64,000 bases of DNA from an uncultured delta proteobacterium. GTDB lineage: Bacteria; Myxococcota_A; Polyangia; Polyangiales; Polyangiaceae. The notes beneath the pieces were generated by a model that was given only the letters and a program-made list of their open reading frames with translations, searched no databases and was not told the DNA's origin. This document shows positions 1 to 64,000 of the stretch, piece by piece. The DNA is taken from positions 192,001-256,000 of the forward strand of contig CAWJCS010000004.1 of assembly GCA_963841435.1 (NCBI GenBank), in the 5' to 3' direction. The translations under genes and the position numbers were made by a program. Each line of letters opens with the position of its first letter. Position 1 is the stretch's first letter.

Positions 1-1119
1 GCCGGCATCACCCGTCCGTTCGATCGGAGGGCTCTCGTGAGGGTGCTCGGCGAGGCCACGCGGGGTCGGGGCGCGGAGGTGCGCATGCAGGCGAGCGCCT
101 GGCTGCCCGGCTACCTGCTCGGCCCCTTTCGCTACGAAGGCACGCGCGCCGATGATCCCAACGACGTGATCCCCCACGAAGATCGGCGCGACCTCCGGGG
201 CGCACGGCTGCTCGCGGCCTGGATCAATCATTTCGACGCGCGTGAGCAAAACACGATGGATTCGTGGATCGCCATCGATCCGCGCGAGAAGGACTCGTCG
301 CCCGGCTTCGTGCGCCACTACTACCTCGACACGAGCGACTCGTTCGGTAGCGAATGGGACGACGACGCCATCTCGCGTCGGCTCGGCAATTCGTACGTGC
401 TCGACTTCGGCGACATCGGCACCGATTTCGTGACCTTCGGTGCGCGAGACGCACCGTGGGATCGCGCGCATCGCACGCCGGGCTTGGCTGATTTCGGCTA
501 CTTCAACGCCGACGACTTCGACCCCGAGGGGTGGAAGAACGAATACCCGAACCCTGCCTTCAGTCGTGCCACCGAGCACGACAACGCCTGGATGGCGCGC
601 ATCCTCGCCCACTTCGAGCATGACGACATCCGCACGCTGGTTTCGCTCGGACGCTTCTCGTCACCGGAGAAGAGCGACTTTCTCAGCCAGGTGCTCGAGC
701 GGCGCCTCGAGCTCATCCTCGAGCGATACTTGCTGGTGCTCTCCCCGCTCGCCGACGCCAACATGGAGAGCGACAACGTGCTCGCCTTGACCGACTGGGC
801 TCGCCGTCGAACCGTGCGTCCGGAGCGAGCCTTCAGCTACCGCGCCGTGATCCAGCGGGCGAGCGGCGCCTCCGCGCTTTCCGTGCAGGCCGACGGGGGG
901 GGCATGGTGCGCCTGATTCTACCCCACGGCGTTTTTTCCCCGAACGTCCCCGCCAACGACGCCACTCGCTACGTCGTCCTGACCATCGACGACGGCGTGG
1001 CGCGTTACCCGTTGCAGGTGCACCTGTACGACCTCGGCGCCGGGCGAGGCTTCGTGCTCGTTGGCATCGAGCGCCCCACCGAACGGTTCGACGAGCTCGT
1101 CCGAGCCTCCTCTGGCTGA
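1..1119 (+). CDS. 5'-truncated conserved hypothetical protein with atypical kinase-like motifs
   Basis: Frame is open from base 1 with strong GC3 bias. Motifs AWINHFDAREQN and YYLDTSDSFG resemble the catalytic-loop and DxG motifs of HipA/CotH/Fam20-type kinases. Confidence 0.7.
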   Translation, partial: AGITRPFDRRALVRVLGEATRGRGAEVRMQASAWLPGYLLGPFRYEGTRADDPNDVIPHEDRRDLRGARLLAAWINHFDAREQNTMDSWIAIDPREKDSSPGFVRHYYLDTSDSFGSEWDDDAISRRLGNSYVLDFGDIGTDFVTFGARDAPWDRAHRTPGLADFGYFNADDFDPEGWKNEYPNPAFSRATEHDNAWMARILAHFEHDDIRTLVSLGRFSSPEKSDFLSQVLERRLELILERYLLVLSPLADANMESDNVLALTDWARRRTVRPERAFSYRAVIQRASGASALSVQADGGGMVRLILPHGVFSPNVPANDATRYVVLTIDDGVARYPLQVHLYDLGAGRGFVLVGIERPTERFDELVRASSG

Positions 1120-1180
1120 GCCCGGGCCTGGCATCGCGAGCCACTAGCGCCCGCCAAGGGAAGTTAGTACGTCGCCTTTC

Positions 1181-1351
1181 ATGAAGCTTGCGCGTCGTAT
1201 CGGTCTTGGCTTTCTCGCGAGCCCGATTTCTCCGATGCCGTGGAACAGCTTCGCCAAGCTCGACGAGGACGATCTCCGGGCCATCTATCGCTACCTCCGC
1301 AGCTTGCCGAAGGTCTCGAACGACATGGGGCCGTCGCTCGTGGAGCACTAG
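1181..1351 (+). pseudogene. 56-aa remnant resembling the C-terminal helix of a c-type cytochrome
   Basis: Hand translation MKLARRIGLGFLASPISPMPWNSFAKLDEDDLRAIYRYLRSLPKVSNDMGPSLVEH*. Has the MP..DL.AIY.YL.SL cytochrome c tail but no CxxCH. Confidence 0.5.
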
Positions 1352-1358
1352 CGTTTCC

Positions 1359-1995
1359 GTGGCAGAAACGGAATCGAGCGTCCGCGGGCCCGTTCGGCGT
1401 TTCGTCGTGGTCGGGCAGACGGCGAAGGCGTCCGGCGATTTTTCGACGGAGGATTTGCCGAGCTCGGGAGGGCGTATCAACGTCCTCATCCGGTGTCTGC
1501 GCGCGGCGCTGTTGGTCTCCCACGGCGTTCGGCGCGACGTCATCGCGTATCTCGTGCTTCGTGGCGGGGAGCGCGCCCCACGCGTCTTGCGCCTCGCCGG
1601 CAAGGACGCTCAATTCTTGCGCCCCGACGAGCGCAGCCTGGCGCTGCTCGTGAAGAAGGCGCTCGGCAGGGAAATCCCGAGCAGCGGGTCCGCGTTCGTC
1701 GAGTTGAAGCCGGGACTTTCGATCGCCGACGGGGACATCGAGTGCGTGCTCGCCGAGGCACCGGACGCCACGCCCTACTGCCTTGGCGAGGAGGGGAGCG
1801 AGCTGCGCGACGAACCGCTCGATGGTGCGGACTTGCTCTTCGTTCTCGGCGATCATCTCGGCCTGGACGCACGAACTCGGGCTCGGCTCGATGCGCTCGG
1901 GTGCCGCGTCGCCCGCGTGGGGCCCGTCAGTCTGCACAGCGACAACGTCGTGACCCTCGTCAACAACGAGAATCGACCGCCGAACAGCGCGTTGA
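1359..1995 (+). CDS. trmY: tRNA pseudouridine-54 N1-methyltransferase TrmY-like SPOUT protein (apparent +1 frameshift near 1971)
   Basis: Motifs RRFVVVG..A...GDFS..DLP..GGR..VL.RC, LRPDERS, FVLGDHLG and GPVSLH....TLVNNE. Removing one A at 1971-1972 gives the expected end NNEIDRR and a TGA at 1993-1995. Confidence 0.8.
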
Positions 1996-2079
1996 CGCGC
2001 CGGTCGGCGCTCGGGCGCTCGGTCACGGTACGATGTGCCGCGGGCTCGGTCGGGTGGGTCGAGCGTCGGGTTGACGCTT

Positions 2080-3572
2080 GAGCGGCAACGTCGCCGGCGG
2101 CGCGCCGTGCCGCCGGCAAGCACGAAAAGGCCGGCTCCGAACGCGAAGAGGGCCGGCGCCGAAGAGCGTGCCTGCGTGAGCGAGCAGCCGCGGCTCTTCG
2201 CGGGAAGCACCACGATCGGAGGCTCGTCGGCGGGCGCGCCGCCGTTCCTGGAGGGCTCCCCGACGGCGGCGGCCGTGCCCCCCGTGGTGTCGCCGGCCGT
2301 GCCGCCCCCAACCGGCCCCTTTCCCGAGTCGCCTTGCGCAGGGTTGCCTCCCGCACCGTCGCCTCCGTTCTCACTTGAGCCGGATGCTGCACCGCCGCCG
2401 TTCGTGCCACCGCTGCCGCCGGTCGCGCCGCTCAGCTCGAGGGGCGCGCAGTGGATGCCGAGACACTGCTCGCCCGGGGGGCAGAGCTCGCCGTCGTCAA
2501 CCTCCCCGTTACAGTCGTCGTCGAGGCCGTTGCACGTCTCCGCGAGCGGCGTGCCGGGGACGCAGTCGTCGGGATTGCAGGTCGGGCTTTCCCGCGCGCA
2601 GCGGCCTTCGCCGCAGCGCGGGCGCACGGAGTCCTCGTCAACCAGGCCGTCGCAGTCGTCGTCGAAGAGATTGCAGACCTCCTCCGCGCCTGGATTCCGC
2701 GTTGGGTCGGTCGGTGCGCAATCGCCGGGCTCGTCCGCGTAGCCCGCGAGCGGCAGGCAGCCGACGATGGGTGTGCCCGGAATCGTGTCGTAGTAGCCGT
2801 CGCCGTCCGGATCCGGGTACAGCGTCTCCGGCATCGCGTCTTCGTCAACCTCGCCGTCGCAGTCGTCGTCCTTGCCGTTGCAGCGCTCGGGCGCGCCGGG
2901 GTACACGCTCTTGTAAAGGTCGTCGCAGTCGTCGTCGAGCTCCGAGTAACCAGGGGGCGGCGGTTGATCGGCGCAGGCGACGAGGGTGCCAAAGTCCATC
3001 GTGCTCACGTCTGTCGCGCCCTGGTCCCGCGTGCCGTGGCCGTCGCCGTCGATGTCGAAATAGAAGAGCTTCGGCTCGCAGCCCCAGGTGAAGTTGACGT
3101 AGCCGCTGCCCGGAGCGTCGCCCGTGTTCCGGTCGTTGTTGTTTCCGGCAACGAAGAAGGCGCCGAGCACCACGGCGCCCGGATCGGTCGGCGCGGTCCA
3201 GGTGAAGTTGAAAGTGACCGTGTCGCCCACGGCGGCTTTCGGCGACGATTGGGTGAGCGCGCCGCCGGCGAGCGTGAGTCCCTGCCCGGCGCTCGTCCCG
3301 AGCGTCCCGAGGTCCGGCTTGGGAACGTAGATGCCGCCGACCTGGATGCCGGGCCACGTGATCGTCGCGGCGAACTTCACGACGTCGCCCGGCTCGACAG
3401 GATCGCGGTCCGGCGTGAGCGTGATCGTCGACCCGCCGTTCTGCGCGTGGCACCCCGTGCAGCCTGGAGCCTGGATGCCGTTCCGGCGCGCGGCCGCGGG
3501 CCCTGCGAGCAGGCACGCAAGCGTGAAGGACAGGAGCGCCGCGAGGCGTGAGGCTCCCGGATTGGGATTCAT
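2080..3572 (-). CDS. secreted/surface protein: CxxCH + reeler-like domain, Cys/Asp metal-binding (MopE-like) repeats, Gly-rich linker, MYXO-CTERM-like anchor (3' end uncertain)
   Basis: Signal peptide, GCTGCH, repeated DCDD...PGA.E.CNG.DDDCDG.VDE, then SRGCSL + hydrophobic helix + RRRRR. No in-frame stop right after the anchor. Confidence 0.75.
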
Positions 3573-3683
3573 GGTCAAGCGCGTAATGCCCGCCGAGCCC
3601 GATCTGGTATCGCAACCCGGAGCGTCGCGCTCTTTCAATGCGAGAGAAGGGTGCGCTGCGTGCCGAATCGCGCAGTGCCATCG

Positions 3684-3706
3684 AAAAAGTACGGCGCAGC
3701 GCGCCG
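3684..3706 (-). terminator. possible intrinsic terminator for the protease operon
   Basis: Minus strand reads CGGCGC-GCT-GCGCCG followed by TACTTTTT, about 75 bp after the stop at 3781. Confidence 0.4.
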
Positions 3707-3780
3707 ATTGCGCTCGATCCTCACGTGACGCGACGGCACCGCGACCGCTCGAGGCCCAACCGCATGGCGCGGGCGCGGCA

Positions 3781-4716
3781 CTAACGGGTCAGTGACGCGC
3801 CAAGTGTCGTCAGGACTACCCCGAGGTGGCACGCGATGCCGACCTCGCCCACGAGCGGGTCGGTGCCGCCGGCGCAATGCAATCCCACACCGCGCGTGGT
3901 GCCTTCGACGTAGTAGAGCGAGCCGGAGTCTCCCGGGGCGCAGAGGTCGGGCCTTTGGGGATTGTCGTGGTGTGGCACGACGCGAAAGCCGGTCACCCCA
4001 CTCGGTAGGTCCGGATAAAAGTACGTTCCGAGCCCTTCGACGCGACCGCGCGTGGTCAGCGTGGTCCGCCCCGTTTTCACGACGCGCATTCCCCGCGCGG
4101 CGTCGGCCGCCTCGTCGATGATGATTCCGCTGCTGAACATGGCGAGCGTCGAGGCGCGTCGGCCTTCGAGCTTCGCGAGCGCAGCGTCGCCCCAGAAGCC
4201 CGGCAGCGGAGCCCGGAAAAGCGTTGCCACCCTATCGCCGCTCACCGTACCTCCGTCGAAGCGAGCGGGTTGAAGGATCGGGTCTCCTTCCTGGGCGCTC
4301 GGGCCGGCGAGGACGTGAAAGGAGCTCAGGATGCAGCGCGCTCCGCTTTCCTCGTCGAACACGACGAGCCCGAGCGTCCCGGCCTTGGCCTTCGGGTTGC
4401 CGACGCTGATGCCGGGTCGTACGGGGTCGAAGCGGCCGGAGGGAAACAGCGGCGTGCCGTGGCGCGCGTAGCGCACGGCGATGACGTCGGTCGGGACACC
4501 GAGAAAGTCCGCCGGGATGCGCTCCGAGCGAGTGAGCTCCCGCTCGCGGAGCTTGTCTTTTACGTGAACCCTAATCGCGAGCCGTCGGGTTCGCTTTCTT
4601 CCAACGTACTTCGGCCCGATGTCCACGCCGGTCACGTCCGGACGCGCGGCGAGCACCGCTAGCGCGTGCGCGTACGCCTGCTCGAGCGTCGCCCGCCGCT
4701 TCTTCGGTTTCGTCAT
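3781..4716 (-). CDS. trypsin-like (S1) serine protease with Nal1-like N-terminal domain
   Basis: Triad motifs SSFHVL, GDAALAKL and GDSGS. N-terminal DVTGVDIG.K...AIRVHV..K...IP..FLGVPTDV. Confidence 0.8.
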   Translation of the reverse strand: MTKPKKRRATLEQAYAHALAVLAARPDVTGVDIGPKYVGRKRTRRLAIRVHVKDKLRERELTRSERIPADFLGVPTDVIAVRYARHGTPLFPSGRFDPVRPGISVGNPKAKAGTLGLVVFDEESGARCILSSFHVLAGPSAQEGDPILQPARFDGGTVSGDRVATLFRAPLPGFWGDAALAKLEGRRASTLAMFSSGIIIDEAADAARGMRVVKTGRTTLTTRGRVEGLGTYFYPDLPSGVTGFRVVPHHDNPQRPDLCAPGDSGSLYYVEGTTRGVGLHCAGGTDPLVGEVGIACHLGVVLTTLGASLTR

Positions 4717-6413
4717 TGGTGAGCGAGCTCCATGACGGGAACGTCAACGGCCAAGAAGCCGCCGAAGTGCCAGGCCGAGCGTGGCCCAGCCAACGTCCGT
4801 CGCAGGGCCGGGACGTAGTCGACGCCCGCGCCGAGCACGAAGGGCGCCTTGAACGGCGCGAAGACGAGATAGCCACCGGGGCCGAAAAGCTGCGCCCAAG
4901 TGATGTCGGGAGTGACCTCGACCTCGGTCAGGCTCGCGTCGTCCTTTTCCGCGAATCGGACACTGGCGACGCTGCCGACATCGATGACCTTGCCGAACAC
5001 CCCGAGGCGGGCGACACCGAGGGAAACCGACCACTCGAGCCCGAGTGCCAGCACGGGCGCCGCCGCGAGACTCGACGGCGCGTTGCCCTGGACGACCTCG
5101 TAGGCGAGGGAGCCGCCGGCGTAACCCTGCAGCGTGAACGTCCACGTGTCCTGGAACTTGCGCCGCCAGCTGCCAATCGGCTCCGCCAGACGGTTCAACG
5201 CCGCCTGGACGTCGCCGCTCGACTTCGCATCGGCGATGTCTGCGCCGATGCTCAGGAGCAAGCGGACTTTCTCGTCCTTTCGGCAATCTTGCTCCGGATC
5301 CTTGCAAAGCAAAAGCGGGCCGAGCTCGTCCGCCGACGTTGCGGCGGACACGACTCCCACCCAGTCGTGGTTCCAGGTTGCCGTGGCGACCTCGGCGAGC
5401 TCGTCGAGCAGGGTCTCGTGCTTGCCGCGCTCAACGTCTCCGGTTTGCTCGAGCATGACCTTCGCCAATTCCACGGCATCGCTTGCGACGGTGCTCCTCG
5501 CTTCCTTGACCTGGGACGCGGTTTTCGCCGTGTAAAGCTGCTGAATTGCCAGGTAGAGCTCGGTGGCGGCGCCGTTCAACGGAGCCGCGGACGTGTCGAT
5601 GGCTTTTTCGAGCTTGGTCCACGTGCGAGCACACTCTTGGACCGACGAGAGTGCGGAGTATTGCTTCAAGAGAGCGAGTCCGGCCGAGGCGGGGCTCGTG
5701 ACGATCTCTTCGACCTTGATCCGCGCCCGCAGCGCTTGCGTGATCGCGACGCCGAGGTCCACGGCGCAGAGCGCGCGCGTGGTTGACGCGAGACGCCTTC
5801 GCGCTGCCGGAGCTTGCTCGCCAGCGTGATCCTTTACCCGATCGTAGACCGACCTTAGTAGATGCCCGGGCACTTCTCGGAGATCGCGCTCTACCGTGCG
5901 CTTGAGAAGGCCGAGCCCCACCGGGTTTGCTCCCTCGTCCTGACCTTCGAGAAGGTCGCACGTTTTCGGCATGATCTTGGCGCCCTCCGCGCTGCATAGC
6001 CGCGCAAACAGCTCGACCGTGGCAAACGCGGAGACCTCCTGCTCGGCGCGCTCGGTGAGAAAATCGCCGACACCCTGCGCGACCATCGTTGCGCTCAGCC
6101 CCTGCTCTTCGACCCCACAGTCGCACGACGGTGCGGGCGCTGGAGCGACGGGCGCGGATGCCGGTGAAAGCCCGGGCGCGGCGGTTCCTCCGGCCGCCGC
6201 GGCGCTCTCTCCGGCGACGGGCGGCGCCTCGGACGGCGTCGGTGTCGGTGCAGTCGGCGGCGCCGCAGCTGCGAGCTCGCCGGACGCGCCGGACGTGCCC
6301 GGCTCGGTTGGCGCGCTCGGCCCCTGGCCGGCTGCTTTCGCCTTCTGTCCCCACGCCGTGGCAGGCGAAACAAGCACGAGCGCACCCATCATGAGGATGA
6401 TCCGAAGTTTCAC
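4713..6413 (-). CDS. secreted hypothetical protein: helical middle region, beta-rich C-terminus
   Basis: GTG start, signal peptide KLRIILMMGALVLVSPATAWG, Pro/Ala linker. The stop overlaps the protease start (ATGA). Confidence 0.7.
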   Translation of the reverse strand: MKLRIILMMGALVLVSPATAWGQKAKAAGQGPSAPTEPGTSGASGELAAAAPPTAPTPTPSEAPPVAGESAAAAGGTAAPGLSPASAPVAPAPAPSCDCGVEEQGLSATMVAQGVGDFLTERAEQEVSAFATVELFARLCSAEGAKIMPKTCDLLEGQDEGANPVGLGLLKRTVERDLREVPGHLLRSVYDRVKDHAGEQAPAARRRLASTTRALCAVDLGVAITQALRARIKVEEIVTSPASAGLALLKQYSALSSVQECARTWTKLEKAIDTSAAPLNGAATELYLAIQQLYTAKTASQVKEARSTVASDAVELAKVMLEQTGDVERGKHETLLDELAEVATATWNHDWVGVVSAATSADELGPLLLCKDPEQDCRKDEKVRLLLSIGADIADAKSSGDVQAALNRLAEPIGSWRRKFQDTWTFTLQGYAGGSLAYEVVQGNAPSSLAAAPVLALGLEWSVSLGVARLGVFGKVIDVGSVASVRFAEKDDASLTEVEVTPDITWAQLFGPGGYLVFAPFKAPFVLGAGVDYVPALRRTLAGPRSAWHFGGFLAVDVPVMELAHQ

Positions 6414-6583
6414 GGTTGGTTTCCCCTTGTCCCCGAAGATTCGCGGTGTGTGAAGACGCGCGACCGTCACTTGGGCGGCCGCGGGAGAAAATAGGGAATT
6501 TGTGCGAGGTCGGAATGCTGGCGCGCCCGCGCTCGCCGAGCCCCGCCAAGGCCCCGCGACGCAGGTGCGTCCGCGCGGCGGGC

Positions 6584-7594
6584 CTACCGGCGGCCGTCTC
6601 GCGACGGCAGGAGCAGGCGGGTGACACGCCGGGGAAGGTCGGCCAGCGCGGGGGCGTCGTGGAGCAGCGGACCGAGCGGGGCGGCGGACAGGGTGTGCCA
6701 GTAGAGAATGGAGCGGGGCGACGGCGGGCTCTCGTTTCTCACGAGGTCGAGCACGCACGCGAAGGTCTTCGCCGTGTAGGTCGAGTCGAGCTCGAGCCCG
6801 AGCTCGTCTCGTGCCAGCGCGAGCGCGCGCTCGGAGGCAGGCGCCGAGCGGCCGTAGCCGGGGCCGACGAAGCGCCAATCCCAGACGAGATGCTCCGCGA
6901 GGGCGCGTGCCGGCGCCGAAGCGTCGAGTCTTCGCAGCGTGCGCCGCGCGAGCCCGAGGAGCATGAAGCGAGTGAGAGGGTTCTCGAGTACGGGCACGCC
7001 GACGACGCGACTCTTCAGACCGTGGTGGACGACACCCGCGAGGATGCCGGCGCACGTCCCCCCGCTCCCCACGGGGACGACGATGAGATCCGGCTCCGGC
7101 AGCGTGCCGCGCCGTACGTCTTCGACGAGCTCGGCGACGGCGTCGGCGCAGGCGAGGGCGCCAACGACATTCGATGCGCCGGGCGGCACGATGACATCAC
7201 CGAAGTTGTGGGCTCGGAGCGCGGCGAGGAGTGCGCCGAAGGGTCCGTGCGCGGGGAACACTTCGACGCCCGCGGCGATCGAGGCGCGCAGGGTGTCCTC
7301 GACGTGTGGCGTCGCGACCTGCGGCATCAGCACGGCCGCGACACGGATGCCCGCCTCGCGCGCGAACAGGCCCATCGTGAGCACGTGGTGACTGCCGGCC
7401 GTGCCGAACGTGAGGATGCGCTGCTTCTGACGGTTCGCCGCGAGCTTCACGATGCGCTCGGCCTTGCGCACCTTGTTGCCGCCGTACACGGGGTGCGTGA
7501 GCCCGTCGTTCTTCACGAAGACCCGCACCGAGCCCGCCTCGAGCGATGAACAGCGCACGATTGGCGTGGGATAGGTGGGTGGCGAAAATGGCAT
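6584..7594 (-). CDS. PLP-dependent D-cysteine desulfhydrase / ACC deaminase family
   Basis: KNDG....YGGNKVRK, GSHH, VPVGSGGT.AG, LDSTYTAK, YWHT. Confidence 0.85.
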   Translation of the reverse strand: MPFSPPTYPTPIVRCSSLEAGSVRVFVKNDGLTHPVYGGNKVRKAERIVKLAANRQKQRILTFGTAGSHHVLTMGLFAREAGIRVAAVLMPQVATPHVEDTLRASIAAGVEVFPAHGPFGALLAALRAHNFGDVIVPPGASNVVGALACADAVAELVEDVRRGTLPEPDLIVVPVGSGGTCAGILAGVVHHGLKSRVVGVPVLENPLTRFMLLGLARRTLRRLDASAPARALAEHLVWDWRFVGPGYGRSAPASERALALARDELGLELDSTYTAKTFACVLDLVRNESPPSPRSILYWHTLSAAPLGPLLHDAPALADLPRRVTRLLLPSRDGRR

Positions 7595-7745
7595 GATGCA
7601 CAGTCAATCCATCCGGGCGTGCCGGCAGCGAGGCGGCTCGGCCCGGGAGCGCTCGTTCTACTCCCATCCGCCTGCCCAGGTGCCGTAGGTCCCCTAAATC
7701 CCAAACCCCGAAACCGATCGGCCTCGTCGGGGCGTATTCATTGCC

Positions 7746-8493
7746 GTGACCCCGAGGAGCACGCCCGGCCTTCGGTCATGGACGCTTTCGGTGTCACTTT
7801 CGAGCGCTTTGCTCGGGTTGGCCCCGCCGGCGCGTGCCTGCGGCGTTTCTGCCAGCGGCGTCGCTTCGTGCAACCTCGCCGAGCACGAAGAGGCGGTTCG
7901 CCCCCGCTGGGCAGTCGGCGCGAGCGGCATCTACACGGACACGTCCCTCAGGTTCCCCGACGGGGTACGCGCCCGGCAGACTCGCTACGCAGCGCTTGCC
8001 GCCCTTGGCACCATGCCGAGCAGGGATGTCGTGTTGCAGGCTGCCGTCGGGGCCACCTTTTCAGGCTCTCTAATGCTTCCCGATGGCGAGCACGAGCTCT
8101 CTCCCGGTCCGATCGCCGCGCTCGGCGCCGACTACCGTGTGTTCGACGATGGGCGTTTCTTCTCAATCGTCTCGGCCACGTTCTCGTTCTCGTCGGCGCG
8201 GAGCCGCTTCGCGAGCGAGCCCTCGGTGAGCTACACGGCGTTCGACCTCCGGCTCGGGGGTACCTTCGGCGTCAACATTGCCGACCGCGTTCGTCCCTAC
8301 GCTCTCGCGCGCGTGTTCGGCGGCCCGGTTCTCTTTCGCTACCTCGGCGAGTCCGTCACCGGAACCGACGCGCATCACTTTCGAAATCGGCGGAGGCGCC
8401 GGCCTGACCCTCACGCGGCGCTTCAGTCTGTTCGCCGAAGGCGTGCCTCTCGGCGAGCGGGCCGTCGTCGTTGGCTTGGGCGCGACACTCTGA
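7746..8493 (+). CDS. exported beta-barrel-like protein (apparent +1 frameshift near 8380)
   Basis: Signal peptide followed by ACG...C and alternating beta strands. Continues in another frame as FEIGGGAGL...VGLGATL*. Confidence 0.6.
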
Positions 8494-8509
8494 GCTCGCG
8501 TCGGGCGCG

Positions 8510-8770
8510 TCACGCTTCGTCCGGCTTCAGCGTGCGCACGAAATCGGTGAGCTTCTCGTTGGAGAGCAGGCGCTTGGCAAACTCGGCGAGCAAGCTGCGA
8601 TCCTCGGCGTCTCCGCATTCCCAAGCCGCAATGATCGCGGCAAGCTGCCCCGCCTCCGCCTTGGTCAGATGACTCACGGCGAGGCTCGTGTCACGAATCG
8701 TCACGCCCGACGGCCGGCGGGCGCGCGCGATGGTCGGCTCCTCGTCGTCCTCGTCACGCACCCGTGACAT
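8510..8770 (-). CDS. small hypothetical protein
   Basis: MSRVRDEDDEEPT...LKPDEA, 86 aa, coding-like codon usage. Confidence 0.55.
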   Translation of the reverse strand: MSRVRDEDDEEPTIARARRPSGVTIRDTSLAVSHLTKAEAGQLAAIIAAWECGDAEDRSLLAEFAKRLLSNEKLTDFVRTLKPDEA

Positions 8771-8984
8771 CTGGACGACGGAGGCGAAAGGCCTGCCCGC
8801 AACCCACCCCCCGAGAGTGTTCGAGTGGTCGATGCACCGGGCGGTCGGGCGACGCAAGAATTGCAATTCGCCAGCGCGCACTTCTGCTCTTCCTGCTGAC
8901 GCCTGAGCAGCGAACGGTGCTCGCCGAGCGGCCTGCCTGCCCGGGTGAAGACCCCCAGCGACGGCGACGATTGACCCGAGGCGT

Positions 8985-11013
8985 TCAGAAGCTGACGGAC
9001 GCGACCGAAGACTTGCCGGGCGACGTGGTCACGTTGAGGGACTTTCTCCCCTTCGACGGGTGGACGAACACGATCGCGTGCGCGCCGGGCGACACGCTGA
9101 CCTCGCGCGGGGTCGATCCGAGCGGCCGCCCGTCGAGCACGACGTTGGACGCGGGGCTCGACGTGATGCTCAGCGTGCCGAGCTCGGTCGCGACGACGGG
9201 CTCGCTCTCGCTCGTGTCTTCGAGGACGACCGCCGCGGCGGCGGCGCGGGCGACCGATGACACAGCGTCGTGTCCAGTCGTCCGTGTCTCGGCAATTTCG
9301 ACGATGACGTCCTTTTCGGCGTTCTGATCGCTGAAAATCGACGGTCTTCTCGAGCAGCAGCGCGCCCCTTCGTGACACGCTGACGCGATAGGTGCCGGTG
9401 GGTTCCACTTCGACACGTGCGGGCAGCTCCTCGACCTCGCGGGTGACCCCTTTCCCGCTGATCTCGACGGTGACCCCCTCGGCGCCGAAGCCGGGGATCA
9501 GCCGGATCGCTCCGGGCACGAGCGGGATAGTTGGCTCGAGAACGAGCAGGCGCCTCGGGTCGAGCTCGATCTCCTGTTCGAACGGAGTGTAGCGGGGGTT
9601 GCCCGAGAGCTGCAGGCGGTGTTTGCCCGGATTGAGCCCCCTGAGCGTCGTCGGTGCCATGCCAATCTCGCGCCCATCGAGGAACACGTGGAAGCCGGGT
9701 GCGGGGGCTCGAACCTCCAAGGCGGCACGGTCGTCGGGGAGGAGCGCGAAGTGGATCGCTTCCTCGGCGCCGCGCCCCACGGTGAGCGACTTGCTCGCGC
9801 TCCTTCGGTAGGCGGGGGCCTCGACGCTCAGCAAGTGAGGGCCGCTCGACACGGTGACGCGGCAGGGCGCCGGCGTGCAGGCCTTCATGCCGTCGACGAA
9901 CACGACGGCTTCGGACACCATGGCATCGAGGGGCCCTGCAGCGGTCACGAGCACGCGTCCCGTCTTCGGAAGAAGCGCCCATGCGGCGAGCCCTGCGGCG
10001 GTGACCATAGCGACGAGGAACGCCAAAACCGCGCGACCGCCACCGCGCGGCGGTCGCTTCACCACCGTCTGGTCGTCGTCAACGGAAATGAACCACGGAG
10101 CGTCGCTCGTGGTCGTGGGCTTCGTCCTCGCTCCGGATAGCGGCCGCGGGAGCTTGCGCGGAGGCGGCACGAGCGACTCGAGAGACGGCGGAAAAAGGCT
10201 GACATTCGGCTTCGACTCGACGAGCGGCGGCGGAAGGTCGGAGAGGCGCGGCCGCCGTTTCACGGCCGGCGGAGCCGCGTCGTCCGATGCGAGCGCGAGC
10301 GCGAGCGTGGCGGGCGTTGTGGTCGGCACCGGATCGGCGAGCAGCGACGACAGCTGGAGCTCGTCCGTCTCGAGCCGCAGAAGACCTCGGGCGGCGGCTA
10401 TCGGGGACTCTAATGTGCCCGGCGCGTGCGCCTCGGCAGTGGCGGGCGCCACGTCACTGTCGGTGAGGGCGGGCGGTTCGTCTTGCACGACGGTCTTCTC
10501 GTCGTTGTCATCGTCATCATCCTCGACGCGGGCCTGGACGATGGTTTTCTCGTCGTCATCGTCGTCGGGCATCGCGGGCGGCGCCGGATCGGTGTCGTGC
10601 TCCGCCCCCCTGAAGGTTGCGGTATCGGGCCCCTCCTCGTCGGACGTTGCGGCGTCGGGCGCCGCCTGGTCGGAGGCTTGGGCGTCAGTCGCCGCCAAGA
10701 GCGCGGCTAAGAGCGGGGTCGATGCGACCTTCGTGATCTCGTCGTAGGCGCCAGCGACCGTGACCGCGTCGTTCGGCGTGTCATCGGGCGCTCCGGGGTC
10801 GGCTGCGTCGGGCGGCTGGTCCGACGGGGGGCCGACGAGCGTCCGCTTCACGTTCACTCGGTCGTCCTCGAGGTACGCTGTCGTCGCGGCAACGCGCGGC
10901 TCCTCTTCCCTGACCGGCGGTCCGAGGCCGACGAACGTCGCGGGCGGTGGCGACGGAGATGGCGTCGGCGCTGCGGAGGCGTCGCTCGGCTCGGGGCCCG
11001 TCTTGTCCTTCAT
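8985..11013 (-). CDS. bitopic PEGA-domain protein (apparent +1 frameshift near 9335)
   Basis: Acidic Pro-rich N-terminus, one TM helix (AVLAFLVAMVTAAGLAAWALL), and PEGA repeats VFVDG..TP, VFLDG..G.AP and, after the shift, VVLDGRPLGSTP...PGAH. Confidence 0.75.
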
Positions 11014-11444
11014 CCCGTTCTCCGCAGTTCCCGTTTTCGCGGCTCGAGCGCCATGGCTCGTCGGCGCCCGGAGAGTAGCCCTCGAAGGCCGCCGTGCACG
11101 CGAATATTCGCCTTCCCCATCCGCCATCCGGCACAAACGCCACAGGGCTTTCCGCCCACGGTTAACTCCGGTTTGGGAAAGGCGAATGATTCTCGCTCTG
11201 GTCAATCGACCGTCGGCGGTGAACGTCAGCGGGTCGAAAGCTCGGCGATGCGCGCCCGCACGATGTCACGAGTCCGCCCGAGGTCGACGAGGCCCGCCTC
11301 GCTCAGGCTCGAAACCGTTCCTTTACGACGCTTGCGACGCTCGTCAACCTCACGGCCGTGCGCGCGCCACCACGTTTCCTCGTTCGAGCCACGCCGAACC
11401 AAACCCCGGACGCCGTAACCTCTTGCGACGCCGGCCGCGACGCC

Positions 11445-11936
11445 CTACATGAGCGTGCCTTCGCCGCGCCGAAGCTTCTGTTTCGGCGTCTCGCGTGCGG
11501 CGCGCGCGGAGTCGTCGGCGGCCGCCTGAGCTCGGGCCCGTTCCCGCTCCGCGAGCATTTCGAGCTCGACGTAGCCTTCGGCGAGGCGCCGCAGCATGAC
11601 AGGGTAATCGGGGGAGCGTTCGGGTGTGCTCGCGAGGACGGCCTCGAGGCGCCGGAGCTCCAGCATGAGAAGCCTGCGCGACGCGTGCTCGATGGGTGTC
11701 GCCTTCGCCCTGTCGGCCGCAAGCGTCGGGTCCGGCTTTGGGATGGGCTTTGCGGCGTGCGGCGCGGGAGGCGTGGTCCGCGAAAGCTGCGCGCGCGCGT
11801 GCGTGGTCCCGTCAACGCAGCCACCCAGCGTGGGTCGCTGATCGTTTCGGCAGCGCCTACCGGTGGGCTCGGCGGCGGCGGTCGATGCGACCAACAGAAA
11901 CGATAGGCCTGCGACGGCGCGTCGATGAAGTGGCAT
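11445..11936 (-). CDS. small secreted helical protein (TPR-like fragment)
   Basis: Signal peptide, then LELRRLEAVLASTP..SPDYP..LRRLAEGYVELE. Confidence 0.55.
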   Translation of the reverse strand: MPLHRRAVAGLSFLLVASTAAAEPTGRRCRNDQRPTLGGCVDGTTHARAQLSRTTPPAPHAAKPIPKPDPTLAADRAKATPIEHASRRLLMLELRRLEAVLASTPERSPDYPVMLRRLAEGYVELEMLAERERARAQAAADDSARAARETPKQKLRRGEGTLM

Positions 11937-12184
11937 GCAGCGTGAGACACGCGCGTCGAGGCCTCGCTTTGGCAGGCGCAGGTCGGGGGGCGGACCGAGC
12001 CGGTGCAACGCTCGCCATCCGTGGCGTTGCTGCGGGGTTACTGACCTTTCAGCAGGGCCGAAGCTCGGCCGCGTCATTTTTGCACTACCCACGCTGCCGC
12101 TGGGGTGTAGGTAAGTAGGCGATAGGTGATGCCGTCCCTCGGGCACTTCCGAGTCACCGCGGGGAAAGACCCAGACCAACCGTC

Positions 12185-13207
12185 ATGAAGCTCCGCTATC
12201 GAGCCGATCTTCGTTCGCTTGCGTTCGTCGGCATCTACTTTGCTCTTTTCGCCTGGCAGTGGCTTGCCGCCCCGAGCTGGCTCGTCGCTCAGGGGCTGCT
12301 CCTTTCGGCGACGTGCGTGTTCTCGTTTCTCGGCGCCGTCATCACGCACAACTCGATCCACTCGCCCGTGTTCACCTCGCGGACTCGTAACCGCGTGTTC
12401 CAGGTGATCCTCTCGCTCACCTACGGCTCTCCCGTCAGCTCGTACGTGCCTGGCCACAACCTGAGCCACCACAAGCACACACAGACCGAGCGAGACGTGA
12501 TGCGCACCACGAAGGTTCGTTACGAATCGAACCTGCTCAACATGCTCGTGTTCGTGCCTCGCGTCGCGCTTGCCATCGCGAAGAACAACGTCGTTTACAC
12601 CCGGTCGATGCGCGATCACCACCGCGCCTGGTTCAGGCAGTTTCGCATCGAGCAATTCGTCGTCTTCGGGATCACCCTTTTCCTGTTCGTGCTCGACTGG
12701 AGAAGGGCGCTGGTTTACTGGCTAATTCCGCACCTTTATGCGGCGTGGGGCGTCATCGGCATGAACTACCTGCAGCACGATGGCTGCGACGTGACGAGCC
12801 CCTTCAATCACTCGCGCAACTTCGTCGGCAAGGCCATCAATTGGTGGACGTTCAACAACGGCTACCACGGCATGCACCACCTCAATCCCGGCCTCCACTG
12901 GTCGCTACTGCCCGCCGCGCACGCCGCGCGTGTTGCCCCGTTCGTCAACTCGCGCCTCGAAGAGCCCGCCTTCCACCGCTACCTGTTCCGCACGTTCGTA
13001 TGGCCCGGCAGGCGACGGACGTTCGACGGGCGACTCGTCGAGCTACCGCCGCTCACGGGTGACACCAACTGGGTGCCCCGGCCCGAGGAAACACCGGACG
13101 ATCTCGGTGCCGTAACGGTGGAGTACCCGATGAAGATTGCCGTGCCGCCCGGCGAGATGCCGTCCGTCGCTGACACCGGCTCCGACCGGGGCGCAACCGC
13201 CGTCTGA
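12185..13207 (+). CDS. membrane fatty acid desaturase family protein
   Basis: His boxes HNSIH, HNLSHH and (QH...)HGMHH, plus TM segments. Confidence 0.9.
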   Translation: MKLRYRADLRSLAFVGIYFALFAWQWLAAPSWLVAQGLLLSATCVFSFLGAVITHNSIHSPVFTSRTRNRVFQVILSLTYGSPVSSYVPGHNLSHHKHTQTERDVMRTTKVRYESNLLNMLVFVPRVALAIAKNNVVYTRSMRDHHRAWFRQFRIEQFVVFGITLFLFVLDWRRALVYWLIPHLYAAWGVIGMNYLQHDGCDVTSPFNHSRNFVGKAINWWTFNNGYHGMHHLNPGLHWSLLPAAHAARVAPFVNSRLEEPAFHRYLFRTFVWPGRRRTFDGRLVELPPLTGDTNWVPRPEETPDDLGAVTVEYPMKIAVPPGEMPSVADTGSDRGATAV

Positions 13208-13381
13208 GCGCCGCACCCGGCGACGCGGCGCGGTGCGCTCGCCGGACGCGCCCTCGGGGCACGGTCCCGGGGCGCGCCGAGCCACCGAGGGCGCCGGGGG
13301 ATGGCGAGCGTGGGGCCGCGCTGCCTTAGCGTCCCGGATGCGATTCTCCGCGCCCTTGCACGGCGAACAGGGAGAATATTC

Positions 13382-13418
13382 GGCATTAAAAATGCCAGTT
13401 TGCCCGATTCCGGGCAAA
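13382..13418. promoter_or_regulatory. two adjacent inverted repeats in the AT-rich promoter upstream of the glmS operon
   Basis: GGCATT-AAA-AATGCC (13382-13396) and TTTGCCCG-ATTC-CGGGCAAA (13399-13418). Confidence 0.55.
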
Positions 13419-13457
13419 AAAGTAGTCAGGGCCGGTACGGCGTGAGAGAGTGGCGGG

Positions 13458-13724
13458 GTGAGCGTCGCAGTCTCGGACGTGAGAAAGCGGCTCGAGGGCA
13501 TCGTGGGGCTGAGCCGCGAGCAGGCCGCTCGCGCCGTCGACGAGGTGCTCGACACGCTCGAGCTCGAGGTGGACGAGTTCATCCAGCTCCGGCACGCGGA
13601 GCTCCGCGCCGAGGGACAGGACAATCCGTCGATCTTCGAGCGCATCGTGAGCGAGCTACACACGCTGCGCTTCAAGGCACCACGCCTCACGGCGCGACAG
13701 ATCCGACGACGCATTTACGGCTGA
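13458..13724 (+). CDS. small protein encoded directly upstream of glmS
   Basis: 88 aa, GLSREQAARAVDEVL...FIQLRHAEL...RQIRRRIYG; 16 bp before glmS. Confidence 0.75.
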   Translation: MSVAVSDVRKRLEGIVGLSREQAARAVDEVLDTLELEVDEFIQLRHAELRAEGQDNPSIFERIVSELHTLRFKAPRLTARQIRRRIYG

Positions 13725-13740
13725 ACGAGGAGAGCGACTG

Positions 13741-15570
13741 ATGTGCGGGATCATGGGTTACGTCGGCCGCGACGCGGCTTGGGAAATCGTGATGGGCGGG
13801 CTCCGGCGCCTCGAGTATCGCGGCTACGACTCGACCGGCATCGCGACCGTCTCGAAGAAAAAGCTGCGGCTCGTGCGCTGCGTGGGTCAGCTGAGCGCCC
13901 TCGCCGACGCCAATCCAGAGGGTCTCCCGGGCAGCATCGGCATCGGCCACACGCGCTGGGCGACGCACGGCGGTGTCACGGAGGAGAACGCGCACCCGCA
14001 TCTCGACTCCCGCGGGCGCATCGCGATCGTGCACAACGGCATCATCGACAACGTCGAGGCGCTGCGTGCCGAGCTTTCGGCCGGCGGCGTGCGCTTCCGC
14101 TCCGACACGGACACCGAGGTCCTGGCCGAGCTCATCGGCCGCGGGGTGGAGCAGGGCCAGAGCCTGCACGACGCCGTGGTCGGTGCCATGAAGCGCATCG
14201 AGGGCACCGCGGGCCTCATCGCGCTCGACCAGGCCGATCCGGACCGGCTCGTCGCCGCGCGGCTCGGTAGCCCGGTGGTGGTCGGGCTCGGCGACGGCGC
14301 GACCTGGGTCGCTTCCGACGCCATCGCGCTCCGCCCCTACACCGATCGCATGATCGTGCTCGACGAGGGCGAGGTGGCGGATCTGACGCCAAGCTCGATC
14401 AAGACCGTGGATCTCGAGCAGAACAGCCGCGAAAAGCGCATCGAGAAGATCCTGCACCAGCCCGACGACGCCGACATCGGGTCGTTTCCTCATTTCATGC
14501 TCAAGGAGATCTTCGAGCAGCCCGCGGCGCTCGATCGCTCGATGCGCGGCCGGCTCGATCCCGTGGCGGGGTCTTCGCGCCTGGGAGGCCTGCAGACCCA
14601 CGAGAGCAGACTGTTCGACATCCAGCGCGTCGTTATCTTTGCCTGCGGCACGAGCCTCTACAGTGCGCAGGTGGGCGCCTACCTGATGAGCCGCTACGCC
14701 CGCATGCCGACGACCGCCGAGGACGCGGCGGAGCTCGCGGTGAGAAACCCCATCGTCGATCGGCAGACGCTCTACATCGCCATCTCCCAGAGCGGGGAGA
14801 CGGCCGACACCCTCTCGGCGCTACGCGAAATCCGGCAGAGGGGCGGGCTCCTCGCGGGCATCACCAACGTGGTCGGCAGCTCGCTATCGCGCGAGACCGA
14901 CTTTGGCGTGTACGTGCACGCGGGCCCGGAAATCAGCGTCGCCTCCACGAAGGCGTTCACGGCGCAGGTGCTCGCTACCGAGCTTTTGGCGCTCCGCTTC
15001 GCGCGCATGCGCGATCTGTCGGCGAGCGAGGGTCGAGCGTGGGTGAACGGGCTCGAGCGACTGTCGAGCCAGATGCTCCAGCTGCTCGAGCAGGCGCCCG
15101 TGTGCCAGGAGCTGGCGGCGCGCTTCCACTCCGCTCGTTTCACGATGTTCGTGGGGCGCGGCGCCAACGTCGCCGTGGCGTGCGAGGGGGCGCTCAAGCT
15201 CAAGGAAATCTCGTATCTTCCGGCCGAGGGGCTCTCGGGCGCCGCCATGAAGCACGGCCCGCTCGCGCTCATCGAGCAAGGGAGCCCCGTGTGGGCTCTG
15301 GTGCCACCCGACGAGACACGCGAGCGCATGCTCGGCAATCTGCGTGAGCTCAAAGCGCGTGGCGCGTTCATCATGGCCGTGGCGGCCCACGACGACGAGG
15401 AGACGCGCGCGCTGGTCGACCGCGTCATCCCGCTGCCTGCTCACCACCCCGCGCTCTCGCCCATCCTGAACGCCGTGCCGCTGCAACTTTACGCGTACTA
15501 CGTGGCGCTCGCGAACGGCTACAACATCGACCGCCCCAGAAATCTCGCGAAGTCGTTGACGGTGCTCTAG
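13741..15570 (+). CDS. glmS: glutamine--fructose-6-phosphate transaminase
   Basis: MCGI, LEYRGYDS, GHTRWATHG, SQSGETADT, LKLKEISY, KHGP, PRNLAKS; RBS GAGGAG. Confidence 0.97.
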   Translation: MCGIMGYVGRDAAWEIVMGGLRRLEYRGYDSTGIATVSKKKLRLVRCVGQLSALADANPEGLPGSIGIGHTRWATHGGVTEENAHPHLDSRGRIAIVHNGIIDNVEALRAELSAGGVRFRSDTDTEVLAELIGRGVEQGQSLHDAVVGAMKRIEGTAGLIALDQADPDRLVAARLGSPVVVGLGDGATWVASDAIALRPYTDRMIVLDEGEVADLTPSSIKTVDLEQNSREKRIEKILHQPDDADIGSFPHFMLKEIFEQPAALDRSMRGRLDPVAGSSRLGGLQTHESRLFDIQRVVIFACGTSLYSAQVGAYLMSRYARMPTTAEDAAELAVRNPIVDRQTLYIAISQSGETADTLSALREIRQRGGLLAGITNVVGSSLSRETDFGVYVHAGPEISVASTKAFTAQVLATELLALRFARMRDLSASEGRAWVNGLERLSSQMLQLLEQAPVCQELAARFHSARFTMFVGRGANVAVACEGALKLKEISYLPAEGLSGAAMKHGPLALIEQGSPVWALVPPDETRERMLGNLRELKARGAFIMAVAAHDDEETRALVDRVIPLPAHHPALSPILNAVPLQLYAYYVALANGYNIDRPRNLAKSLTVL

Positions 15571-15763
15571 CCCGCTGACTCGGCGAGCACCTTTTTGCGG
15601 GAGGGTTTTTTTGGGGTTGAGGCGACCCTGGTTCGTCGCCGAAATGAGGTCGAGGCGCGCCGTTCCACGGACGGCCCCGGCAACACGCGGCATCAACGGC
15701 CTGCTGAGAGCGCATGCCCTCGCTCGAGTCCGACGCGCGTGTCGCCGCGCGGCTTGGCTCGGC

Positions 15764-16060
15764 ATGGAACTTCGTGCAATCGACGCGGTCAACCGAGGAG
15801 TGCAACGCGTTCTCGTCGGCGTGCTCGCGATGGCGCTTCCAAGCTGCGCGGCGGGGCAGGGAAGGCCCGACGTGCGCGGCGGTGGGAGCGTGGCCGCGGA
15901 CGCGCGCAGCCTGTCCGCAGCTTCGAGCGTCGAGGTGCGCACCGGCGTGTTGGTGCTCGCAGCACAGGCGAGCGCGCGGCGCTCACGACGCGGCCGTCGC
16001 ACCGGCGTTTCCGCCGGGCTCGCGTTCTCCTTCGGTGACCCGCTGCGCGAGCCGGAGTGA
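15764..16060 (+). CDS. possible small lipoprotein
   Basis: Hydrophobic stretch ending in LAMALPSC; fills the intergenic gap. Confidence 0.35.
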   Translation: MELRAIDAVNRGVQRVLVGVLAMALPSCAAGQGRPDVRGGGSVAADARSLSAASSVEVRTGVLVLAAQASARRSRRGRRTGVSAGLAFSFGDPLREPE

Positions 16061-16144
16061 GGGCTCGTGCACGAGGCGTCGCGGTGGGGACGCCTTCGGT
16101 GGCGTGGCCGGGCGTTCGCGAGCCGTGGGTGATAGGACGTGGGC

Positions 16145-17264
16145 ATGACGCCGGCCGACGAGAGGGAGCGCATCCGCAGGGTGGTGTTGGTGGTGCTCGT
16201 GAGCGCGATCACGGCCCTCTTTCTCTGGATGATCCGCGAGTTCTTGATGGCGCTCCTGCTCGCGGCGATCGTCGCCGGCATTTTGCAGCCCGCCTACCGG
16301 CGCGTGCTCGCCCGTTTGGGTGGTCGGCGCAGCCTCGCGGCGGGTGTCGTCGTCGGGCTCTTGACCCTGCTCGGCATTGCACCGCTCGCGGGGCTCGCCG
16401 TGCTCGCCGGCGTGCAGGCCGCAGCGCTCGTGAAGGCGGCCGATCCCGTCATCCGCGCAAGCCTCGCGGGCGGTTCGCTCGTGCACCGGCTCGTCGAGCA
16501 CTTCCCGCGGCTCTCGATGCTCGAGAAGTACGAAGCGCCGATCACCGAGAAGCTCGGTGAGCTCGGTGCGAGCGTCGGCAAGGTCATCGTCGGAGTGTTC
16601 ACGGCGGCTGCGGGCGAGACGCTTTCCTTCCTCCTGATCGCCTTCGTGCTGCTCTACGCCATCTTCTACTTTCTCGTGGGCGGTCGCGAGGTCCTGAGGA
16701 CGCTGCTCTACTATTCGCCGCTCCCCTCGGCCGACGAGGATCGCCTCGTGGGGCGGTTCCTGTCGGTGACGCGCGCGACGCTCAAGGGAACGCTGGTCGT
16801 CGGGCTCGTGCAGGGAACGCTCGGTGGGCTCGGCCTGTGGGCGGCGGACATCGGCGGCGCCGTTTTCTGGGGGGTCGTCATGACGATCCTTTCCGTCATT
16901 CCGAGTCTCGGGGTCGCCATCGTCTGGGTCCCTGCCGTCGTTTACCTCTACGCGACCGGCCACACGGTGGCCGCCACGCTGCTCCTGGCCTGGTGCACGC
17001 TCGTCGTGTCGACCGTTCGACAACGTCCTCCGCCCGGCGCTCGTCGGCAAGGACACCGAGATGCCCGACCTTCTGATCTTGCTTTCGACGATGGGGGGTA
17101 TCGCGCTTTTCGGGATCATGGGATTCGTCATCGGTCCATTGATTGCGGGCATGTTCGTGACGGCGTGGGAGATCTACGGTGAAGTCTTTCGCGACGTGCT
17201 GCCCGAGGTCCTGCCGCTTTCGGGGCGAGCGGCGGAGGCGCCGAGCACCGACTCGAGCCCCTAG
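16145..17264 (+). CDS. AI-2E (PerM/UPF0118) family transporter (apparent +1 frameshift near 17016)
   Basis: Multiple TM helices and IP.LG.AIVWVP. The corrected frame gives DNVLRP.LVG and STMGGIALFG..GFVIGP. Confidence 0.88.
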
Positions 17265-17361
17265 CCCCGCCCATTCACCGCTCGCGTACTAGTCATTTCG
17301 TGCGGGGTACGCCGTCGCTCTCCCCAGGAGAGCGGTAATTGGGCATGCTACGTTCAGCATC

Positions 17362-19002
17362 GTGTCCGAGTCCTTGAGTTACGTCGACGGACGCTACCGC
17401 CTGATAGCGCGCGTCGGTCAAGGCGGGATGGGCGTCGTCTACAGGGCGGTCCATGCGCTCACGGGTCGCGGGTGCGCCCTCAAGCTTCTGCGCTCGACCT
17501 GGATCGGCAACGCGGAGGTCACGCAGCGATTCTTCATCGAGGCGCGCGCGGCGACGCGTATCGCGCACGCGAACATCGTCGAGGTCATCGATGCGGGGTA
17601 TTCGGCCGCCGGGCCATACCTTGCGATGGAATGGCTGGACGGCGAGACGCTCGCCACCGTGATTCGGCGGGAGCAGCGTCTTTCGCTCGAGCAGACGCTC
17701 GCCATCGTCAAGCAGGTGCTCTCGGCGCTCGAGGCGGCGCACCGGGCCGGGATCGTGCATCGCGACATCAAGCCGGCCAACGTCTTCCTCACGAGCCGCG
17801 AGCGCCGGGCTCATCGCGTCAAGGTGCTCGACTTCGGCGTCGCGAAGATGCTCGAGTCGTCGGGGTCGCTCACCGAGTCGGGGCACGTGCTCGGGACGAC
17901 CGAGTATCTGTCGCCGGAGCAGGTGCAGGGCTCCGACGGCGTCGACGGGCGGAGCGATCTGTTCGCCGTCGGCATCCTTCTGTTCCAGCTTTTGAGCGGC
18001 ACGTCGCCGTTTCGAGGTCCGAACGGCGTCACGACGAGCTATCGCATCGTTCACACCGAGGCCCCACGGCTCGCCGAGGCCGGCGGTCCCGACGACCCAC
18101 GGCTCCAGGCTATCCTCGACCGCGCGCTCGCGAAGCGCCCCGAGGAGCGTTTTTCGAGCGCGAACGAGCTGTCCCTGGCTCTCGACGGGCTACTACCGGA
18201 GCTCGATCACGAGGCGGCGCTCCGCTCGCTCGCGCTCCAGGCGCAAGTCGAGATCGAGGGCGACGCTCCCACCGGGGTCCGCATGCAGCATCCCTCGGGC
18301 GTCCCAGGCCCGAACTCACCGACGCCCGTGGGGGTCGAGCGGGCGCCGTCGTCGCCGCGCGTGTCGCGCATCGGGGGGGCGACGCGAAGCCCCGACCCCG
18401 GTCAGGAAGCGCGCCGCGGGCGGCCCTCCGCGAAGCCCGACGCCCGCTCCGAAGAGCGCGTGCTCTCTGGCCGGGTCTTGCGGGCCCTTTACCGCACCAC
18501 GCTCATGCGGCACGGCACCGATGTCGTCCGCGCCGCGCTCCAAGAGTCATCGAGCGGCAAGCGGGTCGCCCTGGACGAGCGTATCGATCCGCATGCGCGT
18601 TACGAGCTCTCGGCGTTCGATCGCTACTGTGAGGGGTTGGCGTCGGTGCTCGGCGAGACGGATCTGCGCTACTGGCACGAGCACGGACAGGCCTCCGTCG
18701 AGGCGGAGCTCGTGGTCGAGCTACGCGCGATCTTCCGGGAGCACGCGCCGCTCGCCCTCGCCGAGGCGGCGCTGCCGCTCTGGGCCTCGCTGTTCGATTT
18801 CGGCACCTTTCGACTCGAGACGAGCGAAGGAAACGCGCATGCCGTGTGCGTGGACGACTTCGAGCGCGCCAGCCCGTCCCTCCAGGCCTGGGTGGCGGGC
18901 CTCGTGGAGCAGACCTTCCGCGCGGCAGGCCTCGCGGGCGCGACCGTGAAGACGACTCACGCCCGCGAAGGCACGCCGCTGACCTTGATTCTGCGTTTCT
19001 GA
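17362..19002 (+). CDS. Ser/Thr protein kinase with C-terminal myxobacterial DUF2378/V4R-like domain
   Basis: GQGGMG, ALK, HRDIKPAN, DFG, YLSPEQ; C-terminal LWASLFDFG...WVAGLVE. Confidence 0.9.
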   Translation: MSESLSYVDGRYRLIARVGQGGMGVVYRAVHALTGRGCALKLLRSTWIGNAEVTQRFFIEARAATRIAHANIVEVIDAGYSAAGPYLAMEWLDGETLATVIRREQRLSLEQTLAIVKQVLSALEAAHRAGIVHRDIKPANVFLTSRERRAHRVKVLDFGVAKMLESSGSLTESGHVLGTTEYLSPEQVQGSDGVDGRSDLFAVGILLFQLLSGTSPFRGPNGVTTSYRIVHTEAPRLAEAGGPDDPRLQAILDRALAKRPEERFSSANELSLALDGLLPELDHEAALRSLALQAQVEIEGDAPTGVRMQHPSGVPGPNSPTPVGVERAPSSPRVSRIGGATRSPDPGQEARRGRPSAKPDARSEERVLSGRVLRALYRTTLMRHGTDVVRAALQESSSGKRVALDERIDPHARYELSAFDRYCEGLASVLGETDLRYWHEHGQASVEAELVVELRAIFREHAPLALAEAALPLWASLFDFGTFRLETSEGNAHAVCVDDFERASPSLQAWVAGLVEQTFRAAGLAGATVKTTHAREGTPLTLILRF

Positions 19003-19016
19003 GCTGGTGAGCCGGC

Positions 19017-19352
19017 TCAGACGGCTTCGACGATGATGCGCCCGAAGCGTTTGCGGAAGCTCGCGACGAGCTTCTTGACCTGGGCTGGTGTCGCGAGGAG
19101 CCGCAACACTTCCTTCTTCGTCAAGCGATCGAGCTTGAAGGGAGCGATCGTCCGCTCGGGCGACTTCAGGAGCTGCCCGAGGAACTTGGGGTCCGCGACG
19201 GCGCGCCCGATCAGCGCGTGGAGGCCGACCTGGGGTTTCGCGCCGCCCCGGCGCTTCTTCGCCTTGCGGCGACGCTTCCTTTTAGGAGCCGCGCTCGGCG
19301 CGGGCCCCGCCGCCTTCGTCGTTTTGCGGGTTTTTTTCTTTCTTGCAGCCAT
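19017..19352 (-). CDS. small protein: Lys/Arg-rich N-terminus plus NHLP (nitrile hydratase leader peptide)-like helix
   Basis: LHALIGRAVADPKFLGQLLKSP matches the LI.RA..D..F...LL..P NHLP/Os1348-type leader pattern; RBS GAGGAG. Confidence 0.7.
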   Translation of the reverse strand: MAARKKKTRKTTKAAGPAPSAAPKRKRRRKAKKRRGGAKPQVGLHALIGRAVADPKFLGQLLKSPERTIAPFKLDRLTKKEVLRLLATPAQVKKLVASFRKRFGRIIVEAV

Positions 19353-19396
19353 GGGGAGCTCCTCGGGTTCGCTGGGTTGATGGACAATCGTGCGAT

Positions 19397-20365
19397 TTAG
19401 TCGATTCGGGAGACCGCGTGAGCCAGCCGAGCGAGCGAGACCTCTCCGGACAGGCGCCGGAGGTAGCCGGCGCGCTGTTCGGAATAGTCGGTGAAGGCGC
19501 GCATGCCGAGCGCCTCGGCGCTCGGCCGCGCCCGCTCGTGGAGCCGGATCGCCCGCCCGAGGGCTCGCTCGACGAGGTCGCTCTCGAACAGCGCCTTCTC
19601 GAGGGCTGCGGCGTCGCGTCGCTTCGAGGGCGCGACGCGGCGAGAGAGAGCCGCGACGAGAAAGGTTCGGTGACCGTGCGCGATGTCCCGACGAAATCCC
19701 TGGATATCGTTCGTGAGGCCGTACGCCTCACCCAGCGTTCGCACGAGCGGCGCGACGTGTCGCGCGCGCGAAAAATCTCCCTGCAGGGCGGCGACCGCGT
19801 AGAGCGGGATCTCGGCGAGGGCGGCCTTCCCGGAGTGGCGCACGAAGCTCGACATCGCATAGCGCGCTCCATGCCGCAACACCAACTCCTGCTCGACCGC
19901 CGTCGCGCGGGAGAACTCTCCGAGCGCGCGTCGACACGCGCGGCGGTACGCGGTGCTCTCGGAGCAGGCGAAGAACACCTCCGCTGCGTCCCAGATCAGG
20001 CAGTTTCCGAGCAGCAGCCACAGGGGCCTTCCTCGCCCCAGCGGTTCGTCGAGCACGTCGTCCTGTATCCGTGCGTAGAAGTAGGCGAGCGCCGTGGCCT
20101 CGAGCACGGAAAAGAGACGGCGCTCCGGGACGTTCCGGGCCATCCAGATGGGCAGATGCAGGAGCGGTGTCGCGCGCGGCCCCGAGAAGTAGCGCTCGCC
20201 ATCACCACCGATGCTCTTCAGGAAAGCCGCCCCGAGGCGCCCGATCCGGCCCGGGTAGCCGGTGAGCCGCTCGTCTAGGCGACGCCAGACTTCTCGGACG
20301 ATGGGCGCGCTCCTCTCGTACACTTCGAGGCGTTCGCCCTGCCTGGCGCTTCGGCTCGCCGTCAC
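19397..20365 (-). CDS. class I isoprenoid synthase-fold enzyme (ComQ-like prenyltransferase or terpene synthase)
   Basis: First Asp-rich motif IQDDVLDE, GK, and a second motif TNDIQGFRRD (pseudo-SARM/NSE type). GTGA overlap with the upstream gene. Confidence 0.78.
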   Translation of the reverse strand: MTASRSARQGERLEVYERSAPIVREVWRRLDERLTGYPGRIGRLGAAFLKSIGGDGERYFSGPRATPLLHLPIWMARNVPERRLFSVLEATALAYFYARIQDDVLDEPLGRGRPLWLLLGNCLIWDAAEVFFACSESTAYRRACRRALGEFSRATAVEQELVLRHGARYAMSSFVRHSGKAALAEIPLYAVAALQGDFSRARHVAPLVRTLGEAYGLTNDIQGFRRDIAHGHRTFLVAALSRRVAPSKRRDAAALEKALFESDLVERALGRAIRLHERARPSAEALGMRAFTDYSEQRAGYLRRLSGEVSLARLAHAVSRID

Positions 20366-21717
20366 CGCGCGCTAACCAGCGTGTTGCCCGTCTCGGACGA
20401 AGCGACCTCGAGCGGCTCCACGACGTAGACGGGCGCCGCGAGCCCCGGAATCATCCCAGGGGAGAGGCTCTTGGTTGCGTAGAGTCCGCGGATGGCGTCG
20501 TGGACGCTCTCGTCGACGAGAATGGGCCCGTAGCGCACGCTGGAAGCCTGCAGCCGCTCCGAGCGCGTGAGCGCCGGTCCCAAGACGGCGAAATCCATGC
20601 GCTCACGCGAGCCGATGTTCGCCGTGATCACCATGCCCTGCGCGATGCCGATGCCGACCGAGCTCTGCACGGCGGTCGCGTCGCCCTCCGCGTCCTTCGA
20701 CCGGAAGCGATCGCGCATTTCGATTGCGGCGCGGACGGCGGCGCCCGACGGATCGGGCACCTCGTAGGGCAGCCCGAACACGGCGACGAGCCCGTCCGAC
20801 GAGAACTTGTCGAGCGCGCCGCCGTAGCGCAGCACGATCTCGCTGAGGATCCCCAGGTTGCGGTTGAGCAGCGCCACGATGCCCTCCGGCTCGAGGCTCT
20901 CGGCGAGAGCGCTCATGTCCTCCATGCCGACGACGAGCACGGTGGCCGTGCGCCGCTCACTCGCGACGTCCGCTCGGTCCGGATGGTCGAGGACGTGCTC
21001 GAGGGCGGGTGGTGACAGGTAGCGCTTGAGGCGGAGCTGGCGCCGCTCGAGCTCGAGCTTGCGCACGGAATCGGTTGCCGCCTTGAGCAGGAGCTGGCGC
21101 GCGGCATGCGCCACCCATGCGGCGAGCGCTCCAGAAAATGCGATGAAAGCCACGATGGTGTACTGGTCTTCGAGCGAGACGATCTTCTCGCCGTAGAGCG
21201 CCGTGTCGGACACCTCCACGAGCCCGCGAGCCACGATCCACGCCAGCAAAAGCCCTCGCTGCAAGGCCGCCATCGTCGCGGCGAAGAGCGACAACCACAC
21301 GCTGTATTGCAGTCCCGTGAGGATCACGAACATCACGTAAAGGACACAGAAGATCGGCGCGAGCAGGGTTTCGTAGGCGCCCGAGTGGTTGTAGAGGCTC
21401 GTCATCGACGTGAGGCTGACGACGCTCGCGTCGGCGGCCGCGCCCACGTAGCTGAGCCACGGCAGGTGCAGCCCGCGACGGATGGCGAGGAACCCGAGCA
21501 CGGCGAGCGACAGGTAGCCGAGCCCGATCAGCACACCGGCACTCGTCGCTTCGGGCGTGTTGGCACCCTGGACCGCGAGACAGCTGACGATGCCGAACGC
21601 GCCGATCACCATGCGGATCAAGAACGTCGTCCGCGACCCGCGAATGCTCTCCTTCTGCAGGATCTCGACGATGTCGTCCGGCAGCGTCGCAGCCCCGCTT
21701 CTGCTCGAAGCGATCAC
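20362..21717 (-). CDS. multi-TM class III adenylate/guanylate cyclase-domain protein, degenerate active site
   Basis: About 6 TM helices, then GGALDKFSSDGLVAVFGLP, VGIGIAQG...NIGS.ERMDF.VLG. GTGA overlaps on both sides. Confidence 0.85.
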   Translation of the reverse strand: MIASSRSGAATLPDDIVEILQKESIRGSRTTFLIRMVIGAFGIVSCLAVQGANTPEATSAGVLIGLGYLSLAVLGFLAIRRGLHLPWLSYVGAAADASVVSLTSMTSLYNHSGAYETLLAPIFCVLYVMFVILTGLQYSVWLSLFAATMAALQRGLLLAWIVARGLVEVSDTALYGEKIVSLEDQYTIVAFIAFSGALAAWVAHAARQLLLKAATDSVRKLELERRQLRLKRYLSPPALEHVLDHPDRADVASERRTATVLVVGMEDMSALAESLEPEGIVALLNRNLGILSEIVLRYGGALDKFSSDGLVAVFGLPYEVPDPSGAAVRAAIEMRDRFRSKDAEGDATAVQSSVGIGIAQGMVITANIGSRERMDFAVLGPALTRSERLQASSVRYGPILVDESVHDAIRGLYATKSLSPGMIPGLAAPVYVVEPLEVASSETGNTLVSAR

Positions 21718-22667
21718 CAAGCCTTCTCCGAAAGCGCCCGCAGCGCCAGGCAAGTGCCGTACACGCGTCCCGCGTACCACAGCTCGGCGGGCGCACCGTC
21801 GATTGCGAAGGAACCGTCGCTCGCTTGTGAATCGAGCAGGAAATATCGTCCCCGCGCCAGGGCCGCCGCGACGCGGGGGGTCCTTCCGACGCTCGCGAGC
21901 GTGATCAGGGCCAGCGCGGTGCAGAGCGGGCTCGCGCGCGCAGGCGTGAGATCGAAGCCCCATCCGCCCTCCCTCGTCTGCCGCGCGAGCGCTTCGCGCA
22001 AGAGCCCCGGTGGCTCGAAAAGGCGGACGCCGACGTGCGCGGGGTAGAAGAGCGAGGCGTAAAAGGCGGGGTGACCCTGCCAGGTCGCGGCGTCGGCGAG
22101 GTCCTCGCGGAGCGCACCGAGGCCTTGCTTTCTGCGCTCGGTCGCGCCCGCGTGGCGCCGAAGGGCGAGGAGCGTCCAGGCGGTGACGGAAGGACCCGTG
22201 AAGTAGGCATCGTATCCGGCGGGACTGCTCGTGACGAACGTGCGAACGCGACCGTCGGGCAGCCACTGCCGCACGAGCGCGCGGCACAGCGCCCCCTTTG
22301 CTCCCGGAATGGCGAGCGATGCGGCGGCCGTGGTCTCTGCACAGGTGCCGCGCGTCTGGCTCGAATGCGAGAGGCTGCCGTCCGGCAGCCGGTGAGCGAG
22401 AACGAACTCGCTCGCCTTCGGCAGCCGCTCGCCGACCTGCCTGAGCGCGAGCAACGTGTTCACGGTGTTCCAGACGTCCGTCCCGCCTGTGGCGAAAAAT
22501 GCCTCGCGTAGCGAAACCCGCCGCCTGAGGATCGCGAGCGGGTCGCGCACCGGCTCGAGCACGGCGCCGCTCGCGTGTTGGCACGAGCGCAAGAACGCAG
22601 AGGCTCGGGCGCAGGCCTCGCGCAAGAGGGAGCTCTTCGGCGGTTTCGCCACGGATGCTGGGCGCAT
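21714..22667 (-). CDS. prenyltransferase/squalene cyclase-repeat (alpha/alpha barrel) protein (alternative start 22784)
   Basis: QW-like repeats LRSCQHASG, LAHRLPDGS, VRQWLPDG, LARQTREGGWGF and LLDSQASDGSF; no DxDD. Confidence 0.75.
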   Translation of the reverse strand: MRPASVAKPPKSSLLREACARASAFLRSCQHASGAVLEPVRDPLAILRRRVSLREAFFATGGTDVWNTVNTLLALRQVGERLPKASEFVLAHRLPDGSLSHSSQTRGTCAETTAAASLAIPGAKGALCRALVRQWLPDGRVRTFVTSSPAGYDAYFTGPSVTAWTLLALRRHAGATERRKQGLGALREDLADAATWQGHPAFYASLFYPAHVGVRLFEPPGLLREALARQTREGGWGFDLTPARASPLCTALALITLASVGRTPRVAAALARGRYFLLDSQASDGSFAIDGAPAELWYAGRVYGTCLALRALSEKAW

Positions 22668-22815
22668 GCTACTCGCAGCGAGGCCCAGCGAAAAAGCGGC
22701 GCGGATCGGCTCGACTTGGGCCGTCCCGGGAGGCAAGCTCGTGATCGCCGCGGCGACTCGCCCAGGGACGTTGAAGAAACTCATGCGACGCCCCAATCGA
22801 GGCTAGGGAACGAAC

Positions 22816-23139
22816 GTGGCTCGAGCGAAGCGAAGCCCGCGAGCGAGAACCGGCATCAGACGGGCCCGCATGCTCGACGAGAAGCTCGTGCGAGCCCGCA
22901 CGAGGCTGTTCGAATTGGAGGCGGGAGGCAAAAAGGCGCGGCCCATCGACGTTTCGACGGCGGCGCTCGTCGAACCTCGCGCCCGTTCGGCGCGCTGTCC
23001 GCGCTGCGACGAGCCGTTCGACGTCGTGGCCCACGAAGCAAGGAGCGAGGGCGTCGAGCGGTTGCGCGAGGCCAAGCTCGTGTGTCGTTTCTGCAAGGTC
23101 GAGCGCTCGCTCTGGTTCCGGGTCGTCGCGCGTTCGTGA
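22816..23139 (+). CDS. zinc-ribbon hypothetical protein
   Basis: CPRC...CRFC; basic N-terminus. Confidence 0.65.
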   Translation: MARAKRSPRARTGIRRARMLDEKLVRARTRLFELEAGGKKARPIDVSTAALVEPRARSARCPRCDEPFDVVAHEARSEGVERLREAKLVCRFCKVERSLWFRVVARS

Positions 23140-23192
23140 CGCATGCGGCACCCGTTGACGCCGTCCCCGCACGCGGATAGTGGTCGCGAAGC

Positions 23193-23360
23193 ATGTCGCG
23201 GGTAGCCACGATTGAGAGTGCGACCGTGCAGGCGGGCGCACTGCGCGCGACCGGTCACTACTTTCTGCTCGACGAGGGGGTCACGCTCCAGGATTCCGTC
23301 CTGCTCGGGGCCGACCTCGGCATCCAGTTCTTCGCGCTCCAGCTCGGCCTGATGTCCTAG
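23193..23360 (+). CDS. possible 55-aa protein
   Basis: Hand-translated MSRVATIES...GIQFFALQLGLMS*. High GC3 in the 3' half; below the ORF-track cutoff. Confidence 0.35.
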   Translation: MSRVATIESATVQAGALRATGHYFLLDEGVTLQDSVLLGADLGIQFFALQLGLMS

Positions 23361-23379
23361 TGACGCCTGGGACGCGAGC

Positions 23380-25881
23380 TTGACGCGACCCCGGCGAACG
23401 CGTGGGCTCGGCGCGAGAGCTCTCGCGATGTCGGTCGTCACCGCCGCGCTCGGCAGAGCCGCCCCGAACGCCGACGCGCGCCCACCCGCCGTCGCGCCGA
23501 GCTCCCGGCCCGCACCGGGAACGGAGCCGAGCCCGTCGCCGCCGTTGCCTGTCGAGATCACTCCGCCACGGCTGCTCGGCGACGCGGAGGTGACGTACCC
23601 CGAGGGCGCTCACGGGGACGCGATCGTCGTCTTGACGCTCGTCGTCGGTCCTGACGGCAAGGTTCGCTCCGCGACGGCGAACGAGCCCCACGAGCCCTTC
23701 TCGAGCGTTGCGGAGACGGAAGCTCGAGCGTTCGAGTTCGAGCCGGCGCGGCGCGCCGGTGTTCCGGTCGCAGCGAAGATCCGGCTCCAGGTGCGTTTCG
23801 CCGAGCCGCGGCGCGAAAGAGACACCGCCGCGCCGCCGACCGCTCCCGTGTCCCCATCGCCCGTCGCCGCCGTCGCCGCTGGGGATGCTCGAGCCGGAGT
23901 CGAGGGGCGGGAGCCCACCGAGGTCGTCGTGCTCGGCCTGCGCGCCGAGCCGTCGCGCACCGCGACGCTCTCGCGCGCGGAGGTGCGCGAGATCCCGGGC
24001 ACGTTCGGTGACCCCTTCCGCGCCGTAGAGACGCTGCCGGGCGTGACGCCCATCGTGTCCGGTCTGCCCTTCTTCTTCGTGCGCGGCGCGCCGCCGGGCA
24101 ACGTGGGCTACTTTCTCGATGGGGTCCGCGTACCGGTGCTGTTTCACGTTGGCGCCGGTCCCTCGGTCGTCAATCCCGCGCTCATCGATCGCGTTGACTT
24201 CTACCCGGCCGGGTACCCGGCGCGGTTCGGCCACTTCGCGGGCGGTGTCGTCGCCGGCGAAACGCTGCCGCCGAGCCCCGAGCTGCACGGTGAGTACAAC
24301 CTGCGCGTCTTCGACGCCGGCGCGCTCGTGGAGGCACCGTTCGCCGGCGGGCGTGCCACGGCGCTCGTCGGAGGGCGCTACTCGTTCACGGCGCTCGCGC
24401 TTTCGCTGCTCTCGCCGACGACCGCGCTCGACTACTGGGACTACCAGGCGCGCCTCAGCTACGAGGTCGGGCCGCGTGACCGCCTCGAGCTCTTTTCGTT
24501 CGGCTCGTACGACTACGTGGGCGAGCGCACGCCGACCGAGACCATCACGCTGTTCGGTACCGAGTTTCATCGCGTCGATCTGCGCTACGATCACCGCTTC
24601 TCCCCGCGCAGCAAGCTGAGGACGGCGTTCACGCTGGGGCTCGATCGCTCGCGGCTCCAGGACCGCGAGCGCCACGTGCGCGTGAAGCTGCTCTCGGGCC
24701 GCAACGAGCTCGAGCACTATTTTTCCGAGGGCGTGCTTCTCAGGGCCGGCACGGACCTCGGGCTCGAGAGCTACGACATCGAGCTCGGGACCAGCGACCT
24801 CTCGCCGAGCGCGGCGCGCGTCGCCGCAGCGTATCCGTCGCGCACCGACCTCTCGCTCGGACTGCGCGGCGACGTCGTGCTCTACTTCGGCAAGCGCTTC
24901 GAGGTCACGCCGGGCGTCCGCGCGGATCTCTACGCCTCCGACGGAAGCTCGGCGTTCGGCGTCGATCCTCGGCTCGCACTGCGCGCTCGCGCCACGCCGC
25001 ACGTTTCGGTGCTGGGCGTTGCGGGCGTCGCGCACCAGCCGCCGTCGTTCGTCGTTCCGCTACCGGGTTTTCAGCCGGGCGGGCTACCGGGCGGGCTGCA
25101 GCGAGCGCTGCAGGAAAGTCTCGGGGTCGAGCTCGAGCTCGGTGACGGCATGACGCTGACGGCCACGGTCTTCCAGAACGCCTTCTTCAACATGAGCGAT
25201 CCGCTCGGAGCGCTCGAGCCGCAGGCGAACGGCTGCCCGCCGGGCGCGTACCCGGCCGACTCGATTGGCGGTGACCTCGGCAGGCAACCGAGCGGCTCGG
25301 TGACGTGCGGCGAGCGCTTCGAGCCCGGCACGCTGGGTCCCGATCGCAGCGGCGGCGGGGGTCAGGCTGCCGACAGTCGCTCGGGACAGCGAGTGAGCCG
25401 CGCCTTCGAGGTGCGTACCCTCGGGGCCTCGCGCGGCTTCGAGCTCTACTTCAAGCGGCGCCTCACCGAGCGACTCGGCGGGTTCTTGTCCTACACGCTG
25501 TCCCGCTCGACGCGGAGCTACGAGGGAAGGCGCTACGTCGCCGCCTTCGATCGCACCCACGTCGCCAACGTTGCCGCGGCGTACGACCTCGGACTCGGCT
25601 TTCGCGCGGGCGCCCGGGTCGTCTTCTACACGGGGTTGCCCCGGCCCGCCGAGCCGAGCGGTTCCGGGTCGGCCCGTTTGCCTGCGTTTTTTCGCTTGGA
25701 TGCGCGCCTCGAGAAGCGCTTCCTGCTCGGCGAGCGCGCGCGCCTCTCAGTGGTCGCGGAATGGCTGAATGCCACGCTCAGCAAGGAAGCCGTGTCGACG
25801 ACGTGCACGCTCGCCGGTTGCGAGTCACAAGTCATCGGTCCTGTCACGATCCCGAGCCTCGGGATAGAAGGGGCATTTTGA
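23380..25881 (+). CDS. TonB-dependent receptor with N-terminal TonB C-terminal-like domain
   Basis: YPEGA..DAIV.L.L.VG.DG.V...FEPA; plug motif IPGTFGDPFRAV..LPGV and LIDRVDFYPAGYPARFG; C-terminal GIEGAF. Confidence 0.88.
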   Translation: MTRPRRTRGLGARALAMSVVTAALGRAAPNADARPPAVAPSSRPAPGTEPSPSPPLPVEITPPRLLGDAEVTYPEGAHGDAIVVLTLVVGPDGKVRSATANEPHEPFSSVAETEARAFEFEPARRAGVPVAAKIRLQVRFAEPRRERDTAAPPTAPVSPSPVAAVAAGDARAGVEGREPTEVVVLGLRAEPSRTATLSRAEVREIPGTFGDPFRAVETLPGVTPIVSGLPFFFVRGAPPGNVGYFLDGVRVPVLFHVGAGPSVVNPALIDRVDFYPAGYPARFGHFAGGVVAGETLPPSPELHGEYNLRVFDAGALVEAPFAGGRATALVGGRYSFTALALSLLSPTTALDYWDYQARLSYEVGPRDRLELFSFGSYDYVGERTPTETITLFGTEFHRVDLRYDHRFSPRSKLRTAFTLGLDRSRLQDRERHVRVKLLSGRNELEHYFSEGVLLRAGTDLGLESYDIELGTSDLSPSAARVAAAYPSRTDLSLGLRGDVVLYFGKRFEVTPGVRADLYASDGSSAFGVDPRLALRARATPHVSVLGVAGVAHQPPSFVVPLPGFQPGGLPGGLQRALQESLGVELELGDGMTLTATVFQNAFFNMSDPLGALEPQANGCPPGAYPADSIGGDLGRQPSGSVTCGERFEPGTLGPDRSGGGGQAADSRSGQRVSRAFEVRTLGASRGFELYFKRRLTERLGGFLSYTLSRSTRSYEGRRYVAAFDRTHVANVAAAYDLGLGFRAGARVVFYTGLPRPAEPSGSGSARLPAFFRLDARLEKRFLLGERARLSVVAEWLNATLSKEAVSTTCTLAGCESQVIGPVTIPSLGIEGAF

Positions 25882-26471
25882 TGTCGCATTTTCGCGGAGC
25901 ACGGCGCGCCTGGCTCCCACCCATCGCGTGGGCTCTGCTCTCGTGCTCGTCGAGCGCGCCCGGGCCGGAGCCGGTGCCGTGTGGCGAAGCGTGCCAGGAC
26001 CGCGTCGCGGTGCGTGCCGTGCGCGAAATGACCAAGCTTGCCTACAACCTCTTGCTTCAAGGCAATCCCGTCGGTCCGCAATCGGAGCTAGCGCCTTGCC
26101 CGCTCGGCGGGCTCATCGCCATCGACGGCACGGCGACCTCCAACGCCTCGCAGGGTGCGACGGAGGTTGACCTCGTGTACCAATTCGACGGCTGCCACCA
26201 CCTCGAGGTCGGCGGCGACCCCGAGGAGACCTACGAGATGACGCTCACCGGTGGGCTCTCGCAGCGCGGGACGCTCGCTGTCCAGCCTTCTGCGACGACG
26301 GCGCTTTTGCTGAGCAGCGACGCGATGACGATGGACGGCACCGTCCACGACCCGCCCATCGAATATCACGCCCCCGACTGCCCGCTTTCGCTCGCCCAGG
26401 ACGGCAACCGGCTTTCGGGGCTCGTCTGCGATCGCGAGGTGGGTCTGGACCTCGGCGAGCAGTCGAACTGA
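25881..26471 (+). CDS. lipoprotein encoded next to the TonB-dependent receptor
   Basis: MSHFRG...WALLSC lipobox; start overlaps the receptor stop (TGATG). Confidence 0.7.
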   Translation: MSHFRGARRAWLPPIAWALLSCSSSAPGPEPVPCGEACQDRVAVRAVREMTKLAYNLLLQGNPVGPQSELAPCPLGGLIAIDGTATSNASQGATEVDLVYQFDGCHHLEVGGDPEETYEMTLTGGLSQRGTLAVQPSATTALLLSSDAMTMDGTVHDPPIEYHAPDCPLSLAQDGNRLSGLVCDREVGLDLGEQSN

Positions 26472-26489
26472 AGATCTGGCACATTCCTC

Positions 26490-26505
26490 GGGCACGCCGC
26501 TTGCG
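26490..26505 (+). promoter_or_regulatory. sigma54 -24/-12 promoter-like element
   Basis: GGGCACGCCGCTTGCG, GG-N10-GC, just upstream of 26518. Confidence 0.45.
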
Positions 26506-26517
26506 TCTTCCCAGTCC

Positions 26518-27585
26518 ATGACCATCATCCGACGCCTCCGTCCGCTCCGTTCGATCGCCGGGTTTGTGGTGCTCGCCGTCGGCTGTAGCGGGAAGACCTT
26601 CACAACGTCGGACGGGGACTCGGGCATGGCAGGCATGTCAGCAACCGGGGGCTCGGGCGGTCGCGGTGGCACAGTCGGAGGTGGGACAGGTGGAGGGGTG
26701 GGGGGAGGCAACGAGCTTGGTGGTGCGTCCGGCTTGGGTGGCACGTCGGGTCGTGGGGGCACGGCCGGCAGTGGCGCCGTGGCGGGAACCGGTGGCACGT
26801 CGGGCAGCGGTGCAACCGCGGGGGTGGGAGGCGCTTCGGGCGCAAGCGGCACGTCGGGCTCGGCCGGTACGTGGGGTGAGGCCGGGGCCGCAGGCAGCGG
26901 CGGGTCCGAGTGCCAGACGGGGCAGGGCTGCCCGGTGGAGGGTGCAACGTGCTCGCTCGGTGGCTGTTGCGCCTGCATGCACACCTGTACGAGCGGCGCG
27001 TGGGGCCAGCCGCTCTGCCCACCGTGCGCCGCGCCGACCTGTCCGGATGTCGTCCCCACGAACGGCGACGAGTGCTTCGAGTGCGACATTCCGTCCGAAG
27101 GCTGTCAATGGGACGAGCGTCCCGTCGACGGGCCCCTGTACATCGGAAAGTGCGTGATGAACCACTGGGAGGTCACGGTGGGCGGCCAGATGCCGGGATG
27201 TTGCATGGCCGACTCCGAGTGCGCGCCGCAGATCTGCGTCAACACCATCTGCGAGGTCGTCCAGCCGGGCTCCTGCTGGCGCGACGACGAGTGCGGTAGC
27301 GATCAGATCTGCGCGGGGGCCTTCGTCTGTCCCTGCACGGCAGACTGCGCCTCGCGTGACTATTCAGGAAAATGCGTCCCCGCCGGGCTCGATTGCTGCC
27401 GCACCGACGCCGATTGCGCGGGTGCGCACTGCATCGCCGGCGTCTGCAAGGAAAGCACGCTGCCGGGTTGCTGGGACCAGCGCGACTGCACCCTGCCGGC
27501 GGCCTGTGCCGGAGCAACGGTCTGTCCTTGCGGCACGAATTGCCTCGTCGCAGACAGTCCCGGCACGTGCGTCATTCCACTCTGA
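26518..27585 (+). CDS. Gly-rich, Cys-rich lipoprotein
   Basis: LAVGC lipobox, GTGG/GTSG linker, repeated C..D..C.....C...C modules. Confidence 0.75.
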   Translation: MTIIRRLRPLRSIAGFVVLAVGCSGKTFTTSDGDSGMAGMSATGGSGGRGGTVGGGTGGGVGGGNELGGASGLGGTSGRGGTAGSGAVAGTGGTSGSGATAGVGGASGASGTSGSAGTWGEAGAAGSGGSECQTGQGCPVEGATCSLGGCCACMHTCTSGAWGQPLCPPCAAPTCPDVVPTNGDECFECDIPSEGCQWDERPVDGPLYIGKCVMNHWEVTVGGQMPGCCMADSECAPQICVNTICEVVQPGSCWRDDECGSDQICAGAFVCPCTADCASRDYSGKCVPAGLDCCRTDADCAGAHCIAGVCKESTLPGCWDQRDCTLPAACAGATVCPCGTNCLVADSPGTCVIPL

Positions 27586-27809
27586 CGCGAGCGCCTCCGA
27601 ACCAGACATCGTCGCGACACATGGCGGCGGCGCGCCGGCACGTCGTGAACGATCCTGCGCTGCTGCGAGTCGCGTCGTGAGTGGCGCTTCGGCGCGTCGA
27701 CTGTGGGTCGATGTGCGCCGAACGCGTCTCGACACGAGACCGCGTTCTCGCCAGCGTGTAACCTGCACGAGCAATTGACAGAGGGAGAAGCGAAGGTGTC
27801 TATTGAAGT

Positions 27810-28625
27810 ATGGATTGCTTTCGCCTGACTCTCGCCCTGGGCGCCTGTCTCGCTGCGTGTAGCGCGAGCGCTCCTCACCCCCAAGAACCGAGCACGGCCG
27901 TGGTCCCGCCGCGCGCGCCCCAGTCACCTTCGCGCGAGGTCGCGCTGAGCGAGCCTCGGCCCGAGTCCGCCGGGTCGGCGCCGAGCGGCACTGTGCCCAA
28001 CGTCACACGCGAGATCCCCACGAGCTGCAGCGGAGTCGACGGCTGCTTTCCGGAGCCGGCGTTCGCCGAGCGCGTGTGTCGAGGGAAATTTCCCGATCTG
28101 CCGCTCGCGATGTTCGCGAAGGGCACGCCCTGGCAGCACCTGTACGTGAAGGCCGTGACAGTCGCGCCGGTGAACGTCTACGGCGGGGCGCGCAGCGACC
28201 GCGAGATGCAATTCGGCGAGGAGGTCGTCGTGCTGCGACGCCGCGGCCCCGGCAGCGGCGCCGGCGTGCAGATCTCGGGACCCACCGATCTCGACGTTCT
28301 GCGTTGGGACGGCACCTGCGCCACCGTGCGCGAGGAAATGTTCGTGAGCTACATCCCGGGCGAGATGATGTCGCCGCGCATCGTCTGGAAGTATCTGGAC
28401 GATCCGGTCAAGGACGGGCTGATGAAGAACGGCGTCGTCCTGCGCGCGCAAGCGAACGAGCGCAAGCACTGCCGCGACTCGTCGCCGAAGAACCCTTCGC
28501 CTGCTTGTGACAAAGCGATGAAGAAGCTCACCGACGCGATCGTGCTCGCCGTCCACCTGGGCATCGAGCTGCCCCCGGGAGCCGCTCCCGAGTGGCAGAA
28601 GCCGGAGCCGACGGCGTCACGCTGA
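27810..28625 (+). CDS. hypothetical lipoprotein
   Basis: LAAC lipobox, Pro-rich linker, globular Cys-containing domain. Confidence 0.7.
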   Translation: MDCFRLTLALGACLAACSASAPHPQEPSTAVVPPRAPQSPSREVALSEPRPESAGSAPSGTVPNVTREIPTSCSGVDGCFPEPAFAERVCRGKFPDLPLAMFAKGTPWQHLYVKAVTVAPVNVYGGARSDREMQFGEEVVVLRRRGPGSGAGVQISGPTDLDVLRWDGTCATVREEMFVSYIPGEMMSPRIVWKYLDDPVKDGLMKNGVVLRAQANERKHCRDSSPKNPSPACDKAMKKLTDAIVLAVHLGIELPPGAAPEWQKPEPTASR

Positions 28626-28672
28626 AAGGCGCTCCGGGCGGCGATGTGGCATCCTCGCGCCGAGGAGGCTTC

Positions 28673-29104
28673 ATGAAACCACCCCCGCCCGGATGGCCCC
28701 GCCTGAGCGCATCGATCTACTACGACGATCCACTCGCCGCTATCGACTGGCTCTGTCGCACGTTCGGCTTCGAAGTGCGCCTCAAAGTGGTCGGTGACGA
28801 CGGTCGCCTCCAGCACTCCGAGCTCACCTTCGGCGAGGCCGTGGTGATGCTGGGCGGAACCGGCGGCAAGGAGCCCTACCAGGCGCTCGCGAAGAGCCCG
28901 CGCGTTGCGGGCGGCGTGACCCAGTCGCTCGCCATTTACCTCGACGACGTCGAAGCGCATCACGCGCGCGCCGTCGCGGCAGGGGCGAAGATCGTGAGAG
29001 AGCTTCGTACGGACGACTACGGCGCCGAGTATTGGAGCGACCGGTCCTACGGCGCGCTCGACCCCGAGGGGCACCTCTTTTGGTTCTTGCAACGGCTCAG
29101 CTAA
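28673..29104 (+). CDS. VOC/glyoxalase (PhnB-like) family protein
   Basis: AAIDWL...FGF, HSEL.FG, DPEGH.FW; RBS GAGGAGG. Confidence 0.85.
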   Translation: MKPPPPGWPRLSASIYYDDPLAAIDWLCRTFGFEVRLKVVGDDGRLQHSELTFGEAVVMLGGTGGKEPYQALAKSPRVAGGVTQSLAIYLDDVEAHHARAVAAGAKIVRELRTDDYGAEYWSDRSYGALDPEGHLFWFLQRLS

Positions 29105-29155
29105 CGTCCTGAGCTCTGCCGTTCCCTGCAGAAAGCGAGAGCGCCGAGTAGCGTC

Positions 29156-29196
29156 TGCTAAAAAATTAGCAGAATTGAGTTGCTAAAATTTTAGCA
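29156..29196. promoter_or_regulatory. tandem BlaI/MecI-type operator dyads
   Basis: TGCTAAAAAATTAGCA (29156-29171) and the perfect palindrome TGCTAAAATTTTAGCA (29181-29196), 20 bp upstream of blaI. Confidence 0.8.
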
Positions 29197-29215
29197 CCAG
29201 GAGAGGCTCGGGCGC

Positions 29216-29596
29216 ATGAAAAGGGCGCGCCTCACGCGACGCGAGCGCGAAATCATGGACATTCTGCACCGTCGCGGGCGCGCAACCGCTCAGGAGGTGC
29301 TCGCCGAGCTCGCCGAGCCCCCGAGCTATTCGGCGGTGCGCGCGCTGCTCCGGTTGCTCGAGGAGCGGGGGCACGCACGCCACACGAAGGACGGTCTTCG
29401 CTACGTTTACCAGCCCGCGGTCTCGGCGGGCGCCGCGCGCCGCCGCGCGCTCGCTCATCTCGTCTCGACGTTCTTCGGAGGCTCCGTGGAAGAAACCATG
29501 CTCACGCTGGTCGAATCGTCACGCACCAAGCTCGACGCCGACGAGCTCGGGAGGATTGCTGCCATCGTCGAGCGTGCGAAAAAGGAGGGTCGGTGA
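29216..29596 (+). CDS. blaI: BlaI/MecI/CopY family repressor
   Basis: LTRREREIMDIL, YSAVRALLR.LEERG, YVY.P, FFGGS. Confidence 0.9.
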   Translation: MKRARLTRREREIMDILHRRGRATAQEVLAELAEPPSYSAVRALLRLLEERGHARHTKDGLRYVYQPAVSAGAARRRALAHLVSTFFGGSVEETMLTLVESSRTKLDADELGRIAAIVERAKKEGR

Positions 29597-31407
29597 TCAT
29601 GTTGCCGCTCGCGCTCTCGATCTTCTTGCGTGTTTCGCTCGTGCTCGGTGTCGCCCTCGCGGTCGCGCTCGTCGCCCGGCGCGCATCGGCCGCCTTTCGC
29701 CGGCTCGTGCTCGCGCTCGGCTTCGGCGCTGCGCTCGCCGTGCCGCTCGTCGTCGTCGCATTGCCACGCCGCCCGCTCGTCGCCGTGCTGCCGACGCCGT
29801 CCCTCGTGCACGTCGTCGCCGAAGCGCTCGTCGGGGGAGGCGCGCCGCCGGCGGACGCACGAGCGAGCGTGGGCGCCCCCGCGGGGTCGCGCCGTGTGCC
29901 CTGGGAGGCCCTGGCCTTCGCGACCTGGGCGCTCGGCGCCGGGGTCGTCGTCGCGCGTCTCGTGGCGGGTGCCGCGAGGGGGCGCAGGCTCGTCGGGCGG
30001 GCTCGTCCGGGGCCGCTCGGCGAGCTCGTGAGCGGCGAGGTCGAGGTGCCGGTCGTCGTGGGCTGGCTCGTCCCGAAGATCGTACTGCCCGAAGCCGCCG
30101 CGCGCTGGAGCGACGAGCGGCTCCGCGCGGTGCTCCTGCACGAGCGCGCCCACCAACGCAGTCGCGACGGGCTCGTGCTCGCGGTCGCCGAGCTCGGCTC
30201 GGCGCTCTACTGGGTTCATCCCTTGTCGTGGCTTTCGCGCACGTTCCTGCGGCGCGAATGCGAGCTTGCCGCGGACGAGGCCGTCTTGCGATCGGGGTTG
30301 AAGCCGAGCCGCTACGCCGAGCACCTGCTCGACATCTGCCGCTCGCTCGGACCGCCCACGACGGGTATCGCCATGGCCGGGCGGCCGTCGGAGCTCCGGC
30401 GCCGCGTCGAACGGCTCGTTTCGCGCGACCGTGTCCCTTCGCCGCCGAGCAGGCGGGAGACCTGGCTTTCGGGCGCGCTGGCCCTCTTCGTGTTGGGCGT
30501 CGCCGCCTGTGCCGGCGCCGCGCCGGCGGTCGTGTCCGCGCCCCGCACCGTTCGGATCAGCGGGGCCGAGCCCGCGCTCCGCGCCATGATCGACGCCGAA
30601 GCGGAGCGCGCGCGGCGTGAGTCGGGCGCCCGCCGCGTCGTGATTCTGGTGCTCGATGCGCGGAGCGGCCGCCTGCTCGCCGAGCACGACGACGATCCGC
30701 AGAAGCTCGTTCTGCCGGGCTCCACGCTCAAGCCCATCACGGTGGCGCTCGCGCTCGACGCAGGCCGGTTGTCGCCCGACGACCGTTTCGACTGCGGCCA
30801 CGGGCAGCGGACCTATGGCGACCAGGTGCTGCGCGACGCGGGGAGCTATGGCGTACTGAGCGTGCGAGAAATTCTCGCCGTTTCTTCGAACGTGGGCCTT
30901 TCGCGTGTGTTCGATCGACTGGGCGGCGAGCGACTGGTGCGCGGCCTCGGGAGCTTTCGCCTGAGCGCCCCACGCGACGTCGAGGACGGGTCGCTCGCGG
31001 GGGCGATCGTCGCCATGGGGCAACGCGTGCCCGTGAGGCCCGCCGACCTTGCGGCCGCGTACACCGTGTTTGCCAACGAGGGCAGGTACGTCGCTGCGCC
31101 CGGCGGCGAAAAGCGCGTGATCCGCCCAGAGACGGCAAGAACGGTGCTCTCGATGCTCGAGGGAGTCGTGACGGCCGAGCGCGGCACGGGACGCGCTGCG
31201 GCGCTTTTCGGGGTGCGCGTCGCCGGAAAGACCGGCACGAGCGATTCGGACGAGGTCTTCGCGAGCTTCGTCGGCATCGTGCCAGTCGACGCGCCACGCT
31301 TCGTGATCCTCACCGGCCTTTCGGGACCGAAGCTCACCGGTGGCGGGGGAACGCTCGCGGCGCCACTGTTCCGCCGCGTGGCGCTGCGGGCCCTCGGCGC
31401 GCGCTGA
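29593..31407 (+). CDS. BlaR1-type M56 peptidase fused to a penicillin-binding transpeptidase domain
   Basis: HERAH zinc motif and YWVHP..W...E.AAD; C-terminal PGSTLKP (SxxK), SSN (SxN), KTGT. Confidence 0.85.
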   Translation: MIMLPLALSIFLRVSLVLGVALAVALVARRASAAFRRLVLALGFGAALAVPLVVVALPRRPLVAVLPTPSLVHVVAEALVGGGAPPADARASVGAPAGSRRVPWEALAFATWALGAGVVVARLVAGAARGRRLVGRARPGPLGELVSGEVEVPVVVGWLVPKIVLPEAAARWSDERLRAVLLHERAHQRSRDGLVLAVAELGSALYWVHPLSWLSRTFLRRECELAADEAVLRSGLKPSRYAEHLLDICRSLGPPTTGIAMAGRPSELRRRVERLVSRDRVPSPPSRRETWLSGALALFVLGVAACAGAAPAVVSAPRTVRISGAEPALRAMIDAEAERARRESGARRVVILVLDARSGRLLAEHDDDPQKLVLPGSTLKPITVALALDAGRLSPDDRFDCGHGQRTYGDQVLRDAGSYGVLSVREILAVSSNVGLSRVFDRLGGERLVRGLGSFRLSAPRDVEDGSLAGAIVAMGQRVPVRPADLAAAYTVFANEGRYVAAPGGEKRVIRPETARTVLSMLEGVVTAERGTGRAAALFGVRVAGKTGTSDSDEVFASFVGIVPVDAPRFVILTGLSGPKLTGGGGTLAAPLFRRVALRALGAR

Positions 31408-31529
31408 CGCTCGGGCCCGGTCCGCGCAAGAGCTTGCCCCGGTCGCACGGGCCGAGGATGCCCCCCGCCGTGGCAGGATCGCCACGCTTCCCAGTCCGTC
31501 TCGTCCGCGCGCGCGCGCCCGCATCGCGC

Positions 31530-31545
31530 TGGCACGTGTTCTGCT
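31530..31545 (+). promoter_or_regulatory. sigma54 -24/-12 promoter
   Basis: TGGCACGTGTTCTGCT, GG-N10-GC. Confidence 0.6.
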
Positions 31546-31557
31546 TCCATCGGCTCC

Positions 31558-31947
31558 GTGCAACACGAGCCCGCACTCGACCCGCGCGTCGGGTCCGCTC
31601 GCCGAAACGGCAACGGCGCGCGTGCATCCGTCGTGGGCGGCACCATCGACCTCGTGCGCCAGGAAGCGCGGCTCGCCGTCCTCCATGCACGCGTGCTTGG
31701 CGTCCGTGCCTCGGCGCTCGTCGCGTGGGCAGCAATCACGGCGGCGCTCGTGCAGGCGGCCGTCGTGTTGGCGGCACTCACGTTCGTCCTCTCGGGCGTG
31801 TCGTGGCATCGACTCGGTCCTATGCTGGCGACGGTCTGCGTCGCAGCCGCCGGCGCAAGCCTCATGACCTTTCGGGCGTGGCAAGCGCTGGCGACGACAA
31901 CCGACGCTGCTCGCGCGGACACGGGGAGCGAGTCGGAGGGCGAATGA
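31558..31947 (+). CDS. two-TM membrane protein (phage-holin-like/YqjE-type)
   Basis: DLVRQEARLA followed by two hydrophobic helices. Confidence 0.55.
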   Translation: MQHEPALDPRVGSARRNGNGARASVVGGTIDLVRQEARLAVLHARVLGVRASALVAWAAITAALVQAAVVLAALTFVLSGVSWHRLGPMLATVCVAAAGASLMTFRAWQALATTTDAARADTGSESEGE

Positions 31948-32282
31948 CGCCCCCGCCGCTGCCGCTCGATGCGACCCTTTCCCGCGCGGAGAAGGACGTG
32001 GCGGTCGCGCGCGCGCAGCTTTCCGTGGGCCTGCAGGATGCCTCCCGGGCGAGCGAACGCTGGGCCACGACGGCTTTGTGGGTCGTGGCGGGGGCGTCGT
32101 TTCTCGGTGCGGCCGTCGTCGTCGCACTGGCGCTCCGGGACGCGAAGCGCCGGCCCGCGGGGGTCGAGGACTTCACCCGCCGCGCGGTGCCATCCCTCGG
32201 CAGGCTCGCGCTCAAGGCATTCTGGTCGATGGCAGAGCGTCGCCTCGGCGGGGCGCACGCGGCGAAGGCGCCCGAGGGGTAG
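31944..32282 (+). CDS. small membrane protein (DUF3618/YqjK-like)
   Basis: ATGA overlap; coiled helix AEKDVAVARAQL plus one TM helix. Confidence 0.55.
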   Translation: MTPPPLPLDATLSRAEKDVAVARAQLSVGLQDASRASERWATTALWVVAGASFLGAAVVVALALRDAKRRPAGVEDFTRRAVPSLGRLALKAFWSMAERRLGGAHAAKAPEG

Positions 32283-32308
32283 CGTGCCTGCTCGGCGCCG
32301 TTCTCGAG

Positions 32309-33040
32309 CTAGCTCGCCGGCCAGGTAAGCTCAATCAGTGAGCCGCCTTCCGCACGCGCCGCGACGGAAAGCGCGCCGCCGAAGCGTTTGGCCGTCGAGT
32401 AGGCGAGGGACATCACCTGCAGGCGGTCGTCCGCGCGGTCGGCACGCGCTTCCGGCGGCTCCATGCGATCGACGGGCCCCGCGGGAGGTTGCAAGCTCGG
32501 CGCTTCGATCGCGAAAGTGGTCGCGTTTTCGTCGCCTTTCGATGCGCGCAGCGTGATGACCGTTGCGGGCGCTGCGTGCCTGAGCGCGAGGGACAGCACG
32601 CTCGTGAGCACGACCGTCGCCATCGTCCCCTCGGCGAGCTGGGCTCGGGGTACGTCGCCGTCGAGCGAAACCTCGACGCGGCGCTCGGCCGCGATGGGCC
32701 CGTAGAGCGCCATGCAATCGGCGACGACCGTTGCGGCCGACGTGGGCGTCACGTCCGGCGCCCGCTCGTGCAGGTGGCCGATCAAGGCGTGCACGCGAGC
32801 GGCGAGGCGATCCACCTGCTCTTCGATGCGGCGCGCGTTCTCCGCGGCGGACGCCGGGTCCTGGCCAGAGCGGATCAAGGCAGCGCGTCCGGCGATCACG
32901 TTGAGTGGCGTGCCGATGACGTGGCCGAGCGTCGCCGCCGTGCTCGACATCGCGGCCCGGCGGTCCATCTCACGGAGCTGGTCCAGGAGCCCGAGGAGGC
33001 TGCCGAACTCGGGCGGTGGGCGAGCGGGTGGGGAGCCCAT
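32309..33040 (-). CDS. sensorless histidine-kinase-like protein with degenerate ATPase domain
   Basis: H-box LGHVIGTPLNVIAGRA; the N, G1 and G2 boxes are not conserved. Confidence 0.75.
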   Translation of the reverse strand: MGSPPARPPPEFGSLLGLLDQLREMDRRAAMSSTAATLGHVIGTPLNVIAGRAALIRSGQDPASAAENARRIEEQVDRLAARVHALIGHLHERAPDVTPTSAATVVADCMALYGPIAAERRVEVSLDGDVPRAQLAEGTMATVVLTSVLSLALRHAAPATVITLRASKGDENATTFAIEAPSLQPPAGPVDRMEPPEARADRADDRLQVMSLAYSTAKRFGGALSVAARAEGGSLIELTWPAS

Positions 33041-33264
33041 CACCTCACCTAGACCCAGCATCAACTATTTGAAAACCCTGAACACGCGAGCGTGGCGGGC
33101 TTGCGGTCGCCGAGGCAGGATGCCACGCTCTTTTTGGGCACCGTAGCAGTCCCGCCGCCGGAAGAGCCGCGAACGTACTTCCGGCACGAGACGTGCTGCG
33201 GGGGACCCGTCTCCGATTCCGTACGAGCTCCGTGCCGCAAGTCAGTTCCTACTCGCGCGTCGGC

Positions 33265-34620
33265 GTGACCTCCGCCAAGCCCCGCGTCCTCGTTGTCGAT
33301 GACGATCAGGAAATGTGCGAGCTCACGGAGGCGGGGCTCAGCCAGCGTGGCTATGCGGTTTCGTGGCGACAGTCTCCGCGCGACGCGCTTTCGCTGCTCG
33401 ACGCCCAGGAGTTTTCGGTTCTCCTCGCGGACATTCACATGGACGAGCTCGATGGACTGTCGCTCTGTCGCAGCGCGCTCGCCAAGCGCCCCGACCTCGT
33501 CGTCGTGATGATGACTGGGTTCGGCAGCGTCGACCACGCCGTCGGCGCGATGCGCGCCGGCGCCTACGATTTCGTCACCAAGCCGGTCTCGATTGAGGCG
33601 CTTTCGCTCGTCCTTCGTCGCGCTGCCAGGCACCACGCCATGGTCGACGAGCTCGGGCGCCTGCGACAGAGCGTGCGTGACCGAGAGCTGCCGAACATGC
33701 TCGGGACGAGCCAGCCGATGCAGCGCGTCGCGGAGCTCGTCGGGCGCGTCGCGGCGACCTCGACGGCCGTGCTCGTCACGGGGGAAAGCGGAACGGGCAA
33801 GGAGCTCGTGGCTCGCGCGCTGCACGAAAGGAGCGGGCGCAAAGGACCTTTTCTGGCCGTCAACTGCGCCGCGCTCCCCGCGCCGCTGCTCGAGAGCGAG
33901 CTCTTCGGTCATGCGCGCGGTGCCTTCACCGATGCCCGCGTCGCCCGCTCGGGGCTGTTCGAAGAGGCAAACGGCGGCACGCTCCTGCTCGACGAGATCG
34001 GCGACATGCCGCTCGCCATGCAAGTCAAGATCCTACGCGCTCTGCAGGAGCGTCGCGTCCGCCCCGTGGGCGCCGCCCGTGAGGTCGAGTTCGACGCTCG
34101 TATCGTCACCGCCACGAATCGCGATCTGGACGCGGACGTTGCCGCGGGGCGTTTTCGCGAGGATCTGTACTATCGCATCAATGTCGTGCGTATCGACGTC
34201 CCGCCCCTTCGCGAGCGCGGGCCCGACGTGCTCGTGCTGGCTCAGTGCCTCCTGGAGCGGGCCGCGGCCAAGGCGAAAACTCCCGTGTCCCGGCTGGGTG
34301 AGCTCGTGGCCGAGCGTCTCCTCGCTTATCCCTGGCCGGGCAACGTTCGCGAGCTCGAAAATTGTATGGAACGCATGGTCGCGCTCGCGAGCTTCGACGA
34401 GCTCCGCGTCGCCGATCTGCCCCCGAAGGTGCGCGACTATCGCGCCGACCGCAGCCGGGTACCGCCCGCCGACCCCATGGCCATGCCGACGCTCGGCGCC
34501 GTGACCGAGCGGTACCTTCGCAAGGTGTTGCGGGCGGTGCGGGGCAACAAGACGCTCGCGGCGAGGATCCTCGGGCTCGACAGGCGCACCCTGTACCGCA
34601 AGCTCCAGCGCTACGACTGA
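33265..34620 (+). CDS. sigma54-dependent response regulator (NtrC family)
   Basis: Receiver VLVVDDD/LADIHM; GESGTGKE, GAFTDA, LLDEIGD, WPGNVREL; Fis-type HTH. Confidence 0.95.
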   Translation: MTSAKPRVLVVDDDQEMCELTEAGLSQRGYAVSWRQSPRDALSLLDAQEFSVLLADIHMDELDGLSLCRSALAKRPDLVVVMMTGFGSVDHAVGAMRAGAYDFVTKPVSIEALSLVLRRAARHHAMVDELGRLRQSVRDRELPNMLGTSQPMQRVAELVGRVAATSTAVLVTGESGTGKELVARALHERSGRKGPFLAVNCAALPAPLLESELFGHARGAFTDARVARSGLFEEANGGTLLLDEIGDMPLAMQVKILRALQERRVRPVGAAREVEFDARIVTATNRDLDADVAAGRFREDLYYRINVVRIDVPPLRERGPDVLVLAQCLLERAAAKAKTPVSRLGELVAERLLAYPWPGNVRELENCMERMVALASFDELRVADLPPKVRDYRADRSRVPPADPMAMPTLGAVTERYLRKVLRAVRGNKTLAARILGLDRRTLYRKLQRYD

Positions 34621-34661
34621 GGGCGACCTGAACGGGCGACGCTAGGCTGATCTGCCCCGCA

Positions 34662-34723
34662 GTGACAAGTTGCCACGCCCTTTCGGAGCCAACTGCCGTG
34701 ATCGTGTTGGCGCGCGACATGCA
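34662..34723 (+). promoter_or_regulatory. enhancer-like dyad and sigma54 promoter
   Basis: GTGACAA-G-TTGCCAC dyad at 34662-34676; TGGCGCGCGACATGCA (GG-N10-GC) at 34708-34723. Confidence 0.5.
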
Positions 34724-34735
34724 ACGCGGTCCAAC

Positions 34736-35113
34736 ATGAAGCGCGCACTCGAGAACCCACGGCTCGCGCTGACGGGGACGCTTTGCAGCGCCATCGTATG
34801 CGGCGCGGGCGTCATCGCCCTCCAGGGCCCGGATGGCGTGCTGGTCGCCGCGATTCTACTCACGCTCGCTCTGGTTGTGGGCGGCGTGGGTGGTGCCTAC
34901 GCGACGAATCGGCGCCTCGGCTGGGGCCTCGCCGTCCTCGCCGCGGCGACTCTGCCACTGTTTTTTGGGCTCTACGCCGTGGGGCTCGGCATTCTGAGGA
35001 CGCTGGGACCGGGGATCGCCGGAGCCCTGCTGCTCGTGCTCGGGATCGCGCTCACGGCCGTCACGCTGCGTATCTGGCTGCATTTGTTGCGGCGTCGTGC
35101 CAAACATCCTTGA
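34736..35113 (+). CDS. small four-TM membrane protein
   Basis: 125 aa, almost entirely hydrophobic, basic tail. Confidence 0.65.
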   Translation: MKRALENPRLALTGTLCSAIVCGAGVIALQGPDGVLVAAILLTLALVVGGVGGAYATNRRLGWGLAVLAAATLPLFFGLYAVGLGILRTLGPGIAGALLLVLGIALTAVTLRIWLHLLRRRAKHP

Positions 35114-35134
35114 GCTTCGGCTCGAGGAGTTTGG

Positions 35135-36088
35135 ATGGCGATACCAGGTGCGCCGCGGGCGAGCCGCGACGCAGACGAAGCAGAAGACGCGCCGCACGCG
35201 GGTTTGGGCCTCCGCCTGCGGAAAGCCGTGCGTCTCGCGCAGTGCGTTCGTCGCCACGCCGACGACGATGGCGTCAACGTCGTCGCGGCGGGGCTCGCAT
35301 TCTACGCGCTGTTCGGGCTGTTCCCGGCACTCGTGGCGCTCGTGGCGCTCTACGGCCTCGTCGCGGATCCGAACGACATGGAGCGCACGGTCCAGGCGTT
35401 GTCGGCCGTGTTGCCGCATCCGGCGCAGGCCGTGCTCACGCACGATCTCGCGACGCTCGTCGCGAGGGCGCCCGCGGGCCTCGGCCTGAGCTTCGGCCTC
35501 GGCTTGCTCGTCGTGCTGTGGAGCAGCTCCACGGCCGTGAGCGCGCTCGTGCGGGCGATCAATCTCGCCTACAAGGTGGCCCCGCAGCGGGGCTTTCTGC
35601 GCCGTCGCTGGTTGTCGCTGCTTTTGACGCTCGGCGCCATGCTGGCCGTGAGTGTCGCCGTGCCGCTCGTGACGGCGTTGCCGGTGCTGTTCGAGCGCCT
35701 CGGGTGGCGGCCGACCGTGCTGGTCGTGCAGCCGCCGCTCATGGCGGCGATGGCGTTCGTCGCGCTCCTCACGGTTTATCGCTACGCGCCCGAGGACGCC
35801 CACTACCACAGCGTGCGTCGCGCCCTGCCCGGCGCGTCGTTCGCTGCGGGCTCCTGGGTCGCGATGAGCGCGCTTTACTCGGTCTACGTGGCCTACGTGG
35901 GCGACTTTGCGTCGTCGTACGGCGCGCTCGAGGGCGTCATCGTGCTCTGCCTGTGGCTCTACCTGTCGTCACTCGTCGTGCTCCTGGGTGCGGAGCTGAA
36001 CGCGGAGCTCGCGCGCGCCGCGCGTGAGTCCACCACTTCCAGCGGCGCGCGCGCCGAGCGGAGCCCGGAGATCGACCCTTCTGCGTAG
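35135..36088 (+). CDS. YihY/virulence factor BrkB family membrane protein
   Basis: AAGLAFY.LF.LFP, N.AY, YRYAP, YGALEGVIVL.LWLYLS...LLGAELNA. Confidence 0.9.
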   Translation: MAIPGAPRASRDADEAEDAPHAGLGLRLRKAVRLAQCVRRHADDDGVNVVAAGLAFYALFGLFPALVALVALYGLVADPNDMERTVQALSAVLPHPAQAVLTHDLATLVARAPAGLGLSFGLGLLVVLWSSSTAVSALVRAINLAYKVAPQRGFLRRRWLSLLLTLGAMLAVSVAVPLVTALPVLFERLGWRPTVLVVQPPLMAAMAFVALLTVYRYAPEDAHYHSVRRALPGASFAAGSWVAMSALYSVYVAYVGDFASSYGALEGVIVLCLWLYLSSLVVLLGAELNAELARAARESTTSSGARAERSPEIDPSA

Positions 36089-36103
36089 CGGGCCGGGTGC
36101 CCG

Positions 36104-36436
36104 TCAGCTGCCGTTGTGGTGGGCTTCGTTTGCGGAGTGACCCATGTCCTCGAGGCGGGCGTTGACGCGGCGCTTGGCGTCGTCGAGTCCTCGCGTCACG
36201 CGGCCGCGGAGCTCGCGCCCCGAGCTCGGTGCCATCAAGAGCGCGCAGGCGGCACCCGTAGCGGCAGCCAGGCTCATCAACCCGAGCGTTGGCAAGACGC
36301 GCTCCGCCGTGCCGCGGCGCTTCTCGAGCCCGACCGTGCCGAGCACGTCGTCGACCTCGAGCCGGTGTAGCGCCTTGAGGGCCTGCTGGGCCCCGATGAG
36401 TGAGCCGAATGTCCAGATCATCTTGTTCATGTTCAT
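36104..36436 (-). CDS. YtxH-domain protein
   Basis: AATGAACALLMAPSSGRELR; RBS AGGAGG. Confidence 0.8.
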   Translation of the reverse strand: MNMNKMIWTFGSLIGAQQALKALHRLEVDDVLGTVGLEKRRGTAERVLPTLGLMSLAAATGAACALLMAPSSGRELRGRVTRGLDDAKRRVNARLEDMGHSANEAHHNGS

Positions 36437-36473
36437 AGCGACCTCCTTTCTGGGGAATCGAACCAATGGCGGC

Positions 36474-36489
36474 TGCAAGACGGGTGCCA
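36474..36489 (-). promoter_or_regulatory. sigma54 -24/-12 promoter
   Basis: Minus strand TGGCACCCGTCTTGCA, a consensus TGGCAC-N5-TTGCA. Confidence 0.75.
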
Positions 36490-36519
36490 GCTTCTGGATC
36501 GACTCTGGAGCCGCCCTCG

Positions 36520-37470
36520 TCATTCTGCCTGCGCGGGGCCGTCGCGCGGACGCTTGTCAGCGAGCAAGCTCGCCCCGGCAGCGGACGCGATCAGCGTGAC
36601 GATGATGCTCACCGAGAGCAGCGCCGGCACGCGTACCCAGTCGCCGAGGGCGAGCTTTGCCGCCGCGAAGCCCAGGACCGCCGCGAGGCCGTAGTGCAGG
36701 TAGCGAAGCCGCGTCAGGAGCCGTTCCGCTGCGATGAAAAGCGAACGCAGCCCGAGCACGGCGAAGGCATTCGAGCTGTAGACGATGAAACGATCCCGCG
36801 TGATCGACAACGCTGCCGGAACCGAATCGACCGCGAACACCACGTCGCTCACTTCGATGGCGATGAGCGCGACGAGCAGCGGCGTCGCGACGCGGCGCCC
36901 CCCTTCCCGCGCGAAAAAATGGCGACTGTGCGGCGAGCTTGCTACGGGTAGCCGCGCGGCCAGCCACGCGACGACCGGGCTTTGCTCTTCCTTGCCGAGC
37001 TCCTCGCGCATCGCATGGATGGCCGCGAGCACGAGCAAGCCCGCGAAGACGAGGCGCACCCACTCCCAGTGTTCGAGCGCCGAGACGCCGACGAGGATGA
37101 ACAGGCCGCGTAGCACGAGTGCGGCAAGGATCCCCCAGACCAGAGCCGTGTGCTGGTTCTCTCTCGGGATGTGCAGGCTCCTGAAGATGAGGAGGAAGAT
37201 GAACATGTTGTCGAGGCTCAGACATTTTTCCATCGCGTACGCGGCGAGGTATTCCTCCCAGTCCGACGTGCCGGAGGCGGCGACCACGCCCGCAAAGCCC
37301 GTTCCGAGCAGCACCCACAGCGCGGCCCAGAGCGCCGCCGCCTTCGGCGACGTGGCGCGACCGCGCCGGTGAACGAAGAGGTCGAGTGCGAGCAGGCCGC
37401 CGAGCAGCGTCGCGAAACAGAGCCAACGGAGGGGCCCCTGGTGCATGCAGAGGGACCAAGCCGCTTCCAT
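36520..37470 (-). CDS. terC: TerC/Alx family metal homeostasis membrane protein
   Basis: EKCLSLDNMF, WGILAALVLRG, IE.SDVVFAVDSVPA, SNAFAVLGLRSL. Confidence 0.92.
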   Translation of the reverse strand: MEAAWSLCMHQGPLRWLCFATLLGGLLALDLFVHRRGRATSPKAAALWAALWVLLGTGFAGVVAASGTSDWEEYLAAYAMEKCLSLDNMFIFLLIFRSLHIPRENQHTALVWGILAALVLRGLFILVGVSALEHWEWVRLVFAGLLVLAAIHAMREELGKEEQSPVVAWLAARLPVASSPHSRHFFAREGGRRVATPLLVALIAIEVSDVVFAVDSVPAALSITRDRFIVYSSNAFAVLGLRSLFIAAERLLTRLRYLHYGLAAVLGFAAAKLALGDWVRVPALLSVSIIVTLIASAAGASLLADKRPRDGPAQAE

Positions 37471-37492
37471 GCCAACTCGCACCTGCCTGGCG

Positions 37493-37508
37493 TGGCACGG
37501 CGCGTGCA
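37493..37508 (+). promoter_or_regulatory. sigma54 -24/-12 promoter
   Basis: TGGCACGGCGCGTGCA, GG-N10-GC. Confidence 0.6.
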
Positions 37509-37614
37509 GCCGACGCCTTCAGCTAGTGAACAGGAGGTGATCGATGCGCGTGCGACGTGGCAATGTGCCTCGCCGGTGCCGCGCTGCCACGCACGCCTCG
37601 GGAACCACGGGGTC

Positions 37615-39033
37615 GTGAAGCGTCGGGCTCGGCGAGTGTCCTGGGTCGCGGTGGCGGTCACATCGCTCGCTGCCGCGTGGGTGTCGAGCGTGTGGCTCGC
37701 GGGCGTGCTCGTCGAGCGCGAGCTCGAGCGGTTCGCGACGGAGTCGGGGTTGCGTCTCGACGCGACCTCGAGACGCTCGTGGGTTCCCGGACGCGTCGTC
37801 CTCCGCGACGTGACGCTCGAGACGCGGTCCGGGGATTTTTCGCTGCGTGCGGGGAGCATCGAGCTTCACGTAGTGCTCTCGAGCCTGCTATCGCACGAGC
37901 TCGAGCTCGGCCTTTTGACGCTCGGAGACGTGGAGCTCGACCTCGGCGCGGACGTTGCGACCCCGCCCGCGGCCGCGAGGCGCCCGGACGCGGCGTCAGC
38001 GGCCGCCATGAGGTCGGCCGCGGCGGTAGCGTCACCCACGTGGGGTGTGCGCGTTGGGCGCGGGTCACTCGAGCTCCGGCGACTCAATCTTGCGGGCTCC
38101 CGGCTGAGCGGGCGCGTCACCGTCCGGCTCGACGGGCTCACAATCGCGGACGGTCGCGTTTCGGGTCGCCTCGTGCTCGAAGGCGACGGCGCGCTGTCTT
38201 CCAACGCGGGCACCCGAACGCGGCTCAGCGCGAAGCAAGGGACGAACGCCGAGCTTGGTGTGCGCGACGATCGGTCGCTCGACGTGCGGCTCGTAGCCGC
38301 CGAGGTTCGGCTTAGACACGGTGACTGGGCAATCGCCTTCCACGAAGCGCGCGCCACCGCCAACGGCGCCGCTACGGGCGCCGAGCCGACTGGCAGCGTT
38401 TCGCTCGTGAGCCCGCACGCCACGCTCGCGCACGGATCAAGCTCGTTCGATTTCGAGCTCGACGCGCAGGCCGCCATCTCCGAGCTCCATCCGGCGTCGT
38501 TCGGGGTTCGATTCGGCGACGGGCGCGTGAAGGCCCACCTCCTGGCTTCCACGAAAGGGGGGCCGTGGGGCGACCTGCGGCTGGGAGTCCGCGTCGACCG
38601 AGGCTCGCTGTCGCTCCGCAGCGGAGCGAGCGTCGTCGGCGCGCTCCACGTTGCGGGGGACGACGGTGGGTCGTTGCTCGAGGTGCTCGGGCTCCCCGGG
38701 TCCATCGAGCTTGCCTTGTCGTCGCTCTCCGGTCGCCCGTTCGACGTTCGCGCGCGGATCGATCGCACTCCGCGACGCTTCTCGATCACTCACCTCGTCG
38801 CCGAGAGCCCCGCGCTGCGTGTCGAGGGAGCCTTGGTGCGCGTTCGGGGCGTGCAGCGTCTCGCGCTGCTCGTCCACCGAGGCAGAATGGCGATGGGTGT
38901 CGCAGTGGGTCCCAATGGCGCGCGCCTCGAACCGATGCCCGAGCGTGGCTGGCTTGCGCGCGAAACGGCGAAGCTTCGCCGCGGTATGACTCCTCGCGGA
39001 CATGGGCGCGCCGAAGGCGTGTCGGCACGGTAG
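37615..39033 (+). CDS. membrane-anchored beta-rich protein (AsmA-like architecture)
   Basis: N-terminal TM helix followed by continuous amphipathic beta strands. Confidence 0.55.
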   Translation: MKRRARRVSWVAVAVTSLAAAWVSSVWLAGVLVERELERFATESGLRLDATSRRSWVPGRVVLRDVTLETRSGDFSLRAGSIELHVVLSSLLSHELELGLLTLGDVELDLGADVATPPAAARRPDAASAAAMRSAAAVASPTWGVRVGRGSLELRRLNLAGSRLSGRVTVRLDGLTIADGRVSGRLVLEGDGALSSNAGTRTRLSAKQGTNAELGVRDDRSLDVRLVAAEVRLRHGDWAIAFHEARATANGAATGAEPTGSVSLVSPHATLAHGSSSFDFELDAQAAISELHPASFGVRFGDGRVKAHLLASTKGGPWGDLRLGVRVDRGSLSLRSGASVVGALHVAGDDGGSLLEVLGLPGSIELALSSLSGRPFDVRARIDRTPRRFSITHLVAESPALRVEGALVRVRGVQRLALLVHRGRMAMGVAVGPNGARLEPMPERGWLARETAKLRRGMTPRGHGRAEGVSAR

Positions 39034-39038
39034 TTGCT
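39023..39038 (+). promoter_or_regulatory. sigma54 -24/-12 promoter
   Basis: CGGCACGGTAGTTGCT, GG-N10-GC, upstream of RBS AAAGGAGG. Confidence 0.65.
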
Positions 39039-39065
39039 TGTTCGTTGAGTGAAAGGAGGACGACC

Positions 39066-39914
39066 ATGCGAGCTTGCCATCTGCCCTACCTCGGTTGGGC
39101 GCTATTGAGTCTAGTGTCGTTCGGCTGCAGCTATCGAGAGCCGAAGGCCGACGCGAGCGAGACGAAGAAGCCGGACAAGGCCGCTGAGGCCGCCCTGAGC
39201 GCGTCGAAAACGAGCGACGCTCGGGCTGCTGCGAAGGTGGACGTCGCGGGCCTCGCGACGTGCGAGCCGACGCGCGCCGCGATGCAGTCGACCTTAGCGA
39301 CTCTCGCCGCATCCGCAGACGCGGACTCCGACGGCAAAATCTCCCGCCCCGAGGCCGAATCGCTCGTGAACTTTCTCGTGGGAGGCTTCATGTTCCGCGC
39401 CGACGAAAACGGCGACGGAACGGTGACCCCTTCCGAGGGCCGCAAAGTGCGCATGGAGCTCACCGAGCAGCACCCGGCGCTCGCCGCGCTCCTCGCTCAG
39501 GTGCGTGCCGCCACGGGGACCAATCCGTTCCACGAGCTCGCCTCGCTCCTCGACGTGAACTACGAGAAACCGGTCAAGGCGAGCGACGCTCGCGCCGTGG
39601 CGCTGGTCGTTCTCGACGATGTCTTCAAGGTCGCCGATCAGAACCACGATGGTGCCATCACCGAGAGCGAGGCCAGGGCGGCGGGCATGAAGGGCGAAAA
39701 TGCCCTCGGCGAGCAGGCGTTTGCCGCGGCCGACGCGAATTCGGACGGGTACCTCGACGAGAAGGAGTTCGAAAGGCCGCTCGAAGCGTCGGCGAGGATT
39801 GCGTTTCGCATCGCTGACGCGAACGACGACGACAAGCTCACCAAGGACGAGGCTCGAGCGGCGCTGGGGGGCGTCGTTCGGCAAATCGGCTTGTTGACCA
39901 CGATGACGAACTGA
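39066..39914 (+). CDS. EF-hand calcium-binding lipoprotein
   Basis: SFGC lipobox; DADSDGKISRPE, DENGDGTVTPSE, DQNHDGAITESE, DANSDGYLDEKE, DANDDDKLTKDE. Confidence 0.85.
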   Translation: MRACHLPYLGWALLSLVSFGCSYREPKADASETKKPDKAAEAALSASKTSDARAAAKVDVAGLATCEPTRAAMQSTLATLAASADADSDGKISRPEAESLVNFLVGGFMFRADENGDGTVTPSEGRKVRMELTEQHPALAALLAQVRAATGTNPFHELASLLDVNYEKPVKASDARAVALVVLDDVFKVADQNHDGAITESEARAAGMKGENALGEQAFAAADANSDGYLDEKEFERPLEASARIAFRIADANDDDKLTKDEARAALGGVVRQIGLLTTMTN

Positions 39915-39960
39915 GGCGCGCCGCGAGCAACGGTGCGGCTCTTTGCCCGAGGAGTCAGCC

Positions 39961-40167
39961 ATGACGTTTTCGAACGAGGAGCAGCTGGACGAAGAGGTCG
40001 ATGCCACCTTGCGCGAGCTCCGCCGCCGGCGGAGCGCCAAGTTGACACTCGTGATCGTGGGCATGGTGCTCGGTGGCGTGGCCGCGGTCGCCGCGACGGC
40101 GCTCATGTACTCCGATACCACCCACGCCATCGGCTCAGACCGGATCGGTTCGGGCGCAACGAAGTAG
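39961..40167 (+). CDS. small single-TM protein
   Basis: RBS GAGGAG, 68 aa, one hydrophobic helix. Confidence 0.55.
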   Translation: MTFSNEEQLDEEVDATLRELRRRRSAKLTLVIVGMVLGGVAAVAATALMYSDTTHAIGSDRIGSGATK

Positions 40168-40210
40168 CGTCCCTGTACCGCACGGGATGGCGTAGGCTTG
40201 CCGCGCCCCG

Positions 40211-40594
40211 ATGCCCGTCACGGAGATGAACCACTTCACGGTCCTGACCGACGATCTCGAGGCGACGCTCGCCTTCTACGTCGGGCTGCTCGAGCTCGAG
40301 CCGGGGCCGCGGCCGTCGCTCGGCTTTCCGGGGGCGTGGCTCTACGCAGGCGGGCGTGCCGTGCTTCACGTCATCGCGGGCCGGCCGCTGCCGAACGAGC
40401 CGCGCGGCGTGCTCGATCACATGGCGTTCAGCGGACGCGACCTCGCCGGGCTCGTGGCGCGCCTCGATGCTGCGGCCGTGAGCTACCGGCTCGGACGCCA
40501 GCCCGACACGGGCGTTTGGCAGCTCTTCGTCGAGGACCCGAGCGGCGCGAAGGTCGAGCTCGACTTCGACCCGAACGAGGAGCTCCCGCGCTAG
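40211..40594 (+). CDS. VOC/glyoxalase family protein
   Basis: NHFTV, FY..LL, GAWLY, LDHMAF, QLFVEDPSG.KVEL. Confidence 0.88.
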   Translation: MPVTEMNHFTVLTDDLEATLAFYVGLLELEPGPRPSLGFPGAWLYAGGRAVLHVIAGRPLPNEPRGVLDHMAFSGRDLAGLVARLDAAAVSYRLGRQPDTGVWQLFVEDPSGAKVELDFDPNEELPR

Positions 40595-40747
40595 CCCCGA
40601 GCTCTGCGACCGTGGAAGAACGGATTGCGATCGGCGCCGGCCGCAAAGACGCACGGGAAATACGGGCACGGCCGCTTGGGCGGGCCCGCGGCGCTCGGCG
40701 GGTGACGCACGTGCCCCGGGGCTGATACCGTGGCGGGCTGATCCATC

Positions 40748-43700
40748 ATGAGCCTGGCCCCGGCAGCCGTCACGATCCCGGACCGCTTCAGCATCGAGCG
40801 ACGGCTTGGCGCGGGCGCCTTCGGCACGGTCTTCGTCGTCTGGGATCGTGAGCGCGAGCAGCGGGTTGCCCTCAAGCGCCTCGAACGCGCGGATCCGGCG
40901 TCCATCTACCGCTTCAAGCAGGAGTTTCGGGCGCTTGCCGACCTCGTGCACCCGAATCTCGTGCGGCTGCACGAGCTGTTCGCGCTCGACGAAGGCTGGT
41001 GTTTTACGATGGATCTCGTCGACGGCGTGCGCTTCGACACCTGGGCACGCGGTTTCGACGAGGAGCCAGACGACCCGGGCTCCGACGGTGCCTCGCGTTC
41101 GGGGCCGCGGCGCGGCGCGTCCGTCGAAACGTTGCTCGACCTGCCGTCGCCGTCGGGCGACGGCCTCGTGCGGGCGCTGCCGGGGCGCCTGCCCTTCGAC
41201 GAGGAGCGGGCTCGGCGCGCGGCGCGCGGGCTCTTGCGCGGGGTGATCGCGCTGCACGCCGCGGGCATCCTGCACCGTGATCTCAAGCCCTCGAACGTGC
41301 TCGTGGAGCGCGACGGCCGCGTCGTGATCCTCGACTTCGGCCTCGTCGCGACGAACGTCGTCGAGAGCCACCTGAGCCTCGACGGAACGGTCGCCGGCAC
41401 GCCCGCCTACATGTCGCCGGAGCAGGCCAAGGCGCTGCCGCTCACCGCCGCGGCGGACTTCTACGCCGTCGGGGCGATGCTCTACGAAATTCTCTGCGGG
41501 CACGTGCCCTTCGCGGGCTCGATTGCCGCCATGCTCGGCGCGCGCACGCTCAAGGACGTGCCGGACCCGCGCGACGCGTGGCAAGGCTTGCCCAACGACC
41601 TCTGCGACCTTTCGCTCTCGCTCTTGCGGCGCGACCCGATGCGGCGACCGACCGCCGTCGAGCTCGTTTCGTCACTCGACCTCGAGATGGCGGCGCGCCA
41701 CGTTTCGGCACCGGCAGCGACGACGTTCGTCGGGCGCCAGGCGGAGCTCGCCGCGCTCGAACGTGCGCTGGCTCAGGCGAAGGCCGGCAAGACGGTCGTC
41801 GCGCATGTCCACGGCCCGTCGGGCTACGGCAAAACCACGCTCCTAAGACGCTTCCTCGGCGGCCTCGGAGAGAGGCACGAGGTGACCGTGTTCGAGGGGC
41901 GCTGCTACGAGCGCGAATCGGTTCCGTTCAAGGCGTTCGACGAGCTCGTCGACGCGCTCGGCCGCCATCTCGCGCGGCTCAGGCCCGTCGAGGCGGCGGC
42001 GCTCGTACCCCGCGACGCGCCGGCGCTGATCCGTCTGTTCCCCGCGCTCGGTCGGCTCGACGTCATGGCCAGCGTGCCGGGGCGGCCGGCGACGGCCGAT
42101 GCGCACGAGCTCCGCCGTCGCGCTTTCGGGGCGTTGCGCGAGATCGTCACGCGCCTCGGTGACAGCCGGACGCCGATTCTCGTCATCGACGACGCGCAAT
42201 GGGGCGATGCCGACAGTGCGAAGCTCGCGCGGCACGTGCTGGCGCCTCCCGATGCTCCGCCGCTGCTCCTGATCGTGGCCCACCGCAGCGACGGCGAAGA
42301 GGACAACGAGCTCTTGCGCACGTTGCGCTCGCCCGAGGCCTTCGACGTGGCGTGGGAAACCGTCGACGTGCCCGTCGGGCCGCTCGCCGAGCTCGACGCG
42401 CTGTCGCTCGCGGCGAGCTTGCTCGGCTCGGATGGCGCCGAGGGCGAGCAAAGCCGCGCCATCGCCGCGGAGTCGGCCGGAAGCCCGCTGTTCGTTTCCG
42501 AGCTCGCGCGGACGGCCAAGGCCGGTCGGGGCAACGCGCAGGTGGTCTCGCTGCAGCGCGTGGTTGACGAGCGCGTGGCCTCGCTCCACGACGCGGCCAA
42601 GGTCGTGCTCGAGCTGCTCGCCTGCAGCGAGCGCCCGCTGGAAGAGGGTGAGCTGCGCGCGGCCGCCGGCCTCGACGCGCAGGGGTTATCCATGGCGATC
42701 GATCGCCTGCGCGACGAGCACCTGCTCGCCGTCGCCACGCGCCGCGGCCGCACCGTGCACGCCATCCCCCACGACAAGCTTCGACTTTCGGTGCGCGCGG
42801 GCCTCGACGCCGCGCGCATCGAGCGGCATCACCTGGCGCTGGCGCGCGCGCTCCAGTCGTCGGGTGATGCGGAGCCGGAGCACCTGGCACACCACTTCCG
42901 CGCTGCCGGTGTGCGGCACGAGAGCCTGCTCTGGAACGAGCGTGCCGGCGATCAGGCCCAGGAGGCCGCGGCTTTCGAACGCGCGGTCACGCTCTACGGT
43001 TTCTCGCTCGAGCACGCCGAGGGGCTCGAGCGGCGCCGCCTCATGCAGAAGCGCGCCGTGGCGCTCGCCAACGCGGGCAGGGGGCTCGACGCCGCCGAGG
43101 CGTACCTTTCGGCCGCTGCGGCGCTAAACGGCGACGCGGCCCTCGAGCTCCGGCAGCGCGCTGCCGAGCAGTTCTTGAGGGCAGGGCACGTCGCCGACGC
43201 GCTCGCCACCTTCGGCCCCGTGCTCAAACAAGCCGACCTCGATCTGCCGAAGTCGCCCAAGACAGCGCTCGCTTCGCTGCTCATGGCGCGCGCCAGGCTG
43301 AAGCTCCGCGGCACCCGTTTCCGCGAGCGAAAGGAGGAGGACGTGCCCACGGCGAGCTTGCACCGCATCGATCTTTGTTGGTCGCTCGGCAACGGGCTCT
43401 CCGGCATCGATTTGGTGCGGAGCGCGAGCTACCACGGTTCGAGCTTGCTTCTCTCGCTCGACGCTGGCGAGCCGTACCGCGTGGCACGGGCGCTCGCGAT
43501 GCACGCCGTGATGAAGGCGCTCGAGAGCGCCGAGGGCGCACGCCACGCGGAGGAGCTCGCGGATCGCGCACACGCGCTCGCCGAGCGCACCGGTCTCGTG
43601 AGCGCGCGCGGTTGGGCCGCCGCGGCGCGCGCGATCATCGCCTGGGGCAACTCGGAATTTGCGGCGTGCGTCGCGCGTTGCGACGACGCGCAAGGGCTGC

Positions 43701-44507
43701 TGCGCGAGCGCTCTCAGGCCAATTTCCGCGAAATTGGCTCGCTCGAGGTCTGGTTCGCGCTCCATTCGCTGTTTCTCCTCGGCGAGCTCGACCGCTTCGC
43801 AGAACGCGCGCCGGCGTGCGCTCGCGAAGCCGAAGCGCGCGGCGACCGCTACACGCTCTCGACCGTGCGCGCCTACGACATGCCCGTGCTGTGGGCGATC
43901 CGTGATCGGCCCCTCGAGGGTCGCCGCGAGGCGAAGGCCGCCATCGAGCCGTGGCCCGAAGGCGTCTGGTACCACCAACATTGGGCGGCGGTGCGGGCCC
44001 ACTGCCTGCTCGACCTCTACTCCGGCGACGGCGAGAAGGCGCTCGAGCGCGCCGCCAGCGCCCGGCCGCTCATGCAGCGCGCCATGCAGCTTCGCATCCG
44101 CACGCTCCGCCTGGAGCTCAACTACCTGGAGGCGCGCGGCGCGCTCTCGGCGGCGCTCGCCGGCAACGGCGTGGTGGAGCGCACGCGCCTCGTCGAGGAA
44201 CGCGTGAAGTTGCTCGACGCCGAGCAGAGTGGCCTCGCGAGCGTCTACGCGGGCGCATTGCGGGCCGGTCTCGCCGGGCTTGCGGGAGGTCAGCCGGCGG
44301 TCGTCGCCTTCCAGCGCGTGCGCGACGCATTCCGCGCCCTGTCGATGCCGCTGCACGCCTCGGCGGCCGAGCACCGCATCGCCGAGCTCGAGGTCACGGG
44401 ACGCCCGCCCGACGACGCTCTCGACCGACTGCACGCGCACGGCGTCGTCGCGCCCGAGCGCTTCGTTCGACATGCTCTTGCCCGCGGTGCGGCCGCCGGG
44501 GAGCTGA
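40748..44507 (+). CDS. Ser/Thr kinase - AAA ATPase - TPR-like multidomain protein (as-is ORF runs to 44629; probable +1 frameshift near 44466)
   Basis: GAGAFG, HRDLKPSN, DFG; FVGR..EL, Walker A GPSGYGKT, Walker B LVIDDAQW; helical C-terminus. Confidence 0.9.
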
Positions 44508-44625
44508 GCCAGCCCGCGCGCGACGCGCCCGAGCGCGCTAAAAATTCCGGCGCCGCCACCTTGTTTCACGTTCGTGTCGGGGGTGGCGCCCACGCGAATC
44601 CCGTGCGATCCAACGGGCCGGCCCC

Positions 44626-45712
44626 GTGAAGCTCCCGCTCGCGCTCGCTCCGCTCGTGATTTCCCTAGCGTGTGGTCGGTCGAGCCTCGACGACCTCCTG
44701 CTCGACGCGTCCGGTGCGGGCGGCGGCGGCTTCGGTGGTAGCTCGGGCCGCGGCGTGGGCGCGAGCGGCGGTGACGGCAATGCTCCGAGTCAGGGCGGGG
44801 ACGCCGGAGGCTCACGCGGCGGCACGTCGGGTGCTTCGGTCGGCGGGGCGTCGGGTGCTTCGGTCGGCGGCGGGTCCGGAGTGGGCGGCGCCGCGGCGGG
44901 TGCGGGCGGAATCGGCGGCGCAAGCGGTGCGAGCGGCGCGGGGCGCGGTGCGGAGGCGGGCGCTGCCGGGCGACCGGACGCGCGCTGCGGCGACGGCAGC
45001 GTCGATCCGGGTGAAAGCTGCGACCCGGGCTCCGACCCAGCACCTTTTGCCCTCGAGATCCGCCAGGGCGACCTGCGCGTCGAGGTGCTCCCGCTCGTGG
45101 GCCCGAGCTCCGCCACCGACTTTTATGCCTACCGCTCGGCGAGCGCGCACACGGGGTTCGAGGCCGTCGGCGCGAGCCGGATTTACCTTTATCGTTGGAG
45201 TGCCGAGCAGGCGCTGAGCCTCGTCATGCACCACGGCATCGACGCCGGCTCGGGCGTTGCTCAGCCCGAGTCGTCGGTGATCTTCGGGATTCAAGGGTCT
45301 GCCTAGCACGGGTGTCGTCGCCGTCTCCGACGATCGCAACGAGCTCGTGCGCGACACCCCGAGCTCCGCGGTCGGTGACTGGGGATTCGACAACAACTCG
45401 GACGGCGGCGTGATCGGTGGTCTGCCCTGGCCCGGCAGCTTCCACCTCGTCGTCCAAGCGTCGTTCCTCGCGGGCATCACCGACTGGAGCTACCTGTCCG
45501 GTACGGGCAACCCCGATGTCGGCGTCGCACAAAGCTACGCGCTCGACCCCTCCCAGCCGCTCGAAATCATCGCCTCGGGCGATGCCGTCGAGTGTCGCGC
45601 CGACTGCACGCTCCCCACGTGCGGCGACGGGCACCTCGATCCAGGCGAGGTGTGCGACGACGGCAACGATGCACCGGGGGACGGCTGCGTCAGCTGCCTG
45701 CCGGAGCCTTGA
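44626..45712 (+). CDS. Gly-rich lipoprotein with myxobacterial Cys-rich (DUF4215-like) repeats (apparent +1 frameshift near 45296)
   Basis: LAC lipobox; CGDG.VDPGESCD and CGDGHLDPGEVCDDGN..GDGC. Confidence 0.75.
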
Positions 45713-45785
45713 GCGGGACCTCCGAGTAGGGTACCGCCCGCGCCGGTTGAGCCGCCGCGGTATGCGGCGTAGATTCGCGCTCCCT

Positions 45786-46244
45786 ATGAAGAACGCCCCG
45801 AACGGCCGCACCGTCGTCTACACCGACGGTGCCTGCAGCGGTAACCCCGGTCCCGGCGGTTGGGCGTGGGCCGCGCAGAAGGGCCCCTTCGCGAGCGGAG
45901 CGGAGCGCCACACGACGAACCAACGCATGGAGGTGACCGCGGCCTTCGAAGCGCTGAAGACGCTCGAAGGAGCCCTCGAGATCGTGAGCGACTCGACCTA
46001 CGTCGTGAACTGCTTCAACCAGCGCTGGTACGCGGGGTGGCTCAAGAAGGGTTGGCGCAACAGCCAGAACAAACCGGTGGCGAACCGCAATCTGTGGGAG
46101 CCCTTCATCGAGCTCGCTCTCGAGCGTCAGGCGCAGTTTCGCTGGGTCAAGGGTCACGGTACCGATCCGATGAACCAGCTCGTCGACGAGCTCGCCGTGC
46201 GCGCCTCGCAGCTCGGCCGCGGCGAGAGCGGTTCACGGAGTTAG
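45786..46244 (+). CDS. rnhA: ribonuclease HI
   Basis: YTDGACSGNPGPGGW, TTNQRME, SDSTYV, WVKGH...N..VD.LA. Confidence 0.95.
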   Translation: MKNAPNGRTVVYTDGACSGNPGPGGWAWAAQKGPFASGAERHTTNQRMEVTAAFEALKTLEGALEIVSDSTYVVNCFNQRWYAGWLKKGWRNSQNKPVANRNLWEPFIELALERQAQFRWVKGHGTDPMNQLVDELAVRASQLGRGESGSRS

Positions 46245-46254
46245 GCGGGGCGGC

Positions 46255-46875
46255 ATGGCCGAGCGCGCCTTCCTCGAGCCGGACGCCAAGCGGCGCGCCA
46301 CCGCCGCCGTGCGTGCCGTCGAAGCGGGGACCTCTGTCGAGCTCGTCATCGCCGTTCGTCGCAGGGCCGACCGGCACCTCGTGACGAGCATCGCGGCGGG
46401 CGTCGCTTGCGCGGTCGTCGTCTTCGCGCTCATGTGGTTTAGCCCGCAGGTCTACGACATCGACACGATGCCGCTCGACGCGCTTTTGGGCGGGCTCCTC
46501 GGCGGGCTCGCGACGGCGTTCGTACCGGGCCTCCGGCGCCTGCTCACGCCACGCGCGCGCCGACGGGCTGCGACCGAGCGGGCCGCGCGCCGCGCCTTCG
46601 AGGAGCTCGGCGTCGCGAAGACGCGCGATCGTACGGGGCTTTTGCTCTACGTTGCCCTCTTCGAGCGCAGCGTCGTGCTGGTGGCCGACGAAGGGCTGCC
46701 GCGCTCCCTCGTCGAGCAAGACTTCCAGAAAGCGAGGGAGGCGCTCGAAGCCGCCGTGGCGCGCCTCGACGTGAGCGCGTTCCTCGAGGCCGTGGCGGCG
46801 CTTGGTCCGCCCGCGGCGGGGGCCCTGCCCAGAAAGCCCGACGACGAGAACGAGCTGTGCGACAACGTCGCCTGA
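46255..46875 (+). CDS. TPM-domain membrane protein
   Basis: E..TS.E.V, two TM helices, T.DRTG.L.Y....R...V.AD.G, NEL.D. Confidence 0.8.
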   Translation: MAERAFLEPDAKRRATAAVRAVEAGTSVELVIAVRRRADRHLVTSIAAGVACAVVVFALMWFSPQVYDIDTMPLDALLGGLLGGLATAFVPGLRRLLTPRARRRAATERAARRAFEELGVAKTRDRTGLLLYVALFERSVVLVADEGLPRSLVEQDFQKAREALEAAVARLDVSAFLEAVAALGPPAAGALPRKPDDENELCDNVA

Positions 46876-46886
46876 ACCTAGCCGGG

Positions 46887-48374
46887 ATGCGGCTGCGCTC
46901 GTCGCCGCTCGTCGCCGCGCTCGTTCTCGTCGCCTGTTGCCTGCTCGCGACGGTCGCGCTCGCGCGACCCGGCGGCGGTCAGGCCTTCGGCGGCGGCACC
47001 CCGCACTCCTCGGGCCACGGCGGGGGCGGGGGCGGCAACGTCAACATCGGCCTCGTCATCGAGCTCGTGATCCTTTGCTTTCGCTACCCGCCGCTCGGGG
47101 GCGCCGTCGTACTCGTGGTCGTCGGCTACGCCGTCGTGCAGCGGCTCGGGCGCGGCAAGCTCACCGACTGGTCGGTGGGCGCGCCCGAGACCCGCGTGCG
47201 CTCGACGCGCCACGCCACCGTGGCCCGCAGCGCCCTCAATCGGCTCCGGCAAAGCGACCCCGCGTTTTCGGTCGTGCTGCTCGAGGACTTCGTCTACGCG
47301 CTCTACGCAGAGCTCCAGGTCCGCCGGCCGCACGGTGGCCTCCGCGCGATCGAGGCGTTCGTCGCACCCGAGGTTGCGACCGCTCTCGCCGATCCCTCGC
47401 TGGAAGCGGTCACGGGCGTCATCGTGGGCGCGCTCCGCTTCACGAGCTTCACGGCGCAGGGTGACTGGGTCGTGCTCGGCGTCGAGCTCGAGGTGAATCT
47501 CGGTGAGGCACGCGGCGGGCAGACCTCGCGCTACTACGCGGTCGATCGCCTAGTGCTCGTCCGCGCGGCCGGGGCGCGCTCACGCCCGCCCGCGCGCGCC
47601 AGAAAGCTCGACTGCGCGAACTGCGGCGCGCCGCTCGAGTCGCTGCGCGGAACGCGTTGCGCCTATTGCCAAAACGAGGTGGGCGGCGGCCGCCTCGACT
47701 GGCTCGTGCGCGAAGTGCATCGTCTGCACACCGAGGCGCGCCCGCCGCTCGTCACGGGCAACGTCGAGGAGCGCGGCAACGAGCTCCCGACGCTCCGGGA
47801 CCCCGGCGCCGAGCAGCGTCTCGGCGAGCTTGCCAGCCGCGACCCGGGATTTTCGCGCGACGCCCTGTTCGCCCGCATCGGGCTCGTGTTCTCGGAGCTT
47901 CAGCGTGGCTGGTCCACTCGCAATCTCGCCCCCGTCCGCCCCTACGTCACGGACAACCTCTTTCAGTACTTCGGCTACTGGGTCAACGTGTATCAGCAAG
48001 CGCGCGCTCGCAACGTCACCGAGAACGCTCGCATCCTGCGGCTCGAGCTCGCGAACGTCCTCACCGACACGTATTACGACGCCGTCACCGTGCGCCTCTT
48101 CGCCACGGGGCTCGACTACACGCTCTCCGACGACGATGGCCGGGTGCTCTCCGGCAGCCGTCGCCGCGAGCGGGCCTACAGCGAGTACTGGACGCTCGTG
48201 CGGGGTCGCGGCGCCAAGGGCCCTGCCCGCACGACGCCGAGCTGCCCGAGCTGCGGCGCGCCGCTCAAGATCGCCATGGCGGGCAACTGCGAGTATTGCC
48301 ACGCGCGCGTCGTCAGCGGCGAGTTCGATTGGGTGCTCTCGCGCATCGAGCAGGACGAGGTTTACGGGGGCTGA
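46887..48374 (+). CDS. protein with two Tim44-like domains and zinc ribbons
   Basis: ARPGGGQ.FGG start; two DP.FS...F motifs; YSEYWTL.R; CANCGAP...CAYC and CPSCGAP...CEYC. Confidence 0.8.
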   Translation: MRLRSSPLVAALVLVACCLLATVALARPGGGQAFGGGTPHSSGHGGGGGGNVNIGLVIELVILCFRYPPLGGAVVLVVVGYAVVQRLGRGKLTDWSVGAPETRVRSTRHATVARSALNRLRQSDPAFSVVLLEDFVYALYAELQVRRPHGGLRAIEAFVAPEVATALADPSLEAVTGVIVGALRFTSFTAQGDWVVLGVELEVNLGEARGGQTSRYYAVDRLVLVRAAGARSRPPARARKLDCANCGAPLESLRGTRCAYCQNEVGGGRLDWLVREVHRLHTEARPPLVTGNVEERGNELPTLRDPGAEQRLGELASRDPGFSRDALFARIGLVFSELQRGWSTRNLAPVRPYVTDNLFQYFGYWVNVYQQARARNVTENARILRLELANVLTDTYYDAVTVRLFATGLDYTLSDDDGRVLSGSRRRERAYSEYWTLVRGRGAKGPARTTPSCPSCGAPLKIAMAGNCEYCHARVVSGEFDWVLSRIEQDEVYGG

Positions 48375-50056
48375 CCGGCCGAGCGCGGCTCGTTGGTGCT
48401 CGACCGCGTGTCCGGCGATCCCTCCGGCTCGGTCGTGCGCTCGCTCGGCACGATCACCGTGTCGGGTTCGAGCGGCCTTTCGCGCCGCCACCAGAGCGAC
48501 GCTCGCTCGGTTGTCCAGGGCGGCTCGAAGTGGATCGCCAGGAGCCGTTCGGCAAGCTCCCGCGCCGTTTGCGGACGCTTGTCGGGGTTCTTCTCGAGGC
48601 AAGTCATGATGAGGGCTTCGAGCTCGGCGTGGATGGGCTTGCCGACGCGGGCCGACGGTGAAAGCGGCTTCTGGTGCGCGTGCATCACGAGCATGTCGTG
48701 GCGCGTTGCCGCCTCGAACACGCGCTTTCCCGTGAGCAACCAGTAGCCGACGCAGCCGACGGCGTAGAGGTCGGCGCGCGCGTCGACGGGGGCCTGAAAG
48801 CGCACCATCTCGGGTGCCATGATCGCGGGCGTGCCGACGAAGCGCTGCTCGTCCTCGAGCTCCGCGGCCGTCGGGTGCCGGTCGAGCACGAGACCGAAGT
48901 CGAGCACCTTTACGAAATCGGCGTCGCCGCCCTGCAAGCAGGTAAACACGTTGGCCGGCTTCACGTCGCGGTGGACGAAGTCGTGGTCGTGCGCTTCGGC
49001 GAGCGAGTGACACACCTGCCGCAACAGGAATGCCGTCCGTTCCGCGTTTTGCGGGCCGAAACGCTCGACGAGCGTCTTCAAATCGACGCCGTTCAAGAGC
49101 TCCATCACGTAATAGAAGGCTCCCTCGCGCGTGATACCGAAGTCGTAGACCTGAATCGTGTGCGGTGACCGGAGTGACGCCGTCGTGCGTGCCTCGCGCA
49201 GGAAAAGCCGGAGCAGGCGCTCCGCCTCGCGGTTCCCGTGCTCGAGGACTTCCGGGCGAATCAGCTTCACGGCGGCGGGGGACGCCAGCATGAGATGGTT
49301 GGCGCGCCAGACTTCGGCCATGCCGCCCGTGCCGAGCCGCTCGACCAGCTCGTAACTGCCGATCTCGCGGGCTCGCTCGGCGCCCTCGCTGAGCCGGTGC
49401 ACGACGACCGAGATGCGGTGCGCGAGCAGCGCGGCCGCGAACGGCGACGCCGCCGAGAGCAAGAAGACGCCTGGCGAAGGCGACGGCCCGCCAACGTTCG
49501 ACGCGTAGAGCGACAACGGGTCCATCGCAGCCGCCAAGAGCAGCGTCGCGACCGAACCGCGCGGGGTCGCGGGGATCAGCGCACCGAACGCCAGGATGGG
49601 CACGACCGCCGGCGACACCTGGCGCAGCAGCTCGAACGCATTCCACGGCAACGCGTGGCGCATCACGGCAATGAGCAAACAAAGCAGCACGAGGTAAGCG
49701 CTGCCCAGATCGTGCACGTGTTGACGGCGCAGCCGCTCGGAGCGCGCTGCGGCGTACACCGCGGCGCTCGAAACCACGGCGAGCACGAGTGCGAGCCGGA
49801 AGCGGGGGAACGCCACCGACCAGGGCGGCGCGGTTCGGTCCGCAAAGGCAAACAGCGCGCCGAGGGCCGCGAGCAAGAGCAGCCCTGCGAGCCCCGCGAT
49901 GCCGCCGAGTCGCTCGACGCCCGACGCGAGCAGCTCGCTCCGGAGCTCACGATTGGCGGCTGCACGCACCGCCTCCCGCTCGTCCCAGCCTCGCCCGCTC
50001 GGCTCGAGCCGGATGCTCCGCGGTGCGGCCGCTGGGATCGAGCCGGGCGCGCCCAT
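48362..50056 (-). CDS. membrane-bound Ser/Thr protein kinase
   Basis: About 6 N-terminal TM helices; GTGGMAEV, HRDVKPAN, DFG, MAPE. Confidence 0.92.
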   Translation of the reverse strand: MGAPGSIPAAAPRSIRLEPSGRGWDEREAVRAAANRELRSELLASGVERLGGIAGLAGLLLLAALGALFAFADRTAPPWSVAFPRFRLALVLAVVSSAAVYAAARSERLRRQHVHDLGSAYLVLLCLLIAVMRHALPWNAFELLRQVSPAVVPILAFGALIPATPRGSVATLLLAAAMDPLSLYASNVGGPSPSPGVFLLSAASPFAAALLAHRISVVVHRLSEGAERAREIGSYELVERLGTGGMAEVWRANHLMLASPAAVKLIRPEVLEHGNREAERLLRLFLREARTTASLRSPHTIQVYDFGITREGAFYYVMELLNGVDLKTLVERFGPQNAERTAFLLRQVCHSLAEAHDHDFVHRDVKPANVFTCLQGGDADFVKVLDFGLVLDRHPTAAELEDEQRFVGTPAIMAPEMVRFQAPVDARADLYAVGCVGYWLLTGKRVFEAATRHDMLVMHAHQKPLSPSARVGKPIHAELEALIMTCLEKNPDKRPQTARELAERLLAIHFEPPWTTERASLWWRRERPLEPDTVIVPSERTTEPEGSPDTRSSTNEPRSAGQPP

Positions 50057-50134
50057 CGGTCGAGCATAGTGCCGATCGACGCTTCTCGCCCCTCGTCGGG
50101 TGAGACCCCGAGCGAAGAGCGCGTCCCGCGACGC

Positions 50135-50377
50135 TCAGGCCGCGCGGTCCGGGCGCTCGACGACGCGCAGCGGGCGCGAGCTACGGACGCTCGCGTCGGG
50201 CTCGGAGCAGGCTTCCCCGAGCTCTGTCCTCACGATCGACTCGACGGCGGGCAGGCAACCTCCGCAGCACGAGCCGGCTCCCGTGACGCCGATGACGGCG
50301 CTGCCGTCGAGGGCACCCCCTCTGACGGCGTCGCGAATGGCACGGTCCGAAACGGCGCGGCAGTGACAGACGATCAT
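50135..50377 (-). CDS. bfd: bacterioferritin-associated ferredoxin
   Basis: MIVCHC.AVSD..I...GAGSCCGGC; divergent from bfr. Confidence 0.88.
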   Translation of the reverse strand: MIVCHCRAVSDRAIRDAVRGGALDGSAVIGVTGAGSCCGGCLPAVESIVRTELGEACSEPDASVRSSRPLRVVERPDRAA

Positions 50378-50403
50378 CGTGCTCCCTCAGAGCCTAGCCT
50401 AGA

Positions 50404-50418
50404 TGAAAAGGACTTTCA
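50404..50418. promoter_or_regulatory. Fur-like box
   Basis: TGAAAAG-G-ACTTTCA, a 7-1-7 dyad between bfd and bfr. Confidence 0.7.
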
Positions 50419-50557
50419 ATATCAGTAGCAAGAGGCCAAAATTTCTGGGTCGGCCGGTGGGCCGCTGGCTGGCCGGGGGGCACGCGGTCCCGACCGCCCG
50501 CGACGACCAACACCTTCGAGCGAGGGGCCCGGGCAGACTTCGGCCTACACTCCGTCC

Positions 50558-51031
50558 ATGCGCGGCGACCCCGAAATCATCGAGCTACTGAACGAGGTTT
50601 TGACGGCCGAGCTCACGGCCATCAACCAGTACTTCATCCACTATCGGATGCTCGACAACTTCGGCTACGACCGGCTCGCCAAGAAGAAGCGCGAAGAATC
50701 GATCGAAGAGATGCACCACGCCGACGAGGTGATCGAGCGCATCCTGTTCCTCGACGGCTTGCCCAACATGCAGCGCCTGTCACCCGTTCGTGTCGGCGAG
50801 GAGCCCATCGAAATGCACGACCTCGATCTCGCGGTCGAGCTCGACGCGCTCGCTCGGCTCAACCGCGGCGTGGCGCTTGCCGTCGCCAAGGGCGACAATG
50901 GAACACGGGCGTTGCTGGAAAAGATCCTTCGGTCCGAGGAGGAATCGATCGACTGGCTCGAGACGCAGCTGTCGCTCGTGAAAACGCTCGGCCGCGAGCG
51001 CTACCTGGCCGAGCAGATCGAGGGTCACTGA
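50558..51031 (+). CDS. bfr: bacterioferritin
   Basis: ELTAINQYF.H, ESIEEM.HAD..IERIL.L.G.PN. Confidence 0.95.
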   Translation: MRGDPEIIELLNEVLTAELTAINQYFIHYRMLDNFGYDRLAKKKREESIEEMHHADEVIERILFLDGLPNMQRLSPVRVGEEPIEMHDLDLAVELDALARLNRGVALAVAKGDNGTRALLEKILRSEEESIDWLETQLSLVKTLGRERYLAEQIEGH

Positions 51032-51049
51032 GCGCCCTCCGAGCCGTCC

Positions 51050-52099
51050 TTGGCAGTCCGGAGGAGGATCTCACGCGTCGTTTCCGCCACTTGGGCGACG
51101 CTTTTTGCGGTGCGCGTGGCCGCGGCCCAGGCGGAAGCCCCGCCGGGTGACAGCGCGCCGAGCTCGTTGCCCACGGTCGATGCGGCGCTCGAGCTCGACG
51201 CACCCGAAGGCTGCGGCACCGAGGCGGCGCTCTCCTTCAGCATCACGCGGCGCTCGGATCGCATTCGAATCGATCCCACGTCGCCTCGCCGCCTGCATAT
51301 CGAGATCCGTGCCGAGGCTCAGCTCACGCGCGTCGTGCTCACGCTGTCGCAACCGAGTGGCCGGCACTCGACGCGCACGCTGCGGGCTTCGAGTTGTGAC
51401 GAGGCGCTCGAGGCGGCGGCCCTCGTCGCGGCCGTGTCGCTCGATCCGGCAGCGTCCGCCGCCCTCGAGCCCGCGCCCGAGCCGCCCCCTGAAAAGCCCA
51501 AGCCAACAAAGCTCGCCGCGCCGCCACCGCCGCCGCCCGCGCCGCCGCCGGCTCGGCTTTCGGTGGGTGCGGCCCTCTACGGTGAGGCGCTCTGGGGGCC
51601 TGCGCCGAGCGCTCTGCCGGGCGCGGGGATCATGGCGAGCATCGGCTGGGATCGCCGCGCGGTGCTCTCGCCCGTCGTGCGGCTCCGCGTGGGTCTGGCT
51701 TCGCGAGGCGGCTTCGAGCCTGGCCCCGGCACCTCGGGCACCGTCACCTTCAGGGTCATCGACGCCACGCTCGAGCTCTGCCCGCTACGGTTTGGCGTGT
51801 CCATGGTGGCGGTCCTCGCCTGCGCGATGGGCAGCGGGGGCCAGCTCTGGGCAGCAGGAAGGCAAACCACGGGCACTCAGGACCACGGCGAGCCCTGGGC
51901 GGCCGTCGGTGGATCCGCGGTTCTGGCTTTCCGGCCGGTGCCGTCGATCGAGCTTCAGGCGTTCTCGACGGTCGGCGGCGTGTTGAATCGACCGGGGTAC
52001 GAGTTCAGCCGTCCGGAGGAGAATATTCACATATATATTCATAGAGTTGGGACCGTCGCGCGGGCCGTGGGCGGCGCGGTCGGAATTGCGTTTCCGTGA
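51050..52099 (+). CDS. exported protein with C-terminal beta-barrel-like region, upstream of an ECF sigma gene
   Basis: Signal-like N-terminus, C...R.L....C.E...A.AL..A..LDP, Pro linker, then beta strands. Confidence 0.65.
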   Translation: MAVRRRISRVVSATWATLFAVRVAAAQAEAPPGDSAPSSLPTVDAALELDAPEGCGTEAALSFSITRRSDRIRIDPTSPRRLHIEIRAEAQLTRVVLTLSQPSGRHSTRTLRASSCDEALEAAALVAAVSLDPAASAALEPAPEPPPEKPKPTKLAAPPPPPPAPPPARLSVGAALYGEALWGPAPSALPGAGIMASIGWDRRAVLSPVVRLRVGLASRGGFEPGPGTSGTVTFRVIDATLELCPLRFGVSMVAVLACAMGSGGQLWAAGRQTTGTQDHGEPWAAVGGSAVLAFRPVPSIELQAFSTVGGVLNRPGYEFSRPEENIHIYIHRVGTVARAVGGAVGIAFP

Positions 52100-52130
52100 T
52101 CGACCGACCCCTGGCCCGCATGGCAAGCTT

Positions 52131-52706
52131 ATGACGATGGCGGATGTCTCCATGCTGCTCGTCGGGCCCAAGCCCGTCGACGAGGTGGCGCGTCGCAGCA
52201 GATTGGAAAAGATGTTTCGCGCGCACCACGAGCTGGTGTGGCGCACGCTGCGCCGTCTCGGGCTCGGCCCCGAGGCCGCTGCCGACGCGACACAGCAGGC
52301 CTTCCTCATCGCCGCCGAGCGCCTCTCCGACATCCGGCACGGGAGCGAGCGCGCGTTCCTTTTCGGCACGGCCATCCGGCTCGCTCGCACGTCGTATCGT
52401 TCCGGTCGACGCTTCCAGCTCGAGGACGATATGGATCACCGCGCGGACGGCGGCTCGAAGATCGAGGAGCTCGTCGATCAGCGTCGCGCCGTCGCCCTTG
52501 CCGACCGCGTGCTGTCGCAGATGGAGCCCACGTTGTTGACCGTGTTCGTTCTGTTCGAAATCGAAGGGCTTTCGACGCCCGAAATCGCCGAGCTCGAAGG
52601 TATTCCCCTCGGGACCGCGGCCTCGCGCCTCCGGCGGGCGCGCGAGGCGTTCCGTACGACCGCGGCGCGAATGGAGCGCACGATGCGCCGGGAGGCAGCG
52701 ACATGA
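52131..52706 (+). CDS. ECF RNA polymerase sigma factor
   Basis: VWRTLRRLG...A.DATQQ.F; FVLFEIEGLS.PEIA...GIP.GT.ASRLRRAR. Confidence 0.92.
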   Translation: MTMADVSMLLVGPKPVDEVARRSRLEKMFRAHHELVWRTLRRLGLGPEAAADATQQAFLIAAERLSDIRHGSERAFLFGTAIRLARTSYRSGRRFQLEDDMDHRADGGSKIEELVDQRRAVALADRVLSQMEPTLLTVFVLFEIEGLSTPEIAELEGIPLGTAASRLRRAREAFRTTAARMERTMRREAAT

Positions 52707-53380
52707 AGCGGTTGCTCGACGAAGGCGGCTCGTCTTTCGAGCGGGATCTCTTGAGCGCGTTGAGCGACGAACGGCCGTCGCCGGAGCTCTTGGCGCGCAT
52801 GCAGCAGGGGCTCGGTATTGCCTCGGGCGCCACGACAGCCGCTGCGGCCGCCACGTTCGGCTGGGCGAAGCTCGCATTCGCGGGGCTCGCTGCGGCGGGG
52901 CTCGCCGTCGGTGCCGCGGTGGTGCTGCGTCACCCGGCCGAGCCGGCGCCTCCGACCATTGCGCCGAGCCTGAAACCAGTTCCAGCCAAGGTGGAAGCGC
53001 CTGCCCTCCAGCCGGGGCCCGAGCCGGTGTCCGTGACCGACCTCGCGGTCGTGCCGGAAGAGGCGCAGGAGCCCGCCGCTCCGAGCAGGCCGCGGCCGGC
53101 CGCCTCGGTGACGGTCGACCTGAAGGAAGAGATCCGGCTGCTCGATCAGGCGCGCGCCGCCGTGCGCGGCGGCCAGGGCAGCGAGGCGCTCGCCGTGCTC
53201 GCCAAGTACAACCGACGCTACCCACGAGGCCAGTTCCGTCAGGAGGCGCAGGTCCTTCGCGTCGAAGCGCTCGAGCAGAGCGGGCAAAAGAAGGCCGCTG
53301 CCGAGCTCGGCAAGCAGTTCGTGGCCGCCCATCCCGAGAGCCCGCACGTCGAGCGGGTCGAGCGGGTCACCGGTCAATAA
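52703..53380 (+). CDS. putative anti-sigma membrane protein with C-terminal TPR
   Basis: ATGA overlap, one TM helix, L.EEIRLLD.AR.A...YP.G.F..EA. Confidence 0.75.
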   Translation: MKRLLDEGGSSFERDLLSALSDERPSPELLARMQQGLGIASGATTAAAAATFGWAKLAFAGLAAAGLAVGAAVVLRHPAEPAPPTIAPSLKPVPAKVEAPALQPGPEPVSVTDLAVVPEEAQEPAAPSRPRPAASVTVDLKEEIRLLDQARAAVRGGQGSEALAVLAKYNRRYPRGQFRQEAQVLRVEALEQSGQKKAAAELGKQFVAAHPESPHVERVERVTGQ

Positions 53381-53443
53381 GGCCGTTTCGAGCCGCCTGT
53401 CTTCCCCCGCCGGGGGCATGGTGCTATTCGGCCCCCTTCGACG

Positions 53444-54199
53444 ATGAGCGGTCATTCGAAGTGGGCGACGATCAAGCGCAAGAAGGGCGCCACGGACGCG
53501 GCGCGCGGCCGTATCTGGACCAAGCTGATCCGCGAGGTCGTGACGGCCGCTCGCATGGGCGGCGGTGACATCGACGGCAACCCACGTCTGCGCAAGGCGG
53601 TCACCGACTGCCGCGCCCAGCAGATGCCGGCGGACAACATCAAGCGCGCGATCCAGCGTGGCACGGGGGAGCTCGATGGCGCCGCGTACGACGAGGTCCT
53701 CTACGAGGGAACCGGACCGGGCGGCACGCTCTATCTCGTCGAGGGCATGACCGACAACCGCAACCGCACCGCCGCCGAGCTTCGCAAGGTGTTCGAGAAG
53801 CACAACGGCCAGATGGGCGGGGCGGGCGCCGCCGGCTGGGCGTTCGACCGCTTCGGCGTGATCACGCTCGAAAAGAGCGTCGTGAGCGAGGAAACGCTCA
53901 TGGAGGCAGCGGTCGATGCGGGTGCCGACGATTACCGCGACGAGGGCGAGATCTGGGCGGTTTACACGCCGCCGCATGATCTGGACCGCGTCACGACGAG
54001 CCTCGAAGAAAAGAAGATCCCCGTGCAATCGAGCAAGCTCGCCTACGTGCCCAAGAACAAGAAGCCCGTGTCGGGTCGTGATGCCGAGGTGTGCCTGAAC
54101 CTCGTCGAGGCGCTCGACGAGCACGACGACGTGCAGAACGTCTTCGGCGACTTCGATCTGTCGGACGAAGAGCTCGCGCGCATCACCGGCGCGGACTGA
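53444..54199 (+). CDS. yebC: YebC/PmpR family protein
   Basis: MSGHSKWATIKRKKG, NPRLR, YEG.GPGG, TDNRNRT, DDVQNV. Confidence 0.95.
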   Translation: MSGHSKWATIKRKKGATDAARGRIWTKLIREVVTAARMGGGDIDGNPRLRKAVTDCRAQQMPADNIKRAIQRGTGELDGAAYDEVLYEGTGPGGTLYLVEGMTDNRNRTAAELRKVFEKHNGQMGGAGAAGWAFDRFGVITLEKSVVSEETLMEAAVDAGADDYRDEGEIWAVYTPPHDLDRVTTSLEEKKIPVQSSKLAYVPKNKKPVSGRDAEVCLNLVEALDEHDDVQNVFGDFDLSDEELARITGAD

Positions 54200-54267
54200 G
54201 CGCCGCGCAAGTCGTTCCCGCGTTCCAGCCGCGCGTCCGCGCACCGGCGGCACGCCCTCGGCGGTCT

Positions 54268-54582
54268 TCAGCGGCTCTTTGGGGTCGATTGCGTTGCCGC
54301 GAGACGCTTCGGCATGTCTTCGGCTTGCTGGCTCGCGCGAAACTCGATCACGCGAAAGTCGGCGAGGCCGCGGCTCACGAACGGATCCTCTTTCACGATG
54401 GCTTCGATCGCCTCGCGGCTTTCGCCGAGCGCGAGGATGATGCCGCCGTCGCGCGGGATCTTGCGGCCGGATAGGACGAAATGCCCCGAGGCATAGTGCT
54501 TCTTCAGGAAGCCCATGTGGGCGCGCATGGCGGCATCGATGGTCTCGAGATCCGCCTTGTAAGTGAGCTCGACGATGAACAT
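54268..54582 (-). CDS. YciI family protein
   Basis: H..FL...Y..G.F..SG...PR.GG.I, DPF. Confidence 0.85.
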   Translation of the reverse strand: MFIVELTYKADLETIDAAMRAHMGFLKKHYASGHFVLSGRKIPRDGGIILALGESREAIEAIVKEDPFVSRGLADFRVIEFRASQQAEDMPKRLAATQSTPKSR

Positions 54583-54709
54583 GGTTCGGACGATGCGCTA
54601 CTACCGCGTCGCGCGGCCGTCCAATGCAACGAGTAGCTCCCGGAGCCGGGTGCGTCCGCGAGTGGAAGGCGCGATGGGTGCGGACGGCGCTCCCTGCTAT
54701 GGTTCCGCG

Positions 54710-55666
54710 ATGCCGTTCGACGCGAGCGAGGTGAAGCGCGCGCTCGACATAGCGGTCGAGAAGGCGCGGCGAAATCGCGAGGGCGAGCCGGCGCGTTACA
54801 TTCCCGAGCTCGCGAGCGTTCCGCTCGACACGCTGAGCGCCGCCGTCGTCGCGAGCGACGGACGTGCCATCGTCGCCGGCGATCACGCGGACCACGTCTT
54901 CACGTTCCAGAGCACGGCCAAGCTCGTCGTGCTCGCGGGTTTGCTAGAGGAGCGGGGGCCGGTCGAGGTGTTCGAGGTGGTGGGCTCCGAGCCCTCGGGC
55001 GACACGTTCGCTTCCGTGGCGCGCCTCGAGACCCACGGGCCGAAGCCGCCGAATCCGCTGGTGAATTCGGGCGCCATCGCGCTGTGCGGGCAGCTCCGCG
55101 GTGGCGTCGACGAGCGCGTCGCCTGGCTCGAGCGCTGGGCCGAGCGCGTGTACGGCGAGCGTCTCCCCGTGAACCAGGCGGTGCGGGCATCCGAGCGCGC
55201 CGCGGCCGACCGCAACCGCGCCATCGCCTACTACCTCAAGCACGGCGCCGTGATCGCGGGCGACGTCGAGGAGATCCTCGACGTGTATTGCGCCCTGTGC
55301 TCGCTCGAGGGCGGCGTGCAGCAGGCGGCGCACCTGCCCGCGCTGCTCGCCAACGGCGGCGTCCGCCCCGGCACGGGCGAGCGCGTGCTCTCGAAGCGCA
55401 CCGTGGCGATCGTCGTCTCGCTGATGGCGACGTGCGGCATGTACGACGAATCCGGCAACTACCTGGTCGCGACCGGTATGCCCGCGAAGAGCGGCGTGAG
55501 CGGGGCGATCGTCGCCGTCGTCCCCGGCGTGGCCGGAGTCGCCGTGTCGAGCCCGCGCCTCAACGACAAGGGCGGCAGCGTGCGCGGCCATTTCATTCTC
55601 CGCGAGCTCTCGCGAAAGCTCGGCTGGCATCTGGCGCTCTCCTCGCTCCAGGATGACGCGCCGTAG
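54710..55666 (+). CDS. glsA: glutaminase A
   Basis: YIPELA, QSTAK, EPSG..F, NPLVNSGAI, CGMYD.SG, PAKSGVSG. Confidence 0.93.
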   Translation: MPFDASEVKRALDIAVEKARRNREGEPARYIPELASVPLDTLSAAVVASDGRAIVAGDHADHVFTFQSTAKLVVLAGLLEERGPVEVFEVVGSEPSGDTFASVARLETHGPKPPNPLVNSGAIALCGQLRGGVDERVAWLERWAERVYGERLPVNQAVRASERAAADRNRAIAYYLKHGAVIAGDVEEILDVYCALCSLEGGVQQAAHLPALLANGGVRPGTGERVLSKRTVAIVVSLMATCGMYDESGNYLVATGMPAKSGVSGAIVAVVPGVAGVAVSSPRLNDKGGSVRGHFILRELSRKLGWHLALSSLQDDAP

Positions 55667-55720
55667 CGGCTTTTTCGTCTCGCGCCAGAGAGGGTGCGGG
55701 GGCTGCCGTGGTCGCCCCGC

Positions 55721-56386
55721 TCAGAACGGCCAGCGAAACTGCACGACGGAGAAGTAGCTGAACACGGCGTGCGAGATCGCGCTGGGCAGCAGGCGTCCGA
55801 GCCGCGCGGCGAGGAACGTCCAGATCACGCCGCAGCCGAACGCCGCGAAGATCAGCAGCGGATTGAATCCGACTCCCTCGACGCGCAGGCTGTAGGCGGT
55901 GGGCAGGGCCGCGAAGGCGTACAGCGCCGCGGCGGCGACCCAGCCGAGGCGCGTGCCGAGCCGCTCGTTGAGTCGGTCTAGGACGAGCCCGCGCCACACG
56001 AGCTCTTCACACAGCGTGATGACCAGAAGGGTGACCGTGAGCACGACCGAGCGCAGCATGACCTCCGGGTCACCGAGCTGCGCGTAGAGCGTGAGGAGCC
56101 AAAGCATGCGGCCCGTGCCCGTGGGCACGAGCACCGACCGCGCAGCCCACGAGGCGCCGAGCAGGACCATGGCGGTCAGCGCGCCGATCGAGATGTCGCC
56201 GGCGCGAGGCACGAGGCGCGAGGCGAGCGTGCCGTCGCGGCCGAGCGCGTAGAGCGCATAGCCGGCCAGCGCGAGGTGCGGCGCACCGAACAGCCAGAAG
56301 AAGCCCATGGTGCCCGCGTGCTCGGGCCGAAAAGCAAGGGCGTAGGTCGCCGTGACGACGGCGACCACGAGGGCGACCGCTCTCAC
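55721..56386 (-). CDS. CPBP (Abi/CAAX) intramembrane metalloprotease
   Basis: EELVWRG and a C-terminal SH motif; multi-TM; GTGA overlap with coaBC. Confidence 0.85.
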   Translation of the reverse strand: MRAVALVVAVVTATYALAFRPEHAGTMGFFWLFGAPHLALAGYALYALGRDGTLASRLVPRAGDISIGALTAMVLLGASWAARSVLVPTGTGRMLWLLTLYAQLGDPEVMLRSVVLTVTLLVITLCEELVWRGLVLDRLNERLGTRLGWVAAAALYAFAALPTAYSLRVEGVGFNPLLIFAAFGCGVIWTFLAARLGRLLPSAISHAVFSYFSVVQFRWPF

Positions 56387-57717
56387 GCGGTCCTCTGCGC
56401 GAGCTCCAGGGCCACGCGCTCGAGCAGGCGATCGGCGGCCACGTGCTTCGCCGTGCGCTCGATGACCTCGCAGGTGCGCACCCCGACGAGTAGCGCGCGG
56501 ACGTCGTCGCGACCGATCGACTCGTCGGCTCGATTGGCTACGACGAGGTCGACGCGCTTTTTCATCAGTTTCGAGCGGGCGCTCGCCACCGCCTTCTCGT
56601 CGGGGTCCGTCTCGAGCGCGAAGCCGACGAGTAGCGGCAAGTCGCCGTGGCGCGCGCGCCCGATCTCGGCGAGCAGATCCGGATTCGGGACGAGCTCGAG
56701 CGTGAGTCCCTCGTCGACCCGCTTGAGCTTGTCGGAGCTCGTGACGCGCGGGCGGTAGTCGGCGACGGCCGCAGCCATGATCAGCGCGTCGGCGCCGGAC
56801 AGATCGCTGCCGAGCACGCGCCAGAGCGCCGTGCGCAGCGCCTCCGCGGAGCGCACGTCGATACGCTCGACGCCGGGCGGCGTGGGCAGGCCGACGGGCC
56901 CCGCGATGAGCGTCACGGCGGCGCCGCGCTGGGCGGCGCGCTCGGCGATGGCGAAACCGAACTTCCCGGACGAGCGATTGCCGAGATAGCGCACGGGATC
57001 GATGTCCTCGGCGGTCGGCCCCGCCGTGACGACCAGGTGCCTGCCGCGGAGAGGCGCCCCCGAAAGTCGGCTGAGCACGTCGGCCGCGATCAGCTCCGGC
57101 TCGGCCATCCTGCCGACGCCCGTGTCGCCGCTCGCGACCTCGCCTTCGACGGGGCCGACGAGCGCGATGCGCCCGTCGGCGAGCAGGGTCTGCACGTTGC
57201 GTTCGGTCGCCGGATGCGACCACATCGTAGGGTGCATGGCGGGTGCCACGAGGATGGGGCAGCCCGCGCACAGGCAGAGCGCCGTCACGAGGTCGTCGGC
57301 ACGACCGGACGCGAGGCGCGCGAGGGTGTCGGCGCTGGCGGGCGCGACGATCACGAGGTCGCTTTCTTTGCCGAGCCGTACGTGGGGCTCGCCGCTCGCT
57401 CCCGCGGCGAACATCTCACCTACCACCGGTCTTTTCGTGAGCCCCGCGAACGTTGCTTCACCGATGAACTCGCGTGCGGAGTGCGTCATCACGACCTCGA
57501 GCACGAGGCCCTCGGCGAGCAAGAGGCGCGCGAGGGCCGCCGCCTTGTACGCGGCGATGCTGCCCGTGACGCACAGCGTGACCTGGCGACCGACGACGCC
57601 GCTGCCTTGCGGGCCGAGGTTACCGGGCAACGTCGGCTCCGGGCGCGACGGCTCGAGACCCGCGCGGCTCGGGAACGCAGGGGGCGCCGCTCTGGGCTTT
57701 GGGGGCGGGATGGTCAT
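56383..57717 (-). CDS. coaBC: phosphopantothenoylcysteine decarboxylase/ligase
   Basis: TGSIAAYKA, APAM...MW.HPAT, GRMAEP, TAGPT.E.IDPVRY..NRSSGK, AAVADY, VGFA.ET. Confidence 0.95.
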   Translation of the reverse strand: MTIPPPKPRAAPPAFPSRAGLEPSRPEPTLPGNLGPQGSGVVGRQVTLCVTGSIAAYKAAALARLLLAEGLVLEVVMTHSAREFIGEATFAGLTKRPVVGEMFAAGASGEPHVRLGKESDLVIVAPASADTLARLASGRADDLVTALCLCAGCPILVAPAMHPTMWSHPATERNVQTLLADGRIALVGPVEGEVASGDTGVGRMAEPELIAADVLSRLSGAPLRGRHLVVTAGPTAEDIDPVRYLGNRSSGKFGFAIAERAAQRGAAVTLIAGPVGLPTPPGVERIDVRSAEALRTALWRVLGSDLSGADALIMAAAVADYRPRVTSSDKLKRVDEGLTLELVPNPDLLAEIGRARHGDLPLLVGFALETDPDEKAVASARSKLMKKRVDLVVANRADESIGRDDVRALLVGVRTCEVIERTAKHVAADRLLERVALELAQRTA

Positions 57718-57745
57718 GGGCGCGAGCGTCTGCTCCTAAAAGCTA

Positions 57746-58342
57746 TCACGACCGCACGCGGGCCTTCGAAACGAAGCGGTTGCCCCGCTCGAAGAAACGC
57801 CACGGCCGCGCGGCCCAGGCGCCCGCGTAATCGATGCCGACGCGCGGCGAGCGCCCGACCGCGCCCCTCGGCCCGTCCAAAAGGAACAGCCGGCCCCGGC
57901 ACAGATCGGCGCCGTAGGCGGCGCGATCGATGCCGAACGCGACGCAGAGCTTGCCGGGACCATTCGTGAGTCTCACGTCGCCCGGCGAAAGCCCGCGCCG
58001 CCGTGCCATGAGCTCGACGCCTTCGAGCGGCTCGATGGCGCGCAGCAAGACAGCGTGTGGCGCACCGACGCGCGTCGTCACGAGGTTCAGGTGGTAGTGC
58101 ATGCCGTAGACGAAGAACACGTACGCGTGTCCCGGGGGGCCGAACATCGCCTCGGTTCGTGCCGTGCGGCGCCCACCGAACGAATGCGCGGCGCGATCCT
58201 CCGGACCTCGGTAGGCCTCTGCCTCGACGATGCGTCCGGCGACGCGTCCGCCCGGTGCGTCGTGCACGAGCACCTTGCCGATGGCGTCCCTCGCGACCGC
58301 GAGCACGGGTCGGGCGTAGAACGACCGGGGTAGCGGTTTCAC
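57746..58342 (-). CDS. mpg: DNA-3-methyladenine glycosylase (MPG/AAG)
   Basis: GRIVEAEAY.G..D.A.H, YV...YGMH, VL.RA.EP, NGPGKL, RVGI...PWRF. Confidence 0.93.
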   Translation of the reverse strand: MKPLPRSFYARPVLAVARDAIGKVLVHDAPGGRVAGRIVEAEAYRGPEDRAAHSFGGRRTARTEAMFGPPGHAYVFFVYGMHYHLNLVTTRVGAPHAVLLRAIEPLEGVELMARRRGLSPGDVRLTNGPGKLCVAFGIDRAAYGADLCRGRLFLLDGPRGAVGRSPRVGIDYAGAWAARPWRFFERGNRFVSKARVRS

Positions 58343-60517
58343 GGCCCGAGCCCGAGCAGCTTGCCGCCCTGGTAAACCAAAAAGCTCGCCGCGTACGCCA
58401 GCACGCTCATGTACGCGAACAGGAACGCCGGCCACCGGAGGCTCCTGGTCTCGCGACGCACCACGGCGAGCGTGCTCATGCACTGGCAGGCCAGCGCGAA
58501 GAACACCATCAGCGAAAGGCCGACGAGTGGCGTGTAGCGCGGCTTGCCGTCCACGCGCTCGTTCTTGATCTTTTCGCGCAGCGGTTCGGTCTTCTCGTCG
58601 GCGTCGCCGACGCCATAGACGAGCCCGAGCGTCGACACGAACACCTCGCGCGCCGCGAACGCGCCGATGATGCCCACGTCGAGCTTCCAGTCGAAGCCGA
58701 GCGGCGCGAACACGGGCTCGATCGCCTTGCCGAGCCGGCCGGCGTAGCTCTGCTCGATGCGCGGCGAGACGCTGGCATCGCGTGTGGCGACGGCGTTTGC
58801 CGTCTCCCGCGTGTGGGGGGCCGCGGTCGTCGTTTCACCGTTGCGCGGGAAGGCGAGCAGAGCCCAGAGCACGATCGTGCACGCCAGAATCACCGTGCCC
58901 GCCTCCTTCAAGAACACGGTTGCGCGCTCACCCAGGGTACGCGCCGTCACGCCGAGGCTCGGCATCCGGTACGGCGGCAGCTCGAGAATCAACGGCACTC
59001 GCCGTGCCTTCACCACGGTGCGCCCCAGCACGAGCGCGACGATGAGCGTCGTCACGATCGCGAACCCGTACATGCCCACCATCAAAAGGCCTTGCACGGG
59101 CAACCAGCCGAATAGGTGCGAGGGGGGAAACAACGTGGCGATCACCAACGTGTAGACGGGCAGGCGGGCCGAGCAGGTCATGAGCGGCACGACCAGCATC
59201 GTGAGCAGGCGGTCGCGCTGGCGTTCCATCGTGCGCGTCGCGAGGATCGCCGGCACGGCGCACGCAAAACCCGAGAGCATGGGCACGAACGCTCGCCCGT
59301 GAAGGCCGAGCGCTTTGAGCACTCGGTCCATCAAGAACGCAACACGGGCCATGTAGCCGGAATCCTCGAGCAGCCCGATGAAGAAGAACAACAGTAGGAT
59401 CTGCGGCAGGAACACCACGACGTTGCCGACGCCGCCGATCACACCATCGACCACGAGGTCGCGCAGGATGCTCGGTGGCAAGAGCCAACGCACGCCCGAC
59501 GCGAGCGCCGCCATGAGATCCTCGATCAGCGAGATGGCGGGGTCGGCCCAGGAAAACAGCGCCTGGAACACCACCACCATCATGCCGAGGAAGATGGCGA
59601 AGCCCCCGATGGGGTGCAAAAGGACGCGGTCGAACGCGCTCCGACGACTTTCGCTTCGGCGGGTGCCGCTCGACGCGCGCGTACAAGCCCGGCAGGGCCG
59701 CGTCGATCACGCGATAGCGCGCGGCGATGCGCTCCTGATCGAGGTCGCGGTCGCCCGCCCGTGCGCGCACCTTCTCGCACGCCGCGCGCAGCGCTGCGGG
59801 CACGTTCCTGAGCTCGTCGTCGTCGTCGATGCTGCCGAGCGCCCACAGGGCGAGCGAAAGGTCACTCCGCTCGTCGCGCCGCCACGAGGCTGGCAGCGCT
59901 TCGGCGACCTCCCGCGCGTCGGCGAGCAGCGCCGGCGGGTAGGGGACGTTCACGTGCCCCTTCGCCGGCGCTTCCATGGCCTTCTCGAGGGCGCGCTTGA
60001 GGTCGTCGATGCCCGTGCCGCGGCGAGCGTCCGTCCCCACCACCGGCACGCCGAAAAGGCCCTCGAGGCCGCGCAGGCTCGGCGGATTGTGCCCGACCTC
60101 GTCGAGCATGTTGACGACGACACAGAGCGGCACGCCGAGCTCGACGAGCTCGAGCAGCAGGTAGCAATTGCGGGCGAGTTGCCCGGCATCCACGACGAGC
60201 ACGCACAGGGTGGGCTCGGGATGCCCGTCGACCCCCAGCACCGCCTCGAGTGTGATTTGCTCCTCGGCCGAGCGTGCGGAAAGCGAGTACGCGCCGGGCA
60301 GGTCGACGAGCTCGGCACGCCCGCCGTTCGGCAGCGCCACCCGTCCCGCGCGGCGCTCGACCGTGACGCCGGGGTAGTTGCCGATGTGGGCGCGCTCGCC
60401 CGTCAGCTGGTTGAAGAGGCTCGTCTTGCCGACGTTCGGGTTGCCGAGGAGCAAAACGACGCGGCGCTCTGCGTGCGCCCGCACCGGCTCGATGAGGACG
60501 CCCGCGCTCGCGGTCAC
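58339..60517 (-). CDS. feoB: ferrous iron transport protein B (apparent +1 frameshift near 59632)
   Basis: GNPNVGKT, GNYPGVTVE, DLPG.YSL; LEDSGYMAR.AF, CSARLPVY, ELPPYR, AREVFVST. Confidence 0.93.
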
Positions 60518-60825
60518 GGCCCGCCTCGAGCCGCAGCCGGCTCGAGGCTCGGGGTATCGCGCTCCGGTCGGGGCGCGCGGTTCGGCACGGGCTCGGCGAT
60601 GCGGATCGCTGCGGCCTCGGTCCTGCGGATCGACAGGCTGGCACCGCGCACCAAAAGCTCCAGCGGATCGCCGAGCGGCGCGACACCGACGAGCTCCACG
60701 CGCGTGCCGGGCACGAGGCCGAGCTCCATGAGGCGACGGCGGAAGCTGCGCGCGCCGCCGACGTGCTCGATGACGGCGCTGTCCTTGAGCCCGAGCTCGG
60801 CGAGGTGGGAGCGGCGCGCGGTCAC
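60514..60825 (-). CDS. feoA: ferrous iron transport protein A
   Basis: RRLMELGLVPG, APLGDP.E..VRG..LSIR..EA. Confidence 0.92.
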   Translation of the reverse strand: MTARRSHLAELGLKDSAVIEHVGGARSFRRRLMELGLVPGTRVELVGVAPLGDPLELLVRGASLSIRRTEAAAIRIAEPVPNRAPRPERDTPSLEPAAARGGP

Positions 60826-60839
60826 GTCCGAAGCCTAGC

Positions 60840-61832
60840 TCAACTGAAAACGACTATCAAATTCAGCCCAAGGTGGGGCTTCCTGCCTGGTTTCGTGCCA
60901 GGGCACCCGCGACGCTCCTCGACAGCGAAAGCGCGTCGGTCGAACGCGGGGAGCACCCGAAGTAGAGCGCGGAGCGCCTCGAGCATCTCGACGGCCGAGC
61001 CGAAGCGCCGCTCCGGCTCGCGGTCCAGCGTCCGATGCACGGCCTGGTTCAGCTGGAGCGGCAAGGAGGGCCTCACCATGCCGAGCAGCGGCACGCGCGC
61101 GTCGCGCACGCGAAGGGCCGACTCCACCTCGGTCTCGCCACGGAACAGGCGCGCGCCCGTGAGCGCCTCCCAGAGCACGATGCCGAGCGCGAAAAGATCG
61201 CTTCGCACGCTCGGCGGCTCCCCGCGCACGAGCTCGGGCGCGAGGTAGGCGGCCTTGCCCTTGACCACGTTGGGTCGCGTGAGCCGCTCGCGATCGGTTG
61301 CGCTCGCGAGGCCGAAATCGCCGAGCTTGACGACGCCCGCGGCGTCGATGAGCACGTTGCCGGGGCTGACGTCGCGATGCAGGATGGGAGACGGTCGGCC
61401 GTGGGCGTCGAGACGCGCGTGCGCACAGGCGAGCGCTCGCAGCACCTCGATGCCGATGGCGGTCACGAGCTCCCACGGTGTCTCGATACCGTGCTGGGTG
61501 TGCGACGCCACCCAAGCGCCGAGGTCGAGCCCGCGCACGAGCTCGCTCACCAGATACGGCTCGCCGAGCTCGTCAACGCCGAAGTCGAGCACGGCGACGA
61601 CGTTGGGGTGGTAGAGCTCGGCGCCGACGCGCGCCTCTTCTGCGAACATGGCAGCGGCCTCGGGCGAACCGGCGAGGTGCGGCAGCATGCGTTTGACGGC
61701 GACCGCACGCGCGAAGCGTCCCGGCCCCCGCTGAACGGCGCGCCAGACGACGGCCATGCCACCCTGGCCCAACCTCTCCACGAGCTCGTAGCGTCCAGCG
61801 ATGACGCGTCCGGGAGCGTCGTCGCCCGCCAT
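60840..61832 (-). CDS. Ser/Thr protein kinase (true stop possibly at 60863 if GTCGAAC at 60939 has an extra base)
   Basis: GQGGMAVV, AVK, HRDVSPGN, DFG, KGK.AYLAPE. Confidence 0.9.
   Translation of the reverse strand: MAGDDAPGRVIAGRYELVERLGQGGMAVVWRAVQRGPGRFARAVAVKRMLPHLAGSPEAAAMFAEEARVGAELYHPNVVAVLDFGVDELGEPYLVSELVRGLDLGAWVASHTQHGIETPWELVTAIGIEVLRALACAHARLDAHGRPSPILHRDVSPGNVLIDAAGVVKLGDFGLASATDRERLTRPNVVKGKAAYLAPELVRGEPPSVRSDLFALGIVLWEALTGARLFRGETEVESALRVRDARVPLLGMVRPSLPLQLNQAVHRTLDREPERRFGSAVEMLEALRALLRVLPAFDRRAFAVEERRGCPGTKPGRKPHLGLNLIVVFS
60845..60859. promoter_or_regulatory. Fur-like box
   Basis: TGAAAAC-G-ACTATCA, 20 bp upstream of the feoA start. Confidence 0.75.
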
Positions 61833-62027
61833 CACCGAGCCGCTGCGTTGGGGGTCGCCATCGGACGATCGTGGCGGAAGTCACCGCTGCCGACCCCTGC
61901 CGACACGCGCGAGCTTCGTTGCATCGTCGGCGACGCTACCACCTTCGAGCACCCACAAGGTAGGAGCACGCCTCACCGAACGACGGGCCAGCACGTGCGG
62001 AAGTTGAATCCGTGCCTCCGAAACGCC

Positions 62028-63258
62028 ATGATCGAGACAATGACGAAAGCGCCCACCGCTGCGCCGCGCCGACTGCTCGGTCTCTTCGTTCTGAGCATGC
62101 CGGCCGTGATCGGGAGCGCGTGTAGCAGCTCGGACGGCGTCAACTTCTTCGATGTGCCGGGAGGCGGGAAGGCGGGCGCGCCATCGGCGGGTGGGGCCGA
62201 GAGCGCCGGCACGGCGGGAGTTGCCGGGACGAGCGCGGGGACCGGAAACGGCGGCTCGACCAACGCGGGCGGAACCGCGGGCGACGCGAGCGGTGGCACG
62301 CCGCCCGTTTTAGGCGGCGGTGGCGGGGGCGGCGAAGTCGGCGGGGCAACGGCCGTCGGCGGCAGCGCGGGCAGCGCGGGCAGCGCGGGCAGCGCGGGAA
62401 CGACGCCGGAGGTCGGCGGCACGGGCGGCGAGGAAACCGGGGGCGCAGGCGAGGCCGGCGCCATGGAGGGAGGCGGCAGCGGGACGTCGGGCGTCGGCGG
62501 CACGAGCGGCGTCGGCGGCACCAGCGGCGACGGCGGCACCAGCGGCGACGGCGGCACCAGCGGCGACGGCGGCACCAGCGGCAGTGCCGGGACCGCGGGG
62601 TCGAGCGGAGACGCAGGCAGCGCGGGGACGAGCGCTGGCGGTAGCGCGGGGACGGCCGGCGGCGCGGGAACCGCGGGCACGGCGGGCAGCAGCGGTTGCG
62701 TCGCGACGACCGAGGTTTGCGACGGTCTCGACAACGATTGCCACAACGGTATCGACGACGCCGGTGTCTGTCCGGAGGGCTGCACCGGGGCGATCTTCCA
62801 GGGTCATCACTATCTCTTCTGTCAGGACATGGGTGATACGACGTGGCGTCAGGCCCGGACCTTCTGCCAGGGCGCCATGTCGCTCGGCTCTGCGTCCGTG
62901 CCCGTTGCCATGACGCTCGTCGAGGTTGAACTCGGCCGAAGAAGACAAGTTCATCGTCGATTGGATAACCGCCTCGAACCTGAACGACGACGTGTGGATG
63001 GGCGGCAGCGACATCGACACCGAAGGCACCTGGATCTGGGACCGCGCGTCGCAGAACGGGCTGCAATTCTGGAAGGGAAAGGCCAACGGGATGCCCGTCG
63101 GCAACCGCTACAACGACTGGGCGAGTGGGCAGCCGAACGACGGCACCGCGGTGACCGGCGAGGACTGCGCCCGCTTCGACGATGCTTCCAACTGGAAGTG
63201 GAACGACCGGCTCTGCACGAACGGTCTGCCGCACTTCGTTTGCGAGGAGCTGCCCTAG
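62028..63258 (+). CDS. Gly-rich lipoprotein with C-type lectin domain (apparent +1 frameshift near 62925)
   Basis: SAC lipobox, CDGLDNDC repeat, YLFC...W..AR.FC, WMGGSD...EG.W.W, W..GQPND, EDC, WND..C...FVCE. Confidence 0.82.
62361..62582 (+). repeat. coding tandem repeats in the Gly-rich linker
   Basis: (GGCAGCGCG)x4 from 62361; about 5 copies of an 18-bp unit GGCGGCACCAGCGGCGAC (GGTSGD/V) at about 62495-62582. Confidence 0.8.
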
Positions 63259-63278
63259 GCGGCCCCGCGGGGAGGGTC

Positions 63279-63752
63279 GTGGTCACTCGTTCCAGGGCAC
63301 AATCGGCGGGCGTTCTGATCTTTCGTCGATGCTCGGGTCCGCTCGAAGTCCTGCTCGCTCACCCGGGCGGACCGATCTTTCGCGGCCGTGATCTCGGGGC
63401 GTGGACCATCCCGAAGGGCGAGATCGAGCCGGGCGAGGAGCCGCTCGCGGCGGCGCAGCGCGAGCTCGTGGAGGAGACCGGCTTTTCGCTGCCGGGGCCC
63501 TTCCTAGAGCTCGGTCAGGTCAAGCAGAAGAGCGGCAAGATCGTGCACGCGTGGGCCGCCGAAGGCGATGTGGATCTGGGAGCGTTTCAGAGCGCGACGT
63601 TTCGCATGGAGTGGCCGCCGCGCTCCGGAAAGTTCGGCGAGTTTCCCGAGCTCGACCGCGTTTCGTACTTCAACGTCAACACCGCCAAGCAGAAGCTGAA
63701 CGCCGCGCAGAGCGCCTTCGTCGAGCGCCTCGTCGAGCGCGTCGGGGCTTAG
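63279..63752 (+). CDS. NUDIX hydrolase
   Basis: HPGGP, WTIPKG..EPGE...AA.RE..EETG, EWPPRSG...FPE.DR. Confidence 0.9.
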   Translation: MVTRSRAQSAGVLIFRRCSGPLEVLLAHPGGPIFRGRDLGAWTIPKGEIEPGEEPLAAAQRELVEETGFSLPGPFLELGQVKQKSGKIVHAWAAEGDVDLGAFQSATFRMEWPPRSGKFGEFPELDRVSYFNVNTAKQKLNAAQSAFVERLVERVGA

Positions 63753-63897
63753 GCCGTCGCGGCTCTCGGGCTACGAAGCGCCGCGAGGCGAAACAGAAAC
63801 GCGTCGATTCTTTCGTGCTCTCGAATGGCTCCTCGGTCGCCTCGGCATCGAGCGCACGGGCGCCGAGAGAAGGCAGGAGCGTATCGAGCTGCTCCGG

Positions 63898-63980
63898 TGG
63901 CCCCTCCGGGACTCGAACCCGGACGTCCTTTCGGACAAGGGATTTTAAATCCCCGGCGTCTGCCATTCCGCCAAGGGGCC
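63898..63980 (-). tRNA. tRNA-Leu (anticodon UAA), CCA not encoded
   Basis: Minus strand GGCCCCTTGGCGGAATGGCAGACGCCGGGGATTTAAAATCCCTTGTCCGAAAGGACGTCCGGGTTCGAGTCCCGGAGGGGCCA: 7-bp acceptor stem, long variable arm, TTCGA T-loop. Confidence 0.95.
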
Positions 63981-64000
63981 AGAGGATCGAAAGCTAGCGT

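Follow-up and report, generated by a model that had tools for sequence, protein, structure and literature searches.

The 64-kb window (the whole stretch of DNA analysed) carries a gene cluster that may be a split myxobacterial system of the ComQXP/PalQXP plus ChrPC type, in which a ribosomal peptide is prenylated, its prenyl chain is processed, and dedicated signalling proteins are linked to it; we place this reading slightly short of an even chance. What the analysis shows is the folds, the motifs, the order and coupling of the genes, the conservation of the set, and a fused c-a protein; the enzymatic and signalling steps are predictions. In the proposed sequence of events, d would be the precursor, docking on c through its NHLP-type helical domain. 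Enzyme c would use its conserved DDxxDE/R-G/K site to bind an allylic prenyl diphosphate and move the prenyl group onto the short tail that follows a conserved F-G (RIIVEAV here), with a residue other than tryptophan as the acceptor. Enzyme a would then work on the attached chain by cyclisation or related protonation chemistry via E111/C109. With less assurance, the leader may be cut off and the lipopeptide leave the cell, the six-transmembrane (6-TM) domain of b may sense the lipopeptide within the membrane, and b may relay the signal by protein contact, most likely to a co-conserved Ser/Thr kinase. Contact is proposed because the cyclase domain of b is catalytically dead here.

Arrangement and conservation of the gene set

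Reading of the sequence recovered all four minus-strand genes of the preliminary description in the window, with their junctions (Table 1). The stop of a and the start of b overlap as GTGA at 21717-21714, and the stop of b and the start of c overlap in the same way at 20365-20362. Gene c ends with TAA at 19399-19397, and the ATG of d (19352-19350) follows after a gap of 44 bp, behind its own ribosome-binding site. The longest reading frame of a spans 21714-22796, with a first TTG at 22796; its start is most likely the ATG at 22667, because alignments with relatives begin only around residue 55-60 of the longer version. Third-position G+C was 0.83-0.89 in all four genes, indicating that they are real genes and not chance reading frames, and was similar in the nearby glmS and TonB receptor genes. 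The genes and their order stood as first described, but a convergent Ser/Thr kinase had been overlooked as a fifth gene. Relatives 39-40% identical to it over residues 11-523 lie in convergent orientation in nine loci, and its C-terminal domain, found in 12 loci, co-occurs with a wherever the contig is long enough. The kinase belongs to this cluster sub-type as a conserved fifth gene.

Table 1. Positions of the cluster's features within the window
Feature	Coordinates	Strand	Description
Gene a, 317 aa	21714..22667	-	Single-domain class-II terpene-cyclase-like alpha/alpha barrel
Gene b, 451 aa, GTG start	20362..21717	-	N-terminal 6-TM domain and class III cyclase-homology domain
Gene c, 322 aa	19397..20365	-	Trans-isoprenyl-diphosphate-synthase fold; proposed peptide prenyltransferase
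Gene d, 111 aa	19017..19352	-	NHLP/Os1348-type small protein; proposed precursor peptide
GAGGAG ribosome-binding site of d	19359..19364	-	6 nt 5' of the d ATG; sequence read
Convergent Hanks-type Ser/Thr kinase, 546 aa	17362..19002	+	Pkinase E 8.9e-48

The gene set recurred in other genomes, with a and the kinase C-terminal domain occurring together. Among 46 related loci, d adjoined c in 33; nine of the 13 loci lacking d had less than 2.5 kb of downstream sequence, and the other four held the most distant relatives of c. Three further distant loci (L050, L056, L057) also had d beside c. A b-type TM-cyclase gene lay upstream of c in 24/46 loci, and 14 of the 22 without one had less than 1.4 kb of upstream sequence. 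Groups without any a still kept d adjoining c. Neighbours in the sister groups encoded methyltransferase, P450, radical SAM, PqqD-M50, and S8/S41 peptidase proteins, types that are typical of modified-peptide clusters.

The candidate precursor and the isoprenoid-type enzymes

In protein d, residues 1-40 form an N-terminal extension rich in Lys, Ala, and Pro, residues 44-103 form a helical domain of the NHLP/Os1348 type, and the tail reads FG-RIIVEAV. The earlier NHLP assignment held at the level of the family: single-sequence scores were below the curated cut-offs (PF14407, 28.9 bits against 48; NF038399, 31.5 bits against 40), but all 28 family members matched NF038399 with E<=1e-3, the best at 3.2e-19. 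TIGR03793 matched 10 of the 28, and the family profile matched PDB entries 6lk7 (E 1.3e-6) and the NHLP chimera 8tb1 (E 1.7e-3). Judged by its sequence, d is a small protein of the NHLP/Os1348 clan whose C-terminal tail is short. These tails are group-specific (FG-IHVEMG; ARGEYVC; RKAAA; F[LP]GG plus a Gly-rich core with MG at its end) and only 4-7 residues long in groups 1 and 2, which is the expected look of a leader-plus-core precursor. Trp was absent from all 28 proteins, no tail residue was conserved across all groups of these precursors, and the tail of d in the window had no obvious nucleophile.

The structure prediction for c (pLDDT 94.4, pTM 0.92) assigned it with high confidence to the trans-isoprenyl-diphosphate-synthase (trans-IDS) fold. 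Its best Foldseek match was 4jyx_B (TM 0.71), and its best 50 VIA-align matches were all trans-IDS, catalytic enzymes aligned over 250-287 residues with Z 19.4-23.0. Single-sequence evidence was limited to PF19086 at E 6.5e-3, below the cut-off. The DDVLD motif (residues 102-106) lies in a FARM-like segment, R99-I-Q-D102-D-V-L-D106-E...R111-G, complemented by K180. NDIQGFRRD (219-227) forms part of a pseudo-SARM, Y-G-L-T-N219-D220-I-Q-G223-F-R-R-D227...T234, in which NDxxG replaces the second Asp-rich motif. The family is a rare one, with 17 members in 5.8 billion proteins; the donor-binding signature was kept in 48/48 relatives, with D102, D106, N219, D220, and D227 invariant. The whole donor site (R-I-Q-D-D-x-x-D-E, R-G, K180, N-D, D227, T234) varied little or not at all, also among fused and distant relatives. 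In the window's clade, the residue before the SARM is Gly, replacing the Gln of Trp recognition; together with the lack of Trp in d, this counts against peptide prenylation.

Both of these features, and the lack of any other universal acceptor among the 28 precursors, would suit a modified-peptide cluster in which c transfers no prenyl group and instead binds the NHLP-type leader or uses another diphosphate-bearing donor, leaving the chemistry to its partners (a here; radical SAM, P450, or methyltransferase elsewhere). In four distant loci (L051, L052, L053, L059), c-like domains are fused N-terminally to radical SAM domains, a frequent place of RiPP recognition domains, so that c could mainly bind peptide. 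We nonetheless consider a non-prenylating c unlikely, as a mere docking domain needs no donor-site signature of this kind, the fold matches are catalytic enzymes along 250-287 aligned residues, and c occurs together with a terpene-cyclase-like domain, as a separate partner or in a fusion.

That partner, a, gave a predicted structure (pLDDT 89.5) that superposed on 8paj_A with Z 29.9 and rmsd 2.8 A over 287 aligned residues at 26% identity. The Z scores for drimenyl-PP synthase, SHC, and MstE were 29.4, 27.6, and 26.3, whereas unrelated barrels scored about 20-22; the family profile matched SHC at E 1.9e-24, and the single sequence matched PF13243 at E 1.1e-3, below the cut-off. The model has a one-domain class-II terpene-cyclase fold, nearest to the small myxobacterial cyclases and MstE. 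The invariant residues of a are G62-x-D64-x-W66, C109-x-E111-T112, H199, Y203, and Y208. DxDD is absent from a, and by repeat register, as opposed to superposition, CxET appears to occupy its place, with E111 at the acid position. A natural fusion protein (P0059) joins a c-like domain (hhalign 92.5%, E 4.9e-7) to an a-like domain (97.9%, E 3.3e-13) with D-T-D-D where a has CxET. The fold of a and this fusion bear out the earlier suggestion of a second prenyl-handling enzyme, and family profiles and folds likewise made firm all four domain calls, which single sequences had matched weakly.

The resemblance of a to cyclases of free substrates (the small myxobacterial 'SHC', drimenyl-PP synthase, MstE) also raises a small-molecule terpenoid pathway, in which c and a would produce a free isoprenoid or meroterpenoid and cyclise it. 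Protein d would then assist or regulate without being a substrate, and b and the kinase would have ordinary regulatory roles. A second fusion protein (P0039) joins an a-like domain, with the same CxET motif, to a UbiA-type small-molecule prenyltransferase, and the window's d tail without an obvious nucleophile would fit as well. We regard this as quite improbable. Gene d stays beside c in groups that lack a, and the tailoring and peptidase genes of these groups are of peptide type, a PqqD-type domain among them. Elongating synthases bind IPP via an N-terminal Lys/Arg site, and that motif is missing from the c consensus. The class I/class II terpene pair offered as an alternative in the preliminary description is weakened in the same way, as c resembles chain-length synthases (its best 50 structural matches) and not class I cyclases.

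Signalling proteins beside the enzymes

Protein b has a 6-TM domain (about residues 30-207; six hydrophobic stretches were read by eye in 31-207). A domain homologous to class III cyclases follows at about 250-411 and matched PF00211 at 25.8 bits, above the cut-off of 21.9; the family profile of b matched Cya2/CyaB structures at E 1e-43 to 1e-56. The cyclase-domain receptor first described was right in its architecture, but the catalytic residues are lost: Gly replaces the first metal Asp and Thr replaces the transition-state Asn, and b is better termed a pseudo-cyclase because both residues are absent. The TM domain occurred only with cyclase domains (10/10 matches), and its Atlas leads were weak (6TM_PilS and MASE2 at 0.90-0.94). 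Gene order, analogy, and these leads suggest a receptor role for b. The C-terminal domain of the kinase (about residues 345-546) belongs to no Pfam family, and its Atlas leads, DUF2378 and V4R, reached only 0.83-0.84. A signalling protein adjoins c almost always, and all groups have one; elsewhere it is a cyclase-STAND, cNMP-binding, or HATPase_c (histidine-kinase-type) protein, the last in L051 and L052, and sister group 2 carries a kinase-cyclase-AAA16-TPR protein.

The same chemistry could instead yield an antibiotic or other effector, with b, the kinase, and the STAND/cyclase proteins controlling production or giving immunity or export; we think this rather unlikely, though a real contender. 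Os1348, the founding member of the d family, contributes to antibiotic activity according to PMC7726476, prenylation increases the membrane activity of peptides according to review passages, and b weakly matches TIGR03903, a kinase/cyclase fusion model named for NHLP-type TOMM clusters. Against an effector, the tails of groups 1 and 2, with 4-7 residues, approach the size of the 8-residue PalX core more than that of a typical antibiotic. Moreover, b shows translational coupling to c, its dedicated TM domain is confined to its family, and HATPase_c genes adjoin c in two loci, as histidine kinases do in the Pal cluster.

Comparison with known systems

Enzyme a has the same one-domain alpha/alpha barrel of the beta type, about 320-350 residues in size, as MstE and the small 'squalene-hopene cyclases' from Archangium gephyra and Cystobacter fuscus (PDB 6sbb, 8paj, 8pak); Z was 26-30 across about 285 residues, at 19-26% sequence identity. 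The acid motif of MstE is DxD according to PMC12414744, whereas a has the invariant C109-x-E111-T112 and H199. As in the TOMM kinase/cyclase fusions (TIGR03903), cyclase-homology and Ser/Thr kinase domains are found beside NHLP-clan peptides, and the multidomain kinase of sister group 2 has the TIGR03903 architecture. TIGR03903 is the best NCBIfam match of b, which is not a member because it scored 26 bits against a cut-off of 706. In contrast to the TOMM fusions, the window has the kinase and cyclase domains on two proteins, its cyclase part is membrane-bound and degenerate, and the cluster has no cyclodehydratase. Protein d falls in the same family (NF038399) as Os1348 of Pseudomonas sp. Os17, which has a Pfam Frankia_peptide match and is treated as a modified-peptide precursor; the GNAT, HEXXH protein, and SagB-type dehydrogenase of that cluster are all missing here.

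[quoted passage not shown] Set beside these accounts, c resembles PalQ (Paenibacillus alvei) and ComQ (Bacillus) in belonging to the isoprenoid-synthase superfamily with the first Asp-rich motif kept, d resembles the NHLP-type precursor of the Pal cluster, whose very short core lies at the extreme C-terminus, and a membrane signalling gene (b) lies alongside. The ComQXP-like reading first put forward fits the trans-IDS fold of c, the NHLP-clan d with its short tail beside c, and the almost constant signalling neighbour. A review (PMC13290415) states that Trp is the target of every trans-IDS-like peptide prenyltransferase characterised and that PalQ activity is abolished when other nucleophilic residues replace it. 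Unlike the Pal and Com pheromone systems, this cluster has no Trp in its 28 precursors, Gly in place of Gln before the second motif of c, and no Pfam or NCBIfam polyprenyl synthase match of c at E<=1. It has a 6-TM pseudo-cyclase and a separate Ser/Thr kinase in place of a histidine kinase, a host in Myxococcota and not Bacillota, and an added terpene-cyclase-like enzyme.

That addition is paralleled in ChrPC and NctPC, described in section 2.4 of the same review as prenyltransferase-cyclase fusions; in ChrPC, a trans-IDS-like P domain prenylates a peptide, whose prenyl group is cyclised by a C domain resembling MstE. Unlike in these fusions, as there described, a and c are separate genes with b in between, and the acceptor cannot be Trp. 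The earlier claim that no system of this composition had been described is not sustained, as PMC10853753 and PMC13290415 cover its core logic with PalQ/PalX/PalP and ChrPC/NctPC. The pairing of c, trans-IDS-like as in ChrPC, with an MstE-like one-domain class-II cyclase, fused in one natural relative, is the likeness to ChrPC/NctPC.

Gene organization and distribution of the cluster

Direct reading of the sequence confirmed the preliminary description of a to d as four minus-strand genes, with two GTGA overlaps, a 44-bp gap and a GAGGAG 6 nt 5' of the ATG of d. Third-position G+C was 0.83-0.89 for a, b, c and d, equal to that of neighbouring housekeeping genes, in a window of ca. 69% G+C. Single-sequence family matches were weak, and only the cyclase domain of b passed a curated cut-off. 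A scan of 18800-23400 was uninformative, yielding no promoter-like sites and four terminator-like sites versus 2.2 expected. One soil-metagenome DNA run contained 0.09 of the sampled sequence words, and no RNA dataset appeared among those listed as containing such words.

Features of the cluster and its surroundings
Feature	Position	Strand	Remarks
a	21714-22667	-	class-II terpene-cyclase-like barrel; longest ORF to 22796, relatives aligning only from residue 55-60 of the long form
b	20362-21717	-	six-TM and cyclase-homology protein; ORF call
c	19397-20365	-	predicted trans-isoprenyl-diphosphate synthase (trans-IDS) fold; ORF call
d	19017-19352	-	small protein of the NHLP/Os1348 clan; ORF call
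N-terminal extension of d	19233-19352	-	ca. 40 residues, Lys/Ala/Pro-rich, histone-H1-like
Ser/Thr kinase	17362-19002	+	convergent; 546 aa, own C-terminal domain
Small ORF	22816-23139	+	107 aa; weak zinc-ribbon-like matches (E 0.02)
AI-2E family transporter gene	16139-17264	+	apparent frame change near 17020-17060
AI-2E ORF	16139-17182	+	Pfam profile positions 3-273 of 327
Other-frame ORF	17061-17264	+	continues the hydrophobic C-terminus of the AI-2E protein
Further Ser/Thr kinase	40742-44629	+	
Further Ser/Thr kinase	48362-50134	-	

Several neighbouring features were recorded alongside the cluster. The small ORF just upstream of a, on the opposite strand, had DNA relatives at 69-75% identity in some genus genomes, unlike the cluster. 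The apparent frame change in the transporter gene may reflect a frameshift, a pseudogene or an assembly error. One of the two further kinases was a 1295-aa kinase-AAA16 STAND protein ca. 20 kb from the cluster, of the same kind that adjoined c-d pairs in sister groups.

Related loci (n = 46) were collected, and tblastn with the window proteins agreed with profile searches; the conservation profiles were built from the same 46 loci on which they were run. Gene d adjoined c in 33 of the 46 loci; 9 of the 13 loci without d had less than 2.5 kb of downstream sequence, and the other 4 contained the most distant relatives of c. Of the 46 loci, 24 had a full TM-cyclase upstream of c in the same orientation; of the 22 that did not, 14 had less than 1.4 kb of upstream sequence. 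Both a and the kinase C-terminal domain were present in 12 loci each and together in 9, every exception ending at a contig edge, and the convergent kinase was 39-40% identical over residues 11-523 (9 loci). Homologues of the four genes co-occurred elsewhere, and near-duplicate loci (L005/L021/L022 and L010/L040) make the independent cases fewer than these counts. In a tree of c proteins, each of groups 2, 3 and 4 formed one well-supported branch, and window c fell in a separate nine-protein clade whose other eight members had no recovered context. Loci L024-L026 were labelled group 1 in this tree, though a and the kinase were not seen there.

The c family was rare, comprising 17 proteins among 5.8 billion searched, and, of 401 genomes from the phylum, 29 were positive in a c profile search (E<=1e-10), 7 of them close. 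The cluster is an accessory island. Gene c had no protein match in 24 same-genus genomes, nor in 16 same-order genomes, and none of the DNA matches listed for 25 genus genomes (219 weaker ones not among them) fell within 19000-22800.

Accessory genes were swapped between sister groups. Their gene sets included kinase-cyclase-AAA16-TPR with an M50-like peptidase, methyltransferase and P450 with cyclase-cyclase-STAND, a GNAT-domain protein with cNMP-binding proteins, and c-d-X-b arrangements. Across at least five architectures, c-d pairs were consistently accompanied by cyclase-homology, cNMP-binding, STAND-kinase or histidine-kinase-type proteins. In Polyangium-type and c-d-X-b loci, proteins of 567-609 aa without a Pfam family separated c from d or d from b (L016:9000-10829 on the minus strand, L056:5847-7625 and L057:7405-9108). 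The record of one locus (L008, CAMAWH010000021.1) bears the title of a Klebsiella pneumoniae MAG, but the locus carried the group-2 cluster in Myxococcota-type gene order; that cluster otherwise occurred in Myxococcota-type MAGs, and the contig was probably mislabelled or mis-binned.

The putative prenyl-handling proteins c and a

As modelled (pLDDT 94.4), c has a chain-length-synthase fold and not that of a class I cyclase, as its best 50 structural matches (VIA-align) were all trans-IDS, with Z 19.4-23.0, rmsd of ca. 3 A and 250-287 residues aligned; Foldseek gave TM scores up to 0.72. In an alignment of 48 sequences, R99, D102, D106, K180, N219, D220, D227 and T234 were invariant. The first Asp-rich motif was kept throughout, distant and fused c-like domains included, while the DDxxD of the second Asp-rich motif (SARM) was replaced by N219-D220-x-x-G223. 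Upstream of this motif, window c and its close relatives read Y-G-L-x-N-D with a nearly invariant G216, leaving them without the Trp-recognition Gln, and distant relatives carried Q-L-x-N-D. The Lys/Arg site that we take to bind IPP in elongating synthases was absent from the c consensus.

Among distant relatives, c-like domains were found N-terminal to radical SAM domains (L051:4954-7401, L052:5975-7981, L053:6063-8036 and L059:4129-7113). These domains kept R-I-Q-D-D-x-x-D-E and neighboured HATPase_c proteins of 795-805 aa and S8 peptidases, and such a fusion appears to be a distinct enzyme architecture not described before.

Gene a was described beforehand as encoding a QW-repeat barrel lacking DxDD, and structure and profile matches bore this out. 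The model (pLDDT 89.5) was a beta-domain alpha/alpha barrel with QW-type repeats, matching class-II cyclases at Z 26-30 and rmsd of ca. 3 A over ca. 285 residues, versus Z of ca. 20-22 for unrelated barrels. The closest structures were two small myxobacterial 'squalene-hopene cyclases', the best being 8paj (Z 29.9, rmsd 2.8 A, 287 residues aligned, 26% identity), followed by drimenyl-diphosphate synthase, SHC and MstE (Z 26-29). A literature search on the 8paj and 8pak proteins returned nothing. The family profile matched SHC at E 1.9e-24.

No DxDD or DxD acid motif was found in a; instead, C109-x-E111-T112 was invariant in the family. By repeat register, we read this motif as probably occupying the place of DxDDTA in SHC. 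A phmmer search of residues 50-200 against the PDB, run to place the acid motif, gave a chance match only.

Fused relatives bear on the earlier proposal that a is a second prenyl-handling enzyme. In P0059 (686 aa), hhalign recognised two fused domains, one c-like (92.5%, E 4.9e-7) and the other a-like (97.9%, E 3.3e-13), and the protein carried D-T-D-D. It was retrieved via a; searching with c for longer proteins was negative, which the tool itself grades as weak evidence. This fusion and the class-II barrel fold supported the proposal. A metagenomic protein, P0039 (598 aa), consisted of a UbiA-type membrane prenyltransferase fused to an a-like barrel with the same C-x-E-T; its N-terminus was UbiA and not c-like, and hhalign of c against it gave no match. 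P0039 points to CxET cyclase-like domains forming a wider clade that works with prenyltransferases.

The membrane protein b and the putative precursor d

The layout of b, with a cyclase-homology domain after six hydrophobic segments, agreed with the class III cyclase-domain membrane protein proposed earlier, but its canonical Asp1 and Asn were replaced by Gly and Thr. The domain scored 25.8 bits against PF00211 (cut-off 21.9), and the family profile matched Cya2 (2w01) at E 1.5e-47 and was also close to CyaB. Six cyclase positions were compared that we take to be catalytic or specificity-determining, two metal-binding Asp, a transition-state Asn and an Arg among them. At Asp1, Asp2, Asn and Arg, window b and its four closest relatives had G, D, T and R, and three slightly further relatives had A/G and S/T at Asp1 and Asn. 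Groups 2 and 3 retained the canonical D, D, N and R, and the other a-containing lineage had lost both Asp via different replacements. The TM domain was found with cyclase domains only (10/10 matches), and Atlas gave sensor-type 6TM_PilS and MASE2 at 0.90-0.94, as leads only. A rhomboid, CPBP or M50 protease role for the TM domain was rejected, as there was no invariant His.

NHLP precursors consist of a leader, a Gly-Gly type junction and then a core. The preliminary assignment of d to this type had support at the family level, with all 28 relatives matching NF038399 (Os1348 family, NHLP clan) at E<=1e-3 (best 3.2e-19) and 10 of 28 also matching the NHLP leader model. Window d alone scored 31.5 bits against NF038399 (cut-off 40) and 28.9 against PF14407, Frankia_peptide (cut-off 48), and L016 d, at 57.8 bits, was above the Pfam cut-off. 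The d profile matched nitrile-hydratase alpha chains, an NHLP leader chimera and the 85-residue chain 6lk7, which we infer to be Os1348 from its length and label, the accession being absent from the text of the Os1348 paper. The ECOD paper assigns Frankia_peptide, Nif11, ComX and NHase-alpha to a single group.

The d proteins shared a conserved Phe-(x)-Gly followed by a short, group-specific C-terminal tail: F-[LP]-G-G and then a variable core in group 4, F-G and then seven residues in window d. None of the 28 contained Trp, and the genome of the window had a single d. The N-terminal extension of window d was also present in L030 d (L030:982-1110) and absent from the other 26 d proteins. A lanthipeptide-like system, with the kinase and a LanC-like barrel, was rejected, as group-1 tails were without Cys and mostly without Ser/Thr.

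Interpretation and comparison with known systems

Our reading is that the cluster represents a split, Trp-independent relative of the Pal/ComQ and ChrPC systems. The putative prenyltransferase c would prenylate the tail of d, a would process the prenyl chain carried by that tail, and b and the kinase would form a sensing branch. This full chain is possible, its prospects falling somewhat short of even, and its chemistry is more likely than its signalling part. It is in doubt chiefly on four points: d lacks an evident acceptor, c has Gly where the Trp-recognition Gln would be, the radical SAM fusions would agree with docking as the role of c too, and CxET is only a putative acid motif in a. The earlier idea of a ComQXP-like cassette was supported in part, by the trans-IDS fold of c and the NHLP clan of d, but not by a Trp acceptor or a pre-SARM Gln.

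A bolder reading, which we consider unlikely, is a new class of Myxococcota peptide pheromone. A ribosomal peptide of 4-7 residues would be prenylated at a non-Trp site, possibly its C-terminal end, and its chain remodelled by a CxET-type one-domain cyclase. It would be perceived by the 6-TM domain of a catalytically dead adenylate-cyclase homologue, with a partner Ser/Thr kinase relaying the signal; sister lineages would have an active cyclase as this sensor, feeding cNMP-binding proteins. If true, this would explain what the association of NHLP peptides with kinase/cyclase proteins is for.

The linkage of c-d pairs to signalling proteins makes the old and hitherto unexplained association between NHLP peptides and kinase/cyclase proteins directly testable. 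Two lineages of b, each with its own losses of catalytic residues but with the TM domain kept, provide a natural experiment on how pseudo-cyclases signal. Should c prenylate d, no earlier trans-IDS-like peptide prenyltransferase would have had an acceptor other than Trp, and the peptide-lipidation toolset now in development (PMC13290415) would be widened. The split c/a pair would be a simple model for the handling of a peptide-bound prenyl chain by a one-domain class-II cyclase and would also test CxET as a substitute for DxDD. In the literature searched, which left most subscription journals outside, no c-type enzyme with a TM-cyclase neighbour was found described, and nothing was found on Franean1_4349.

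In the Pal cluster, PalX is described as an NHLP precursor with an eight-residue core, PalP as a histidine kinase, and PalQ as a member of the isoprene-synthase superfamily that prenylates the C-terminal Trp; the same source describes ComQ as being without the SARM (PMC10853753). A review describes ChrPC as a fusion in which a trans-IDS-like prenyltransferase domain is joined with an MstE-like cyclase domain, the latter cyclising the prenyl group once attached; it names Trp as the target of all characterised trans-IDS-like peptide prenyltransferases, and attributes Trp recognition to a Gln before the second motif (PMC13290415). Like ComQ, PalQ and the P domain of ChrPC, c has a trans-IDS fold, and like ComQ it keeps the first Asp-rich motif with the second altered (NDxxG). 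Unlike the trans-IDS-like peptide prenyltransferases, c of the window clade has Gly in place of the pre-SARM Gln, and its cognate d lacks Trp (0/28). Window b differs from active class III nucleotidyl cyclases in that Gly and Thr replace the first metal Asp and the transition-state Asn, respectively. Like the MstE-type cyclases, a is a one-domain class-II barrel, but it carries CxET and no DxDD or DxD; and unlike in the prenyltransferase-cyclase fusions such as ChrPC, a and c are encoded separately, on either side of b.
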